Origin: Candidatus Heimdallarchaeota archaeon
GTDB taxonomy: Archaea; Asgardarchaeota; Heimdallarchaeia; Hodarchaeales; Hodarchaeaceae
DNA length: 46,371 nt
Assembly: GCA_020353515.1 (NCBI GenBank)
Contig: CP070695.1
Coordinates: 47,485 to 93,855 of the forward strand
Reading direction: 5' to 3'
A model generated the notes under the pieces. That model searched no databases and was not told the origin of the DNA. It worked only from the letters and a program-made list of their open reading frames with translations. The position numbers were made by a program, and so were the translations under genes. This document shows, piece by piece, positions 1 through 46,371 of the stretch. How positions within the stretch are numbered: the stretch's first letter is position 1; each line of letters starts with the position of its first letter.

Positions 1-381
1 ATCAGCATATCTTTTTTTATCTTTATTTTTCATATATGCCGAACAATTTAGACAATGTACTGAAAAATTATCTGTTTTAATACCGCATCGTACGCAACAA
101 CCAGACGATCTCCTTTGGTAATAGATATTCATTTTAGCAGCGTTATATTCATCTTTATGTAAATTTACACATATATCGCACTGTGTTTTATTCGGACGTG
201 GCTCCCTGGTCCCACATCTAACGCAACGATTTTCAAGTTTCCGTTTTTCTCTTTTTCTCTTTTCTTTTAAGCGAGTTTCTTCTAAATGCTTAGGACACAT
301 TTTTCTTCCAGAAGTAACTGGAAGACTACATCTTGTACACAAGCCATGTTCAATATTATATTGTATTTTTTCTTTTCTCAT
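1..381 (-). CDS. Zn-finger repeat protein, probably HNH/homing endonuclease N-terminus (runs off window edge)
   Basis: Not in ORF track. Hand translation from ATG at 381: MRKEKIQYNIEHGLCTRC...MCPKH...RCVRCG...QCDIC...CCVRCG...HCLNC; three Zn-ribbon-like units with basic linkers; open to position 1. Confidence 0.6.
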   Translation of the reverse strand, partial: MRKEKIQYNIEHGLCTRCSLPVTSGRKMCPKHLEETRLKEKRKREKRKLENRCVRCGTREPRPNKTQCDICVNLHKDEYNAAKMNIYYQRRSSGCCVRCGIKTDNFSVHCLNCSAYMKNKDKKRYAD

Positions 382-420
382 CTCAAAATATTATATATCA
401 AATGTGGAGTTTTGTTTTCT

Positions 421-451
421 AAAAATAAAAAAGGAGGCGATAAACGCCTCC
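421..451 (-). terminator. Rho-independent terminator after major tail protein gene
   Basis: Stem GGAGGCG(433-439)-ATAAA-CGCCTCC(445-451) followed on the minus strand by a T-rich tract (A-rich 421-432). Confidence 0.8.
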
Positions 452-483
452 ATAAATATAAATATAATTTATTATTTAATTAT

Positions 484-1599
484 TTAAGTAGAAAGTCCTG
501 CTGGATCTTGTTCATGTGTCACTTTAAGACTGTTGAAGTTGCTATAATTAAAACTTGTTGTGGCATTGCCGCCTCCGGCATCACCACCACCATAAGTAAC
601 AGATGAAAGTTTATTCTTAGCTCCAAGATTTATTCGAGTACCTTCTTCGACCCAGATAAAAATCTTTTGATTTGCTAAGTTAGTTCCACCAGATGGATCA
701 GCTAAAGCATTAATTAAATCTCCTTCAGATGTAGTAATATCAATTGCACAAGTAACTTCAGTTGGAAATGAAACAAATCGATGATATGGGCCACGACGAC
801 CAAGTTCGAATAGTTCCTCACGACCAAGATCTGTAGAAATTGTTACTGTCTGAAGATGTGCTGCATAAGCATCTCCAGATGGTAAATTCCATCCACTACT
901 ATCAATTCCAGCAATTTCTATTGGCCAAATACTGCCACTTACACCAGTAATAGTACCATCAGCAGCCATCGAACAACCGGAACCCATTAGAATATTTTCC
1001 CTACGAGCTACACCACCTGAATATGTCAAAGAAAGTGGTTCATCACTACCATCAAAGACGGATGGAGCAAAGTGTGTTAAACCACTAGCAACCCATTGTT
1101 TATTATTTCCAACCAGAGTAGTATCTTCTGTAGAGTTTCCATCAACGTTTAGTGTATATGTTAATGCAGATACATACATACCGGACATGCCAACTGATTG
1201 TAATGGAGTACCAGACGCATTATCAAAAGTATCGGGATAAATATTAAGTGCACCAAAACATCTCTCATTTGATCGACCAACTAATGTTGCAGAAGTAGCT
1301 TTTGGTGTAGCAAGATGATATAATAAAGGATAACCATCAAGTACTTTCTGTGCAGTTAATTCTATATCTGGAATACCTTCTATATTTTCATAAAGTTCTA
1401 ATTGTCCAAGTTCAAACACTTGTTCTAGATTAAACGTAGTATTTATACCAACACTTTGAACTCCATGGGCAACAACAAATCCAGAAGGATGTGTTCCAGA
1501 ACCAACATGTTCACCACTGGGATCAAGAGGGCATAATTGATCATGTGGAGCGAATCCAAGTGCCTGTATAGCATAAAATACACGATTATTATTTGACAT
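484..1599 (-). CDS. Major tail (tube) protein
   Basis: 371 aa; HGVQSVGINTTFNLEQVFELGQLELYEN and REELFELGRRGPYHRFV resemble phage tail-tube families; downstream of neck/tail completion genes; RBS GAGG, own promoter motif and terminator. Confidence 0.65.
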   Translation of the reverse strand: MSNNNRVFYAIQALGFAPHDQLCPLDPSGEHVGSGTHPSGFVVAHGVQSVGINTTFNLEQVFELGQLELYENIEGIPDIELTAQKVLDGYPLLYHLATPKATSATLVGRSNERCFGALNIYPDTFDNASGTPLQSVGMSGMYVSALTYTLNVDGNSTEDTTLVGNNKQWVASGLTHFAPSVFDGSDEPLSLTYSGGVARRENILMGSGCSMAADGTITGVSGSIWPIEIAGIDSSGWNLPSGDAYAAHLQTVTISTDLGREELFELGRRGPYHRFVSFPTEVTCAIDITTSEGDLINALADPSGGTNLANQKIFIWVEEGTRINLGAKNKLSSVTYGGGDAGGGNATTSFNYSNFNSLKVTHEQDPAGLST

Positions 1600-1653
1600 C
1601 TTTTTACCTCACTTTATTTTTAAATACTATCCAAATCTATCCATTCCCACAAC

Positions 1654-1663
1654 ATTATACACC
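1654..1663 (-). promoter_or_regulatory. Putative late promoter GGTGTATAAT
   Basis: Same 10-mer at 14011-14020 and 20039-20048; variant TGTGTATAAA at 17100-17109 and 27942-27951. Confidence 0.6.
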
Positions 1664-1671
1664 ACGACAAT

Positions 1672-1836
1672 TTATTTTCTAAAATTTCTTATGGCGATAT
1701 TATTCCTTTTTAATAAGTTAATTATAGTAATAGTTGAAACATGATATTTAAATCCCAATTGTCTTGCAGATAGTCCACAATTATACTCTTTTATTATATA
1801 GTCTATGATAAATTGTTCAGGATTCCATTGTCTCAT
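1672..1836 (-). CDS. Small HTH protein (54 aa)
   Basis: Below ORF-track cutoff: MRQWNPEQFIIDYIIKEYNCGLSARQLGFKYHVSTITIINLLKRNNIAIRNFRK; resembles the repeats of 13587..13973. Confidence 0.55.
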   Translation of the reverse strand: MRQWNPEQFIIDYIIKEYNCGLSARQLGFKYHVSTITIINLLKRNNIAIRNFRK

Positions 1837-1845
1837 AAGTTAAAA

Positions 1846-2781
1846 TTAAATTTCACCTATATCAACTTCAATTTCCCAAGTAACACGAGCACGAAATAAC
1901 TTAGAATTTAATGAATTAAGTTTAGATGAAGTACCATCAACTACTCTGAGCTTTTTCCATGGATAATTAATTGTCATATTCTGCCAATTTGTCACACCAG
2001 ATACTATATTTCCATATGAATCAAAAGGAAATGTAATACTGTTAAGATTGGCCATCCAAAAAGTAGTTCTACTTTGAAAATCTAACCAATCCATTAATAA
2101 ATTACGATCTTGTGGATTGTCGGCAAAAATATGAAAAATAGCATATCTAGTTTTAATTTGACCTCCACCTAATTGTAATCCTCTTTGTTTTCCTTCTGTT
2201 ATCTCTATAAAAATACTTGGTAACCAAATTTGATGTTCTCTTGCGGGAGTGCCAGACGGCATAGTGTCTAATAAGAATTCTTCTACGGCATCTAACATTA
2301 AAACACGAAAATCATAATCATCAGCAAATCCAACATGTACAGCCCTGGTTGTGTATTCGGCTCTTATATCTGTTTCAGAATTTTTGGGTTCATCAAAAAT
2401 AATTCTACCATTTAAATAATCAATATGATGAGCAAAAATTCCTTCGATATCTTTATCATAAAATGATCCATTAGCATAAACACCGGAGACACGAAATGGA
2501 TTGATTGCACCACTACCAAGTGAAATTCCACTTTCCCATACCCATTCTCTACCAATACCTTCCCAAACACGCCCCTGCTCATATCTTTCGTCTAGCACTG
2601 GATGTAATTTAGACTCATCATCGTCATACCAGCTAGCAGAATCATATAAATAAATATTATATGCACCATTTTTTAATAAACCTGCATCTATAAACCATTT
2701 AAGATTATATTGTAGTTGATCAGTTAGTTCATAACCACCAAAACCGCCACTACCTATTCCCTTAAAACTTAATGCACACAT
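1846..2781 (-). CDS. Putative tail completion/terminator protein
   Basis: 311 aa just upstream of the tail tube gene; C-terminal LPSIFIE...LQLGGGQ...FHIFAD...DRNLLMDWL pattern. Confidence 0.5.
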   Translation of the reverse strand: MCALSFKGIGSGGFGGYELTDQLQYNLKWFIDAGLLKNGAYNIYLYDSASWYDDDESKLHPVLDERYEQGRVWEGIGREWVWESGISLGSGAINPFRVSGVYANGSFYDKDIEGIFAHHIDYLNGRIIFDEPKNSETDIRAEYTTRAVHVGFADDYDFRVLMLDAVEEFLLDTMPSGTPAREHQIWLPSIFIEITEGKQRGLQLGGGQIKTRYAIFHIFADNPQDRNLLMDWLDFQSRTTFWMANLNSITFPFDSYGNIVSGVTNWQNMTINYPWKKLRVVDGTSSKLNSLNSKLFRARVTWEIEVDIGEI

Positions 2782-2793
2782 ATTGTCTCCAAG

Positions 2794-3570
2794 TTATATT
2801 GTTTTAATTGGTCCAGATGGATCATTAACTAACAAAATTTCAAAATCAACCGATACTTCTGTACCAGCACCTGCACCCCTAGCTTCTACCCATATATCGG
2901 AAAGAGGGTTTAAAATAAGACCTGGACTAACAGGCTTGTAAATAAATGATCCAAGTATACCATCAAAAAATAATTTTATTCGCTTTGAACATACTGGTGG
3001 TGTTGTTTGATTAAAACTATCTCTAATAAACAGTCGAAAATCAGCAGCCTTTAATGCATCCGATGTGATATGGATACTTGATAAATAGCCTTTTCTATTA
3101 TTTGCAATAGAATATGCTCCATGTTGTGTCTGTCCTTCTCCTGCCTTAATAGTTAACATATCATTTATACTATCTTCATCTTCAAGAATAATATCATCAT
3201 CATTCGCACCCCAGTATGTACCAACGCACGATACGTATGCTCTATAAATTCTCCAAAATCTATTTGTTGTTGATAAACTTGTATTTTCTCCAGATGTAAC
3301 GATATTTTCCGTTGTTTCAATTAAATCTGTATTAATTCCAATAATAGTAACTTCACGAGCCCCAGTACCATTGACAATATCATTAGTACTTCCACCAGCT
3401 TTGATACGAATCCTAACACCAGATGTTGGAAATGCTCCAGATGGTGCAGATGGAGAAATTATTGCCCAGGAACCATTTGGTATTTCGTCATTACGGCCAA
3501 ATTTATGCATAAAAAAATGTTCTGGTATTTTATTCTTCTGTATTTCAACGAAGAAATCTTTGATATCCAT
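2794..3570 (-). CDS. Conserved phage virion-associated protein
   Basis: 258 aa beta-rich; KFGRN...GTGAREVTIIG...GEGQTQ motifs recalled from phage structural regions. Confidence 0.45.
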   Translation of the reverse strand: MDIKDFFVEIQKNKIPEHFFMHKFGRNDEIPNGSWAIISPSAPSGAFPTSGVRIRIKAGGSTNDIVNGTGAREVTIIGINTDLIETTENIVTSGENTSLSTTNRFWRIYRAYVSCVGTYWGANDDDIILEDEDSINDMLTIKAGEGQTQHGAYSIANNRKGYLSSIHITSDALKAADFRLFIRDSFNQTTPPVCSKRIKLFFDGILGSFIYKPVSPGLILNPLSDIWVEARGAGAGTEVSVDFEILLVNDPSGPIKTI

Positions 3571-4269
3571 TTACCTCACCCTCTTAATTAAAATCTCCGC
3601 AGCTTTTTTAGCAACTTCCTGTTGTCCCAACGTGTATTCGATGAAGTTTTGGCCTAGCTGCCCCCTAACTATTGCTGGCAACACATACCCACCACTGCCA
3701 CCAAGAGCCTTTAATGATACCATAATAGCACGTCCGCTTCTGGAAACTTGTTGTATTCTTGTATCGAATTGTCCACCAGATCCTTTAAAAACTATGTCAT
3801 ATGCAGCCTGTCCTATATCTATATTCGGATCTATCAATAACCATTTCATTACCGGAATTATTATGTCTGAAGGATGAGATGGATATTCTGCGCCGGGAAT
3901 GTCTAGGTATTTACTCCAATCTCTCTCAATTGCCTGTATTCTAATTGAAAAAAAACCAGCAATGTTATAACTAAGAATGCGGACTGATGACTTAATTAAT
4001 TCTGCCATACCATCAGCCAGGCCGTAAGCACGAGAATCACTCAATCCAAAGTGAGCGGCAAGATCTTCCGATCCACCACCCCTTAAAGATTTGGCCACAT
4101 CCGTATTGTTGAATTCATTCACTAACATTTCGCCGATTTCTCTACTTATTGTCACACTTCCGGCTATGGCACGTCTAACAAAAACATTAGAAGCGGATTT
4201 TTTGGCCCCATTAAATAATTGGGTTGATAATTGCGCGCTTGGTTCTAATTTTATTATTATCCCAGGCAT
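3571..4269 (-). CDS. Putative neck/tail-completion protein
   Basis: Likely start MPGIII at 4269 (TAATG overlap with upstream gene); synteny between head closure and tail terminator. Confidence 0.4.
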   Translation of the reverse strand: MPGIIIKLEPSAQLSTQLFNGAKKSASNVFVRRAIAGSVTISREIGEMLVNEFNNTDVAKSLRGGGSEDLAAHFGLSDSRAYGLADGMAELIKSSVRILSYNIAGFFSIRIQAIERDWSKYLDIPGAEYPSHPSDIIIPVMKWLLIDPNIDIGQAAYDIVFKGSGGQFDTRIQQVSRSGRAIMVSLKALGGSGGYVLPAIVRGQLGQNFIEYTLGQQEVAKKAAEILIKRVR

Positions 4270-5960
4270 TAAATCATCTCCCAAAAACTAATACAATATC
4301 TATCTTCCCTTAATCCAACAGGTATTGGTCCACTAATTAATTTAACTCTTAATATAGTACGATTCATTATATCATAATTAGATATAGCTGTTCTAGTTTT
4401 GATAAGATCTGGAATTGAAGATAAAAATGTTTTAAATCTTACTATACCTTTTCTTTGTAATACAGAAATACCATAATTTCCCATATCTTCTGGATTCCAT
4501 CTTATTAAACATTTAATACATTTTGTTACTGTAGTTTCAATAAGTCCTTTGCCTTTACAATAAGGACACGGCCTACCTCTTTTAAAAGAAATGGGACCTC
4601 CAATCTTATATATACCGGTTGATCTTCTTCTTAATGTATCATATTCACAATTCAAACATTCTCCGCGAATAGGATCAAATTCTAAAAGAACATTTTTGCC
4701 CAATTGATTAATAACAGCATCTATGCGAGATTGATATATGTTAATAAGATTATTATCAATTTGAATCGATGCGGTTGGATCAAGTATTGGACATGATGGG
4801 GCAGGTTTTTGAATATATCCATTAATAATTAAGGTCAAGTTTGCAATATTTGCTTTAAATCCTTGAGCAAATAATAATTCGGTATTGAAAATATTACCTT
4901 CGGTATTTAGACCTACTTTAATTGATCCATAGCCAGATTCATTTCTATATATTACCACAAATTTGTTTGGATCAAGATATTGTATTTTATTATGATTACT
5001 ATTATTAGTATTATAAATATAATCAGAATCAAATGTAATATTTATTCCACTAATTATTCCACGTACTGCTGTCCCATAATTAGAATTATCTCCATCTTTA
5101 TATACTACTATACATTCATATGTATTGGAAATGTCAACATCAATATAACTTGTATTTTGTCCAAAAATAGCTTCTTCTTCAAAAGTAATAGTTAATCCAC
5201 TAATCGATCCCGTTTTTGCCATACCCTTATTTAATGGGTTACGATATACTAAAATACAACTAGAAGGAGTTAACATTTCTACTCGATTATAAAGATGTAC
5301 ACCATTAGCATATGGTGATATAGGTCCAAAATTAATTGTATTATCGCTAACTTCACCAATTCTGACATTGCTACTATCATTAACAACATCCCTATAAACA
5401 ATAATAAAACCAGATTCATGAATTTTTTCTAAATCAAAGTGACTTACTGCACCACTATTGCAGAATTCATATTCAGAACTAAATGTAATATTTGATTCAT
5501 CAATAGTTCCAATTTTTGCAGTACCATGATCAGAATCGGATTGATCTTTATATATAACAACAAATCCAGAAGAATTAAGTATAGTTAATGCTATTTCTCC
5601 AACTACATTTGTTGTAAATACAAATGGTGATCCAAATGTTATATCTGTACCATTAACACTTCCAATTTTAATTTTACTATAATCATCTATTTTGTCTTTA
5701 TATGCAACAATAAATTGTGAATCATTAATGGTTGCAATACATGGATACGATACTCCGGAAGTACCAATTTGCTTTGGAGAACCAGTTGTAATACTAAAGT
5801 CATTAATATTACCGATTATTACTGAACCAGAGTCAATTCCGAAAAAATCTGTATAACCAATAATAACATGAGATGAATCTAGTTTATCTATACTGGTGTA
5901 AGAAACACCAACTCCAGATTGCGATAAAAATAAATACTCGTCACCAAATATTAATGCCAT
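4269..5960 (-). CDS. Virion protein: N-terminal repeat (beta-propeller-like) domain plus C-terminal putative head-closure domain with Zn motifs
   Basis: About 50-aa repeats (FIVAYKD...KIGSVNGTDITFG); C-terminal CLNC...CPYCKGKG domain shared with 5978..9757. Confidence 0.55.
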   Translation of the reverse strand: MALIFGDEYLFLSQSGVGVSYTSIDKLDSSHVIIGYTDFFGIDSGSVIIGNINDFSITTGSPKQIGTSGVSYPCIATINDSQFIVAYKDKIDDYSKIKIGSVNGTDITFGSPFVFTTNVVGEIALTILNSSGFVVIYKDQSDSDHGTAKIGTIDESNITFSSEYEFCNSGAVSHFDLEKIHESGFIIVYRDVVNDSSNVRIGEVSDNTINFGPISPYANGVHLYNRVEMLTPSSCILVYRNPLNKGMAKTGSISGLTITFEEEAIFGQNTSYIDVDISNTYECIVVYKDGDNSNYGTAVRGIISGINITFDSDYIYNTNNSNHNKIQYLDPNKFVVIYRNESGYGSIKVGLNTEGNIFNTELLFAQGFKANIANLTLIINGYIQKPAPSCPILDPTASIQIDNNLINIYQSRIDAVINQLGKNVLLEFDPIRGECLNCEYDTLRRRSTGIYKIGGPISFKRGRPCPYCKGKGLIETTVTKCIKCLIRWNPEDMGNYGISVLQRKGIVRFKTFLSSIPDLIKTRTAISNYDIMNRTILRVKLISGPIPVGLREDRYCISFWEMI

Positions 5961-5977
5961 AATTTATATTTCCAAAG

Positions 5978-8900
5978 TTATTGAATTAATTCCCAAAAAC
6001 TAATACAATATCTATCCTCTCTTAAACCAGCAGGAACCGGATCAATAATTCTTCTAACTTTCAATTTCACAAAACCCATACTATCATACTGTACAATAGC
6101 CGTTTCTGCTTTCATTAAATCTTCTAAATGATCTAAATATGTTTTCAATCTAACAACAGATTCGTGATCCTCTACGCTTATTCCCCAATTTACTAAACTT
6201 GATGGATTCCATTTAATTAAACATTTAATACATTTATTTATTTCCATTTCTAAGAAACCAACTCCATGACAATAAGGACACTTGGTTTTAAATAAAAATG
6301 GTCTTGGTCCACCAGTTTTATACACACCGGTTGATCTTCTTCTTAATGTATCATATTCACAATTTGGACATTCTATTTTTTGCGGCATAAAATTTAAAAT
6401 TACATTTTTCCCAAGTTGATTAATTAAAGAATCAAGACAATCTTGATATACATCAACAATAATATCTGATATTTGGATGGATGCCATAGGATCAAGGATC
6501 GGACAAATCGGGGGTTCTCCTATTTCAACTCCATTAATTATGAAATTAATATTATTATTGATTTTGACTACCCCCCCCCCCCCAACATAAAGTGCCATGG
6601 TATTATTATTTGATATAGCACCACGAATAGATAGATTATAATCATTTACGATTAAATTATATCCACCAATAAATAAATCTGTAATTTTAAATGATGGTCC
6701 AATTGCATGACCAGAAATAAATAGATCAATTGAATTATATAGTAGTGTCTGTCCACCAATATGTATATCAGCAGAATTATATAATAACTTATAACCATTA
6801 ATAAATGAATCTACAGATGATGTTTCTAATTCATAGCCTTCGAGAAATAATGTTGTAAAATTATCAATATCTTTATAACCATGAACATATAAATTAATTG
6901 ATTCATAACTTGTACCAAGTTGATATCCTTCTATAAATAAATCTATATTATTAGACGATAAATCATAGCCATCAATAAACAAATCTATATTATTAATTTT
7001 TAGATCATATCCATCGATGGATAATACAATATTGTTGTCTAGCGTGTCATATCCATATATAAATAAAAATATGTCGTCAAGGAATATATTATGTCCATTA
7101 ACAAATAAATCAATATTATCATTGTATTGATCACATCCATAAGTAAATAAATTAATATTATTATTTACGGACTCATGACCATTAATATATAAATCCTTGT
7201 CACCAACATTATATATGCCACTACAACCATTAACGGATAGATCGAATGTTGAACTTGCTGGCAATGGCCCATTAATATATAAATCAATAGAATTACTTTC
7301 AGTTGGTATATATTTGATAAATCTTACGGTTTTATATGGACATCTGCTGTCTGTGGTAGATATTGTTGTTGATGTGCTAGAAACAGATACTTCGGCACCA
7401 CTCATACTATTATTAGGATGGATGTGAGATGAACTGGCTATATCGGGATTACCAAATTCAGGCGCGTTAAATTGATATACATCTATGCCAGTAAATTCAT
7501 ACGGATGAGTATGTAACCCTGAACTGTCATGAATATGTCCTGATGCATCGTGAGTATGTAAATTTTGTCCGCCAGTATTCCCAATATTGTCACCAGATGC
7601 AGTAATTTTAATTTGTTTATTTAATAAATTAGGAGTACCATCATATCCATTACATAATTTCCAATTTTGTGGAATTTCGGATTCAACAAGTGGTACAATA
7701 ATTCCTATTGGTAGATATGTATCAACACTTTGATTTTGTATTCCTAATAACTGATAATACTCTGGTTCTAATGAAACACCTGATATGTCAATATTGCCAG
7801 ATGCTATAAAGCCAGATGATGTTTCAATATTTTGGGCATGATGATGTTTGACTGCTCTGGCACCATAAACTTCGAAACCCTGAGATTGAGTCTTAGTATT
7901 AATTGCATTTCCGAAATCACTATTTGCATGTATATGGCCACTTGGTTGATGTATGTGTGGTGGGATAACATGGTTATGAAATAACGAACCCCCAGTTATT
8001 CCTCCACTACTGCCCGGATCAGCGCCTAATATAAATTTATTATCTAAATTTATAGTGTTATTATTACCATTTGTAACGTAGAATCCATTTGGAATATTAA
8101 TATTATCATTTAAAACGGCAATACCACTTGGAATACCAGTACAATATATATTTGGTTTAACAATAATTGCTTTAACATATGATGGTGGCGCATGTTCATT
8201 ACTAATGTCAATAACTTCGTTTGTATATATTTCAGAAGCAGCTTTTGTTACTCCATCATAATGTTCATGATCTATTGTAGCAGCGTATACAATACCGCCA
8301 GGACCGGATTCGGTTACAATTTCACCATCAGATATACCACTAATGCTTAATATGTGTGAATGTGATTGTCCTGTATGTGTATGGGGATCAGTTTCATGTG
8401 AATGATAATATGTCCCACCAGATATATTGACAGTGCCCGATTCCTGAAGGAAAAATTCATCAAAATTTGTATCTCTTTCCCAATTTTCTGGAATATCTGA
8501 TTCATTGCCAAAATAAAAACTTCTAATTCCTAACGGAACAGTTAGCTTTCCTTGAATAAATAAATTATATGATCCAGAAATTGTATCATGACCATGAATA
8601 TGTAAATTACATAAATTATCTACTGGTAATCTACCTAATTGAACAATACCATTATTATTATTTAAATCTCTATATGCTAAAAGAACCAATGGATAATTTA
8701 AAATAGTAGCATGATGATCAGCAATTAGCCCACTTGACCATGTTTCTTTATTATAACAAATTGGCTGATTATTTATAATTCTGCCATATGCAATTTTACC
8801 ATAATTATTTTTAGTATGAAGGATATCGAATTTTTGAGTATTTTCAGATAAAATACTACCTATTCGAATATTGCTATTGTCCCATAGTGTGTCATTATTA

Positions 8901-9757
8901 ACAGAAATATCAATTCCACTAACTGAAATATATGAAATTCTTCCACTTCCATCCCAATTATATGTAGTAAGTACTTCTGCTGATGTACCAGAAGACATAA
9001 TAGCGATTTCGTTTTCTCCAGGATTAGTAGAAGAAATAGTTTCTGAATATAAAATTTTTGGATTACCAATATCGAAATGAACATTTCCAGAAGTGTTAAT
9101 TGCAGTAATTTCGTATTTAGTTAAATTGCTAACAGAATGTTGATGACCATATACTCCAATTGCCCTATTAATATCAATTTGGGCACTTCTAATACATCTA
9201 GAATTAGTAATGCCATCATCGTCTCCTGGTAATACAAATATATAATCTGATGTTGGATTAATAAATCCCCTAAATAATATATCATTACGATCATTGATCT
9301 CCGTATCTTGTATAGCTGCAAAAAATTTACTTCCGCTGATATCTGATTTAACGAAAGTACAAGTTACCCCCGAACAATACCCAGATTGTTCGCTAAATAC
9401 ATGTTCTGTTAGGGGTACTAACGTATCTCCTGTTATAGTTAATAATCTAGTATAAACTGTTTTATCTTCTTTTGTATAAATTGCGAATAATTTTGTAGGA
9501 TCAACAACTGCTATATCATATGTTTGTCTGGAATAATCAAAATTACTTGGAGGTAAAATTCCACTTGACGTTAATAATATATCATTACCATAACCGATTT
9601 TTGATCCATCATATATTCCAATACGTAAGTGACAAGTATATGATGTTCCAGATTCCAACCAGGCAACAACAAATTTATCATTGGATATAGAGCGAACGAC
9701 CGGATTAATCGCCGTTCCACTAGTAAAAATATATTTATTATCTAAGATAAAAGACAT
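5978..9757 (-). CDS. Large fibre-like virion protein: propeller-like domain, three tail-collar/HxH domains, 14-aa repeats, C-terminal putative head-closure domain
   Basis: LPIGIIVP..IPQNWKLCNGYDGTPNL..GNTGG..HTH collar motifs; NNIDLFIDGYD repeats; C-terminal CPNC..CPYCHGVG. Confidence 0.6.
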   Translation of the reverse strand: MSFILDNKYIFTSGTAINPVVRSISNDKFVVAWLESGTSYTCHLRIGIYDGSKIGYGNDILLTSSGILPPSNFDYSRQTYDIAVVDPTKLFAIYTKEDKTVYTRLLTITGDTLVPLTEHVFSEQSGYCSGVTCTFVKSDISGSKFFAAIQDTEINDRNDILFRGFINPTSDYIFVLPGDDDGITNSRCIRSAQIDINRAIGVYGHQHSVSNLTKYEITAINTSGNVHFDIGNPKILYSETISSTNPGENEIAIMSSGTSAEVLTTYNWDGSGRISYISVSGIDISVNNDTLWDNSNIRIGSILSENTQKFDILHTKNNYGKIAYGRIINNQPICYNKETWSSGLIADHHATILNYPLVLLAYRDLNNNNGIVQLGRLPVDNLCNLHIHGHDTISGSYNLFIQGKLTVPLGIRSFYFGNESDIPENWERDTNFDEFFLQESGTVNISGGTYYHSHETDPHTHTGQSHSHILSISGISDGEIVTESGPGGIVYAATIDHEHYDGVTKAASEIYTNEVIDISNEHAPPSYVKAIIVKPNIYCTGIPSGIAVLNDNINIPNGFYVTNGNNNTINLDNKFILGADPGSSGGITGGSLFHNHVIPPHIHQPSGHIHANSDFGNAINTKTQSQGFEVYGARAVKHHHAQNIETSSGFIASGNIDISGVSLEPEYYQLLGIQNQSVDTYLPIGIIVPLVESEIPQNWKLCNGYDGTPNLLNKQIKITASGDNIGNTGGQNLHTHDASGHIHDSSGLHTHPYEFTGIDVYQFNAPEFGNPDIASSSHIHPNNSMSGAEVSVSSTSTTISTTDSRCPYKTVRFIKYIPTESNSIDLYINGPLPASSTFDLSVNGCSGIYNVGDKDLYINGHESVNNNINLFTYGCDQYNDNIDLFVNGHNIFLDDIFLFIYGYDTLDNNIVLSIDGYDLKINNIDLFIDGYDLSSNNIDLFIEGYQLGTSYESINLYVHGYKDIDNFTTLFLEGYELETSSVDSFINGYKLLYNSADIHIGGQTLLYNSIDLFISGHAIGPSFKITDLFIGGYNLIVNDYNLSIRGAISNNNTMALYVGGGGVVKINNNINFIINGVEIGEPPICPILDPMASIQISDIIVDVYQDCLDSLINQLGKNVILNFMPQKIECPNCEYDTLRRRSTGVYKTGGPRPFLFKTKCPYCHGVGFLEMEINKCIKCLIKWNPSSLVNWGISVEDHESVVRLKTYLDHLEDLMKAETAIVQYDSMGFVKLKVRRIIDPVPAGLREDRYCISFWELIQ
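6571..6583 (-). repeat. G13 homopolymer inside the coding sequence
   Basis: 13 consecutive C on the + strand, encoding VGGGGV. Confidence 0.95.
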
Positions 9758-10297
9758 TTAATAACGATCTTTTCTACCATTTATATTTGTAACAAACTGA
9801 TCATAATACCATGAAATAGTATCTAAAGCTGAACCACTAGGTGTTCTATATGGTCCTAGAACAACCTTACCAACACTGGTAATTTTATTAGATGCCAATA
9901 TAGACCATTTCAATTTTTCATATGCTGCACAAGGTCCTAATTCTAAAATATCACGATATCCCCTAAAACTAACACTGGTATCAATTGCACTATCACCATC
10001 CCGTACTTTAATTCCTTGACCCAAGGCTTGTTTAAATTCGCCTTGCGTTAGAATGCATGCAGCCTTTAATGGTACCAAAGACATGAAAATAGAGTCTTCG
10101 CTTGTTACGGGATCAGGAGAAATCGTTAAGTTATTAATATTATATGTATAATCATAAGAAAATGGAACTTCAGCATCAACTATAATTCCAGCAGTAACCA
10201 GTACTCTTTTAAGATATTCATCAGTATAAGTTTGTGGTGAATCAATATCATTAATTAAAACTCTGACCATTAGAACTAAATCAGTATTCCATGCCAT
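9758..10297 (-). CDS. Head-tail adaptor/connector
   Basis: 179 aa; N-terminal VRVLIND..PQTYTDEYL typical of adaptors; located downstream of the MCP. Confidence 0.55.
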   Translation of the reverse strand: MAWNTDLVLMVRVLINDIDSPQTYTDEYLKRVLVTAGIIVDAEVPFSYDYTYNINNLTISPDPVTSEDSIFMSLVPLKAACILTQGEFKQALGQGIKVRDGDSAIDTSVSFRGYRDILELGPCAAYEKLKWSILASNKITSVGKVVLGPYRTPSGSALDTISWYYDQFVTNINGRKDRY

Positions 10298-13197
10298 TAT
10301 TTTCCCCCAATTTGAAAAAGATTATTTTCTGGAACTCTTATTAAAAATTCCCCATATTGTTTATCTCCAGTATTAGATGTCATTCTGAAATAATAATGAT
10401 ATTTTCTATAACCAACAAATGGTAAATACTCAGTAGACCATCCCCATCGTCCTGTATTACCAATTGCATAACATCCACTATTAACAATTGGTACTAATAG
10501 ATTCTGTCCATCTCCAATGTTCCATATTTCTATATTAACACTGGTAACAGATACATCAAAAGCACCAATAAGTTGGGGATTATGATCAGCCATTCTAATT
10601 AAGTGATCAATTGTTCTTATTGATGGTAAAAGTTCTTGTCCGCCTATAAATAAATCTGATGATAATATTATACTATCTATGCCGGTATCACCTAGAATAA
10701 ATAAATTATGCGTATCATCAAAACTATCTCTTCCATAAATAAATAAATCTTTTCCACTATAAATATAATCCCCGCCAATATTACCCCAAATAAATAAATT
10801 CTGTGTATTATTGAGACTATTTCCTCCGTGAATAAATAAGTCACCAGATATCTTAATTGATGATAAAGATTCCATAAATAATGTTATATTATTATTAATC
10901 GGATTAGGATATGCGGCCATACCACTCCAATAACCCATAATAGTAAAATCATCTCTCGGCGTACTTGCTTGTTCTGAATATGCAACAACACCAGAATGAG
11001 TATTGACAAGCATATTACAGTTTGATCTACCATAATCTGTTAATGCATCAACTCCACATAAATTAAATTTTCTTTCTAATTGATTTCCAGATGTTTTAAT
11101 TCCGCATATTAAGGCATCATTGAGATCACGATGTCCAAGCATAACATCGGCAACAGCGCCACTCGGTACACCACTAACTTCAACTGTCTCCCATACAGCA
11201 TCATTAATCGGATTAGCTCCATTGGGAATAAATAATTCTGTATAATCCCCCGGAGGTACTGACCAATAACCGACTGGTAATATGTATGACCATTTAGAAT
11301 CATTATATTGTCTGGCAAGTTCTATCGTCCCACTAACACCACTCGTTTTAACACATGTTGTTGCAAATGATGCAGATTGTTCTAATGCCCCTTGACCAGC
11401 ATTGCATTTTAATTTTCTTTCATTAGTTGACCCAACTTCCCTAACACCGACCCATGAACCATTAGCATATTTATGCTCAATCATTACTTCTGCAAAAACA
11501 TCTCCTGGGACACCAAATGAACTTAAATGTGCTGGACCAAAAGAAGTATCTCCCAAATCAGTATCCCACTCTAATCTTCCCATAGTTTCTGTATATTGAG
11601 GACCAAGCCAATATCCAATTAGATAAAAGTCCAGGTCTTCGGCATTTTCAGCAAAACATTCTATTTTACCACCAGATGTTTGAACATGAAGAGTACAGCA
11701 GTTTTCACCATCTTGAGCATCGAAAGTACCACTTTGTAATATATAAAAGCATCTTTCAAGTTGTGATCCTGGTGTACGAACACCGCCAGACCACGAAGCA
11801 TAATGTTTTGTATTGCTGATTAACATATGCGCAACTATACTAGCACCAGTAAGATCTGATGGAATATAATCACTTAAGTCGAGGTCGACCCATGATCCAC
11901 TAGTTGGAAGATTAAATTTTCTCCATTCTTCAACATAATGTGTAGTATAATCTTGTTTCCATGTTTGAAGAAATAGATCGACCTGACCATATGCTGGTAA
12001 CTGAGTAAATCCGGCCACACATATTCCAGATAATGTTTGATTAAAAGGAACATAACATAGTGCAAAGTTATTAGTATCAAAAGTAGTTTGTGTCGGCCCA
12101 TATATATGTGAAGTTTCTTCAATTTCATCAAATTCATATTCGTTACTTAATATTATCGAAGTTCCATCTATAGTTGCTATTTTAGAATTTGCATAGCAAA
12201 CATATCTATATGGAGGACCAATAAATTTATTATAAGCATATGATATTATAGTATGTGAACTATCAGTACCTGGCAGTACTGAAACAGAACATGAAACCAC
12301 ATTATCATCATTAGATGTAGTAAAAATTAATGGTTCTTCAAGTGTTATAGTAGATCCGTCGATAGTCCCTATTCTAATCGAATTATTAATGGCTGGAATC
12401 TGATTATAATGAGCGATAATAAACCTTGATTCATCTAGACTTGCTAATGATATTGCTCCCGCAGCTTTTGGATAGTAATTATTTTCTATATCACAAATAG
12501 AACTTATTGTGGTTCCACTAATAGTGCATAGACACAACATATTGTCAACATTAGATGGATGATTACTATGCGCAAGTACAAAACTACTTGGACTAAGTAA
12601 TGTTGCATCAAGAAAAAAAGACGTTGTTGTATGATCATCTACAAATTCGTGTGCATTTCCAAAAGTAATTGTACTACCACTTATCTCACCAATTTTAGCA
12701 GCAGAAACCCATATGTTCCCATGAAACGGACTATAATATATATTATGAAAAAAAACAATGAAACTAGATGGACTAATTGGCATCGTACCAACAACTTCAA
12801 ATCCACTGCCTGGAGCATTAAATTCAATTCCAGAACCAAAGGTAACATCTGTGCCACTAACCGTTCCAAGTCTAACAATATTATGACTATATGGATATAT
12901 ATCATCTACATATTCATACGATAAAATAATACCAGATGAATTTAATGCTGAAATATCAATGGCATGTGAAACATGATCTTCAAAAATAATTTCATCATCA
13001 AAAAATATTTCAGTAGGATTAGATAATGTACCGACTCTAACTCTACCTGGAAAATATGATCCCGATGGAAGACCAGATGATGCTGATTCGTCTGATGAAT
13101 ATGCAACAATAAATTTGGACGAATCAAGTTTGGTACTACATAGATTCTTAGTTCCACTACTATTAATTTCGTACTTATTTCCAAAGATTATGGCCAT
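10297..13197 (-). CDS. Large virion surface protein (propeller-like N-terminus, three GYW-ending domains, LFIxG repeats)
   Basis: 966 aa with visible internal repeats; C-terminal domain paralogous to 13215..13562. Confidence 0.55.
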   Translation of the reverse strand: MAIIFGNKYEINSSGTKNLCSTKLDSSKFIVAYSSDESASSGLPSGSYFPGRVRVGTLSNPTEIFFDDEIIFEDHVSHAIDISALNSSGIILSYEYVDDIYPYSHNIVRLGTVSGTDVTFGSGIEFNAPGSGFEVVGTMPISPSSFIVFFHNIYYSPFHGNIWVSAAKIGEISGSTITFGNAHEFVDDHTTTSFFLDATLLSPSSFVLAHSNHPSNVDNMLCLCTISGTTISSICDIENNYYPKAAGAISLASLDESRFIIAHYNQIPAINNSIRIGTIDGSTITLEEPLIFTTSNDDNVVSCSVSVLPGTDSSHTIISYAYNKFIGPPYRYVCYANSKIATIDGTSIILSNEYEFDEIEETSHIYGPTQTTFDTNNFALCYVPFNQTLSGICVAGFTQLPAYGQVDLFLQTWKQDYTTHYVEEWRKFNLPTSGSWVDLDLSDYIPSDLTGASIVAHMLISNTKHYASWSGGVRTPGSQLERCFYILQSGTFDAQDGENCCTLHVQTSGGKIECFAENAEDLDFYLIGYWLGPQYTETMGRLEWDTDLGDTSFGPAHLSSFGVPGDVFAEVMIEHKYANGSWVGVREVGSTNERKLKCNAGQGALEQSASFATTCVKTSGVSGTIELARQYNDSKWSYILPVGYWSVPPGDYTELFIPNGANPINDAVWETVEVSGVPSGAVADVMLGHRDLNDALICGIKTSGNQLERKFNLCGVDALTDYGRSNCNMLVNTHSGVVAYSEQASTPRDDFTIMGYWSGMAAYPNPINNNITLFMESLSSIKISGDLFIHGGNSLNNTQNLFIWGNIGGDYIYSGKDLFIYGRDSFDDTHNLFILGDTGIDSIILSSDLFIGGQELLPSIRTIDHLIRMADHNPQLIGAFDVSVTSVNIEIWNIGDGQNLLVPIVNSGCYAIGNTGRWGWSTEYLPFVGYRKYHYYFRMTSNTGDKQYGEFLIRVPENNLFQIGGK

Positions 13198-13214
13198 AAA
13201 TTACACCCAATAAA

Positions 13215-13562
13215 TTAATTTTGTATAATATATGAACTTTTATCATTCAATGATGGCATAATTCCGTCTTTACCTTCATGAGATATTAAAACAAAATCAC
13301 CTTCATCGGTATTACTACCATCTGACATTCTCCAATGAAATTGTTGACGAGTAGCAGCCAAAGTTGGAATACCACTTGTAGACCATGTATATCGTCCCGT
13401 ATTATTAATTTCGGTACAACTACTTGCGGCAATAGATACTATTTCTCCATTTTCCCAAAGTTCGATATTAACAGTCTGTCCTGTAATTAACTCGCCAACA
13501 ATGGCTGGTGGTGAATCTGGAGAAAAATCAAATTCTATTATTGACTTCCCAATTAAAGCCAT
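13215..13562 (-). CDS. Small beta-rich virion protein
   Basis: VNIELW...CTEINNTGRYTWST...FHWRM matches the C-terminus of the 966-aa neighbour. Confidence 0.5.
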   Translation of the reverse strand: MALIGKSIIEFDFSPDSPPAIVGELITGQTVNIELWENGEIVSIAASSCTEINNTGRYTWSTSGIPTLAATRQQFHWRMSDGSNTDEGDFVLISHEGKDGIMPSLNDKSSYIIQN

Positions 13563-13586
13563 TTTAAACCTCCTAACATAACATAT

Positions 13587-13973
13587 TTATTTTAACTGAT
13601 TATCTACTAATTCTACTAATTGATCAAGAATATTCTGTGTCATAAAGTATTGTTTAAATTCCTTCTCCGTATATCTAATTCGAGATGCTACATAACGAGG
13701 CCGTAAAGGAAATTTAAGAGTGTGTAATCGTTTTACAACAGTTGAAGAATTAACCCCTAAAAGTCTTCCAACTTGAGAAGCAGAAAGACCTAAATTATAA
13801 AGCGAAATAAAGATAAAATCTGGAAAAATTTTATTAGCCTCTGACCTATTTCTAGTTTTATTTGATTTTCTCAAAATGATATATATTTTAGTTGCGCTAC
13901 AACCAATTATTTGTGCTATTTCAGCACAACTAAGACCATTTTCATATAATTCTATAATATTTTCAATCATCAA
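13587..13973 (-). CDS. Tandem HTH DNA-binding protein
   Basis: Two units: LYENGLSCAEIAQIIGCSATKIYIIL and LYNLGLSASQVGRLLGVNSSTVVKRL. Confidence 0.7.
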   Translation of the reverse strand: MMIENIIELYENGLSCAEIAQIIGCSATKIYIILRKSNKTRNRSEANKIFPDFIFISLYNLGLSASQVGRLLGVNSSTVVKRLHTLKFPLRPRYVASRIRYTEKEFKQYFMTQNILDQLVELVDNQLK

Positions 13974-14010
13974 TGTAATATCTCAAAAAAGACCTTTCAT
14001 TAGCTATTTA

Positions 14011-14020
14011 ATTATACACC
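14011..14020 (-). promoter_or_regulatory. Putative late promoter GGTGTATAAT
   Basis: Recurring motif, just downstream of the MCP terminator. Confidence 0.6.
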
Positions 14021-14050
14021 ATTAAATAAAACTCTATATATAATAAAATA

Positions 14051-14084
14051 AAAATAGGGCTGACAATTAGCCAGCCCATTTTTT
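14051..14084 (-). terminator. Terminator after major capsid gene (possibly bidirectional)
   Basis: GGGCTG(14057-62)/CAGCCC(14072-77) stem flanked by A- and T-tracts. Confidence 0.7.
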
Positions 14085-14104
14085 ATTGGAAATTATTTAT
14101 TAGA

Positions 14105-15139
14105 TTAGAATGAACCTATTAAAATTCTCCTTCCATCAAGAGCACCAAATCCATGCTCTTGCCATCCGTAGAATCCAGCCTTACGCTTGCGATGAAGAGT
14201 ATCATCTTCAAAAATTGATAGAGGTTCCTTAACTGGCATTATAAAAGAATCTCCATGAGATAAATCTAAGCCAATAACTATTTCCTCATCGTTAGTACCC
14301 ATACTTACACCCAAAGTTGCAAAATATGTCTGAAGTTCTTGTCCAACTCCTAATTCGTCCAGTGGATGTAGATTTACACCGTAAATACGAGCCATTGGAC
14401 CGCCATCATCCTCAGAAGTGAAAATTTCTCTGCGAGTTAAATCATCAACTTCATCCTTATCCCATTCACGAATGTCTTCTAGTGCTTCTGGGCTGATATA
14501 TAGATCGGTTAGACGACCACGATTTGGAGTAGCACTATTACCACCAGCAAGACGAACCATTGTGGTTTTCATAAGAGAAACAAGACGTTTTGTAAATTGA
14601 CCAACATTTGCAGCACTGTCATAAACTAATGGAGCACCACCGGCATAATCAGTCCGACCAACACCAGCGGCTATAATTACTCTCCATCCGTCAGTATTCA
14701 TTTTCTTGACGAAGCCAGCTTCTAAGACCTCCATTGCACGAGCAACAATATTCCAACGTGCAGTTCTTGCATATCTTAGTGGCCAGTCAATTGAGTTTCC
14801 AACCTGATATGTCTGAATTGTTACTGCATCCCCGACAACAGTACGTTGTGGCAAAGCACCCTCGCTAGGAATCTGATATGCTACATAATCGTTTTCTTGA
14901 CCTGTTTGATATAAATCTAATGGATATTCAGCAGTTGCACTTGGGTCAAGTTCTTCTACCGCAAAAATTCCGTCCAGAATATCACCATCTAGCAATGCTG
15001 ACCGTAATGGCACTTGCAAGGCTTGTGCTAGCGAATGCATAGCTTCCAAAGCCTCTGTCTTGTTATTGGAACCAGTACATCTCAAAAGTTCAATCTGATC
15101 TTGAGTTGGTTTTATGATATTACGCTTCACTCTTTTCAC
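14105..15139 (-). CDS. Major capsid protein (HK97 fold)
   Basis: 344 aa after protease and decoration genes; LTDLYISPEALEDIREW and C-terminal GFYGWQEHGFGALDGRRILIG; RBS AGGAG; terminator follows. Confidence 0.8.
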   Translation of the reverse strand: MKRVKRNIIKPTQDQIELLRCTGSNNKTEALEAMHSLAQALQVPLRSALLDGDILDGIFAVEELDPSATAEYPLDLYQTGQENDYVAYQIPSEGALPQRTVVGDAVTIQTYQVGNSIDWPLRYARTARWNIVARAMEVLEAGFVKKMNTDGWRVIIAAGVGRTDYAGGAPLVYDSAANVGQFTKRLVSLMKTTMVRLAGGNSATPNRGRLTDLYISPEALEDIREWDKDEVDDLTRREIFTSEDDGGPMARIYGVNLHPLDELGVGQELQTYFATLGVSMGTNDEEIVIGLDLSHGDSFIMPVKEPLSIFEDDTLHRKRKAGFYGWQEHGFGALDGRRILIGSF

Positions 15140-15143
15140 CTCC

Positions 15144-15641
15144 TTATCCTATATCAATAGACACCCTAGCAAAACCATTAGCATCCTTTGTGGTCTCAAA
15201 ACGACCAACAACAGGAGTGGCTGTGCCACCAAAAGAACCAGATGTGGTACTAATATTACCACTAGCACCAAGATACGCGATACCCCCGGTTACTGGAGTA
15301 CCAGTAATCATGTCTGTTACGACAAAACCTTTCTTAACTAAAGTACATTTGTCACCAGGACGAATTTCCTGATTCTCGTAATTAATAAAATCACGATTAG
15401 TACTCATTACGGGAGAAACAGTCTGTAGTAAAATTCCCTTTGGAACTGCACCAGATGCACTTGTAGCATAACTAACCACATTTGGCTCATCAGTATAATT
15501 CTGCCCAATAGCGGCACCAGAACCTTGAGTAACTACACTTGCTACTCCACCTTTCTCAGCGCTTGTCTGATCAGTATACCAAAAATTCGTAATATCGGTA
15601 GTTTCATTATATTCACGATCTGGCTTCAAAGCCATATCCAT
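15144..15641 (-). CDS. Head decoration/cement protein
   Basis: 165 aa between scaffold and MCP; PKGILL..GDKCTLVKKGFVVTD..AYLGASG..VGRF pattern. Confidence 0.6.
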   Translation of the reverse strand: MDMALKPDREYNETTDITNFWYTDQTSAEKGGVASVVTQGSGAAIGQNYTDEPNVVSYATSASGAVPKGILLQTVSPVMSTNRDFINYENQEIRPGDKCTLVKKGFVVTDMITGTPVTGGIAYLGASGNISTTSGSFGGTATPVVGRFETTKDANGFARVSIDIG

Positions 15642-15649
15642 TCACCTCC

Positions 15650-17077
15650 TTAATCTTTCTTTTCTTTACGACCACACAATGCTTGTGCTGTTGCCAACCA
15701 TTGATCACCTTTTGATGTTTTACTGTTTATATTCAAATCAGCATCTTCTTCTACTTCTACACAATCAAGAGATGCTTCTGACAACTCTACATCACCTTTC
15801 TTATTATCCCCAGCATATTTAAGAATTAAAGCAAATGTTTCATCTGTCATTTCACGTACTTCGGCCAATGTGGCATCCTCGTTTTCAACCTTTTTAACTT
15901 CCAAAAGCTTAACCAAACGATCATGGGCAATCTGATCTTTTTTAATTTTATTTAGTTCAGATTCCGCCTTTTCAGTACGCTCAGTTATTTTTGTCAAGCT
16001 TTTATTCAATTCATCTCTTTCTACTTTAATAGCATCAATCTCCTTAGACGCTTTACTAAGACTGTTTGTTAGTTCATCAATCTCAGTTTTGAAAGTAGTA
16101 ATCTGATCTTCATAATCATTATTATTACTTTTCTTAAATTCAGCAATTTCTTCTTGCAACTTAGTTAATTCTTCGTCCTTTTTAACCAACTCAGCTTGAG
16201 CATCCTGTAATTTAGTCTTCATTTCATTAACCTGATTTTCATCCACGTCCACTACACCTCCTTCCAAAAATTCACTTACTTTAGCTGTTACAAAATTACT
16301 AGATTTTATATTCTGATTGGCAGCTACTTTAATAATAGATTCTGGATTAGCAGGTACATCAACGATGCCCTGAGCACCAAAAATAATATCTCTTAAAATT
16401 CTGCCTATTTGATATTCCTGATATTTACCATTCCCACCATAAGCAACCAGGTGTTTAGTGAGAAATGCAGTTTCGTTTGTGCGCTCAACAACCTTGATTT
16501 CATTAGTTTTAGGATTGATAAATCCATAATCAAAATTTGGAAACCAAGCTTCCATGGAAACGAATATTTCATCAGCCTGAGCTTTTGAAATAATTTCATC
16601 AATTCTGGACATTAATCCTGGAAATTGTTTATATAATACACCAGCCACTTCAATATCAAATTTATCTGGAAGTTTTTTATTATCAAGAATTTCATTTCCA
16701 TCTTTATCTAGTACTCTACTTTGTACAATATGACCTAAAATTTGATTAGCTTGATGATTATCATTAATTGGTTTATGTAGGGGGGTCAATCTAGCCTTCC
16801 ATACTTCTTCTGGCAAAAATATATCATCATTAAGATTCCATCCAGTGCTAACCAAAATTGCGACAAGTAATGCCAAATCTGGTTGTTCTTGTCCAAGCAA
16901 TTCTTCAACTGATGTTACAGTCGCAGATGTAGGAAATAAATTCTCAATTGGCATACCATCAAAATATTTCTTCAAATCACTTATCCTAGCTTTCGCTGTT
17001 ACGATAGCAGATGATCCATCTTTATTGTTTAAAGAAAAATTAATATTATCTTTTATTTCAGCAGGATAAATACGCAT
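15650..17077 (-). CDS. Prohead protease-scaffold fusion
   Basis: Likely start MRIYP at 17077; GWNLNDD..HKPINDNH..ILGHI..VSMEAW..FGAQGIVDVPANPES protease-like domain followed by an acidic coiled coil. Confidence 0.7.
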   Translation of the reverse strand: MRIYPAEIKDNINFSLNNKDGSSAIVTAKARISDLKKYFDGMPIENLFPTSATVTSVEELLGQEQPDLALLVAILVSTGWNLNDDIFLPEEVWKARLTPLHKPINDNHQANQILGHIVQSRVLDKDGNEILDNKKLPDKFDIEVAGVLYKQFPGLMSRIDEIISKAQADEIFVSMEAWFPNFDYGFINPKTNEIKVVERTNETAFLTKHLVAYGGNGKYQEYQIGRILRDIIFGAQGIVDVPANPESIIKVAANQNIKSSNFVTAKVSEFLEGGVVDVDENQVNEMKTKLQDAQAELVKKDEELTKLQEEIAEFKKSNNNDYEDQITTFKTEIDELTNSLSKASKEIDAIKVERDELNKSLTKITERTEKAESELNKIKKDQIAHDRLVKLLEVKKVENEDATLAEVREMTDETFALILKYAGDNKKGDVELSEASLDCVEVEEDADLNINSKTSKGDQWLATAQALCGRKEKKD

Positions 17078-17161
17078 ATAATTAACCCCCATCATATGAT
17101 TTATACACAATTATAATATTAAAATACATCTAAAAAAAGAACATTCATTAATTAGATTAAT

Positions 17162-17482
17162 TTATTTTTTATTGGCTTTAATAAAATTAATTATATCAAC
17201 TTTTGCCTTATCGTCATCATAGACAATCTTAGAAGCCAGTCCTTCATCACCCAATTCTTTAACAGCATTAGTAGCTATATCTATAGAAGATGGTAAATAG
17301 AACGATCTTCTTTCCATCATTCCATTAACATCAATTTCTCTAATATATGAAAAATCAATTTCTTCTCTTCCATCAAATATATATTTACCAATATTAAATT
17401 CATTTGCCGGAATTAATATTCCATCAATGGTCATAACCGCCTGTCTACTTTTAGTGTCTAGAGATACATTAACAATAGCCAT
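17162..17482 (-). CDS. Hypothetical head-module protein
   Basis: 106 aa ORF with RBS AGGAGG. Confidence 0.5.
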   Translation of the reverse strand: MAIVNVSLDTKSRQAVMTIDGILIPANEFNIGKYIFDGREEIDFSYIREIDVNGMMERRSFYLPSSIDIATNAVKELGDEGLASKIVYDDDKAKVDIINFIKANKK

Positions 17483-17484
17483 AA

Positions 17485-17868
17485 TTATCCTCCTAAATTA
17501 GATTTACAAGAATTAATAAATTCTCTTTCCGTATTAGTTAAACCACCCTTTGATTTATATGATTCTAATAATGCCTTAGCATGTCTTTGTAAATGAGATT
17601 TTGCCCTACCTCTAAAAGCACTAGCACCTTCTTTCACAGGTTTAACTTGATTAACTCTAGCTAAAGCATTTCTTAAATGTGGTAAATCAACTGTTCCATT
17701 AGCATTAGGATCAGTAGCACTTTGGGTATGATGTGGTAAGTGACGATATTTTTGTAAAGTTTTGCCTTTATCGTCTTTCTCTGCTCCTTTCTCAACTATA
17801 AAAGCAGCATCAGGAAAACTCTTATCTCCATATGTATTCAATGCCTCAAAAAATCTTTTAAAATCCAT
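17485..17868 (-). CDS. Conserved phage head-associated protein
   Basis: FPDAAF..RHLPHH..VDLPHLRNALAR motif recalled from portal-protease intervals. Confidence 0.5.
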   Translation of the reverse strand: MDFKRFFEALNTYGDKSFPDAAFIVEKGAEKDDKGKTLQKYRHLPHHTQSATDPNANGTVDLPHLRNALARVNQVKPVKEGASAFRGRAKSHLQRHAKALLESYKSKGGLTNTEREFINSCKSNLGG

Positions 17869-17875
17869 AACCTGC

Positions 17876-20005
17876 CTACCTCTTTCGATTTAAATTAATC
17901 CACGCCAAAACAGTAAGATTTCTACGTTCTCTAATATTCGGTTCTCTATTTGCATAAGCAATAAAATCAGATTTTAATTTATCAAATATTTTCTGCATAT
18001 AAATATCTTGTCCAACAATGGAGTTCAATCTCTCATTAATAACATTATTATTAACAGTATCACTTGGTAATAAAACTGATAAAATTCCCCTTTTAACTAA
18101 TTCAAGTTGTTCTCTCTGGGACTTAGTAAGTAATTTCATATTTTTAATATTATTATATTCAAGATATTTATTATCTATAAATTTATCAATAGAATCTAAT
18201 AATGTATTTCCAATAGTTTGTAAAACAGAAAAAGTATGTGGAGTCCTTTCATCTCTTGGCGCAGTATCTTTTGTTGATGGTGGTCTGCCTGGGGAATTAT
18301 CTCCTTCATCTGTGGGTTGATCTCCAAGTGGATTATCTCCACCATTATTATCAGTAGTTGTTTTTGGAAGATCACTATGTCTATTTAAACCCTGTTTAAC
18401 TTTCTCTACTTGAATAGCAAGGTCTGTTTGTTTTTCCATAACAGAAAATGGGCGATTATACGGATTGGATTTTTCAAGTATACCTGGATCATTTTCTCTA
18501 ATTTGCTGTTCTGATTTAAGCCTTTCTAATTCTATCATATAATTAACACCAAAAACTTCAGCAACTTTCTCCGATGATATAATTCCTCTGTCTAGTAATT
18601 GTATCATCAATTGTTTTTCAGCAGCCTCATCCCTTAAAGACATAGTGCCAAAATTAATAGCTGGAATTTGTTTAAATCCCATTGCATCTGCAACCAATCT
18701 TAATTCGTATTGCATCCACCGAATAGCCCTGCCCCTCACATATTCAAGTCTTTCTACCAAAGTTTTAAGTTGTACAAAAGCGGATTGAGCATTACGTGTA
18801 CCGAGATCTTGTCCGCCTATTAATGAATCAGGAATTCCTAAACCGCGTACAATATCCGCATTAACACCAACATATTTATCTGGTCCAAGAATTTTATCTA
18901 CTGGGGGATATTCAACCTGTAAATCTATCATATCGTCCCAAACCAGGTCCATAACTCCCCCACCAATATTATGCTGTAAAATATCAATTAATTTATCAAC
19001 AATGGCTGGTGATGGCATAATCTGTTGATCAGATTTTCCCAATTTCCACAAACGAATAACGTTAATAACACCATCTAATGCTGCCATGTCAGCTAATCTC
19101 ATTTTCTCCTTAAACATTATATCTTCGAGTACCCCATAGAGAAATGGTGTTCCCCAATCTTCCCAATCATCCTTTTTGTAATAATCAACATAAATCTTAT
19201 TCATATCCAACGCAATTGTGTTACTTCCATGCTTAACCCCCATAACTATCTCTGGAGGTAATTTTTCAACAAAGTCTTTTTCTGCTATTGTTTGGGGATT
19301 TCTTATTGAATTAGCAAGCGAAGTTGGAATTCTTATACCTAACGAATCTGAGCCAAAAAATCTTCCAACTTCACCACCTATTTTTTCTACAATGGCTGGA
19401 GACAAAAAGATATATTTCCATGGAATAACTCTTTTATCAATACGTTTTGAGGGAATATTAATTTTTTCTGGAGGATCGGCAACTTTGGTTTCATCAACTA
19501 CACCAATTAATCGAACACCCTTTGTCATTTCCTTAGCAACTGGCTTCGGCAAAAAAGCATTCTTACGTCTAACAATAACATTCGCATCTCTCATTAAAAG
19601 TTTCATATAATCATGAGCCCTACCTGATAAATCAACTTTTTTGGCCCATTTCCGATAAAATCTTTCTTGAGTCTTAATCGGATGCTGTAACTCTAAACCT
19701 TCTGCTGCGAAATCGGTCATAAGGTCAATAATATTTCTAACCATACCAACCTTGCGATAGACGGCTTGACAACCTAAAATGATATCAACATGTTTTTGGG
19801 GTAATTTATCGGCAGGACGATAACTGTCATAATCGTAACGATTGTGTCCGGCTCTCAAGTTAATATTTGTGGCAGTTGCATGCTTAATTCCTCCTTGAGT
19901 TGAACATATATCTGGTAAAGTATATTCATCAAGATTTTTATCACACTTGACATATAGACTAGGAATAAGAGGTTGAGATTTAGGACTATTTATTTGTTTT
20001 GGCAT
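17876..20005 (-). CDS. Portal protein
   Basis: 709 aa directly after TerL; YRKVGMVRNIIDLM, KKDDWEDWGTPFL, LGIPDSLIGG; acidic/Pro-rich tail. Confidence 0.75.
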   Translation of the reverse strand: MPKQINSPKSQPLIPSLYVKCDKNLDEYTLPDICSTQGGIKHATATNINLRAGHNRYDYDSYRPADKLPQKHVDIILGCQAVYRKVGMVRNIIDLMTDFAAEGLELQHPIKTQERFYRKWAKKVDLSGRAHDYMKLLMRDANVIVRRKNAFLPKPVAKEMTKGVRLIGVVDETKVADPPEKINIPSKRIDKRVIPWKYIFLSPAIVEKIGGEVGRFFGSDSLGIRIPTSLANSIRNPQTIAEKDFVEKLPPEIVMGVKHGSNTIALDMNKIYVDYYKKDDWEDWGTPFLYGVLEDIMFKEKMRLADMAALDGVINVIRLWKLGKSDQQIMPSPAIVDKLIDILQHNIGGGVMDLVWDDMIDLQVEYPPVDKILGPDKYVGVNADIVRGLGIPDSLIGGQDLGTRNAQSAFVQLKTLVERLEYVRGRAIRWMQYELRLVADAMGFKQIPAINFGTMSLRDEAAEKQLMIQLLDRGIISSEKVAEVFGVNYMIELERLKSEQQIRENDPGILEKSNPYNRPFSVMEKQTDLAIQVEKVKQGLNRHSDLPKTTTDNNGGDNPLGDQPTDEGDNSPGRPPSTKDTAPRDERTPHTFSVLQTIGNTLLDSIDKFIDNKYLEYNNIKNMKLLTKSQREQLELVKRGILSVLLPSDTVNNNVINERLNSIVGQDIYMQKIFDKLKSDFIAYANREPNIRERRNLTVLAWINLNRKR

Positions 20006-20038
20006 CTTATCTCCCTTAAAACGATTAAATTACAATTA

Positions 20039-20048
20039 ATTATACACC
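20039..20048 (-). promoter_or_regulatory. Putative late promoter GGTGTATAAT
   Basis: Intergenic between TerL and portal; identical to 1654 and 14011. Confidence 0.6.
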
Positions 20049-20055
20049 ATATATA

Positions 20056-23000
20056 TTAAATATGTTTACCGCGCTTAATAGCTCTAAAAATATCCCCAGT
20101 TTGAGCATGTTGAATATTTTTCATTCTTCCCACACCAGGTCCTCTATACATTGGTTCTTGTTTATTTGGTTTTATTCTCTTTTTTATGTTGCCAGCGACA
20201 TCATCATAATCTATGTTAACTATCGGTGCAATTTCTGTGTCATAAATATATTTATGTGCTAAAAGTAATGCAGTATAACGGTCTTTTTTTAATCTACCCT
20301 TTTTAACACGTCCCTCAACTGTCCCCGGCTGTACTCCCCGTGGAGTATCAAATCTTTCTTTCCCAGTTGGGGTTTCACTCATATGGATAGTTGTCATTTC
20401 ATTTTTCAATTCTTCTATATTTAAAACATTATCTTCATAGGTATCAAATATAATACCAGAAGCTTTTTCTATTTCAATAGCAGAATACATTTTAACACTA
20501 TCGAATGCTGGAAATAATAAAGTACGTGTTTCAAGATTTTTATGCAATACAATATTTGCAATTCTATTAAATTCACTACTCTGTGCTATAAGATGTAATA
20601 TGTGACGACCATCCACAAGACCATCTGTTGGCTTAACAATATCCTGTTCTATAATTTCATAAATCGGAAAATCCCCATTAGATATATCCATCATTTTTTT
20701 ATTAGTTAACATTTCAGATATAGCATAGCCACCACCCTGACTGTCCATCTCAATACGCACAGGATTGAATAATTGAACTAATTCTCTAATTTTAGTACAA
20801 CAATATGCGTAATAATCCTCGCTAGTAATCAATCCCTGTTTTTTTCGTTTAGCAAATTCTGCCTTATTTACAGACCAACCATAAACGACCCTATAATGAT
20901 GTTGTCTAATTTCTACGATAATAATAGCAAAATTATCTCTTTCAGCAGCCGGATCAATACCCATTACATACTTACCATTTGGCATGCCTTTCATTAACGG
21001 GGTAAAAGTAACTTCACCATCTGGTGTCATAATTGGTTTATTTGGTCCAACAGTGCACGATTCTATTAAAGTTCTTGGATAAAATCCATCAGAATCACGA
21101 ACAAAAATGGCGCCATATTCCATTAAAAATAAGTTACGAGGCAAGGTAGCTTTGGCGTTAGCTAATTGTTTTGGTTCTAATAAACCATCAGGTAAATGGG
21201 TATATGGAATACGAATTACAGCATAATCTCTATAATCAAAATTATCTGGAATTAAATGTTCTCCACCAAAAATATTGGATATCTTTTCTATGTTTCCTTT
21301 ACTAGATACAATGTCTTTCCACATTTGATATCGTCTAGCAAAATGATTAAATGCATAATATGCCGTTCCAGAGTATATAATTTGATTACCCTTTGAAGAA
21401 TTAATGTCCAAAACTAATTTAGACATAACATCTTTCGGAATATTCATTTTTTTTAATTGTTTCTCAAAAGCAATCCTCTTAGCTTCTTCCACCGGGGTTT
21501 TGGAAGTAGAAGCAAAACCCCTAACAACAATATCAAAAACATCTTCAGGAATACTGGCAAATTCATCTGCAATAACAGTGTTGGCCCGAAACCCGCGTAT
21601 TTTTGTGTTATGACTATAAAAGCCATTGGCACAATATTCATGCCCATCTGGAATATGTACATCGAAAGTAACACATTCATCATCTTCTATGGAGATAATT
21701 TTATCATAATAAATATTAGGATCGGCAAGACGACGAATAGATTTAATGCGTGGATCATCTATTTCTCCATATACTCTAAGAAAATGATCTACAAGAACTC
21801 TACTAGCAGTAATTTTCTCCTTTAATCTGGCAGCACAAACTGGAACACAATTTCCAGTACCACGTTTTGCCCTGTAATTTTCCGCAATGTTAATCATATC
21901 CGGCAATATGTCTGGAATAGAATCATTCTGATTCATCCATCTCTTCTTTCGACCAATGCCTTCAAGTAATTTATCTTGTTTTCTTTTAAGTCTAAACCCT
22001 ATCTCTTTGGCAAAAACTAGAACATCGGTCCCAGTAATGGAAAGTTCATAGCATTCTTCCCATTTTTCATTTCTCTTTCGAGATTTAACATGCGAAACAA
22101 TACCATAATGAAGTAATATATATTGTAATTGTCTAACCAATTCTTTGCTGGTGTTGGTAAAACCAACCATTATTGTTGTACCACCATGTTTATCTTGAAC
22201 AACCCTTGTGTGACCATCTGTGTCAAAAAGACCAGAAATAAATGCAGATGTTACATTACGCGAAGAACTTAGAATGGTTGATGGAAATTGTTTGTCCTTA
22301 GTTTTTAGGTGATTTAAAGATATACCAAATCTATCGCATAAATCAACTTGATGCAATTTGCCCCTCATCACATATTTAGTTTTGTCCGATGGTATCTGTT
22401 TGAAATTTCCCAATATATTAACTGCTGATGATAATTCCAAGTCATTAGTTCTAAAGGTAGTTTCATAGGGTTGAGTAAAACTACCATCACCTATTAATAG
22501 CCCTATTGCATAAGCCTGTTCTTCGGTAATGTCGTTATTTCCATTATGCCATCTAATAGATTTGTCTAATAAAATTCTATCACCAATTTTTATTTCATCC
22601 ATTCTAGACCAAATTATATTACTATTTCTAACAATCTTTAATTTATGATTTGGTGTGGCATTAAATTCAAACCCATAATGCGTTTTGATTTTTTTTGTCT
22701 TTGATTTTCCATTGCAATAGGATTCATCACTCAATCTGAATTTACTATTTCCCCAAACTTTTTTGTATCTATTAATTATAGTTTTATTAGTCTGATTAGG
22801 CTTTTGATCATCAGATATTCTTCCAAATTTATCCTGATATGTAACACAAGTTAAAGCTTCACTGCACCCATCTCCCATCGGCAATGCATATATAATACTA
22901 TCACCCAATCTAAAATAACATAAATCAACATTTTGTCGTGGTCCAGCCTTTTTCCCTCCACCAACTATATTACGTAACATTCTAGAGTTATTCCAAATAT

Positions 23001-23412
23001 TTTCTATATAACCAAAAACTAATTTAGCTTGACGTAATCCAGCACCAACAATAACAACTTTGGTTCCAGGATCAAACATTGCTCTAAGAATAGCGTAAAC
23101 AGCTAGGATATAACTTTTACTTCCGCCACGAGATGCAATTAACATAGGAAACGGAGTTTTCCATAATGTTTGTAAAATAGCTATTTGAATAGGGAAAAGA
23201 TTTATTCCCAAAATAACCTTTGTTGTCCAGCCAATGTTATCAACATTAAGCATATGATTAATTACAGCTTCATCTAATGGAGTTTTTGATTGTTTAAAAT
23301 CTGTAAATATATGCTTATCTATATTTGGGACATATTCTCTATATGGAAATAAATGAATATATTTGCCCTGATCTCCATATAATAAATCATCTATTAATTT
23401 ACTATAATCCAA
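20056..23412 (-). CDS. terL: Terminase large subunit with intein
   Basis: Walker A-like ASRGGSKS, Walker B VIADEF, nuclease GIDPA and KKDRYTA; probable TTG start at 23412 after GAGGA (track start 23487). Confidence 0.9.
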   Translation of the reverse strand: MDYSKLIDDLLYGDQGKYIHLFPYREYVPNIDKHIFTDFKQSKTPLDEAVINHMLNVDNIGWTTKVILGINLFPIQIAILQTLWKTPFPMLIASRGGSKSYILAVYAILRAMFDPGTKVVIVGAGLRQAKLVFGYIENIWNNSRMLRNIVGGGKKAGPRQNVDLCYFRLGDSIIYALPMGDGCSEALTCVTYQDKFGRISDDQKPNQTNKTIINRYKKVWGNSKFRLSDESYCNGKSKTKKIKTHYGFEFNATPNHKLKIVRNSNIIWSRMDEIKIGDRILLDKSIRWHNGNNDITEEQAYAIGLLIGDGSFTQPYETTFRTNDLELSSAVNILGNFKQIPSDKTKYVMRGKLHQVDLCDRFGISLNHLKTKDKQFPSTILSSSRNVTSAFISGLFDTDGHTRVVQDKHGGTTIMVGFTNTSKELVRQLQYILLHYGIVSHVKSRKRNEKWEECYELSITGTDVLVFAKEIGFRLKRKQDKLLEGIGRKKRWMNQNDSIPDILPDMINIAENYRAKRGTGNCVPVCAARLKEKITASRVLVDHFLRVYGEIDDPRIKSIRRLADPNIYYDKIISIEDDECVTFDVHIPDGHEYCANGFYSHNTKIRGFRANTVIADEFASIPEDVFDIVVRGFASTSKTPVEEAKRIAFEKQLKKMNIPKDVMSKLVLDINSSKGNQIIYSGTAYYAFNHFARRYQMWKDIVSSKGNIEKISNIFGGEHLIPDNFDYRDYAVIRIPYTHLPDGLLEPKQLANAKATLPRNLFLMEYGAIFVRDSDGFYPRTLIESCTVGPNKPIMTPDGEVTFTPLMKGMPNGKYVMGIDPAAERDNFAIIIVEIRQHHYRVVYGWSVNKAEFAKRKKQGLITSEDYYAYCCTKIRELVQLFNPVRIEMDSQGGGYAISEMLTNKKMMDISNGDFPIYEIIEQDIVKPTDGLVDGRHILHLIAQSSEFNRIANIVLHKNLETRTLLFPAFDSVKMYSAIEIEKASGIIFDTYEDNVLNIEELKNEMTTIHMSETPTGKERFDTPRGVQPGTVEGRVKKGRLKKDRYTALLLAHKYIYDTEIAPIVNIDYDDVAGNIKKRIKPNKQEPMYRGPGVGRMKNIQHAQTGDIFRAIKRGKHI
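21607..22866 (-). mobile_element. Intein with LAGLIDADG homing endonuclease (420 aa)
   Basis: GDG|CSEALT ... YCANGFYSHN|TKIRG; blocks AIGLLIGDGS and FISGLFDTDG. Confidence 0.9.
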
Positions 23413-23947
23413 AATAATCCTCTTCCATTTTCTTTGAATATGATTTTTGAATCCAACGGCCCTTTTCTTTCCTAATAACCTCTTCAAATATCATTTGGGC
23501 AATTTTTTGTCCACACGATCCAACTGGAATGATATGCACACCGTATTTAACAGATAATGACATGAGCCATCTAATTAAAGATTTACCTGGCACATTCTTG
23601 GAAAATTGTGGTGGAGATAATTCCATAATATCTGGATTGAATGAAGATTCAATAATAACATACGAATATTTTATTTTGGACATTCTATCCATTTCTTCCT
23701 CAAACAATTGTCGCTTATTTTTACTATAATTTCCCCAAAGTTCAGAAAAACCAAATTTACGTTCTATGGCTAGAATATCTGTATAGCCAACAATACTATA
23801 ATCGCCAGTTTCAATAGTATCTATTATAGTACCCTTGCATCGAGGTGGACGATAATCTGGCGCATGTTCATTAAACCACCACCCATGTCCCTTTTGCTCC
23901 CTGGTATCACGAATAACTGTATAAGTCGGAAGTACAAGTCTAGGCAT
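23402..23947 (-). CDS. ERCC4/XPF-family nuclease
   Basis: DTREQ..GDYS..IERK catalytic pattern. Confidence 0.8.
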   Translation of the reverse strand: MPRLVLPTYTVIRDTREQKGHGWWFNEHAPDYRPPRCKGTIIDTIETGDYSIVGYTDILAIERKFGFSELWGNYSKNKRQLFEEEMDRMSKIKYSYVIIESSFNPDIMELSPPQFSKNVPGKSLIRWLMSLSVKYGVHIIPVGSCGQKIAQMIFEEVIRKEKGRWIQKSYSKKMEEDYFGL

Positions 23948-23966
23948 CGATTTTAACCCCCTTATT

Positions 23967-24989
23967 CTAATCTCGACATTTTATTAACTTTTCATAATCA
24001 TCTTGAACCATACAATCAATCATATCCGTAAAATGAATAGTTGGTTTCCATCCAAGAACCCTTTTAGCTTTACTTGAATCAGCACATAGTAAATTAATAT
24101 CCATTGGTCTATAAAATTTCTTATCAATAACAACATAATCTTTATAATCTAATCCAGCACTTCCAGCAAAGGCTATATCGAGAAAATTTTCAACAGAATG
24201 GGTTTTACCAGAGCCTAATACATAATCATCTGGTTTATTATATTGTAACATTAACCACATACCATAAACCATATCTTTCGCATGTGACCAATCTCTCTTA
24301 GTACCTATATTTCCAAGAAATAATGGTGGAACATCAACTCCTTTAGTTGGAAATCCATCATTTAAATCCATCCAATTCAAAAGCATGGCAACATACTTAG
24401 TGATTTTTTTAGTAACAAAATTTTCTCCCCTTCTAGGAGATTCATGATTAAATAAGATTCCAGCACAAGCAAAAACATTATATGCATTGCGATATAAATT
24501 AACTAACTGATGCGCATATAATTTTGATATAGCATATGGGGAATTTGGTTTCATTGGAGTAATTTCTGATTGCGATACAACATCGGTATTTCCGAACAAT
24601 TCTGACGTAGAAGCTTGATAAAATTTAGTTTTGGGAGATGTTTGACGTATTGCCTCTAATATATTCAATGGTCCAATAGCATTAACAGTGCAAGACACCA
24701 CAGGTTGTTTGAATGATGTTCCAACATGACTCATGGCAGCCAAATTATAAACTTCATTGGGTTTAATTCCAGATATTAATTCATAAATACATGCAGAGTC
24801 TGTTATATCACCTTCTATTAATTCAAAATTAGATTTATTTATCAGATGTGTGATTCTTTCTGTTGTGTTTACGGATGATCTTCTTATGAGACCATAAACT
24901 TTGTATCCCTTTTCTAATAGTAATTCAGAAAGATAACTTCCATCTTGACCAGTTGTTCCGGTAATCAATGCGGTTTTATTTATTTTCAT
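23967..24989 (-). CDS. gmd: GDP-mannose 4,6-dehydratase
   Basis: ALITGTTGQDGSYL, YNLAAMSHV, FYQASTSELFG, PYAISK, LFNHESPRRGENFVT; start MKINK at 24989. Confidence 0.95.
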   Translation of the reverse strand: MKINKTALITGTTGQDGSYLSELLLEKGYKVYGLIRRSSVNTTERITHLINKSNFELIEGDITDSACIYELISGIKPNEVYNLAAMSHVGTSFKQPVVSCTVNAIGPLNILEAIRQTSPKTKFYQASTSELFGNTDVVSQSEITPMKPNSPYAISKLYAHQLVNLYRNAYNVFACAGILFNHESPRRGENFVTKKITKYVAMLLNWMDLNDGFPTKGVDVPPLFLGNIGTKRDWSHAKDMVYGMWLMLQYNKPDDYVLGSGKTHSVENFLDIAFAGSAGLDYKDYVVIDKKFYRPMDINLLCADSSKAKRVLGWKPTIHFTDMIDCMVQDDYEKLIKCRD

Positions 24990-25179
24990 TTTTATTTTCC
25001 CCCCTATTTTGACCAACAATTCTTGCAATATTGTCGGGTAAATTTTCAACAATAGCATTAGCATCAATTGTAGTTAAATTGTCTATATCTGACATACAAC
25101 ATTTCTTATATTTTTTATTACTACCACATAGACATGGCCAATTACGACACCATTTTATTCTTTTCCTTTTGATTGGCAT
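24976..25179 (-). CDS. SEC-C motif protein
   Basis: RNWPCLCGSNKKYKKCC. Confidence 0.75.
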   Translation of the reverse strand: MPIKRKRIKWCRNWPCLCGSNKKYKKCCMSDIDNLTTIDANAIVENLPDNIARIVGQNRGENKNENK

Positions 25180-25216
25180 AGTAACTTCATTTATTTTTCT
25201 TTGAATATCACAGTGT

Positions 25217-26317
25217 TCAAAAGGTTTCATGTTCATATACAATATTCCTTTGCGATGCATTAATCCTACAATCAATTTCCCAACAATATCTAGTAATCAA
25301 TTTATGTTTATAATCTTCTATTAATTTAGAATAATTATTCATGTTAATTTGTTGAAATAAATTAATCAATCTATTAAAATATGTATGATAATTGGCAATA
25401 TATTCAATGCTATTTCTAATACGATCAAAACGATCCTGCGGATTATTCAACCATGCAGTAATCTGTTGTATATAATTAGTAGTGCTAGTGCTAACAAAAC
25501 AATGTTCTTTAAAATATTTTTTAGCCAATAAATTATCAGATATTTGAATACCGCCACATAATAAAATCGTAAATGATCTCTCATTTATAAAAGCTTGTAA
25601 TTCAATTTGTTTCTTAGTGTGAACATTCGGACAGATTATCGCAGTAGAATAAATATCGGCTAATTTATCAATATTAGTTCCCAATGATCCATTATACTTT
25701 AAACCAGCCATATGCCAAATATCGTCTCCAAAAGCATGATATGAATATCCTAATAAATCTAATCTTTTAAACAATGGCTCAATTAATTGTCTCATAATAT
25801 CTTGGCGATGACCAAAATTTGCTACCATAGCCACATCAACAATTGGAATATAAGAAAATGGAACAGCTTTGATTAAATTTCCAGCCCATGGAATGTGCTG
25901 AATATTAATACAATTCTTTAACCATATATCCATATATGAATCCCAAAGATGTGGTTCTATATTGGTATGTGTGACTAATAAATTAATTTTTTTTAAAATA
26001 TTTGGCTCATCAATATGGGCAAGCTCATATTGATTATCAATGCTAATTCTTTGAGAATTTAATGGTAAAATATTGACAAAAACTACAACATTATTTTTAT
26101 TAATAATATCAATTGGTAATTGGCGAATACCATAACGAGAAGATGTCATTATTAAGTTAACACCATATTCTACTATTAATTTTTCACAATTTAACTTATT
26201 TTGCGGATTGATCACATATACTTTCCATCCTAATTCTCTAAGAGCGTCAACATATCCATGTTGTACCATTAGCGATGTTGTTCCTGGACGTGGAATATAG
26301 AGTGCTGTTTTATTCAT
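25217..26317 (-). CDS. GT-B glycosyltransferase (CgeB-like)
   Basis: C-terminal NVH..INERSFTILLCGGIQISDN..HTYFNR motif. Confidence 0.65.
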   Translation of the reverse strand: MNKTALYIPRPGTTSLMVQHGYVDALRELGWKVYVINPQNKLNCEKLIVEYGVNLIMTSSRYGIRQLPIDIINKNNVVVFVNILPLNSQRISIDNQYELAHIDEPNILKKINLLVTHTNIEPHLWDSYMDIWLKNCINIQHIPWAGNLIKAVPFSYIPIVDVAMVANFGHRQDIMRQLIEPLFKRLDLLGYSYHAFGDDIWHMAGLKYNGSLGTNIDKLADIYSTAIICPNVHTKKQIELQAFINERSFTILLCGGIQISDNLLAKKYFKEHCFVSTSTTNYIQQITAWLNNPQDRFDRIRNSIEYIANYHTYFNRLINLFQQINMNNYSKLIEDYKHKLITRYCWEIDCRINASQRNIVYEHETF

Positions 26318-26321
26318 AAAT

Positions 26322-27221
26322 TTATTCTCCGAAATCCGTATTAGAATCCATAATAATATAGTCTACTGTGTCATCGGGAAATGTTACGGGTTTACGAAAT
26401 TCTTCTTTAACATCCTCTGCCGCAATTTTGATTAATTCAGCAAAGCGACCTTGTTTATTCCTCTCTTCTTGTGAATGTTGAAGTTTACTAACCAACTCAA
26501 AAAATGTTTCTTTACCACCACTAAGTTCTTCAATACGATCTTTACGAGTAGCAGCAAGGCTATTATATATTCTCTGTCTTTCTTTTACTAACGCATCATA
26601 ACGATCCTCCACTGCTTTCAAATATCTATATTTATCATCAAGCATTCTTTGTTGTGATATTCTAAATTGAATTTCTTCTTTTGATTGGTCATGCATTTTG
26701 GGATTATCTATAAACCATTGCTGTAGTATATTTATCTGTTTCTGTATATCACGTTTTAATATCAACTGTTGATTAATTAAAATTCTATGTTTTAAAAAAT
26801 CATCAATCTGCATAAATTCACTGATAACAATATCTTCAAATTGACAACATAATAAACCGAAATCTTCTAAATAAGTTTCCACTTCTTGTGGTTCAAATTG
26901 CCTGCAAATAGTTTTGTACATATGGGTTTGTTTAAATTGCCCCCTAAACCAATAGGCTTTTTCTGTTTCGGATAAACCATGGGGAGGGATATTTAATATA
27001 GAAATGTTAATATTTTCAGTATCTGTTGATTTTCCGGGAGTCTTAATAATACCCATAGCACGTCTTTGCCTACTAATTGTACCAATATTCCATTTATAGT
27101 CATATATCGTTACAAGTCGTTGTTGAATTTCTTTATCTGTTAAATTATCTTTAGTACATTCGGCAAGGGTCTTAAGGGCCTCTGGATTCATAGATAATCT
27201 TTTGTATTTTATTTTAGACAC
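26322..27221 (-). CDS. Putative terminase small subunit (N-terminal HTH plus coiled coil)
   Basis: TDKEIQQRL..WNIGTISRQRRAMGI HTH-like segment and long helical region; upstream of TerL in the same operon; probable GTG start at 27221. TerS identity is inference only. Confidence 0.35.
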   Translation of the reverse strand: MSKIKYKRLSMNPEALKTLAECTKDNLTDKEIQQRLVTIYDYKWNIGTISRQRRAMGIIKTPGKSTDTENINISILNIPPHGLSETEKAYWFRGQFKQTHMYKTICRQFEPQEVETYLEDFGLLCCQFEDIVISEFMQIDDFLKHRILINQQLILKRDIQKQINILQQWFIDNPKMHDQSKEEIQFRISQQRMLDDKYRYLKAVEDRYDALVKERQRIYNSLAATRKDRIEELSGGKETFFELVSKLQHSQEERNKQGRFAELIKIAAEDVKEEFRKPVTFPDDTVDYIIMDSNTDFGE

Positions 27222-27756
27222 TATTATCCTTTTTGTATAAAATACCACTAACAACCAGTCTAACATTATCTATCATTGAATTATCAATATCATTATTACC
27301 TATCAAATCCTCCATATATTTGCATAATTCACTCGGTATATTTGAAAATAAACAATCTATTGTTTCATCACAAATAATATTATCGATAGGATTAACATTA
27401 ACAGATGAGGAACCAAGCAATGTCCCTTCTGCCGTTGTTCTATTATCAATCAACGAAAGAGCATTAACCAAATTCATACGAGTCCTTGCAAGTCCGGAAG
27501 TCTGAATATTAAAACCGGGACGATAATATTTATCCCTTTTTAAATTCTTTAGTCTATTGGCAACATGTTTAACTAAATAATTCTCAAGGGGACCAATTTT
27601 ATCATCATAACGGTCTAAAGCATCTAAACACATATACCAAACTTCTTGTGCAATGTCTTCTTTATCGTAATAAGCAAATGCTCCGCGCTTACTACGAATA
27701 TCTGCTATTTTTTTAATAATCGGATATGCTTGTTCAAGAATATCGGAATTATCCAT
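27214..27756 (-). CDS. Sigma-70-like transcription factor (putative late sigma)
   Basis: Region-2-like DKEDIAQEVWYMCLDALDRYD..LENYLVKHVANRLKNLKR. Confidence 0.6.
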   Translation of the reverse strand: MDNSDILEQAYPIIKKIADIRSKRGAFAYYDKEDIAQEVWYMCLDALDRYDDKIGPLENYLVKHVANRLKNLKRDKYYRPGFNIQTSGLARTRMNLVNALSLIDNRTTAEGTLLGSSSVNVNPIDNIICDETIDCLFSNIPSELCKYMEDLIGNNDIDNSMIDNVRLVVSGILYKKDNSV

Positions 27757-27925
27757 CGCAACTCCAACTATTATCGTCACTGTCTTTCATTTTTGCTTCA
27801 ATAATAGTTTTGCCAACCCCATCATCTGGATCGGGAATATTTAGATCATTATCTATAGCTTCCTCAATCCCATCTGTTCCACGAGCAGTTAATCTACAAT
27901 AAACTTTAATTTTTTTATCATCCAT
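27749..27925 (-). CDS. Small acidic protein (58 aa)
   Basis: Below track cutoff: MDDKKIKVYCRLTARG...WSCDG; RBS GGGGTG; promoter motif at 27942-27951. Confidence 0.5.
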   Translation of the reverse strand: MDDKKIKVYCRLTARGTDGIEEAIDNDLNIPDPDDGVGKTIIEAKMKDSDDNSWSCDG

Positions 27926-28054
27926 TTAAATCACCCCACGATTTATACACAACTAAATTCAATAAATTGTTCCTTCCATAATTATAGAGAGGATAGTTTT
28001 AATAAAATGTTCCATTTTTTAGAATAATTTTTTCTGTTGAACATATAATATAGT

Positions 28055-28342
28055 GTGAGCAGGTTTGTGGTTAGAAAAAATACGTTCCCATATATTTATC
28101 AATGGTCAATCATAGATATTGCAAACAATTATATAATAGAGGGATATGCGACCCGACAAGAGGCACAAATGGCATGTGGATATTGTAATAAATATTATGA
28201 ATCACATCCAATTGACAATAAACCGCAATTTAAAGATATCTTAGAAATGTTAATAGTTCGTATGAAAAAACCAGATGGAGATTCTATACCAAATGATATT
28301 AAATATTACAATAAAAGAAGAATAATAATAAATAATGATTAA
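28055..28342 (+). CDS. Hypothetical protein
   Basis: First ORF of the plus-strand island; overlaps the MTase start. Confidence 0.5.
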   Translation: MSRFVVRKNTFPYIYQWSIIDIANNYIIEGYATRQEAQMACGYCNKYYESHPIDNKPQFKDILEMLIVRMKKPDGDSIPNDIKYYNKRRIIINND

Positions 28343-29048
28343 ATTAATAAATGCTAAATTTGAATCAATATATTTCCCTAGAGTAGAAAAAATATCCTTA
28401 ATAATCGCCGATCCCCCAGATAATATAAATTTGAAATATAATGATTTTTTGGACAATCAGCCAATTCAAGTATATACTGATCAATTAAATATGTGGCTTT
28501 ACAAAATGAAAAATATAACCAATGGTCCAATATTTTTCACATTCAATGAAAAATGGACATATATTGTAGAAAAAATAATTCATCAATTAAAAATACCATT
28601 AATACAGAGATTACAATGGTATTACTCGTTCGGACAAGATCAAACCAGCAAAAATAAATATGGTTTATGCTATCGCCCCATATATTGGTTAAATTCAGAT
28701 TATATGAAGCCAGAAGCTATAAAAATACCAAGTGCTAGACAAACAAAGTATAATGATAAAAGAGCAGCAAAAGGTGGGAAATTACCCCCCAATGTTTGGG
28801 AATTTTCTAGAATTTGCGGTACATTTAAGGAAAAAAGAAAATGGTGTCCAACGCAACTTCCGGAGAAATTAGTCGAAAGAATTATTAAGGGCCATTATCC
28901 AAATGAGGGATATGTTCTAGATCCATTTTTGGGAAGTGGAACAGTCCCAATTATATGTCAAAAATTAGGGATAAATTGTCTAGGTGTAGAAGTAAGTGAA
29001 CCAATAATAAGAGAAACATCAAAATATATTGGAGTAGATTATGAGTGA
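28335..29048 (+). CDS. DNA amino-methyltransferase (N6A/N4C, beta class)
   Basis: Motif IV DPPD near the N-terminus; PTQLPEKL..VLDPFLGSGT motif I near the C-terminus. Confidence 0.85.
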   Translation: MIKLINAKFESIYFPRVEKISLIIADPPDNINLKYNDFLDNQPIQVYTDQLNMWLYKMKNITNGPIFFTFNEKWTYIVEKIIHQLKIPLIQRLQWYYSFGQDQTSKNKYGLCYRPIYWLNSDYMKPEAIKIPSARQTKYNDKRAAKGGKLPPNVWEFSRICGTFKEKRKWCPTQLPEKLVERIIKGHYPNEGYVLDPFLGSGTVPIICQKLGINCLGVEVSEPIIRETSKYIGVDYE

Positions 29049-29391
29049 ATCACAAATTCGAAGTTTATTAAAAGATTGGAGTGACTTATTAGAAAATGGA
29101 GAAAAAAAAGCAAAAACAAAAGCTTCCGAATTAAAAGGTAGTTTATTAGGTAGAACCAAAAGAACAACTGGATCACCAATAATTTATGAACATAAAATTT
29201 ATTCTCAACAATCGAATATTCAAAAAAGATTATGTGAAGTTTTACCTAAATGGACAGATCTAATAATGTGTCAACCGACAATATTAATGGATGGTCATTC
29301 ATGGCCTCGCGGAGATTATATTGAATTATATTTTTCTCATTATAAATTAATTGTAGAAAAATTACAAAAAATTCTAAATCAAAAATCATGA
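29041..29391 (+). CDS. Hypothetical protein
   Basis: 116 aa, coupled to the MTase. Confidence 0.5.
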   Translation: MSESQIRSLLKDWSDLLENGEKKAKTKASELKGSLLGRTKRTTGSPIIYEHKIYSQQSNIQKRLCEVLPKWTDLIMCQPTILMDGHSWPRGDYIELYFSHYKLIVEKLQKILNQKS

Positions 29392-29463
29392 TAGAATCAG
29401 AACGATCATATATTTTTAAATTTAATAATTTAACACAAATATTAAGTTATTTAGGAATAATAA

Positions 29464-30165
29464 ATGAGTAATTATTCAAGAGAAGATATTGACAGATGGT
29501 TTGATTATTCATATTTACCATCAAAAAGATTAATCCATCTTGGATCACATGACGCAGAAATGGATAGTGGGGAGGGAGAATCTGGCACAGATTGTCAAAT
29601 GTCTGAATTTTTAATTAAAGCCATAGTTCATGCCAATAATATTTCAAGCAAACCTATCGTCATTCATATGAATAATATTGGCGGGGACTGGTATCATGGA
29701 ATGTCTGTATTTGATGCTATTAGAGCATCTCCTTCTCATGTTTATGGTATATGTTGGGGACATGCAATGAGTATGGGATCAATTATTATTCAAGCATGTG
29801 ATACTAGAATAGTTGCTCCACATTGTACTTTTATGATACATGATGGATTTGATTCATTATCTGGGACATGTAGAAGTGTTCAGGCATGGAGTAAATATTC
29901 TATTAAATTAAGAAAAAAGATGTATGAATTATATTTAAGTAGAATGATAAATGCAAAACCAAGGATGAATCTTAAGAAAATAGAAAAATTATGTTCTCAT
30001 GATACTTTATTTGCGGCAGAAGAAGCAGTTAAATATGGATTAGCTGATTGGATTCTTGAAACATTAGATGATCCATATAAATATTATGCTACAAATACTC
30101 AAAATGGTAAATGGCTGTCCGGAATGAAACCGGGTAAAAATGAACGTTATTACGATGATGAATAA
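29464..30165 (+). CDS. clpP: ClpP-like protease subunit
   Basis: MNNIGGD..G..VFDAI, AMSMGSII (Ser), FMIHD (His), AEEAVKYGLAD. Confidence 0.85.
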   Translation: MSNYSREDIDRWFDYSYLPSKRLIHLGSHDAEMDSGEGESGTDCQMSEFLIKAIVHANNISSKPIVIHMNNIGGDWYHGMSVFDAIRASPSHVYGICWGHAMSMGSIIIQACDTRIVAPHCTFMIHDGFDSLSGTCRSVQAWSKYSIKLRKKMYELYLSRMINAKPRMNLKKIEKLCSHDTLFAAEEAVKYGLADWILETLDDPYKYYATNTQNGKWLSGMKPGKNERYYDDE

Positions 30166-30737
30166 TGAATCTGTCTGAATATCAACAAAAAGCAAGAGAA
30201 ACGGCGATATATCTAGGAATTCCATATACAACAATGATATATCCAGCATTGGGCTTAATGGGAGAATGTGGGGAAGTAACAGAAAAAGTCAAGAAATTAA
30301 TACGTGACGATAACTGGCACATAACAAAAAAAAGAAGTGATGCTATAAAAAAAGGGCTTAGTGATTGTTGTTGGTATCTGGCCAATATATGTTGTGATAC
30401 TGACCTTGATCTAGAAATGATGTATCAAATGAGAGGATCATCAATTGTCCATAGGCTAAGATCATTTACTATATATCAATTAGTTATATTTTTGAATGTT
30501 AATGCATCATCTGTTGCTAATAAATTGTCGGAGTGGTATTATTCATATGAATGTCGTTTAAATGAATATCAAAGATTTATTGAAATTCCAACAAATATAT
30601 CTAATATAATAACATGTATAGAAACTATAGCCAATAGACTTGATACACAATTACATGAAATTTTAGATATTAATCTTGCTAAATTACGAATAAGAAAAGA
30701 AAATAAAACCTTACATGGTAGTGGAGATAACAGATAA
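30165..30737 (+). CDS. MazG-like nucleotide pyrophosphohydrolase
   Basis: EYQQKARETA..LGLMGECGEV.EKVKK..DCCWYLA..NLAKL..R. Confidence 0.75.
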   Translation: MNLSEYQQKARETAIYLGIPYTTMIYPALGLMGECGEVTEKVKKLIRDDNWHITKKRSDAIKKGLSDCCWYLANICCDTDLDLEMMYQMRGSSIVHRLRSFTIYQLVIFLNVNASSVANKLSEWYYSYECRLNEYQRFIEIPTNISNIITCIETIANRLDTQLHEILDINLAKLRIRKENKTLHGSGDNR

Positions 30738-30746
30738 GATTTTGAT

Positions 30747-31169
30747 ATGTCTAATAATAAAACGATAATATGTGTATATTGTGGAAAATCCTTTGAAAAA
30801 CCAATTAATAAAATTCTTCGTACAGAAAAATTGGGACAACAACATGTTTGTAGTCGTTCTTGCGCATCAAAATTAACAAACGATCAACGCAGATGTGAAC
30901 CAACTACCGTTAACGCAGCTAAAACCAGGAGGGACAAAGAAAAATTTCCAGAAAAAACCCATGCCAGATATTTGGTTAGACAGGCTATCAAAACTGGGAA
31001 ATTAATACCACTAGAACAATGCGAGTTGTGTAATTCATACGAAAATATAGAAGCCCATCATCCAGACTATAATCAACCATTTTTATTACTATATCTATGC
31101 AAGAAATGTCACTCCGATGCAGATAAAGCAACAGACAAATGGATAGATTTAGCTAATCACGTTTTATGA
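30747..31169 (+). CDS. HNH endonuclease
   Basis: CELC..IEAHHPDYNQP..LCKKCH; N-terminal CVYC..CSRSC. Confidence 0.8.
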   Translation: MSNNKTIICVYCGKSFEKPINKILRTEKLGQQHVCSRSCASKLTNDQRRCEPTTVNAAKTRRDKEKFPEKTHARYLVRQAIKTGKLIPLEQCELCNSYENIEAHHPDYNQPFLLLYLCKKCHSDADKATDKWIDLANHVL

Positions 31170-31570
31170 GGATCAAATCTGCAAGTCTCCCCAACAATAT
31201 ACGGCAAATTATATTCCGTTAAATTCAATGAAACTATAGCTACATCTCCGCTAACCAACGGAATTAATTCGATTGCCTCTTTCCCACATGCAAATGCAGC
31301 AAACGCCTCCATATTTGCCCCTAACGATTCTCTCCATCCTGGTAAAAAGGCAATTTTATTACAACAACATATTACCATATTAAGATCAAGTGTCATACAT
31401 TCAGCAAAAGAAAGTTTAAGATAACTAGTATGTTCTGATGGATTCCATACTGTAAATCCTTTTAGTCTAAGAAATTTAACCATTTTAGTAAACATTTCTT
31501 TATTAAGATTAGGATATCCACGCATCGGCCCAGCCAGATAAAAATCATACTTCTTTTTCTTAAAAAACAT
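31157..31570 (-). CDS. Nucleoside deoxyribosyltransferase-like (DUF4406-like) protein
   Basis: YLAGPMRGYP.LN..VWNP..LPGWRESLGANME. Confidence 0.75.
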   Translation of the reverse strand: MFFKKKKYDFYLAGPMRGYPNLNKEMFTKMVKFLRLKGFTVWNPSEHTSYLKLSFAECMTLDLNMVICCCNKIAFLPGWRESLGANMEAFAAFACGKEAIELIPLVSGDVAIVSLNLTEYNLPYIVGETCRFDPHKT

Positions 31571-31578
31571 ACAATCTC

Positions 31579-32430
31579 CTATTTATGATAATCCTTCCAC
31601 TCACTAACAGCAGCCTGATTAGCATGTCCAACAATTCTATCTAAGTCACATTGATAAAATCCAGAACAACTGAAACTATTAAGTTCCAATAAATATACAT
31701 TATTTCCGAATTGTACTATATCTATTACATAACACAGATCAGGTTGCCATTCATGCTGACAAATTTTTTGGGCTAGAACAAAAGCCTTATTACCATATGA
31801 TGATTCTTCGGATGGCAAATATTGACATCCAGCCACAATTTCCCTATTACAAGCAACAAATCTCCATTCGTTTGATATGATTTTAGGAGTTGATGTAATG
31901 ACTAATGTTTCTGGACCAACAGATTCAAGTATTGGTTTTATATTATTGGTTTTTGAATCTATAACTTGTCCAACAAATGGCTTAGTCCCAATATCTGGTC
32001 TTAAAAATAAACAATAATCACGACCGATTAATTGTCTACATAAATCACCAAGTGGCAACATATTATACGGTTGATTTAACAGATACCTCCCGAAATAAGC
32101 ATAATATGTGCTACATCTCAAATTCCTAAGATTGAACCATGGTCCAGGAATAAATTTTGTAATTCTATTATTATTTAAATATTGAATAAAATCTATCCCC
32201 CCATAACAAACGACACAATCTGAATGATCATACATATCAAGACGAATATGATCTCCTAATTTATAATTGACACAACGTATATTTGCACCACTACGGCCTA
32301 CGGCCCGAACAAGCCTTTTAATAACATTATCATTTTCCATATTAGAATGAATTAACCATTGTAGTTTTGGAATCATATAAATATTCTCCGCATCTTTCTT
32401 GTTACCAATATAGATTTTAATGAATGACAA
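31579..32430 (-). CDS. ATP-grasp protein (DUF4343/R2K-like)
   Basis: FLRPD..KPFVG..EWRFV..YVIDI..LLELNSFSCSGFY. Confidence 0.7.
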   Translation of the reverse strand: MSFIKIYIGNKKDAENIYMIPKLQWLIHSNMENDNVIKRLVRAVGRSGANIRCVNYKLGDHIRLDMYDHSDCVVCYGGIDFIQYLNNNRITKFIPGPWFNLRNLRCSTYYAYFGRYLLNQPYNMLPLGDLCRQLIGRDYCLFLRPDIGTKPFVGQVIDSKTNNIKPILESVGPETLVITSTPKIISNEWRFVACNREIVAGCQYLPSEESSYGNKAFVLAQKICQHEWQPDLCYVIDIVQFGNNVYLLELNSFSCSGFYQCDLDRIVGHANQAAVSEWKDYHK

Positions 32431-32732
32431 TATCCATCACATTGATGAAAAGAAAATATCTGATTATTGGGACAATATTTTCCATGTTTATTCAATTTAC
32501 GAACCCATACTTTCCATCCACCATGATCTCCAGCATCTTCAACAACATATTCTCCAGGAGAATTTATATCTAATTGTTCGCATTCATTTTTACCAAAATA
32601 TAAAACATATCCAGTTTGAACGCAATCACACAGGAAAATATCATCTGTATCTAGTGATGGTCTTATGCCAGACACAATAGGGTGTGTTTGACCACATGGA
32701 CACAACTGAAACTTTAAATTTTCATCAGACAC
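32373..32732 (-). CDS. Hypothetical Cys-rich protein
   Basis: ORF in the tightly packed minus-strand run. Confidence 0.4.
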   Translation of the reverse strand: MSDENLKFQLCPCGQTHPIVSGIRPSLDTDDIFLCDCVQTGYVLYFGKNECEQLDINSPGEYVVEDAGDHGGWKVWVRKLNKHGKYCPNNQIFSFHQCDGYCHSLKSILVTRKMRRIFI

Positions 32733-32734
32733 AA

Positions 32735-32998
32735 TTATTCATCAATTATTTCAAAATCATCCATGGCTTTTTCTAAATTTTCTGGTAAAATTTTAATAGT
32801 AAAAAAATGACCATTGCTACCTGGACCAAAAGTATAATCTTCCGCCATAATCGCCAATATAGTTAAATCTTCATCATATTTATATAATGCAGATTTAACA
32901 AGATATTTTTTGTCTGGCAATGTTGTATAGAATTTTCTCTTTGGTCTAACAATTTTATTGTGCCATTTTTTTTCAAAATCTACTGCTGGATCATTCAT
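32735..32998 (-). CDS. Hypothetical protein
   Basis: 87 aa, operon-like spacing. Confidence 0.5.
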   Translation of the reverse strand: MNDPAVDFEKKWHNKIVRPKRKFYTTLPDKKYLVKSALYKYDEDLTILAIMAEDYTFGPGSNGHFFTIKILPENLEKAMDDFEIIDE

Positions 32999-33001
32999 AT
33001 A

Positions 33002-34216
33002 TTATTCTTCCTTAATCATTCCATTCTCAATGATCACAGAACACTCTTTGCCCCTTGACACTCTTTCTAACCATATTTGAGCATCAGCCTTTTGAGCTAT
33101 TTTCGCAATCATAGCCAAATTTTTCTTATCCAACAATGATCCCTCTCTTATCAGTAATACTTTAAGTTTGGGATTCATTGCCAGTCCCATAGCAACGGAT
33201 ATTTTAATTCTTTGAGCAGCAGAACATTGATCAAATGGAATATCCCTAAAAGTAACACCATTTTCATTCAATGCTAATCCTTGTATTGGAAATTTAGCAC
33301 TTTCAAGCATATTTTGCTTTTGCCATTTGATTTCTTCTAATTTGTGAGTTAATTGACTAAATTGTTCGCGTAAACCATTAACTTGTTCTGCAAGCTTATT
33401 TCTTTTTTGTCTTTCTCTTATTTTAATATTTGTTGTTTCTGCTGATCTAATTTGTGTATGTAATTTGTCAACATCTACATCACTAAGGCTACTAACTTCT
33501 GAGCGCAATTTCGTTATCTGTTGTTTGGATTTTTTAATTTTTTCTCGTAGAGTTACCATTTCTGCTTCTAAATTTACTAAATTGGCTTCGGCCAAGTCTA
33601 GTTCATATCTTTGAGATTGATTATATCTATTGCGATCATTGGCCTTTTCCAATTTATCAATAAGTTCAGAAACCTGAACTTCTTTGTCTGGCAAATTATC
33701 GTATTCTGGAATACCATCTAATTGAGATTTTAATGCTTTCCCTCTATTATTAACTTCTGTTCGTTTGTTAAAAATAGTATTATATTCATCGTTCAAACTA
33801 TCAAAATTTAAACCAACTAATTGTTTAAGAACATTCGCCTGTTTCTTGCCATCCATTCTAGAAAACTCTAATGGATCAAAGGTTAGTTCACCAACTAATT
33901 TATCAAGCATTGCCTGTGGTGATGGAAAAACGGCACCATCTTTGTTTTTAACAACCAATCGTGTACCATTTTCGGTAAAAGTGCGAATTACTCGAATATC
34001 ACCTAAATCCACAACAACACGGGCCTTTTTCTCACCATCACGAATTGGCTTCGATGGAATAGAGCCCGCCCCATGTAAGGCATATTCTATAGAATCTAAA
34101 ACACAAGTTTTGCCTTGAGCATTATCACCGCCGACAACTACTAATGATCCATCTGGTTTAATATTAACAACTTTAAGATACTTAATATTTTCAGCCTCTA
34201 ATGCAATAATTTTCAT
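33002..34216 (-). CDS. SMC/Rad50-like ABC ATPase
   Basis: Walker A GDNAQGKT, coiled coil, signature-like CSAAQ, Walker B/D-loop LLIREGSLLD. Confidence 0.8.
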   Translation of the reverse strand: MKIIALEAENIKYLKVVNIKPDGSLVVVGGDNAQGKTCVLDSIEYALHGAGSIPSKPIRDGEKKARVVVDLGDIRVIRTFTENGTRLVVKNKDGAVFPSPQAMLDKLVGELTFDPLEFSRMDGKKQANVLKQLVGLNFDSLNDEYNTIFNKRTEVNNRGKALKSQLDGIPEYDNLPDKEVQVSELIDKLEKANDRNRYNQSQRYELDLAEANLVNLEAEMVTLREKIKKSKQQITKLRSEVSSLSDVDVDKLHTQIRSAETTNIKIRERQKRNKLAEQVNGLREQFSQLTHKLEEIKWQKQNMLESAKFPIQGLALNENGVTFRDIPFDQCSAAQRIKISVAMGLAMNPKLKVLLIREGSLLDKKNLAMIAKIAQKADAQIWLERVSRGKECSVIIENGMIKEE

Positions 34217-34497
34217 AATTATTTGATCCTTTACATAAGTTAGTGATTTACGCGAACAATTTACTCATTAATATTGGGTATTGTGTTAGCATTGGTATTC
34301 CATTTAGATGGTGGATACAAGACTATTGCCCAATCCACTCACTGTTTTTTATGAATTTACAATGTATACATTGATTGCGTCCCAAATCATAATATTCCCA
34401 AATATGACCTAAAGGATAAATCCAAAAACATTTCCTATATTTTCGAAGTTCAAGTTTAATCTCTTCCCGTTTAATCTTATTTTTAAATTTAATTTTG

Positions 34498-34701
34498 TTA
34501 ACTAGTTGTCTTTTGTTCGTTTTGATCAACTAAAGAAACATCATTAAAACTGAATGCCCTCGGACGATCCTTCTGTGGGCGACCACGCCCAAAACTTACA
34601 ACAATACCGTTTTCGCCAACTTCAACAACCTTTACTGTCTTGCCAACAACTTTTGGACAAACCTCACATCGATTAATCTTTACAGTATCACCTACGTTCA
34701 T
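34498..34701 (-). CDS. Small KOW/SH3-like protein
   Basis: MNVGDTVKI..VGKTVKVVEV. Confidence 0.45.
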   Translation of the reverse strand: MNVGDTVKINRCEVCPKVVGKTVKVVEVGENGIVVSFGRGRPQKDRPRAFSFNDVSLVDQNEQKTTS

Positions 34702-35128
34702 TTTGAACCTCACTTTCTTGATCATCTACAAAAATTCCTATTCCAATTTTAATTACAAGTTTTAATATATTATCTTCTAATTTTATTATCATATTATGTT
34801 TAATTGGTATCACAATATTATCAATATTTATAGACAAATTAAATTCATTAGCTAAAGAGTAAATCATGTTAATGATTTTTAATGAGAACATATCTATTAA
34901 ATAGCTCTCATTACAGTTATTTAATGTAAAATTAAAATCCATCATCGGAATAATAATACTATTTTCTGTGGTATCAGTACATACTTGTTCTGTATCTTGT
35001 GAATAATATGCTACTCTTGGGACAGATGTATAAAAATCTACTGGATACTCCGGAATAATATGATCTGATAGATATTCCACGCAATTATTAAATGGCCCAA
35101 GATTTAATGTTACATCGTGTCCGTTCAT
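34688..35128 (-). CDS. Hypothetical protein
   Basis: 146 aa overlapping both neighbours. Confidence 0.5.
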   Translation of the reverse strand: MNGHDVTLNLGPFNNCVEYLSDHIIPEYPVDFYTSVPRVAYYSQDTEQVCTDTTENSIIIPMMDFNFTLNNCNESYLIDMFSLKIINMIYSLANEFNLSINIDNIVIPIKHNMIIKLEDNILKLVIKIGIGIFVDDQESEVQNERR

Positions 35129-35592
35129 AATTCATTTACCTGCCATGAATTTAATAATGTTTCAATAATTTTAACTTTAAATTCCCTCAATTCAAACCCC
35201 AATATATTTATTTTTGAATTAAATTGTTTACTAAATTTAATAGCACGATCCATCATAAATTTTAACTGTTCTTGCGTCGGCAAAGAATCAATATTAATTG
35301 GTATAGCTATATCCTTATAGTCTTCTCCCCAAACAGTAGAACATTTATACCACCCATTTTCATCGTTAAATCCGGTAATTAAATCTTCAAATTCATCAAT
35401 TCTATCCGAACATTCTTCTCGAAATATTTTATTTGCACTTATTGCAACATTTCGAATTAGCACTTCATTGCGCAAGCCATTACCATTGTCAACACCGGTA
35501 ATATAGGAACACATTTGTCTTTCAAAATTGCCAGTATACGAATCGGTCTTAATAATAAATAAATAACAATCATTATTCGGGATCATAGCCAT
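35125..35592 (-). CDS. Hypothetical protein
   Basis: 155 aa; RBS AAGGA. Confidence 0.55.
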   Translation of the reverse strand: MAMIPNNDCYLFIIKTDSYTGNFERQMCSYITGVDNGNGLRNEVLIRNVAISANKIFREECSDRIDEFEDLITGFNDENGWYKCSTVWGEDYKDIAIPINIDSLPTQEQLKFMMDRAIKFSKQFNSKINILGFELREFKVKIIETLLNSWQVNEL

Positions 35593-35620
35593 TTCCTTTC
35601 TCTATATTATTATATGATAA

Positions 35621-35821
35621 TTATGTCGGTTTTTTCAAACCAATTTCATAATTTTCTGGATCATCTGATATAGAAATATCCGGGTAAAAATCATGAATCT
35701 TTTCACATTGCCAACAAACAAAACCATTTACATCTAAAACCGTTAAATCTGAAGTGTCACCATCACAAACCCAGTTGACAGAATCACACTGATCACATAT
35801 AATTTTATACCAAGTTTCCAT
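35621..35821 (-). CDS. Small Zn-ribbon protein
   Basis: CDQC..CWQC. Confidence 0.5.
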   Translation of the reverse strand: METWYKIICDQCDSVNWVCDGDTSDLTVLDVNGFVCWQCEKIHDFYPDISISDDPENYEIGLKKPT

Positions 35822-35980
35822 TTATATCACAATACTAACCTTCTTGTTTGGTCCAATATAATGTAGCATTTTACCAACCTTTCGATGTCTTAATAGCCCT
35901 AGCAATAGATATAACTGCGTCAGCCGCTATTCCACGTTGTGCCTTCATTGATATTATTCAACTCCTTTTAAACATAATTT

Positions 35981-37216
35981 TTATCTAGACACTTTAACTT
36001 TAGATATTGGTCTGCGTAATGATTCAATACTGATACCTGATCGCAAAGCAGTTACAGCACCAACCGCCTCCATATAATTACCAACTACAATAGCATTTAC
36101 ATAATTAGTACAATCTATACTTCCTATTTCTAAATTATCATCAACAGCAATAATAGGAATATCTCTCTGTTGCGCTGCTAACATTGGGACACCTAAACAT
36201 CTCCTTGGAATAACCAAACAGGATACATCAGGGCTAGAGTTAATGATTTGTGGTGCTCGATGTAAACCTTTCAGAATACAAGGCAAATATGTACGAGAAA
36301 CTGTTTCCGCTGCACATCGTGGATCAACAATACCGAAATCAATTTGTTCAACTTCCTGCGATTCCATCATTGGGGCATGCGCACAAGGTACCTGAAAACA
36401 ATGGGATATTGCATGTGTTAACATTGCCTCAACACCACCCCATGGATTTACTCCACCATTCCGATAGTAATAATCACGAACCTCAGCAGCAATTGTAGTT
36501 AATGATGTTATTGCCACAGCATCATAAATATTTTTACGATTATGGAGTATGTCAAATAACTCTTCCATCCCTTCAATAGTACCCGCTGCTCGACCTCCAC
36601 TTGACCAACCAGTTTTCATAGTAAATGGATTTTTTAGAACTACTATCTCTGGGCAATTTAATCCATAAGTAACTCTAGCAGCATTAACAACATTGATAGC
36701 AGCATCAATATAAATTGGATCGGCAGAACCGTCTATAATAACCAGTACACGATTTTGTCTAACTTCTTGTAAACCAATATTACCGAGTAGATATTGTGTC
36801 AATGAATATCCTTCAGTATACAAGGTATTTTCTGTCATTTCGTTAATATCTGAGGCATTAACAACATTAGGGTGAGTTACAAGTCTATCACACACGGAAG
36901 CCATTAATCTAGCAGTAGCACCACCATCCCCAGCATGACCACCCACAGAGGCACCTAAACCAGTGGGAATAATCAAAGCTACCCTAAATTTATCATCATT
37001 TCTAAATTTTTCTGACATATTCATAGAATAAGTGCTTGGATATAAATCGCAATTAATTCCACGAATAACATTGATACTACAATAAAATTTATCATCTTTA
37101 ATTTTTTCTACAACAAATCTAATAAGTACCTCATTATTATCATTCCATAAACGAACACCAAGCATAGATAATTCAGAAAGACAATTTAAAACAACGGATC
37201 GTTCTATAACTTGCAT
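35981..37216 (-). CDS. DUF3326 family protein
   Basis: IIPTGLGASVGGHAGDG, LVTHPNVVNASD, GGVNPWGGVEAMLTH..PCAHAP, NYMEAVG. Confidence 0.75.
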   Translation of the reverse strand: MQVIERSVVLNCLSELSMLGVRLWNDNNEVLIRFVVEKIKDDKFYCSINVIRGINCDLYPSTYSMNMSEKFRNDDKFRVALIIPTGLGASVGGHAGDGGATARLMASVCDRLVTHPNVVNASDINEMTENTLYTEGYSLTQYLLGNIGLQEVRQNRVLVIIDGSADPIYIDAAINVVNAARVTYGLNCPEIVVLKNPFTMKTGWSSGGRAAGTIEGMEELFDILHNRKNIYDAVAITSLTTIAAEVRDYYYRNGGVNPWGGVEAMLTHAISHCFQVPCAHAPMMESQEVEQIDFGIVDPRCAAETVSRTYLPCILKGLHRAPQIINSSPDVSCLVIPRRCLGVPMLAAQQRDIPIIAVDDNLEIGSIDCTNYVNAIVVGNYMEAVGAVTALRSGISIESLRRPISKVKVSR

Positions 37217-37219
37217 AAA

Positions 37220-37594
37220 TTATTCCCTTATTACTATAGTATCATTACATAAACCAGCACCAAACCAATTTACTGTGAAATTATAAGCCAGATCACAATC
37301 AAAATCTTTACAAGAAAATATATTTATATAAACTTTACCAAGTTTTGTTAAGGAATGAACAATAATAGTACTAGTTAAGATAAATTGTACAGCACTTACA
37401 CCACAGGTCTTAGGATTAGTTTGACATTCTTCCAGTGGTAATCCTTCATCATCCCAAAAATACCTATCCTGAGCCCGCATGTCAATAAGTTTACAAAGCT
37501 TATCGAAATAATTACCTATAGATTCCCTTGTAAAAGTATCAACATTACACTCACTTAAATCAAGAATCAATTCTTTCCCATATGGTTCTACCAT
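37220..37594 (-). CDS. speD: S-adenosylmethionine decarboxylase proenzyme (phage type)
   Basis: YGKELILDL..GVSAVQFILTSTIIVH..YINIFSCKDFD. Confidence 0.75.
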   Translation of the reverse strand: MVEPYGKELILDLSECNVDTFTRESIGNYFDKLCKLIDMRAQDRYFWDDEGLPLEECQTNPKTCGVSAVQFILTSTIIVHSLTKLGKVYINIFSCKDFDCDLAYNFTVNWFGAGLCNDTIVIRE

Positions 37595-38005
37595 CTATAC
37601 CTCCCAACAATATAATATTTAATAACAATATGGTGCTTTATTTGTCGTTAACATACCTCACAATCACTCCGAAATCTCTTAAGACATTCTTTCCATACAT
37701 ATACATTGAAGCACGCATTCTAGATCAATGGAAATTACTGGAATATTATCTATCCCTAACATAATTTTTTTCCTTTATTGGAACTATAATATCTTTCGAA
37801 TTAATAATTCTTTCCGGACAGAAACCTGCAATATTAATACCACCATGCGGTGGAATAATATAAACATTATTTATTAATCTAGTTGCTTCCCACCAAAATT
37901 TACAGCGTGGACATTGGCCCAAATATTTATTCGTTATTTACTTTAATTTAGACTCTATGTTATTTTTATTACTAATATTACATACAAATATCTTAATTTC
38001 ATCTA

Positions 38006-38290
38006 TTATTTGAACCAAATCTGTGGACGAAAATTCCTAATTTTTGCAGTAGTAATGGTGCGCATATTTGAAATATGCTCTATTTTTTCAGGGTTTTTTC
38101 TGATACAATCATCACATATTATAATACGAATAAATTCATCAGAATCATCATGAGGATCAAAAATTGTTGATCCATAATTACCGTTAGAACGAAACCATAA
38201 TCCACCATAAACTGGATAACCTATCGTTGGATCAGACCCATTAGTAACATTCAAATCTTTATCACAACAAAAACATTTATTCATTTTCAA
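38006..38290 (-). CDS. Hypothetical Zn-binding protein
   Basis: CFCC..GNYGSTIFD..ICDDC. Confidence 0.55.
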   Translation of the reverse strand: MKMNKCFCCDKDLNVTNGSDPTIGYPVYGGLWFRSNGNYGSTIFDPHDDSDEFIRIIICDDCIRKNPEKIEHISNMRTITTAKIRNFRPQIWFK

Positions 38291-38534
38291 AAATCAACTC
38301 CCTGTTATCATAATAATATTAATTTCTTATGGACCAGGATAGTCCAGAATATATCTATCAACAGAATTTTCAAATCTAAGCACAATATCATCAAGTCTAA
38401 TTAAGATATTATCAAGCCTATCACACAAGACATTATTAGCCTGATACATTCTCTCTGTAGCATCCATCATAATACGTGCAGCTTTCATCTGACCTTCATC
38501 GCTAATCATACTATGTCCTTTCATTATAATTTTT

Positions 38535-38792
38535 CTATCTATGCCCCACAATCAGCTCATATATTCCATATGCAGTTCCTAAAACAAATATTATATAAAA
38601 GATGATAGCTGGAATGCCAAGTATTATTATTGCGGCAATCCACATATATAAACCATCATTAGTCCATATTGCCATTGGAGGTAATATTAAAAATGATAAA
38701 ATATATGCCACAACGTAAATCACCGATATAATACGCCTTAATATGCGCAAAGTAGATCTAGTATTTTTTTCACACATTTTATAATCTTCCAA
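38535..38792 (-). CDS. Small membrane protein
   Basis: Two hydrophobic segments. Confidence 0.5.
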   Translation of the reverse strand: MEDYKMCEKNTRSTLRILRRIISVIYVVAYILSFLILPPMAIWTNDGLYMWIAAIIILGIPAIIFYIIFVLGTAYGIYELIVGHR

Positions 38793-38831
38793 ATTTTGAA
38801 TATCTCCTCAAAAATTAATTTTACTTGTCTT

Positions 38832-39098
38832 TTACCAGCCTATACCGTACATTCGATGCTCATATCCACGTTTTGTCACAGGAATCCAACGACCACATTC
38901 TTCACCCGACTGTTCCATTTTCCCTACATAAAATAAATAATATATTACTTCATCGCTAGAAAACGCACGATAATATCTTTCTATTCTACCCTTAGTTATC
39001 TCTGGTGGATCATTAAGAACACAAATTTCCTTTTCCTTTTTACAACCAGACATCAAAATAACAGAAAAAATCAAAATCAATATAATCCTATTAAACAT
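38832..39098 (-). CDS. Putative lipoprotein (paralog of 42202..42558)
   Basis: Signal peptide with lipobox-like LMSGC; NDPPEIT motif. Confidence 0.6.
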   Translation of the reverse strand: MFNRIILILIFSVILMSGCKKEKEICVLNDPPEITKGRIERYYRAFSSDEVIYYLFYVGKMEQSGEECGRWIPVTKRGYEHRMYGIGW

Positions 39099-39205
39099 CA
39101 GAACAATCCCCTTATAAGAAATTATACAAAATCACAGGTAAATAATAACATTTAAAAATATTTCAAATATATCCACACCCCATAATTAATTAATCTAAAC
39201 TTATT

Positions 39206-39529
39206 CTAATATAAAACTGGACAACCATTTCTCAATAAACAAAGTATTAAACCAGTATCACATAAATCTAGGCAAAAGTCTTTACTCATTTTTGCAAGTT
39301 TAGTACAATAAAACCATTCAATACCACCGGGATCAGGTAATTTATTACATTCATTCATATCATCATGATATTGATTTACACAAGAAGCATCGCAATCGAT
39401 TTTATCTGTGTGACAAGATTCGCAAACAGTGGGGACTTCTCCACTATCACGTAACTTACTATTAATAGTTGTGGTGTGTAATGTACATCCACCAAATATT
39501 GTAATCATACATACTACTAGCTTTTTCAT
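39206..39529 (-). CDS. Cys-rich putative lipoprotein
   Basis: MKK-hydrophobic-FGGC; CESCH; RBS AAGGA. Confidence 0.55.
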   Translation of the reverse strand: MKKLVVCMITIFGGCTLHTTTINSKLRDSGEVPTVCESCHTDKIDCDASCVNQYHDDMNECNKLPDPGGIEWFYCTKLAKMSKDFCLDLCDTGLILCLLRNGCPVLY

Positions 39530-40225
39530 TTTTATTCCTTTAAATCAAAATTTTTCAACCCAATAATATATTTACAACAATTAGAAATAGAACACGAAAC
39601 CAGTCAATATAAATTTGTTTTAAACATATATTACAATTCATCAATTCTCAATATATTTATTCTTCCTCCAATGATTCAAATATATTTTTAGGATAATCAG
39701 GAAGTGGATAATCGGAGTAAATACATCGTACTGGCCGATTAAACACAGACTTTATACCACAATATGGACACATAATACTGTATTGGGTAGCAAGTTTACC
39801 TTTAGGAATAAACCGACAAAGTGGTCTATTACAATTCCTACATCCCTCACACATAATATAATGTGATTGTCTAAATTCTCTCTTAATATTTTGTCGTCGA
39901 TAATAATAAATAGTACAATTCCATAATGACGGACCCACCCAAACAGATAGAACAATCAAACCAATTATCACCAACAATTGGCATCAACGAATCAATCTCT
40001 GTTTCCACATATAATAATAATCCTTTCTTTTGGGTCATCACCATTGATATTAATTTCAACTTCAAGAATTTGTCCACAACCAAAACATTTAATTTGATTC
40101 ATATTTCAATCAATCCTCATCAACAACCCAGCATACTCATTTATCATATTATATAATTAATCAACCGATATATTTCTTAAAACCTAAAAATTAGCTAATT
40201 CTAATCCAAAATAATTTATAAACAC

Positions 40226-40987
40226 CTATTCTTTTGCGCACCCTGGCCAATGATAACTGTGCTTGGTTTCACCCATATCGATCAAAAACCATCGTTGATC
40301 ATGTTCTGACCACATCCAATCAACAGACCATTTCCCACCCAAAGTAGCCCCTACTAAACTACTCAGTTTGGTCAATAATTCAATTTCAGAATCTGTCTCG
40401 ATATTAATTTCATCAAGTAATTCTTTCCATCGACCAACGGAAACTGGACTATTATAAAATGCTTCTGGTGGCCAATATGGATGATGACATATAACCTGAT
40501 CATCATTAACAAAATAACGCCTTTCTTTAACTATGGGCATATGACCATAAAAAGCAAAAAAAGCAGGACAAGTAAGTATTTGTTCCCTAACTACCCAACA
40601 ATCTGTTGGAAATCCAATTAGATCGGCCATTGCGCTAGTTTCGACCAGTTTAAAAATACTTGATCTAACTTGTTGGGGATTTTTTACACTACAACTTTTC
40701 ACCCAATGATGTTTGTCGCTCAAAAAATCCGTACGTAAAAACATTGGCCATCCAACCTCATTACCAGCCTTTATTATCCAATTACAAAATGAATCATAAT
40801 CAGGTGGTTTTTTATTATCCAATAAACAAATTAAATTATGATTCTGATGACGACGAATAATTTTGGTTTTAGGAACAAATATATCAGGATGAGATGGTAA
40901 TCTTGGAAACCACCAAGAAAATCTCGTCCGATTATTAGGATCACTTCTCATTTTTGCCAAATCAATCCATGTTTGTTGATTAATCAT
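40226..40987 (-). CDS. ATP-grasp-like protein
   Basis: PMFLRTD..KH.W..WVVRE..ERRYFV..WSVD..WFLIDM. Confidence 0.55.
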   Translation of the reverse strand: MINQQTWIDLAKMRSDPNNRTRFSWWFPRLPSHPDIFVPKTKIIRRHQNHNLICLLDNKKPPDYDSFCNWIIKAGNEVGWPMFLRTDFLSDKHHWVKSCSVKNPQQVRSSIFKLVETSAMADLIGFPTDCWVVREQILTCPAFFAFYGHMPIVKERRYFVNDDQVICHHPYWPPEAFYNSPVSVGRWKELLDEINIETDSEIELLTKLSSLVGATLGGKWSVDWMWSEHDQRWFLIDMGETKHSYHWPGCAKE

Positions 40988-41309
40988 TGATAGATATCCT
41001 CTTTAAATCCATTTCTTTCGATCTAACAATAACAATGGTTAAAACACCATTTTTTAAAGTAGCTGAAATATTTTCTGACTTAACACCATTGTTAACGGAA
41101 AATTCTTTATGTAATTCTCGATTACCGATTTTACCATCAACAATAATAAATTTATCATTTTCTAAAAATACATTTAATGTTTCTTTATTAAAACCCGGTA
41201 CCAACAATTCTAGAACAGTATTATTTTTTTTATCGATATAGATTCTATCAGATAAATCAAAATAAGGATATACTGACCAATTCCACCAGAACAAATCATC
41301 TACTGCCAT
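40980..41309 (-). CDS. Small heat-shock protein (Hsp20)
   Basis: LLVPGFNKETLNV..ENISATLKNGVLTI. Confidence 0.85.
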   Translation of the reverse strand: MAVDDLFWWNWSVYPYFDLSDRIYIDKKNNTVLELLVPGFNKETLNVFLENDKFIIVDGKIGNRELHKEFSVNNGVKSENISATLKNGVLTIVIVRSKEMDLKRISIND

Positions 41310-41574
41310 TTTATTCTCCTTGTATCCATAGTACCCTCAAATAATCCTCTCCATATCGAGAATCCTTATATCTCTAATATGTTTTTCTAATACCCCCAAT
41401 TTATATATATTTATATATGTTTCACCATTATTAACCGCCTTTATAATTCTTTTGGTCAATTTAGGTATTAACTTTTCAACAGCAATTTCCCAACTCTGCT
41501 CAGCATTAGCATTAGCTTTTGGTAAATCATCTTTCATTTTTGATTCCCTTCAATATTCAGAATATTTTATTTCA

Positions 41575-41988
41575 TCAATCTGCCCGCCCCATAATTGGTA
41601 AGTTAGCTTCAATCGTAAAACGGTCGGCAACTGCAACCCCCTTGATCACTTGTGTTAATAATTTCAGGAATTTACGGCGCACATACAAGGTAGCCATCGG
41701 TTCTTCCGATCCAGCCGTCCATTCTATTTGAAATCGAAATTCATCATCAGCCTTAATTGCTTGTCCCGCAGCTATCGACAACATATGCACGCGATCAAAC
41801 AACTTAAATGGCCCATTGACTGAAGTAAAATAAACATAGGCTGGATTTTCATCATCACCCTCACAACTTGCCAAAGTTAATAAATCCTCGAAACAATTGA
41901 TAGATTCGACAAGTGACGCAACCTTTTCATCAACCCATGCATTAACTTTTATTAATATCTCATTATGTTTCATTAACATTCCTAACAA
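41575..41988 (-). CDS. Hypothetical protein
   Basis: 137 aa; VDEKVA.LV..IN..TLASCEG; locally higher GC. Confidence 0.55.
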   Translation of the reverse strand: MLGMLMKHNEILIKVNAWVDEKVASLVESINCFEDLLTLASCEGDDENPAYVYFTSVNGPFKLFDRVHMLSIAAGQAIKADDEFRFQIEWTAGSEEPMATLYVRRKFLKLLTQVIKGVAVADRFTIEANLPIMGRAD

Positions 41989-42201
41989 TATCCATTAGAC
42001 AAAGCCCCTTCTATACACGATCTACAAATTTGTACTATTATAACGGTATGCGCAGGTTTGTCTTTTTCTAATGTAGTGTCCAATGTAGTTATTTTAAGTT
42101 TTTCTCCACATGAACAGAATACTTCAGTATTATCCATTCTTTATCACCCTTTCACTAAATATTATGGTTCTATTGTTTCTAAAGATGTATCAAACCACAA
42201 T

Positions 42202-42558
42202 CTACTTTTGATGTCCATAACAATCATCTCTCCCATATATCCGATAATCATATTCATATTCGGTTACACGCACCCACTTTTCACAAACTTCGTCGGAATT
42301 TTTTAATTTTCCCTTATATGATAGATAATATGATGGCGATCCAAAACGAATTAATCCTCCACGATCACCAATAAAACCACCTGTAATTTCTGGTGGATCA
42401 TTAATAATACATATGTGTTTAGTGTTATTATAATATACCCAAATAGGTCCACCTATAAAAAAAAGAATAATACACAATACAATAGACAAGGTTATCAGAA
42501 ATTTTTTCATGATTTTAATTTCTATTTTTAAGTTTGCACCAAAAACAAGATGTTGCAT
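42202..42558 (-). CDS. Membrane-anchored protein (paralog of 38832..39098)
   Basis: TM segment followed by ICIINDPPEIT..YYL.YKGK..C.KWVRVT. Confidence 0.6.
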   Translation of the reverse strand: MQHLVFGANLKIEIKIMKKFLITLSIVLCIILFFIGGPIWVYYNNTKHICIINDPPEITGGFIGDRGGLIRFGSPSYYLSYKGKLKNSDEVCEKWVRVTEYEYDYRIYGRDDCYGHQK

Positions 42559-43814
42559 CTTTAATCATCTGTCTTATTTGTTCTGGGGTTTCTATTACGA
42601 AGATTCCTCTGATATCTCCCTCTGGTACATCACTACATATTAGCCATGTTTTAAATTGTTCATCATCTATTTTTCTGAGATGAATAATATGATCAATCAT
42701 CAACGTAAATTCACACAATGGATCTTTATACGCATTTCGCAATACCACACTTCTCAATTCATTTTTGTAATAAGGAAGACCGTGGCAAACTATAAATCTA
42801 TCCAATATATATTTCTCCTATTTCTAAATTTTTTAATTCATCTTTAATAACTTTATAATAATCCAATAAAAGTTCTTTACCTAATTTTTCCGCATGTTTT
42901 TGGGCAAGACAAAGATTATGGTATAGTCTTGGCGTGGTTCTTTGGGTAGCTGCGTTCCTTCTAATACTTGCTTGAATTTTCCATTTGGCAACAGATGTAT
43001 TGCCAAGCCTATAACAATCTAATACCAATAAATCAGTTTCGGCTTTATGCCAATTCTTATTCACCGATTTCCATTTAAGATTTTTCATAAATCCCTATCC
43101 CACCCTCACTGTTTCTGATTAAGCCTATTTTTTTTAATAGTTTATTTTCTTCTGCATCTGTGCTGGTTGTACATAGCTGTTGCCAATGCATTTGACATAT
43201 CGGTCTTTCAACGAGGGTTAAAAATGGAGAATGTTTACATCTAGGAAATTCACATTGTTCGATCAAATGGTCCATCAATATACTTTCTTGCTTCTTTTGT
43301 AATTATTGGCCTTATTTTTAACATTTTTATAGAAACTGGAGGATAATAAATTGTACCTACTGGAACACACGAACATTGACAAGTCGGCCTATCTCCGAAC
43401 ACTTCATCTGGTACCCAAATAGCCCCGCAGGCTGAACAATATTTATTGGGAAGTGATTTAATGTTTCTCATAATCTTCTTCTTCAACTTTGATATCTAAG
43501 TCAACATCAAAAATTGATAAAATTTGTACTTCCATTATTTTAAAACTCCAATTTTACTTCTCCAAATATTTTGAAAAATCTACCAAAGTATCCATCAGAT
43601 ATACTATTTATACATTCTTCTGAACACCATCCAGCAAGAACCTTACGACCATCCTTCGTTTGTACATGGCCACTCCATATTCTTGCGGTCTTACCACATT
43701 TTATACATTTCTTGGTTTGTGTCATTTTATCTTCCAATCTCAATACGATAATATATATTATAATCTTTTAAATCAGATATTTTCCCATATGGATCAAATT
43801 GATTATCGACATAA

Positions 43815-44420
43815 TTATCGTGTTGTTTCATATATAGTATTTACAGTTTTCATATGTAACGATTTTAGAAAAGAATTTCTCCATTTGCGGTATAAATCAT
43901 ATAAATCTTGACACTGCCCTTTACAGCTACTTCTGGATATCAATCGGTCAAATCCTTCTGTGCAAAAATTATATGCATACATTTGCGATTGAGTAAAAAT
44001 TCCAAAATTAATTGATTGAATAATTCTTTTCTTATCAAAGATTCTTAGTTTGCTACTAATAATTTTCCACCAATGATTTGGAGCCCTTTCTCCCCTTGGG
44101 TAATTTGCTAAATCTTCAAAAAATGAGATAACATATTCACATAATTCATTAAACGATAATTGATTTGGGTCAAGTTTATTAAAGGAATTTTTAATCAAAT
44201 TTGATTTAGCGGGACAAGAAAGTGGAGTAGCTGGTTTGTTAATTGTGGTAGTCCTTCTTATTCCCAAGGCTCGTCGCCTGTCTCCTATAGTTCTCGTGTG
44301 CCATGAATATCCTATTACTTCTCGTAGTTTCTGCTGGATATACTTATCCGTTCTACCGTCGTTCGCCATATGTTTTAACATATCCATGGCCAGTTTGTTA
44401 TTTGTTAAATATTGTTTCAT
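43815..44420 (-). CDS. HTH-domain protein paralogous to the N-terminus of the putative TerS
   Basis: TDKYIQQKL..YSWHTRTIGDRRRALGI versus TDKEIQQRL..YKWNIGTISRQRRAMGI. Confidence 0.65.
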   Translation of the reverse strand: MKQYLTNNKLAMDMLKHMANDGRTDKYIQQKLREVIGYSWHTRTIGDRRRALGIRRTTTINKPATPLSCPAKSNLIKNSFNKLDPNQLSFNELCEYVISFFEDLANYPRGERAPNHWWKIISSKLRIFDKKRIIQSINFGIFTQSQMYAYNFCTEGFDRLISRSSCKGQCQDLYDLYRKWRNSFLKSLHMKTVNTIYETTR

Positions 44421-44786
44421 TATAAATCTTCCTTATTTCTTACATGTTTTATAGCAACAAAACAAGACATCCATAATATTATATAAGAAGGTGGGCAAGA
44501 TGTTTTTGAAGAAATTGAGAAAGTGGGCGAAGTGTATAAAAAAAGGATATCCTAAATTTATGCGGGGGTGAAGAAATTGGGCCGGTTGTGATTGAACCCC
44601 CCCGAGTTATCGGACCTCCCCGAGTTATCGGACCAAAACATATTATACCCACTCCCCTTATCGGACTACCCAGGTTATCGGACTAAAATTGGCTCTGAGC
44701 AAATTATCGGACCTATTTGATATTACTCCAGAGAATGCCCACGAAACTTCCCGAATTATCGGACGAATCTTTTTTTTCTTTTTTCC

Positions 44787-44815
44787 TTGCTTCCTTGCCC
44801 GAGGTATCCTACAAT
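44787..44815 (+). promoter_or_regulatory. Sigma70-type early promoter
   Basis: TTGCTT(44787-92)-17 bp-TACAAT(44810-15) with an upstream T-rich UP-like tract. Confidence 0.65.
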
Positions 44816-44857
44816 ATAGGTGTAGGCAATAGGGCCTACATTATGGGGAGCAGAGAA

Positions 44858-44968
44858 ATGAAACTTATCGGACTTATCTTCGGACTGGCAATTGGGGCAT
44901 CGGTTATCGGACAACTGCTTTCGGTTTTGGCTTGTGTTTTTCATGGCCTATCTTCAGTGGGGCTTTAA
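44858..44968 (+). CDS. Small hydrophobic peptide (36 aa)
   Basis: MKLIGLIFGLAIGASVIGQLLSVLACVFHGLSSVGL after GGGGAG. Confidence 0.5.
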   Translation: MKLIGLIFGLAIGASVIGQLLSVLACVFHGLSSVGL

Positions 44969-44986
44969 TAGCAAGGGGCGATAACT

Positions 44987-45175
44987 ATGAATATCAAGGC
45001 TGGCGACATTGTGACAACGACATTCTCGGACGAATACTTCGTGGTTGAAGAGGTTTGGTCCGATAAAGAATTCCTTGCAATCGGTGGCTTGGTTATCCAA
45101 ATATCGGACGTTGAAGAAGTTTTGGATTCTGAGCAGATAGCCGACATTTTATTGGACCGCGATCTTTCGTGGTGA
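44987..45175 (+). CDS. Small early protein (SH3-like)
   Basis: RBS AAGGGG; MNIKAGDIV..FVVEEV. Confidence 0.6.
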   Translation: MNIKAGDIVTTTFSDEYFVVEEVWSDKEFLAIGGLVIQISDVEEVLDSEQIADILLDRDLSW

Positions 45176-45185
45176 GGTGATTAAA

Positions 45186-45422
45186 ATGAAGTACACACGG
45201 ATAGCTTATCGGACTAACAAATCCCATAGAAGCTATGCTTCAATACCACACCTTTGGTTATCAGACTTTCTGGATTGGTTGGAGCTATCGGACGCTGAGG
45301 TTATCACTACTGTATCTGTTGGGGAACAACCATTATCGGCCTTTTCCGCACCGAGCGATTGGCCAAGTTATCGGAACTGCGAGTTGTACACTCGTACTGT
45401 TTTTCTTGTCAAGGAGCGATAA
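45186..45422 (+). CDS. Hypothetical early protein
   Basis: RBS GAGGTG upstream of ATG 45186. Confidence 0.55.
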   Translation: MKYTRIAYRTNKSHRSYASIPHLWLSDFLDWLELSDAEVITTVSVGEQPLSAFSAPSDWPSYRNCELYTRTVFLVKER

Positions 45423-45423
45423 A

Positions 45424-45672
45424 ATGTTCGGCAAAGCGACACTTGAAATCCCACGTTCCGATAATGGAACGTTGAAGGTCTGCGGTTTATCGGACGAATT
45501 GGCCATGTGCTACGGCAGAGTTATCGGTAGGACGTTATCGGAACAAGATGGATACGTTGTGGTGACGCTTGAATCCGGTTTGGTCAAGGTTATCGGATAT
45601 GATACCCTATTCGACCGACTAACTATCGGACGTTTAGTTCCGAATTATCGGAACACCAAAAAGGAGAACTAA
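45424..45672 (+). CDS. Hypothetical early protein
   Basis: RBS AAGGAG; start MFGK at 45424 rather than track start 45235. Confidence 0.6.
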   Translation: MFGKATLEIPRSDNGTLKVCGLSDELAMCYGRVIGRTLSEQDGYVVVTLESGLVKVIGYDTLFDRLTIGRLVPNYRNTKKEN

Positions 45673-45674
45673 CC

Positions 45675-45764
45675 ATGTTATCGGTCTTTCTCGTGTGTTG
45701 TGCAATGGTAGTTATCGGAATCGTGATCTTCGTGGTGAGACTGAAAGAATTGGATGGCCTATAA
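45675..45764 (+). CDS. 29-aa membrane peptide
   Basis: RBS AAGGAG; MLSVFLVCCAMVVIGIVIFVVRLKELDGL; TAATG coupling to next ORF. Confidence 0.5.
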   Translation: MLSVFLVCCAMVVIGIVIFVVRLKELDGL

Positions 45765-45892
45765 TGTTCCGATGGTTACAACAACTTATCAGACGTTGGA
45801 TGGAGCGACGTTATCGGACAAGGAAGTTAAACCAAGATTATAGGCAGTATCGCCAAAACAAAGAGGCACTTGAAAAAGGGGATTCGTTATGA
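45764..45892 (+). CDS. Small basic protein
   Basis: MFRWLQQLIRRW...; TAATG and ATGA overlaps with neighbours. Confidence 0.5.
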   Translation: MFRWLQQLIRRWMERRYRTRKLNQDYRQYRQNKEALEKGDSL

Positions 45893-46326
45893 GCCGAAAG
45901 AAAAGGCCGGTTATCGGACAGACGGGTAAAACAGTACTTTCTAAAGCCGTACTGCGTATGAGGTTCCGCAGGAAAGGTATTAAGTACCGATATTATCGGG
46001 CTGGTTCGGGATGGGTTGCCTATGTTTGCGGACCTTTTCACAGCCGATATTATGGCGTTTCTGCTATGGGGTTTTGTGGTCCGGTAACTACTGACAGCGC
46101 AACAGGTATCGTGAAACAGTTATCGGACAAGCAGCGCGACGCTATAGCTAAGGATCGGGCTAAAGTGGCGCTGAAAAAAACACTCGCTAACAATTTTTCA
46201 CGCATAGTGAAACTGCGCAACATGCTGTATTCGGACGTGGACGAGGCCGATAATGTGGGGAACGTGGACCTGCGCTTATTGGACGAAGGCGCAAGGAACG
46301 TTCCGATAACGGAGCAGGGAAAATGA
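45889..46326 (+). CDS. Basic hypothetical early protein
   Basis: 145 aa; RBS AGGGGA; ATGA overlaps on both ends. Confidence 0.6.
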   Translation: MSRKKRPVIGQTGKTVLSKAVLRMRFRRKGIKYRYYRAGSGWVAYVCGPFHSRYYGVSAMGFCGPVTTDSATGIVKQLSDKQRDAIAKDRAKVALKKTLANNFSRIVKLRNMLYSDVDEADNVGNVDLRLLDEGARNVPITEQGK

Positions 46327-46371
46327 GAATATCGGACGAACAGAGGCGCTGGTGTAGGATTGTAATTTTCG

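Follow-up and report, generated by a model that had tools for sequence, protein, structure and literature searches.

A one-way array of a word matching the XerC arm of dif, written through a small-gene operon of an uncultured phage

What might read a 9-base word that is repeated in the same direction ~45 times through 2.7 kb of small phage genes? The window analysed here (the whole stretch of DNA, 46,371 nucleotides) is a complete contig from an uncultured phage of ~165 kb and stops on the right at an assembly break. From 1 to 44420 every gene lies on the minus strand. At 44421..44606 the GC content climbs from ~31% to 45%, the cumulative GC-skew minimum of the contig falls at this left zone boundary (~44000 in the window), and a plus-strand operon rich in the word TTATCGGAC begins. 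The region is made up of the following features.

43815..44420, minus strand: last gene of the leftward arm (201 aa, from the ORF list), transcribed away from the zone, with no Pfam or PHROG match.
44421..44606, no strand: divergent intergenic region, the left zone boundary by composition profile.
44607..44764, plus strand: non-coding leader array of six exact TTATCGGAC sites spaced by 17-52 bp.
44858..44968, plus strand: hydrophobic ORF (36 aa) with two exact sites and one two-mismatch site.
44987..45175, plus strand: acidic ORF (62 aa) with a homologue in the related phage G001 (7299-7568; tblastx of window 44984-45112 against G001 7541-7413).
45186..45422, plus strand: 78-aa ORF of a family conserved by alignment in the relatives G003, G004 and G006.
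45424..45672, plus strand: 82-aa ORF with the motif in all three frames.
45675..45892, plus strand: two tiny coupled ORFs, 29 aa and hydrophobic (45675-45764) and 42 aa and basic (45764-45892), with a TAATG overlap.
45889..46326, plus strand: 145-aa ORF of the 'GPFHSRxYG ... SDVDEADNVG' family, found by alignment in every zone of the lineage.
46323..46371, plus strand: start of the next ORF, overlapping by ATGA and truncated where the contig stops; the zone itself goes on past this point.
44607..46371, plus strand: the zone as held by the window, with 30 plus and 5 minus sites at no more than one mismatch.

Exact copies of TTATCGGAC number 14 in the window (13 plus, 1 minus), all within the zone. 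The plus strand of 44607-46337 carries 13 exact and 17 one-mismatch copies of the word, where the base composition of the zone itself predicts 0.007 exact and 0.19 one-mismatch sites per strand. At this threshold of one mismatch the interval holds 30 plus and 5 minus sites, or approximately one per 50 bp (binomial p = 2e-5 for the orientation bias), and the remaining 44.5 kb of the window holds none on the plus strand. TATCGG cores are likewise concentrated, with 26 plus and 6 minus copies from 44600 to the window end versus 9 plus and 6 minus in the preceding 44.6 kb; our recount of both words matched the numbers in the original prediction. The plus sites are distributed over the three reading frames as 12, 7 and 5, with six more in non-coding DNA, and within the ORF at 45424-45672 alone they are read as LSD, VIG, LSE, VIG, TIG and YRN. 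Because the sites fill all three frames and two non-coding arrays (the second is described below), the data support the earlier proposal that selection acts on the nucleic acid and not on the zone proteins.

The zone ORFs are nevertheless real genes, as had been proposed: their homologues are conserved and the TAATG/ATGA overlaps at 45764, 45889 and 46323 were confirmed. Their labelling as early genes is plausible. In the 78-aa ORF the motif-encoded YRT and LSD peptides occupy conserved alignment columns, and the 145-aa ORF contains four plus and three reversed sites, several of them at ortholog-conserved columns (VIGQTG, VLSD, RPI). The first two sites of the leader array lie 18 bp apart inside a CCCCGAG-TTATCGGAC repeat, and this opening architecture (PPxVIGPxxVIGP in translation) is kept in G003-G006. 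Pfam and PHROG scans of all zone ORFs returned no family, Rfam and tRNA scans of the zones gave no match, and a scan for sigma-70 promoters and terminators found no excess over shuffled sequence. The 145-aa protein has eight database homologues, all unnamed, and its AF2 model (pLDDT 61) was too poor for a structure search.

The full extent of the zone was recovered from L264, a near-identical contig that carries on 3829 bp past the window end. The full zone is ~2.7 kb long, includes a second non-coding array of ~18 degenerate TTATMGGAC sites (L264 2140-2800), and is closed by a conserved 127-aa gene (L264 3118-3501) whose AF2 model (pLDDT 79) had no Foldseek match at E <= 0.001 and a VIA-align Z never above 3.3. 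The sharp bounds and the polarity of the predicted zone stand, and its right limit is to be revised: position 46371 is the contig end, and the array runs ~0.9 kb further in L264.

Six related phages (with the window phage, lineage A) each contain one equivalent zone of 2.5-4.5 kb with 15-20 sites per kb of the same word, starting abruptly at the point where transcription and GC skew diverge and ending with a few reversed sites at the far end. The GC-skew minimum lies at 154000 in G004, where the zone starts at 155151, and at 7500 in G001, where the zone edge is at 8340. In this lineage 85-95% of sites are on the sense strand, and the reversed copies are themselves conserved (RPI and GSDNA columns). 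The array has been kept while the zone proteins diverged to 35-50% identity, and it shapes the conserved peptides VIGQ, LSD and YRT. The same junction is present in independent contigs and syntenic relatives, so the segment is not a chimeric join. No DNA match of the zone was found in 50,697 phage records, and the best match of the window phage's portal protein, to Bacillus phage G, reaches only 26%. Nor is the word a host-wide signal: outside the window contig, the 4.9-Mb genome binned with the phage contains 10 plus and 12 minus exact copies (~17 expected per strand) and no other cluster, and no arrays were found in 20 relatives or in 399 genomes of the phylum.

Beyond lineage A the same 9-mer, with unrelated flanks, forms irregular arrays in intergenic patches of other phage lineages with GC contents of 30-60%. 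Irregularly spaced loci with at least 8 copies made up 17 of the 119 scanned, versus 4 of 120 for a control word, and arrays using both strands numbered 16 and 0, respectively. In smaller phages the arrays occupy intergenic, often divergent promoter regions; in other lineages the word is found on both strands inside one 300-bp patch, also between co-directional genes; and in lineage B two patches flank 2-3 genes. Arrays coincide with the GC-skew minimum in lineage A and in G029, G032, G039 and G040. The site unit is 9-11 bp, with no longer conserved unit. Different lineages share no protein family encoded within 3 kb of the arrays, as would be expected if the gene for the reader is located elsewhere or belongs to the host. 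The cultured phage YuA, a relative of lineage B, had no such sites in the 50 kb scanned of its 58.7 kb. PF18909 was present in 14 of 28 array-bearing contigs versus 1 of 22 controls; this family (DUF5664) is a dNTP pyrophosphohydrolase, a nucleotide-pool enzyme and not a DNA binder (PMC12884076), and the idea of a Z-genome was dropped as PurZ was not found.

The original prediction recognised the motif from no described system. We find that its reverse complement, GTCCGATAA, is a frequent XerC arm among the dif sites of many bacterial phyla, a match that was spotted after a literature look-up and is hence post hoc. Among GTCCGATAA-N6-TTATG sites in bacterial genomes 63 of 122 had a canonical XerD arm (3.5% expected), thus GTCCGATAA is a real and widespread XerC arm. 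Published dif sites with the same arm include those of Anaeromyxobacter (ACGTCCGATAA), Myxococcus (AGGTCCGATAA) and Syntrophus (GTCCTATAA) (PMC2731167), and the dif arm seen most often in our sample is, when reverse-complemented, the commonest 11-mer of lineage B (TTATCGGACGT). Mismatch tolerance at positions 1-9, determined from 400 lineage-A sites, was 36, 2, 23, 10, 79, 24, 11, 47 and 51: the inner ATA and the C matching arm position 5 are constrained, and changes are tolerated at arm position 7 and in the outer bases, which is also the pattern reported for the XerC arm of dif (PMC2731167). This identity, with its matching tolerance positions, is new here. A full-text literature search for the 9-mer returned mostly primers, with the dif table of PMC2731167 as the only biological match, and found no description of a polar, dense array of dif XerC half-sites in a phage.

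The phage sites are half-sites. Each lineage-A zone has 30-70 of them, unpaired, over kilobases; no inverted partner (XerD) arm across a 6-8 bp centre was found in the window, G001 or G004, and 12 genomes contained no palindromic motif-arm pairs. One dif-like core, GTCCGATAA-N6-TTATG(T/C), is present in every lineage-B array, with a degenerate right arm. Conversely, none of 120 bacterial loci with arm-N6-TTATG held three or more motif copies. No dif with a GTCCGATAA arm was found in the bacterial genus binned with the phage, although the true host may not be the binned organism; two dif candidates of the binned genome were rejected, as they are not conserved in the genus. A Xer-family recombinase of 297-300 aa (236 bits against TIGR02225 XerD) is encoded in all 4 lineage-A contigs that are at least 68% complete; in G004 its gene occupies 16335-17225. 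Neither the window nor the bin's other phage contigs contain a Xer gene, and tyrosine recombinases are missing from most other lineages with arrays.

We tentatively favour, with a probability of roughly 40%, the reading that the zone acts in cis and loads monomers of an Xer-type recombinase unidirectionally, serving as a barrier or silencer and not as a recombination site. The conserved module of this lineage of ~165-kb uncultured phages consists of an operon of small, fast-evolving genes and non-coding flanks with dense TTATNGGAC sites, nearly all of them oriented along transcription, and its reader would be the lineage's own Xer paralogue or host XerC in lineages without one. As the sites lack partner arms they would not recombine. 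Bound monomers would instead form a row of C-clamp proteins, all facing the same way beside the genome divergence point, and this row would act in cis as a polar protein barrier that would allow outward passage along the operon and stop or unload opposing machines, such as SMC-type loop extruders, FtsK-like translocases, forks or antisense RNA polymerase; alternatively, the operon might be silenced in the manner of stoperators. Such an effect has precedents: a half-site bound by one monomer of XerD or Cre is 3-5 times better at stopping FtsK when the outer face of the monomer is met (PMC2800217), and XerD at the dif-like XDS sites is described, in the part of PMC11840125 that cites Karaboja 2021, as unloading Smc-ScpAB, with an artificial XDS array blocking translocation. 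Several observations count against an Xer reader: the Xer gene is missing from the window and from the bin's other phage contigs, most other array-bearing lineages encode no tyrosine recombinase, the binned genus has no dif with a GTCCGATAA arm, and a second common XerC arm forms no phage arrays (below). In addition, E. coli XerC alone binds its own arm weakly (PMC2800217), and the GC-skew minimum, where the arrays are found, resembles an origin and not a terminus. A wider version of this proposal, in which several unrelated phage lineages would carry an 'XDS-like' array in cis, recruiting their own Xer or host XerC to dozens of same-facing half-sites at the arm divergence to stop or unload SMC extruders (Smc-ScpAB, MukBEF, Wadjet/Lamassu-like) or FtsK-like translocases, appears distinctly unlikely, and the involvement of SMC complexes in it is purely conjectural.

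The main competitor, somewhat unlikely in our estimate, holds that the sites are operators, stoperators or iterons for a phage DNA-binding protein unrelated to Xer and that the likeness to dif is coincidence; the arrays would sit at a promoter or origin and would have spread through the lineage-A operon for shut-off, or for origin control by titration or handcuffing. The intergenic, often divergent promoter positions in smaller phages suit this explanation, as do the skew-minimum arrays of lineage A, G029, G032, G039 and G040, the two lineage-B patches placed like iterons around a rep gene, and the co-orientation with transcription that is a hallmark of stoperators (PMC9283540, PMC6550527). 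The conserved 145-aa (basic N-terminus) and 127-aa (helical) zone proteins could also read the sites, but the latter has no fold match suggesting DNA binding. As regards an iteron-type origin, the arrays have the GC-skew minimum as their position, while Pfam and PHROG gave no initiator family at the zone and the lineages have no neighbour gene in common. Iterons and operators change together with the proteins that bind them and vary from replicon to replicon, whereas here an identical 9-mer recurs with no common nearby protein, in a site of just 9-11 bp. Coincidence leaves the match to a real XerC arm, and to its tolerance profile, unexplained.

We consider it improbable that the array is a decoy titrating host XerC in trans, which would block dimer resolution, dif-integrating competitors or an Xer-dependent host function. 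In favour of a decoy, the word occurs naturally as an XerC arm, phage copy number multiplies the tens of sites in each genome, and most lineages are without a recombinase of their own. Titration, however, requires no clustering, single orientation or fixed location at a divergence point; XerC alone binds half-sites weakly, and the XerD arm, being tighter and more conserved, would make the better sponge. A second common XerC arm, TTATGCGAA, gave no phage arrays on a scan, so phages do not exploit host XerC in this way as a rule.

The suggestion in the original prediction of a genome end or first-injected DNA is not supported, since the window stops where the assembly broke off within the zone and the zone of relatives is internal, at the divergence point. 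That the arrays are terminase-binding or end-protection sites in a physical end or packaging region, on first- or last-packaged DNA, is very improbable. Arrays do lie closer to contig ends than the control word (median relative distance 0.34 versus 0.58, Mann-Whitney p = 0.005), three lineage-A assemblies are interrupted within the zone or shortly past it, and in one run the zone contig had 3 times the depth of its neighbours. On the other hand, depth was flat across the boundary in the source run, the breaks may reflect strain variation in a fast-evolving region, the zone is internal in four relatives, the terminase gene (TerL) is 21 kb away, and 30-70 sites over kilobases far exceed any known pac or cos site. 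A terminal overlap test on the window contig was negative.

Least probable of all is action in RNA, with UUAUCGGAC repeats in early transcripts bound or cut by an RNA-binding protein, as the sense-strand excess of lineage A is set against the use of both strands in one 300-bp patch elsewhere (including between co-directional genes), six first sites upstream of the first gene, and conserved reversed copies.

The zone is a clear second, DNA-level code over real genes; that its word turns up again in unrelated phages whose base composition differs widely speaks for a conserved reader, and its XerC-arm identity provides a concrete candidate. If rows of Xer proteins do load on phage DNA, half-site roadblocks for FtsK and SMC unloading sites would extend to viruses, adding a protein-free, sequence-encoded element to phage-host interactions. 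An XDS-like function, if true, would amount to a DNA-encoded counter-measure through coding sequence and a viral, non-recombination use of a dif half-site. If the reader is another protein, the arrays would still be a widespread, unannotated regulatory or replication element at divergence points, often at assembly breaks.

Among known systems, KOPS, Chi and Tus-Ter share an informative orientation with the array, which runs one way from a switch point with few reversed copies at the far end, whereas KOPS and Chi are enriched throughout the genome of the host and the motif is at chance in the binned genome and forms no arrays in the 399 genomes of the phylum. A ParABS centromere is not indicated, as ParA/ParB (PF02195, PF13614) were not found in G003-G006 or in G028 of lineage B. 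Iterons and omega-type heptad arrays, known from origins, promoters and centromeres of plasmids and phages, resemble the arrays of lineages B and C in placing short repeats, both direct and inverted, in control regions between genes, but they are replicon-specific and lie beside the gene of their binder, unlike motif arrays that have no common neighbour gene across lineages.

The stoperators of Cluster A mycobacteriophages (L5, Bxb1) are also short, asymmetric, multi-copy sites along transcription, read by a monomeric two-domain protein that blocks elongation (PMC9283540), and the sites of the plus-strand operon and of the six relatives are similarly asymmetric and co-oriented with transcription. 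Stoperators, however, number ~25-35, are spread genome-wide, mostly between genes, and are specific to an immunity group; the phage array occupies one zone with most sites inside ORFs, uses the same word in unrelated lineages, and is accompanied by no identified repressor in the window. The array also resembles dif and the dif-like attP of IMEX elements (e.g. CTXphi), with a 9-mer and often an 11-mer identical to the XerC arm, the same constrained and free positions and, in lineage B, one arm-N6-TTATG core per array. In contrast to the array of one-way, unpaired half-sites at a skew minimum, dif occurs once, near the terminus, as a 28-bp site made up of two inverted arms. In Bacillus subtilis the XDS sites are likewise of Xer type and function without recombination, and SMC translocation is blocked by an artificial array of them according to the same portion of PMC11840125; XDS are few, chromosomal, confined to the terminus region and read by XerD, whereas the phage array is dense, polar and built from an XerC-type arm.

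The motif counts of the original prediction were exact on recount, and the signal is a genuine, strong and conserved one. Allowing at most one mismatch to the oriented 9-mer (the word), 30 sites lie on the + strand and five on the - strand between window 44607 and 46337 (binomial p = 2e-5 for the orientation bias), against 0.007 exact and 0.19 one-mismatch sites expected per strand from the zone's own composition; the remaining 44.5 kb of the window contain no + strand site at this threshold. Six exact sites occupy a non-coding leader (44607-44764), and the other + sites lie within seven small coupled ORFs, split 12/7/5 among the reading frames. At the left boundary of the zone the GC content climbs from ~31% to 45%, and the cumulative GC-skew minimum of the contig falls at the same boundary.

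The stretch is present in two public sediment runs. A near-identical 5,967-bp contig of one run (L264) begins at window 44234 and extends 3,829 bp past the window end. In L264 the array goes on as a second non-coding stretch with ~18 degenerate TTATMGGAC sites (2140-2800) and ends ahead of a conserved 127-aa gene (3118-3501); the zone is therefore ~2.7 kb long, roughly window 44607 to 47230. The proposal that it marks a genome end does not follow, since the array runs on past the window end, and a chimeric join is contradicted by the same junction in independent contigs, L264 among them, and in syntenic relatives. In the run that yielded L264 (X2), the zone contig (window 44234-46371) had a depth of 16.8 versus 4.5-6.1 for neighbours from the same phage (~3x), and in the likely source run depth across the zone was flat; the raised depth in X2 may reflect co-occurring strains with a common module, or a repeat. 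Past the closing gene of the zone, both L264 (3500-4500) and the G001 locus L128 (4990-5900) carry ~0.9 kb of GC-rich sequence (GC 0.54-0.58) that lacks a long ORF, contains degenerate sites facing either way and matched no Rfam family.

The window is one entire contig of a draft, bin-like genome (G000 47485-93855, with 100-N spacers on both sides), and its DNA is that of a phage with a GC content of 33%. Up to position 44420 every gene is on the - strand, and from ~44850 to the window end every gene is on the + strand. Hallmarks include a portal protein and a large terminase; the genes discussed here are as follows.

Window 20056-23487, - strand: large terminase, 1143 aa, interrupted by an intein that includes a LAGLIDADG homing endonuclease (PF14528, E 3e-18; PF14890, E 3e-11)
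Window 23402-23947, - strand: 181-aa protein with an ERCC4-type nuclease domain, directly upstream of the terminase
Window 35981-37216, - strand: 411-aa protein with a very strong DUF3326 match (E 5e-88)

The terminase owes its length to the intein; the orthologue in the related contig G001 aligns on either side of a gap at window 21606-22867 and appears to be intein-free. The ERCC4-type protein is kept in G001 and G004, and also in G037 and G045, two array-bearing phages of unrelated lineages. DUF3326, a family of unknown function, would not be expected among phage replication or early genes. No close cultured relative was found by comparing the zone DNA with 50,697 phage records or by comparison of the portal protein. 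Two other contigs of the bin (G000 151234-172989 and 235644-246357) are likely further pieces of this phage, because their proteins are 30-68% identical to those of G004 (3.7-10 kb and 21-25 kb). Co-binning of the phage with the bacterium is no proof of a phage-host relationship between them.

Relatives were collected by scanning viral contigs for two copies of the word 5-35 bp apart. This recovered G001 (L079; 46.7 kb, 34% GC), which is syntenic with the window and has structural proteins of 50-70% identity, and five more contigs (G002-G006); CheckV completeness places all six genomes near 165 kb. The equivalent zone anticipated in related phages is present, with the same word, once in each: 2.5-4.5 kb long, with 15-20 sites per kb nearly all in the same orientation. 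Each zone starts abruptly next to a divergent intergenic region, and its far end is formed by one conserved gene for a helical protein (GFGSDNAA motif) together with a GC-rich stretch in which a few sites are reversed; in G004 (96% complete, 160-kb genome) the zone start is the sole strong GC-skew switch. A 145-aa family (GPFHSRxYG ... SDVDEADNVG) retains 35-55% identity across phages of 33-51% GC, and the zone genes are real. Several copies of the word share alignment columns among orthologues, encoding VIGQ, LSD or, reversed, RPI; word and zone proteins have a long history of joint evolution. The predicted DNA-level code overlaid on genes is thus borne out, with the word in all three frames and in the non-coding leader of a zone of conserved genes. 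In lineage A (the window phage and its relatives), all four contigs at least 68% complete encode a full-length Xer-family recombinase, a paralogue since it scores 236 bits against TIGR02225 (XerD), under the equivalog cut-off of 330.

The sole biological context of the 9-mer in a full-text literature search was a table of proteobacterial dif sites, whose XerC-binding arms include those of Anaeromyxobacter (ACGTCCGATAA), Myxococcus (AGGTCCGATAA) and Syntrophus (TTGTCCTATAA) (PMC2731167). Scanning genomes of 185,579 species for GTCCGATAA-N6-TTATG gave at least 122 sites, and a canonical XerD arm (TTATGTTAAAT, TTATGTAAACT or similar) follows in 63 of the 122 listed, against 3.5% expected, which identifies these 63 as true dif sites. 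Among the matches listed, dif sites with this arm occur in Planctomycetota, Acidobacteriota, Myxococcota, Desulfobacterota, Bacteroidota, Ignavibacteria and others, and also in Sphingomonadaceae, Paracoccaceae, Bacillus/Brevibacillus and Corynebacterium. In 283 one-mismatch sites of lineage A the changes fall mostly at position 5 (79), then 9 (51), 8 (47) and 1 (36), with positions 2 (2 changes), 4 (10) and 7 (11) near-invariant; mapped on the XerC arm, constraint falls on the inner ATA and on arm position 5, with variation free at arm position 7 and at the outer bases, the same pattern as in the XerC arm of dif (Carnoy and Roten). The low-GC variant TTATAGGAC, frequent in G001 and in the distal array of the window's zone, corresponds to the arm of Syntrophus type, and the favoured 11-mer of the YuA-like lineage B, TTATCGGACGT, reads on its reverse complement as the dif arm most often met in the sample. 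Each lineage-B genome has one dif-like core, located in the array and comprising GTCCGATAA, a 6-bp spacer and TTATG(T/C).

G028 54979-54997: GTCCGATAA-N6-TTATG(T/C)
G029 55181: the same core
G031 10483-10501: the same core
G033 18743-18761: the same core

An integrase is absent from three of these four phages; by analogy with IMEX elements, it is a possibility that such tailed phages rely on host XerCD to integrate or to resolve multimers.

The dif-arm likeness was noticed post hoc. The window and the second phage fragment (G000 151234-172989) lack a Xer recombinase gene, a tyrosine recombinase is missing from most other array lineages, the genus binned with the phage has no dif of this arm type, and a scan of viral contigs found no arrays of TTATGCGAA, another common XerC arm. 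E. coli XerC by itself binds its own half-site weakly. The bacterial genome carries a dif-like 28-mer (ATTTCGGATAA-N6-TTATGGAAACG) twice, 258 bp apart (G000 938483-938510 and 938741-938768); the pair is not conserved within the genus and may bound a small Xer-dependent module.

Arrays in other phages were scanned with the word read backwards as control, comparing locus structure among the matches listed, for which match totals are uninformative. Among these, at least eight copies at five or more distinct spacings occur at 17 of 119 target loci versus 4 of 120 control loci, and both strands are used at 16 versus none; the sequence flanking the 9-mer is unrelated between copies. Grouped by common proteins, the loci represent several lineages in addition to A: lineage B, related to YuA-like siphoviruses (TerL 53% identical); a third group with small conserved neighbour genes; a group encoding a giant polyvalent protein of up to 3483 aa with an ADP-ribosyltransferase domain (L101 3546-13994; homologues in L015, L076, L108 and others); and single complete genomes (G032, G037, G039, G040, G045). 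A 4-site array adjoins the giant protein, often within 1 kb of the contig end. Smaller phages have 200-400-bp intergenic patches, frequently with one reversed site then a forward run, or with sites pointing outwards from the middle of a divergent promoter region. The sole family common to six lineages genome-wide is the DUF5664 dNTP pyrophosphohydrolase (PF18909), encoded by 14 of the 28 contigs with arrays, including 9 of the 10 near-complete ones, versus 1 of 22 control viral contigs; PurZ was not found in these contigs, and DUF5664 acts on the nucleotide pool rather than binding DNA (PMC12884076). Host-wide, uptake-like frequency, raised in the original prediction, is contradicted by chance-level occurrence of the word in the binned bacterial genome, and 20 relatives and 399 genomes of the phylum contained no array except one tandem repeat.

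The zone sites have no partner arms, which argues against their being recombination sites. When a half-site is occupied by a single monomer of XerD or Cre, FtsK is halted 3-5 times better from the outer than the inner face (PMC2800217), and PMC11840125 reports that XerD bound to dif-like XDS sites unloads Smc-ScpAB and that an artificial XDS array blocks SMC translocation. Every zone site has its inner (TTAT) end facing the zone start and its outer end downstream, so that a row of bound monomers would let machines exit along the operon and obstruct incoming ones. Alternatively, the row could block RNA polymerase, for which stoperators are a precedent (PMC9283540), silencing a potentially toxic early operon. 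Our tentative composite reading (probability about 0.4) is a Xer-type reader combined with a polar barrier or silencer that works in cis.

Somewhat less likely is a reader unrelated to Xer, a phage regulator or initiator for which the sites would serve as operators or iterons: the arrays do sit at promoter regions and at the GC-skew minimum, but the identical word recurs in unrelated lineages with no neighbouring gene in common, and no protein family within 3 kb of the arrays is common to different lineages. A decoy for XerC working in trans is improbable, and a terminus or packaging element slightly more so, even with arrays closer to contig ends than control arrays. A signal working in RNA is the least credible, given arrays on both strands in other lineages. 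A ParABS centromere is unsupported, with PF02195 and PF13614 not found in G003-G006 and G028.

The claim that the motif matches no described system holds in part. For polar phage arrays the claim stands, as we found no description in the literature of such arrays of the dif half-site at kilobase scale, but it fails for the word, which is the already known half-site of dif.
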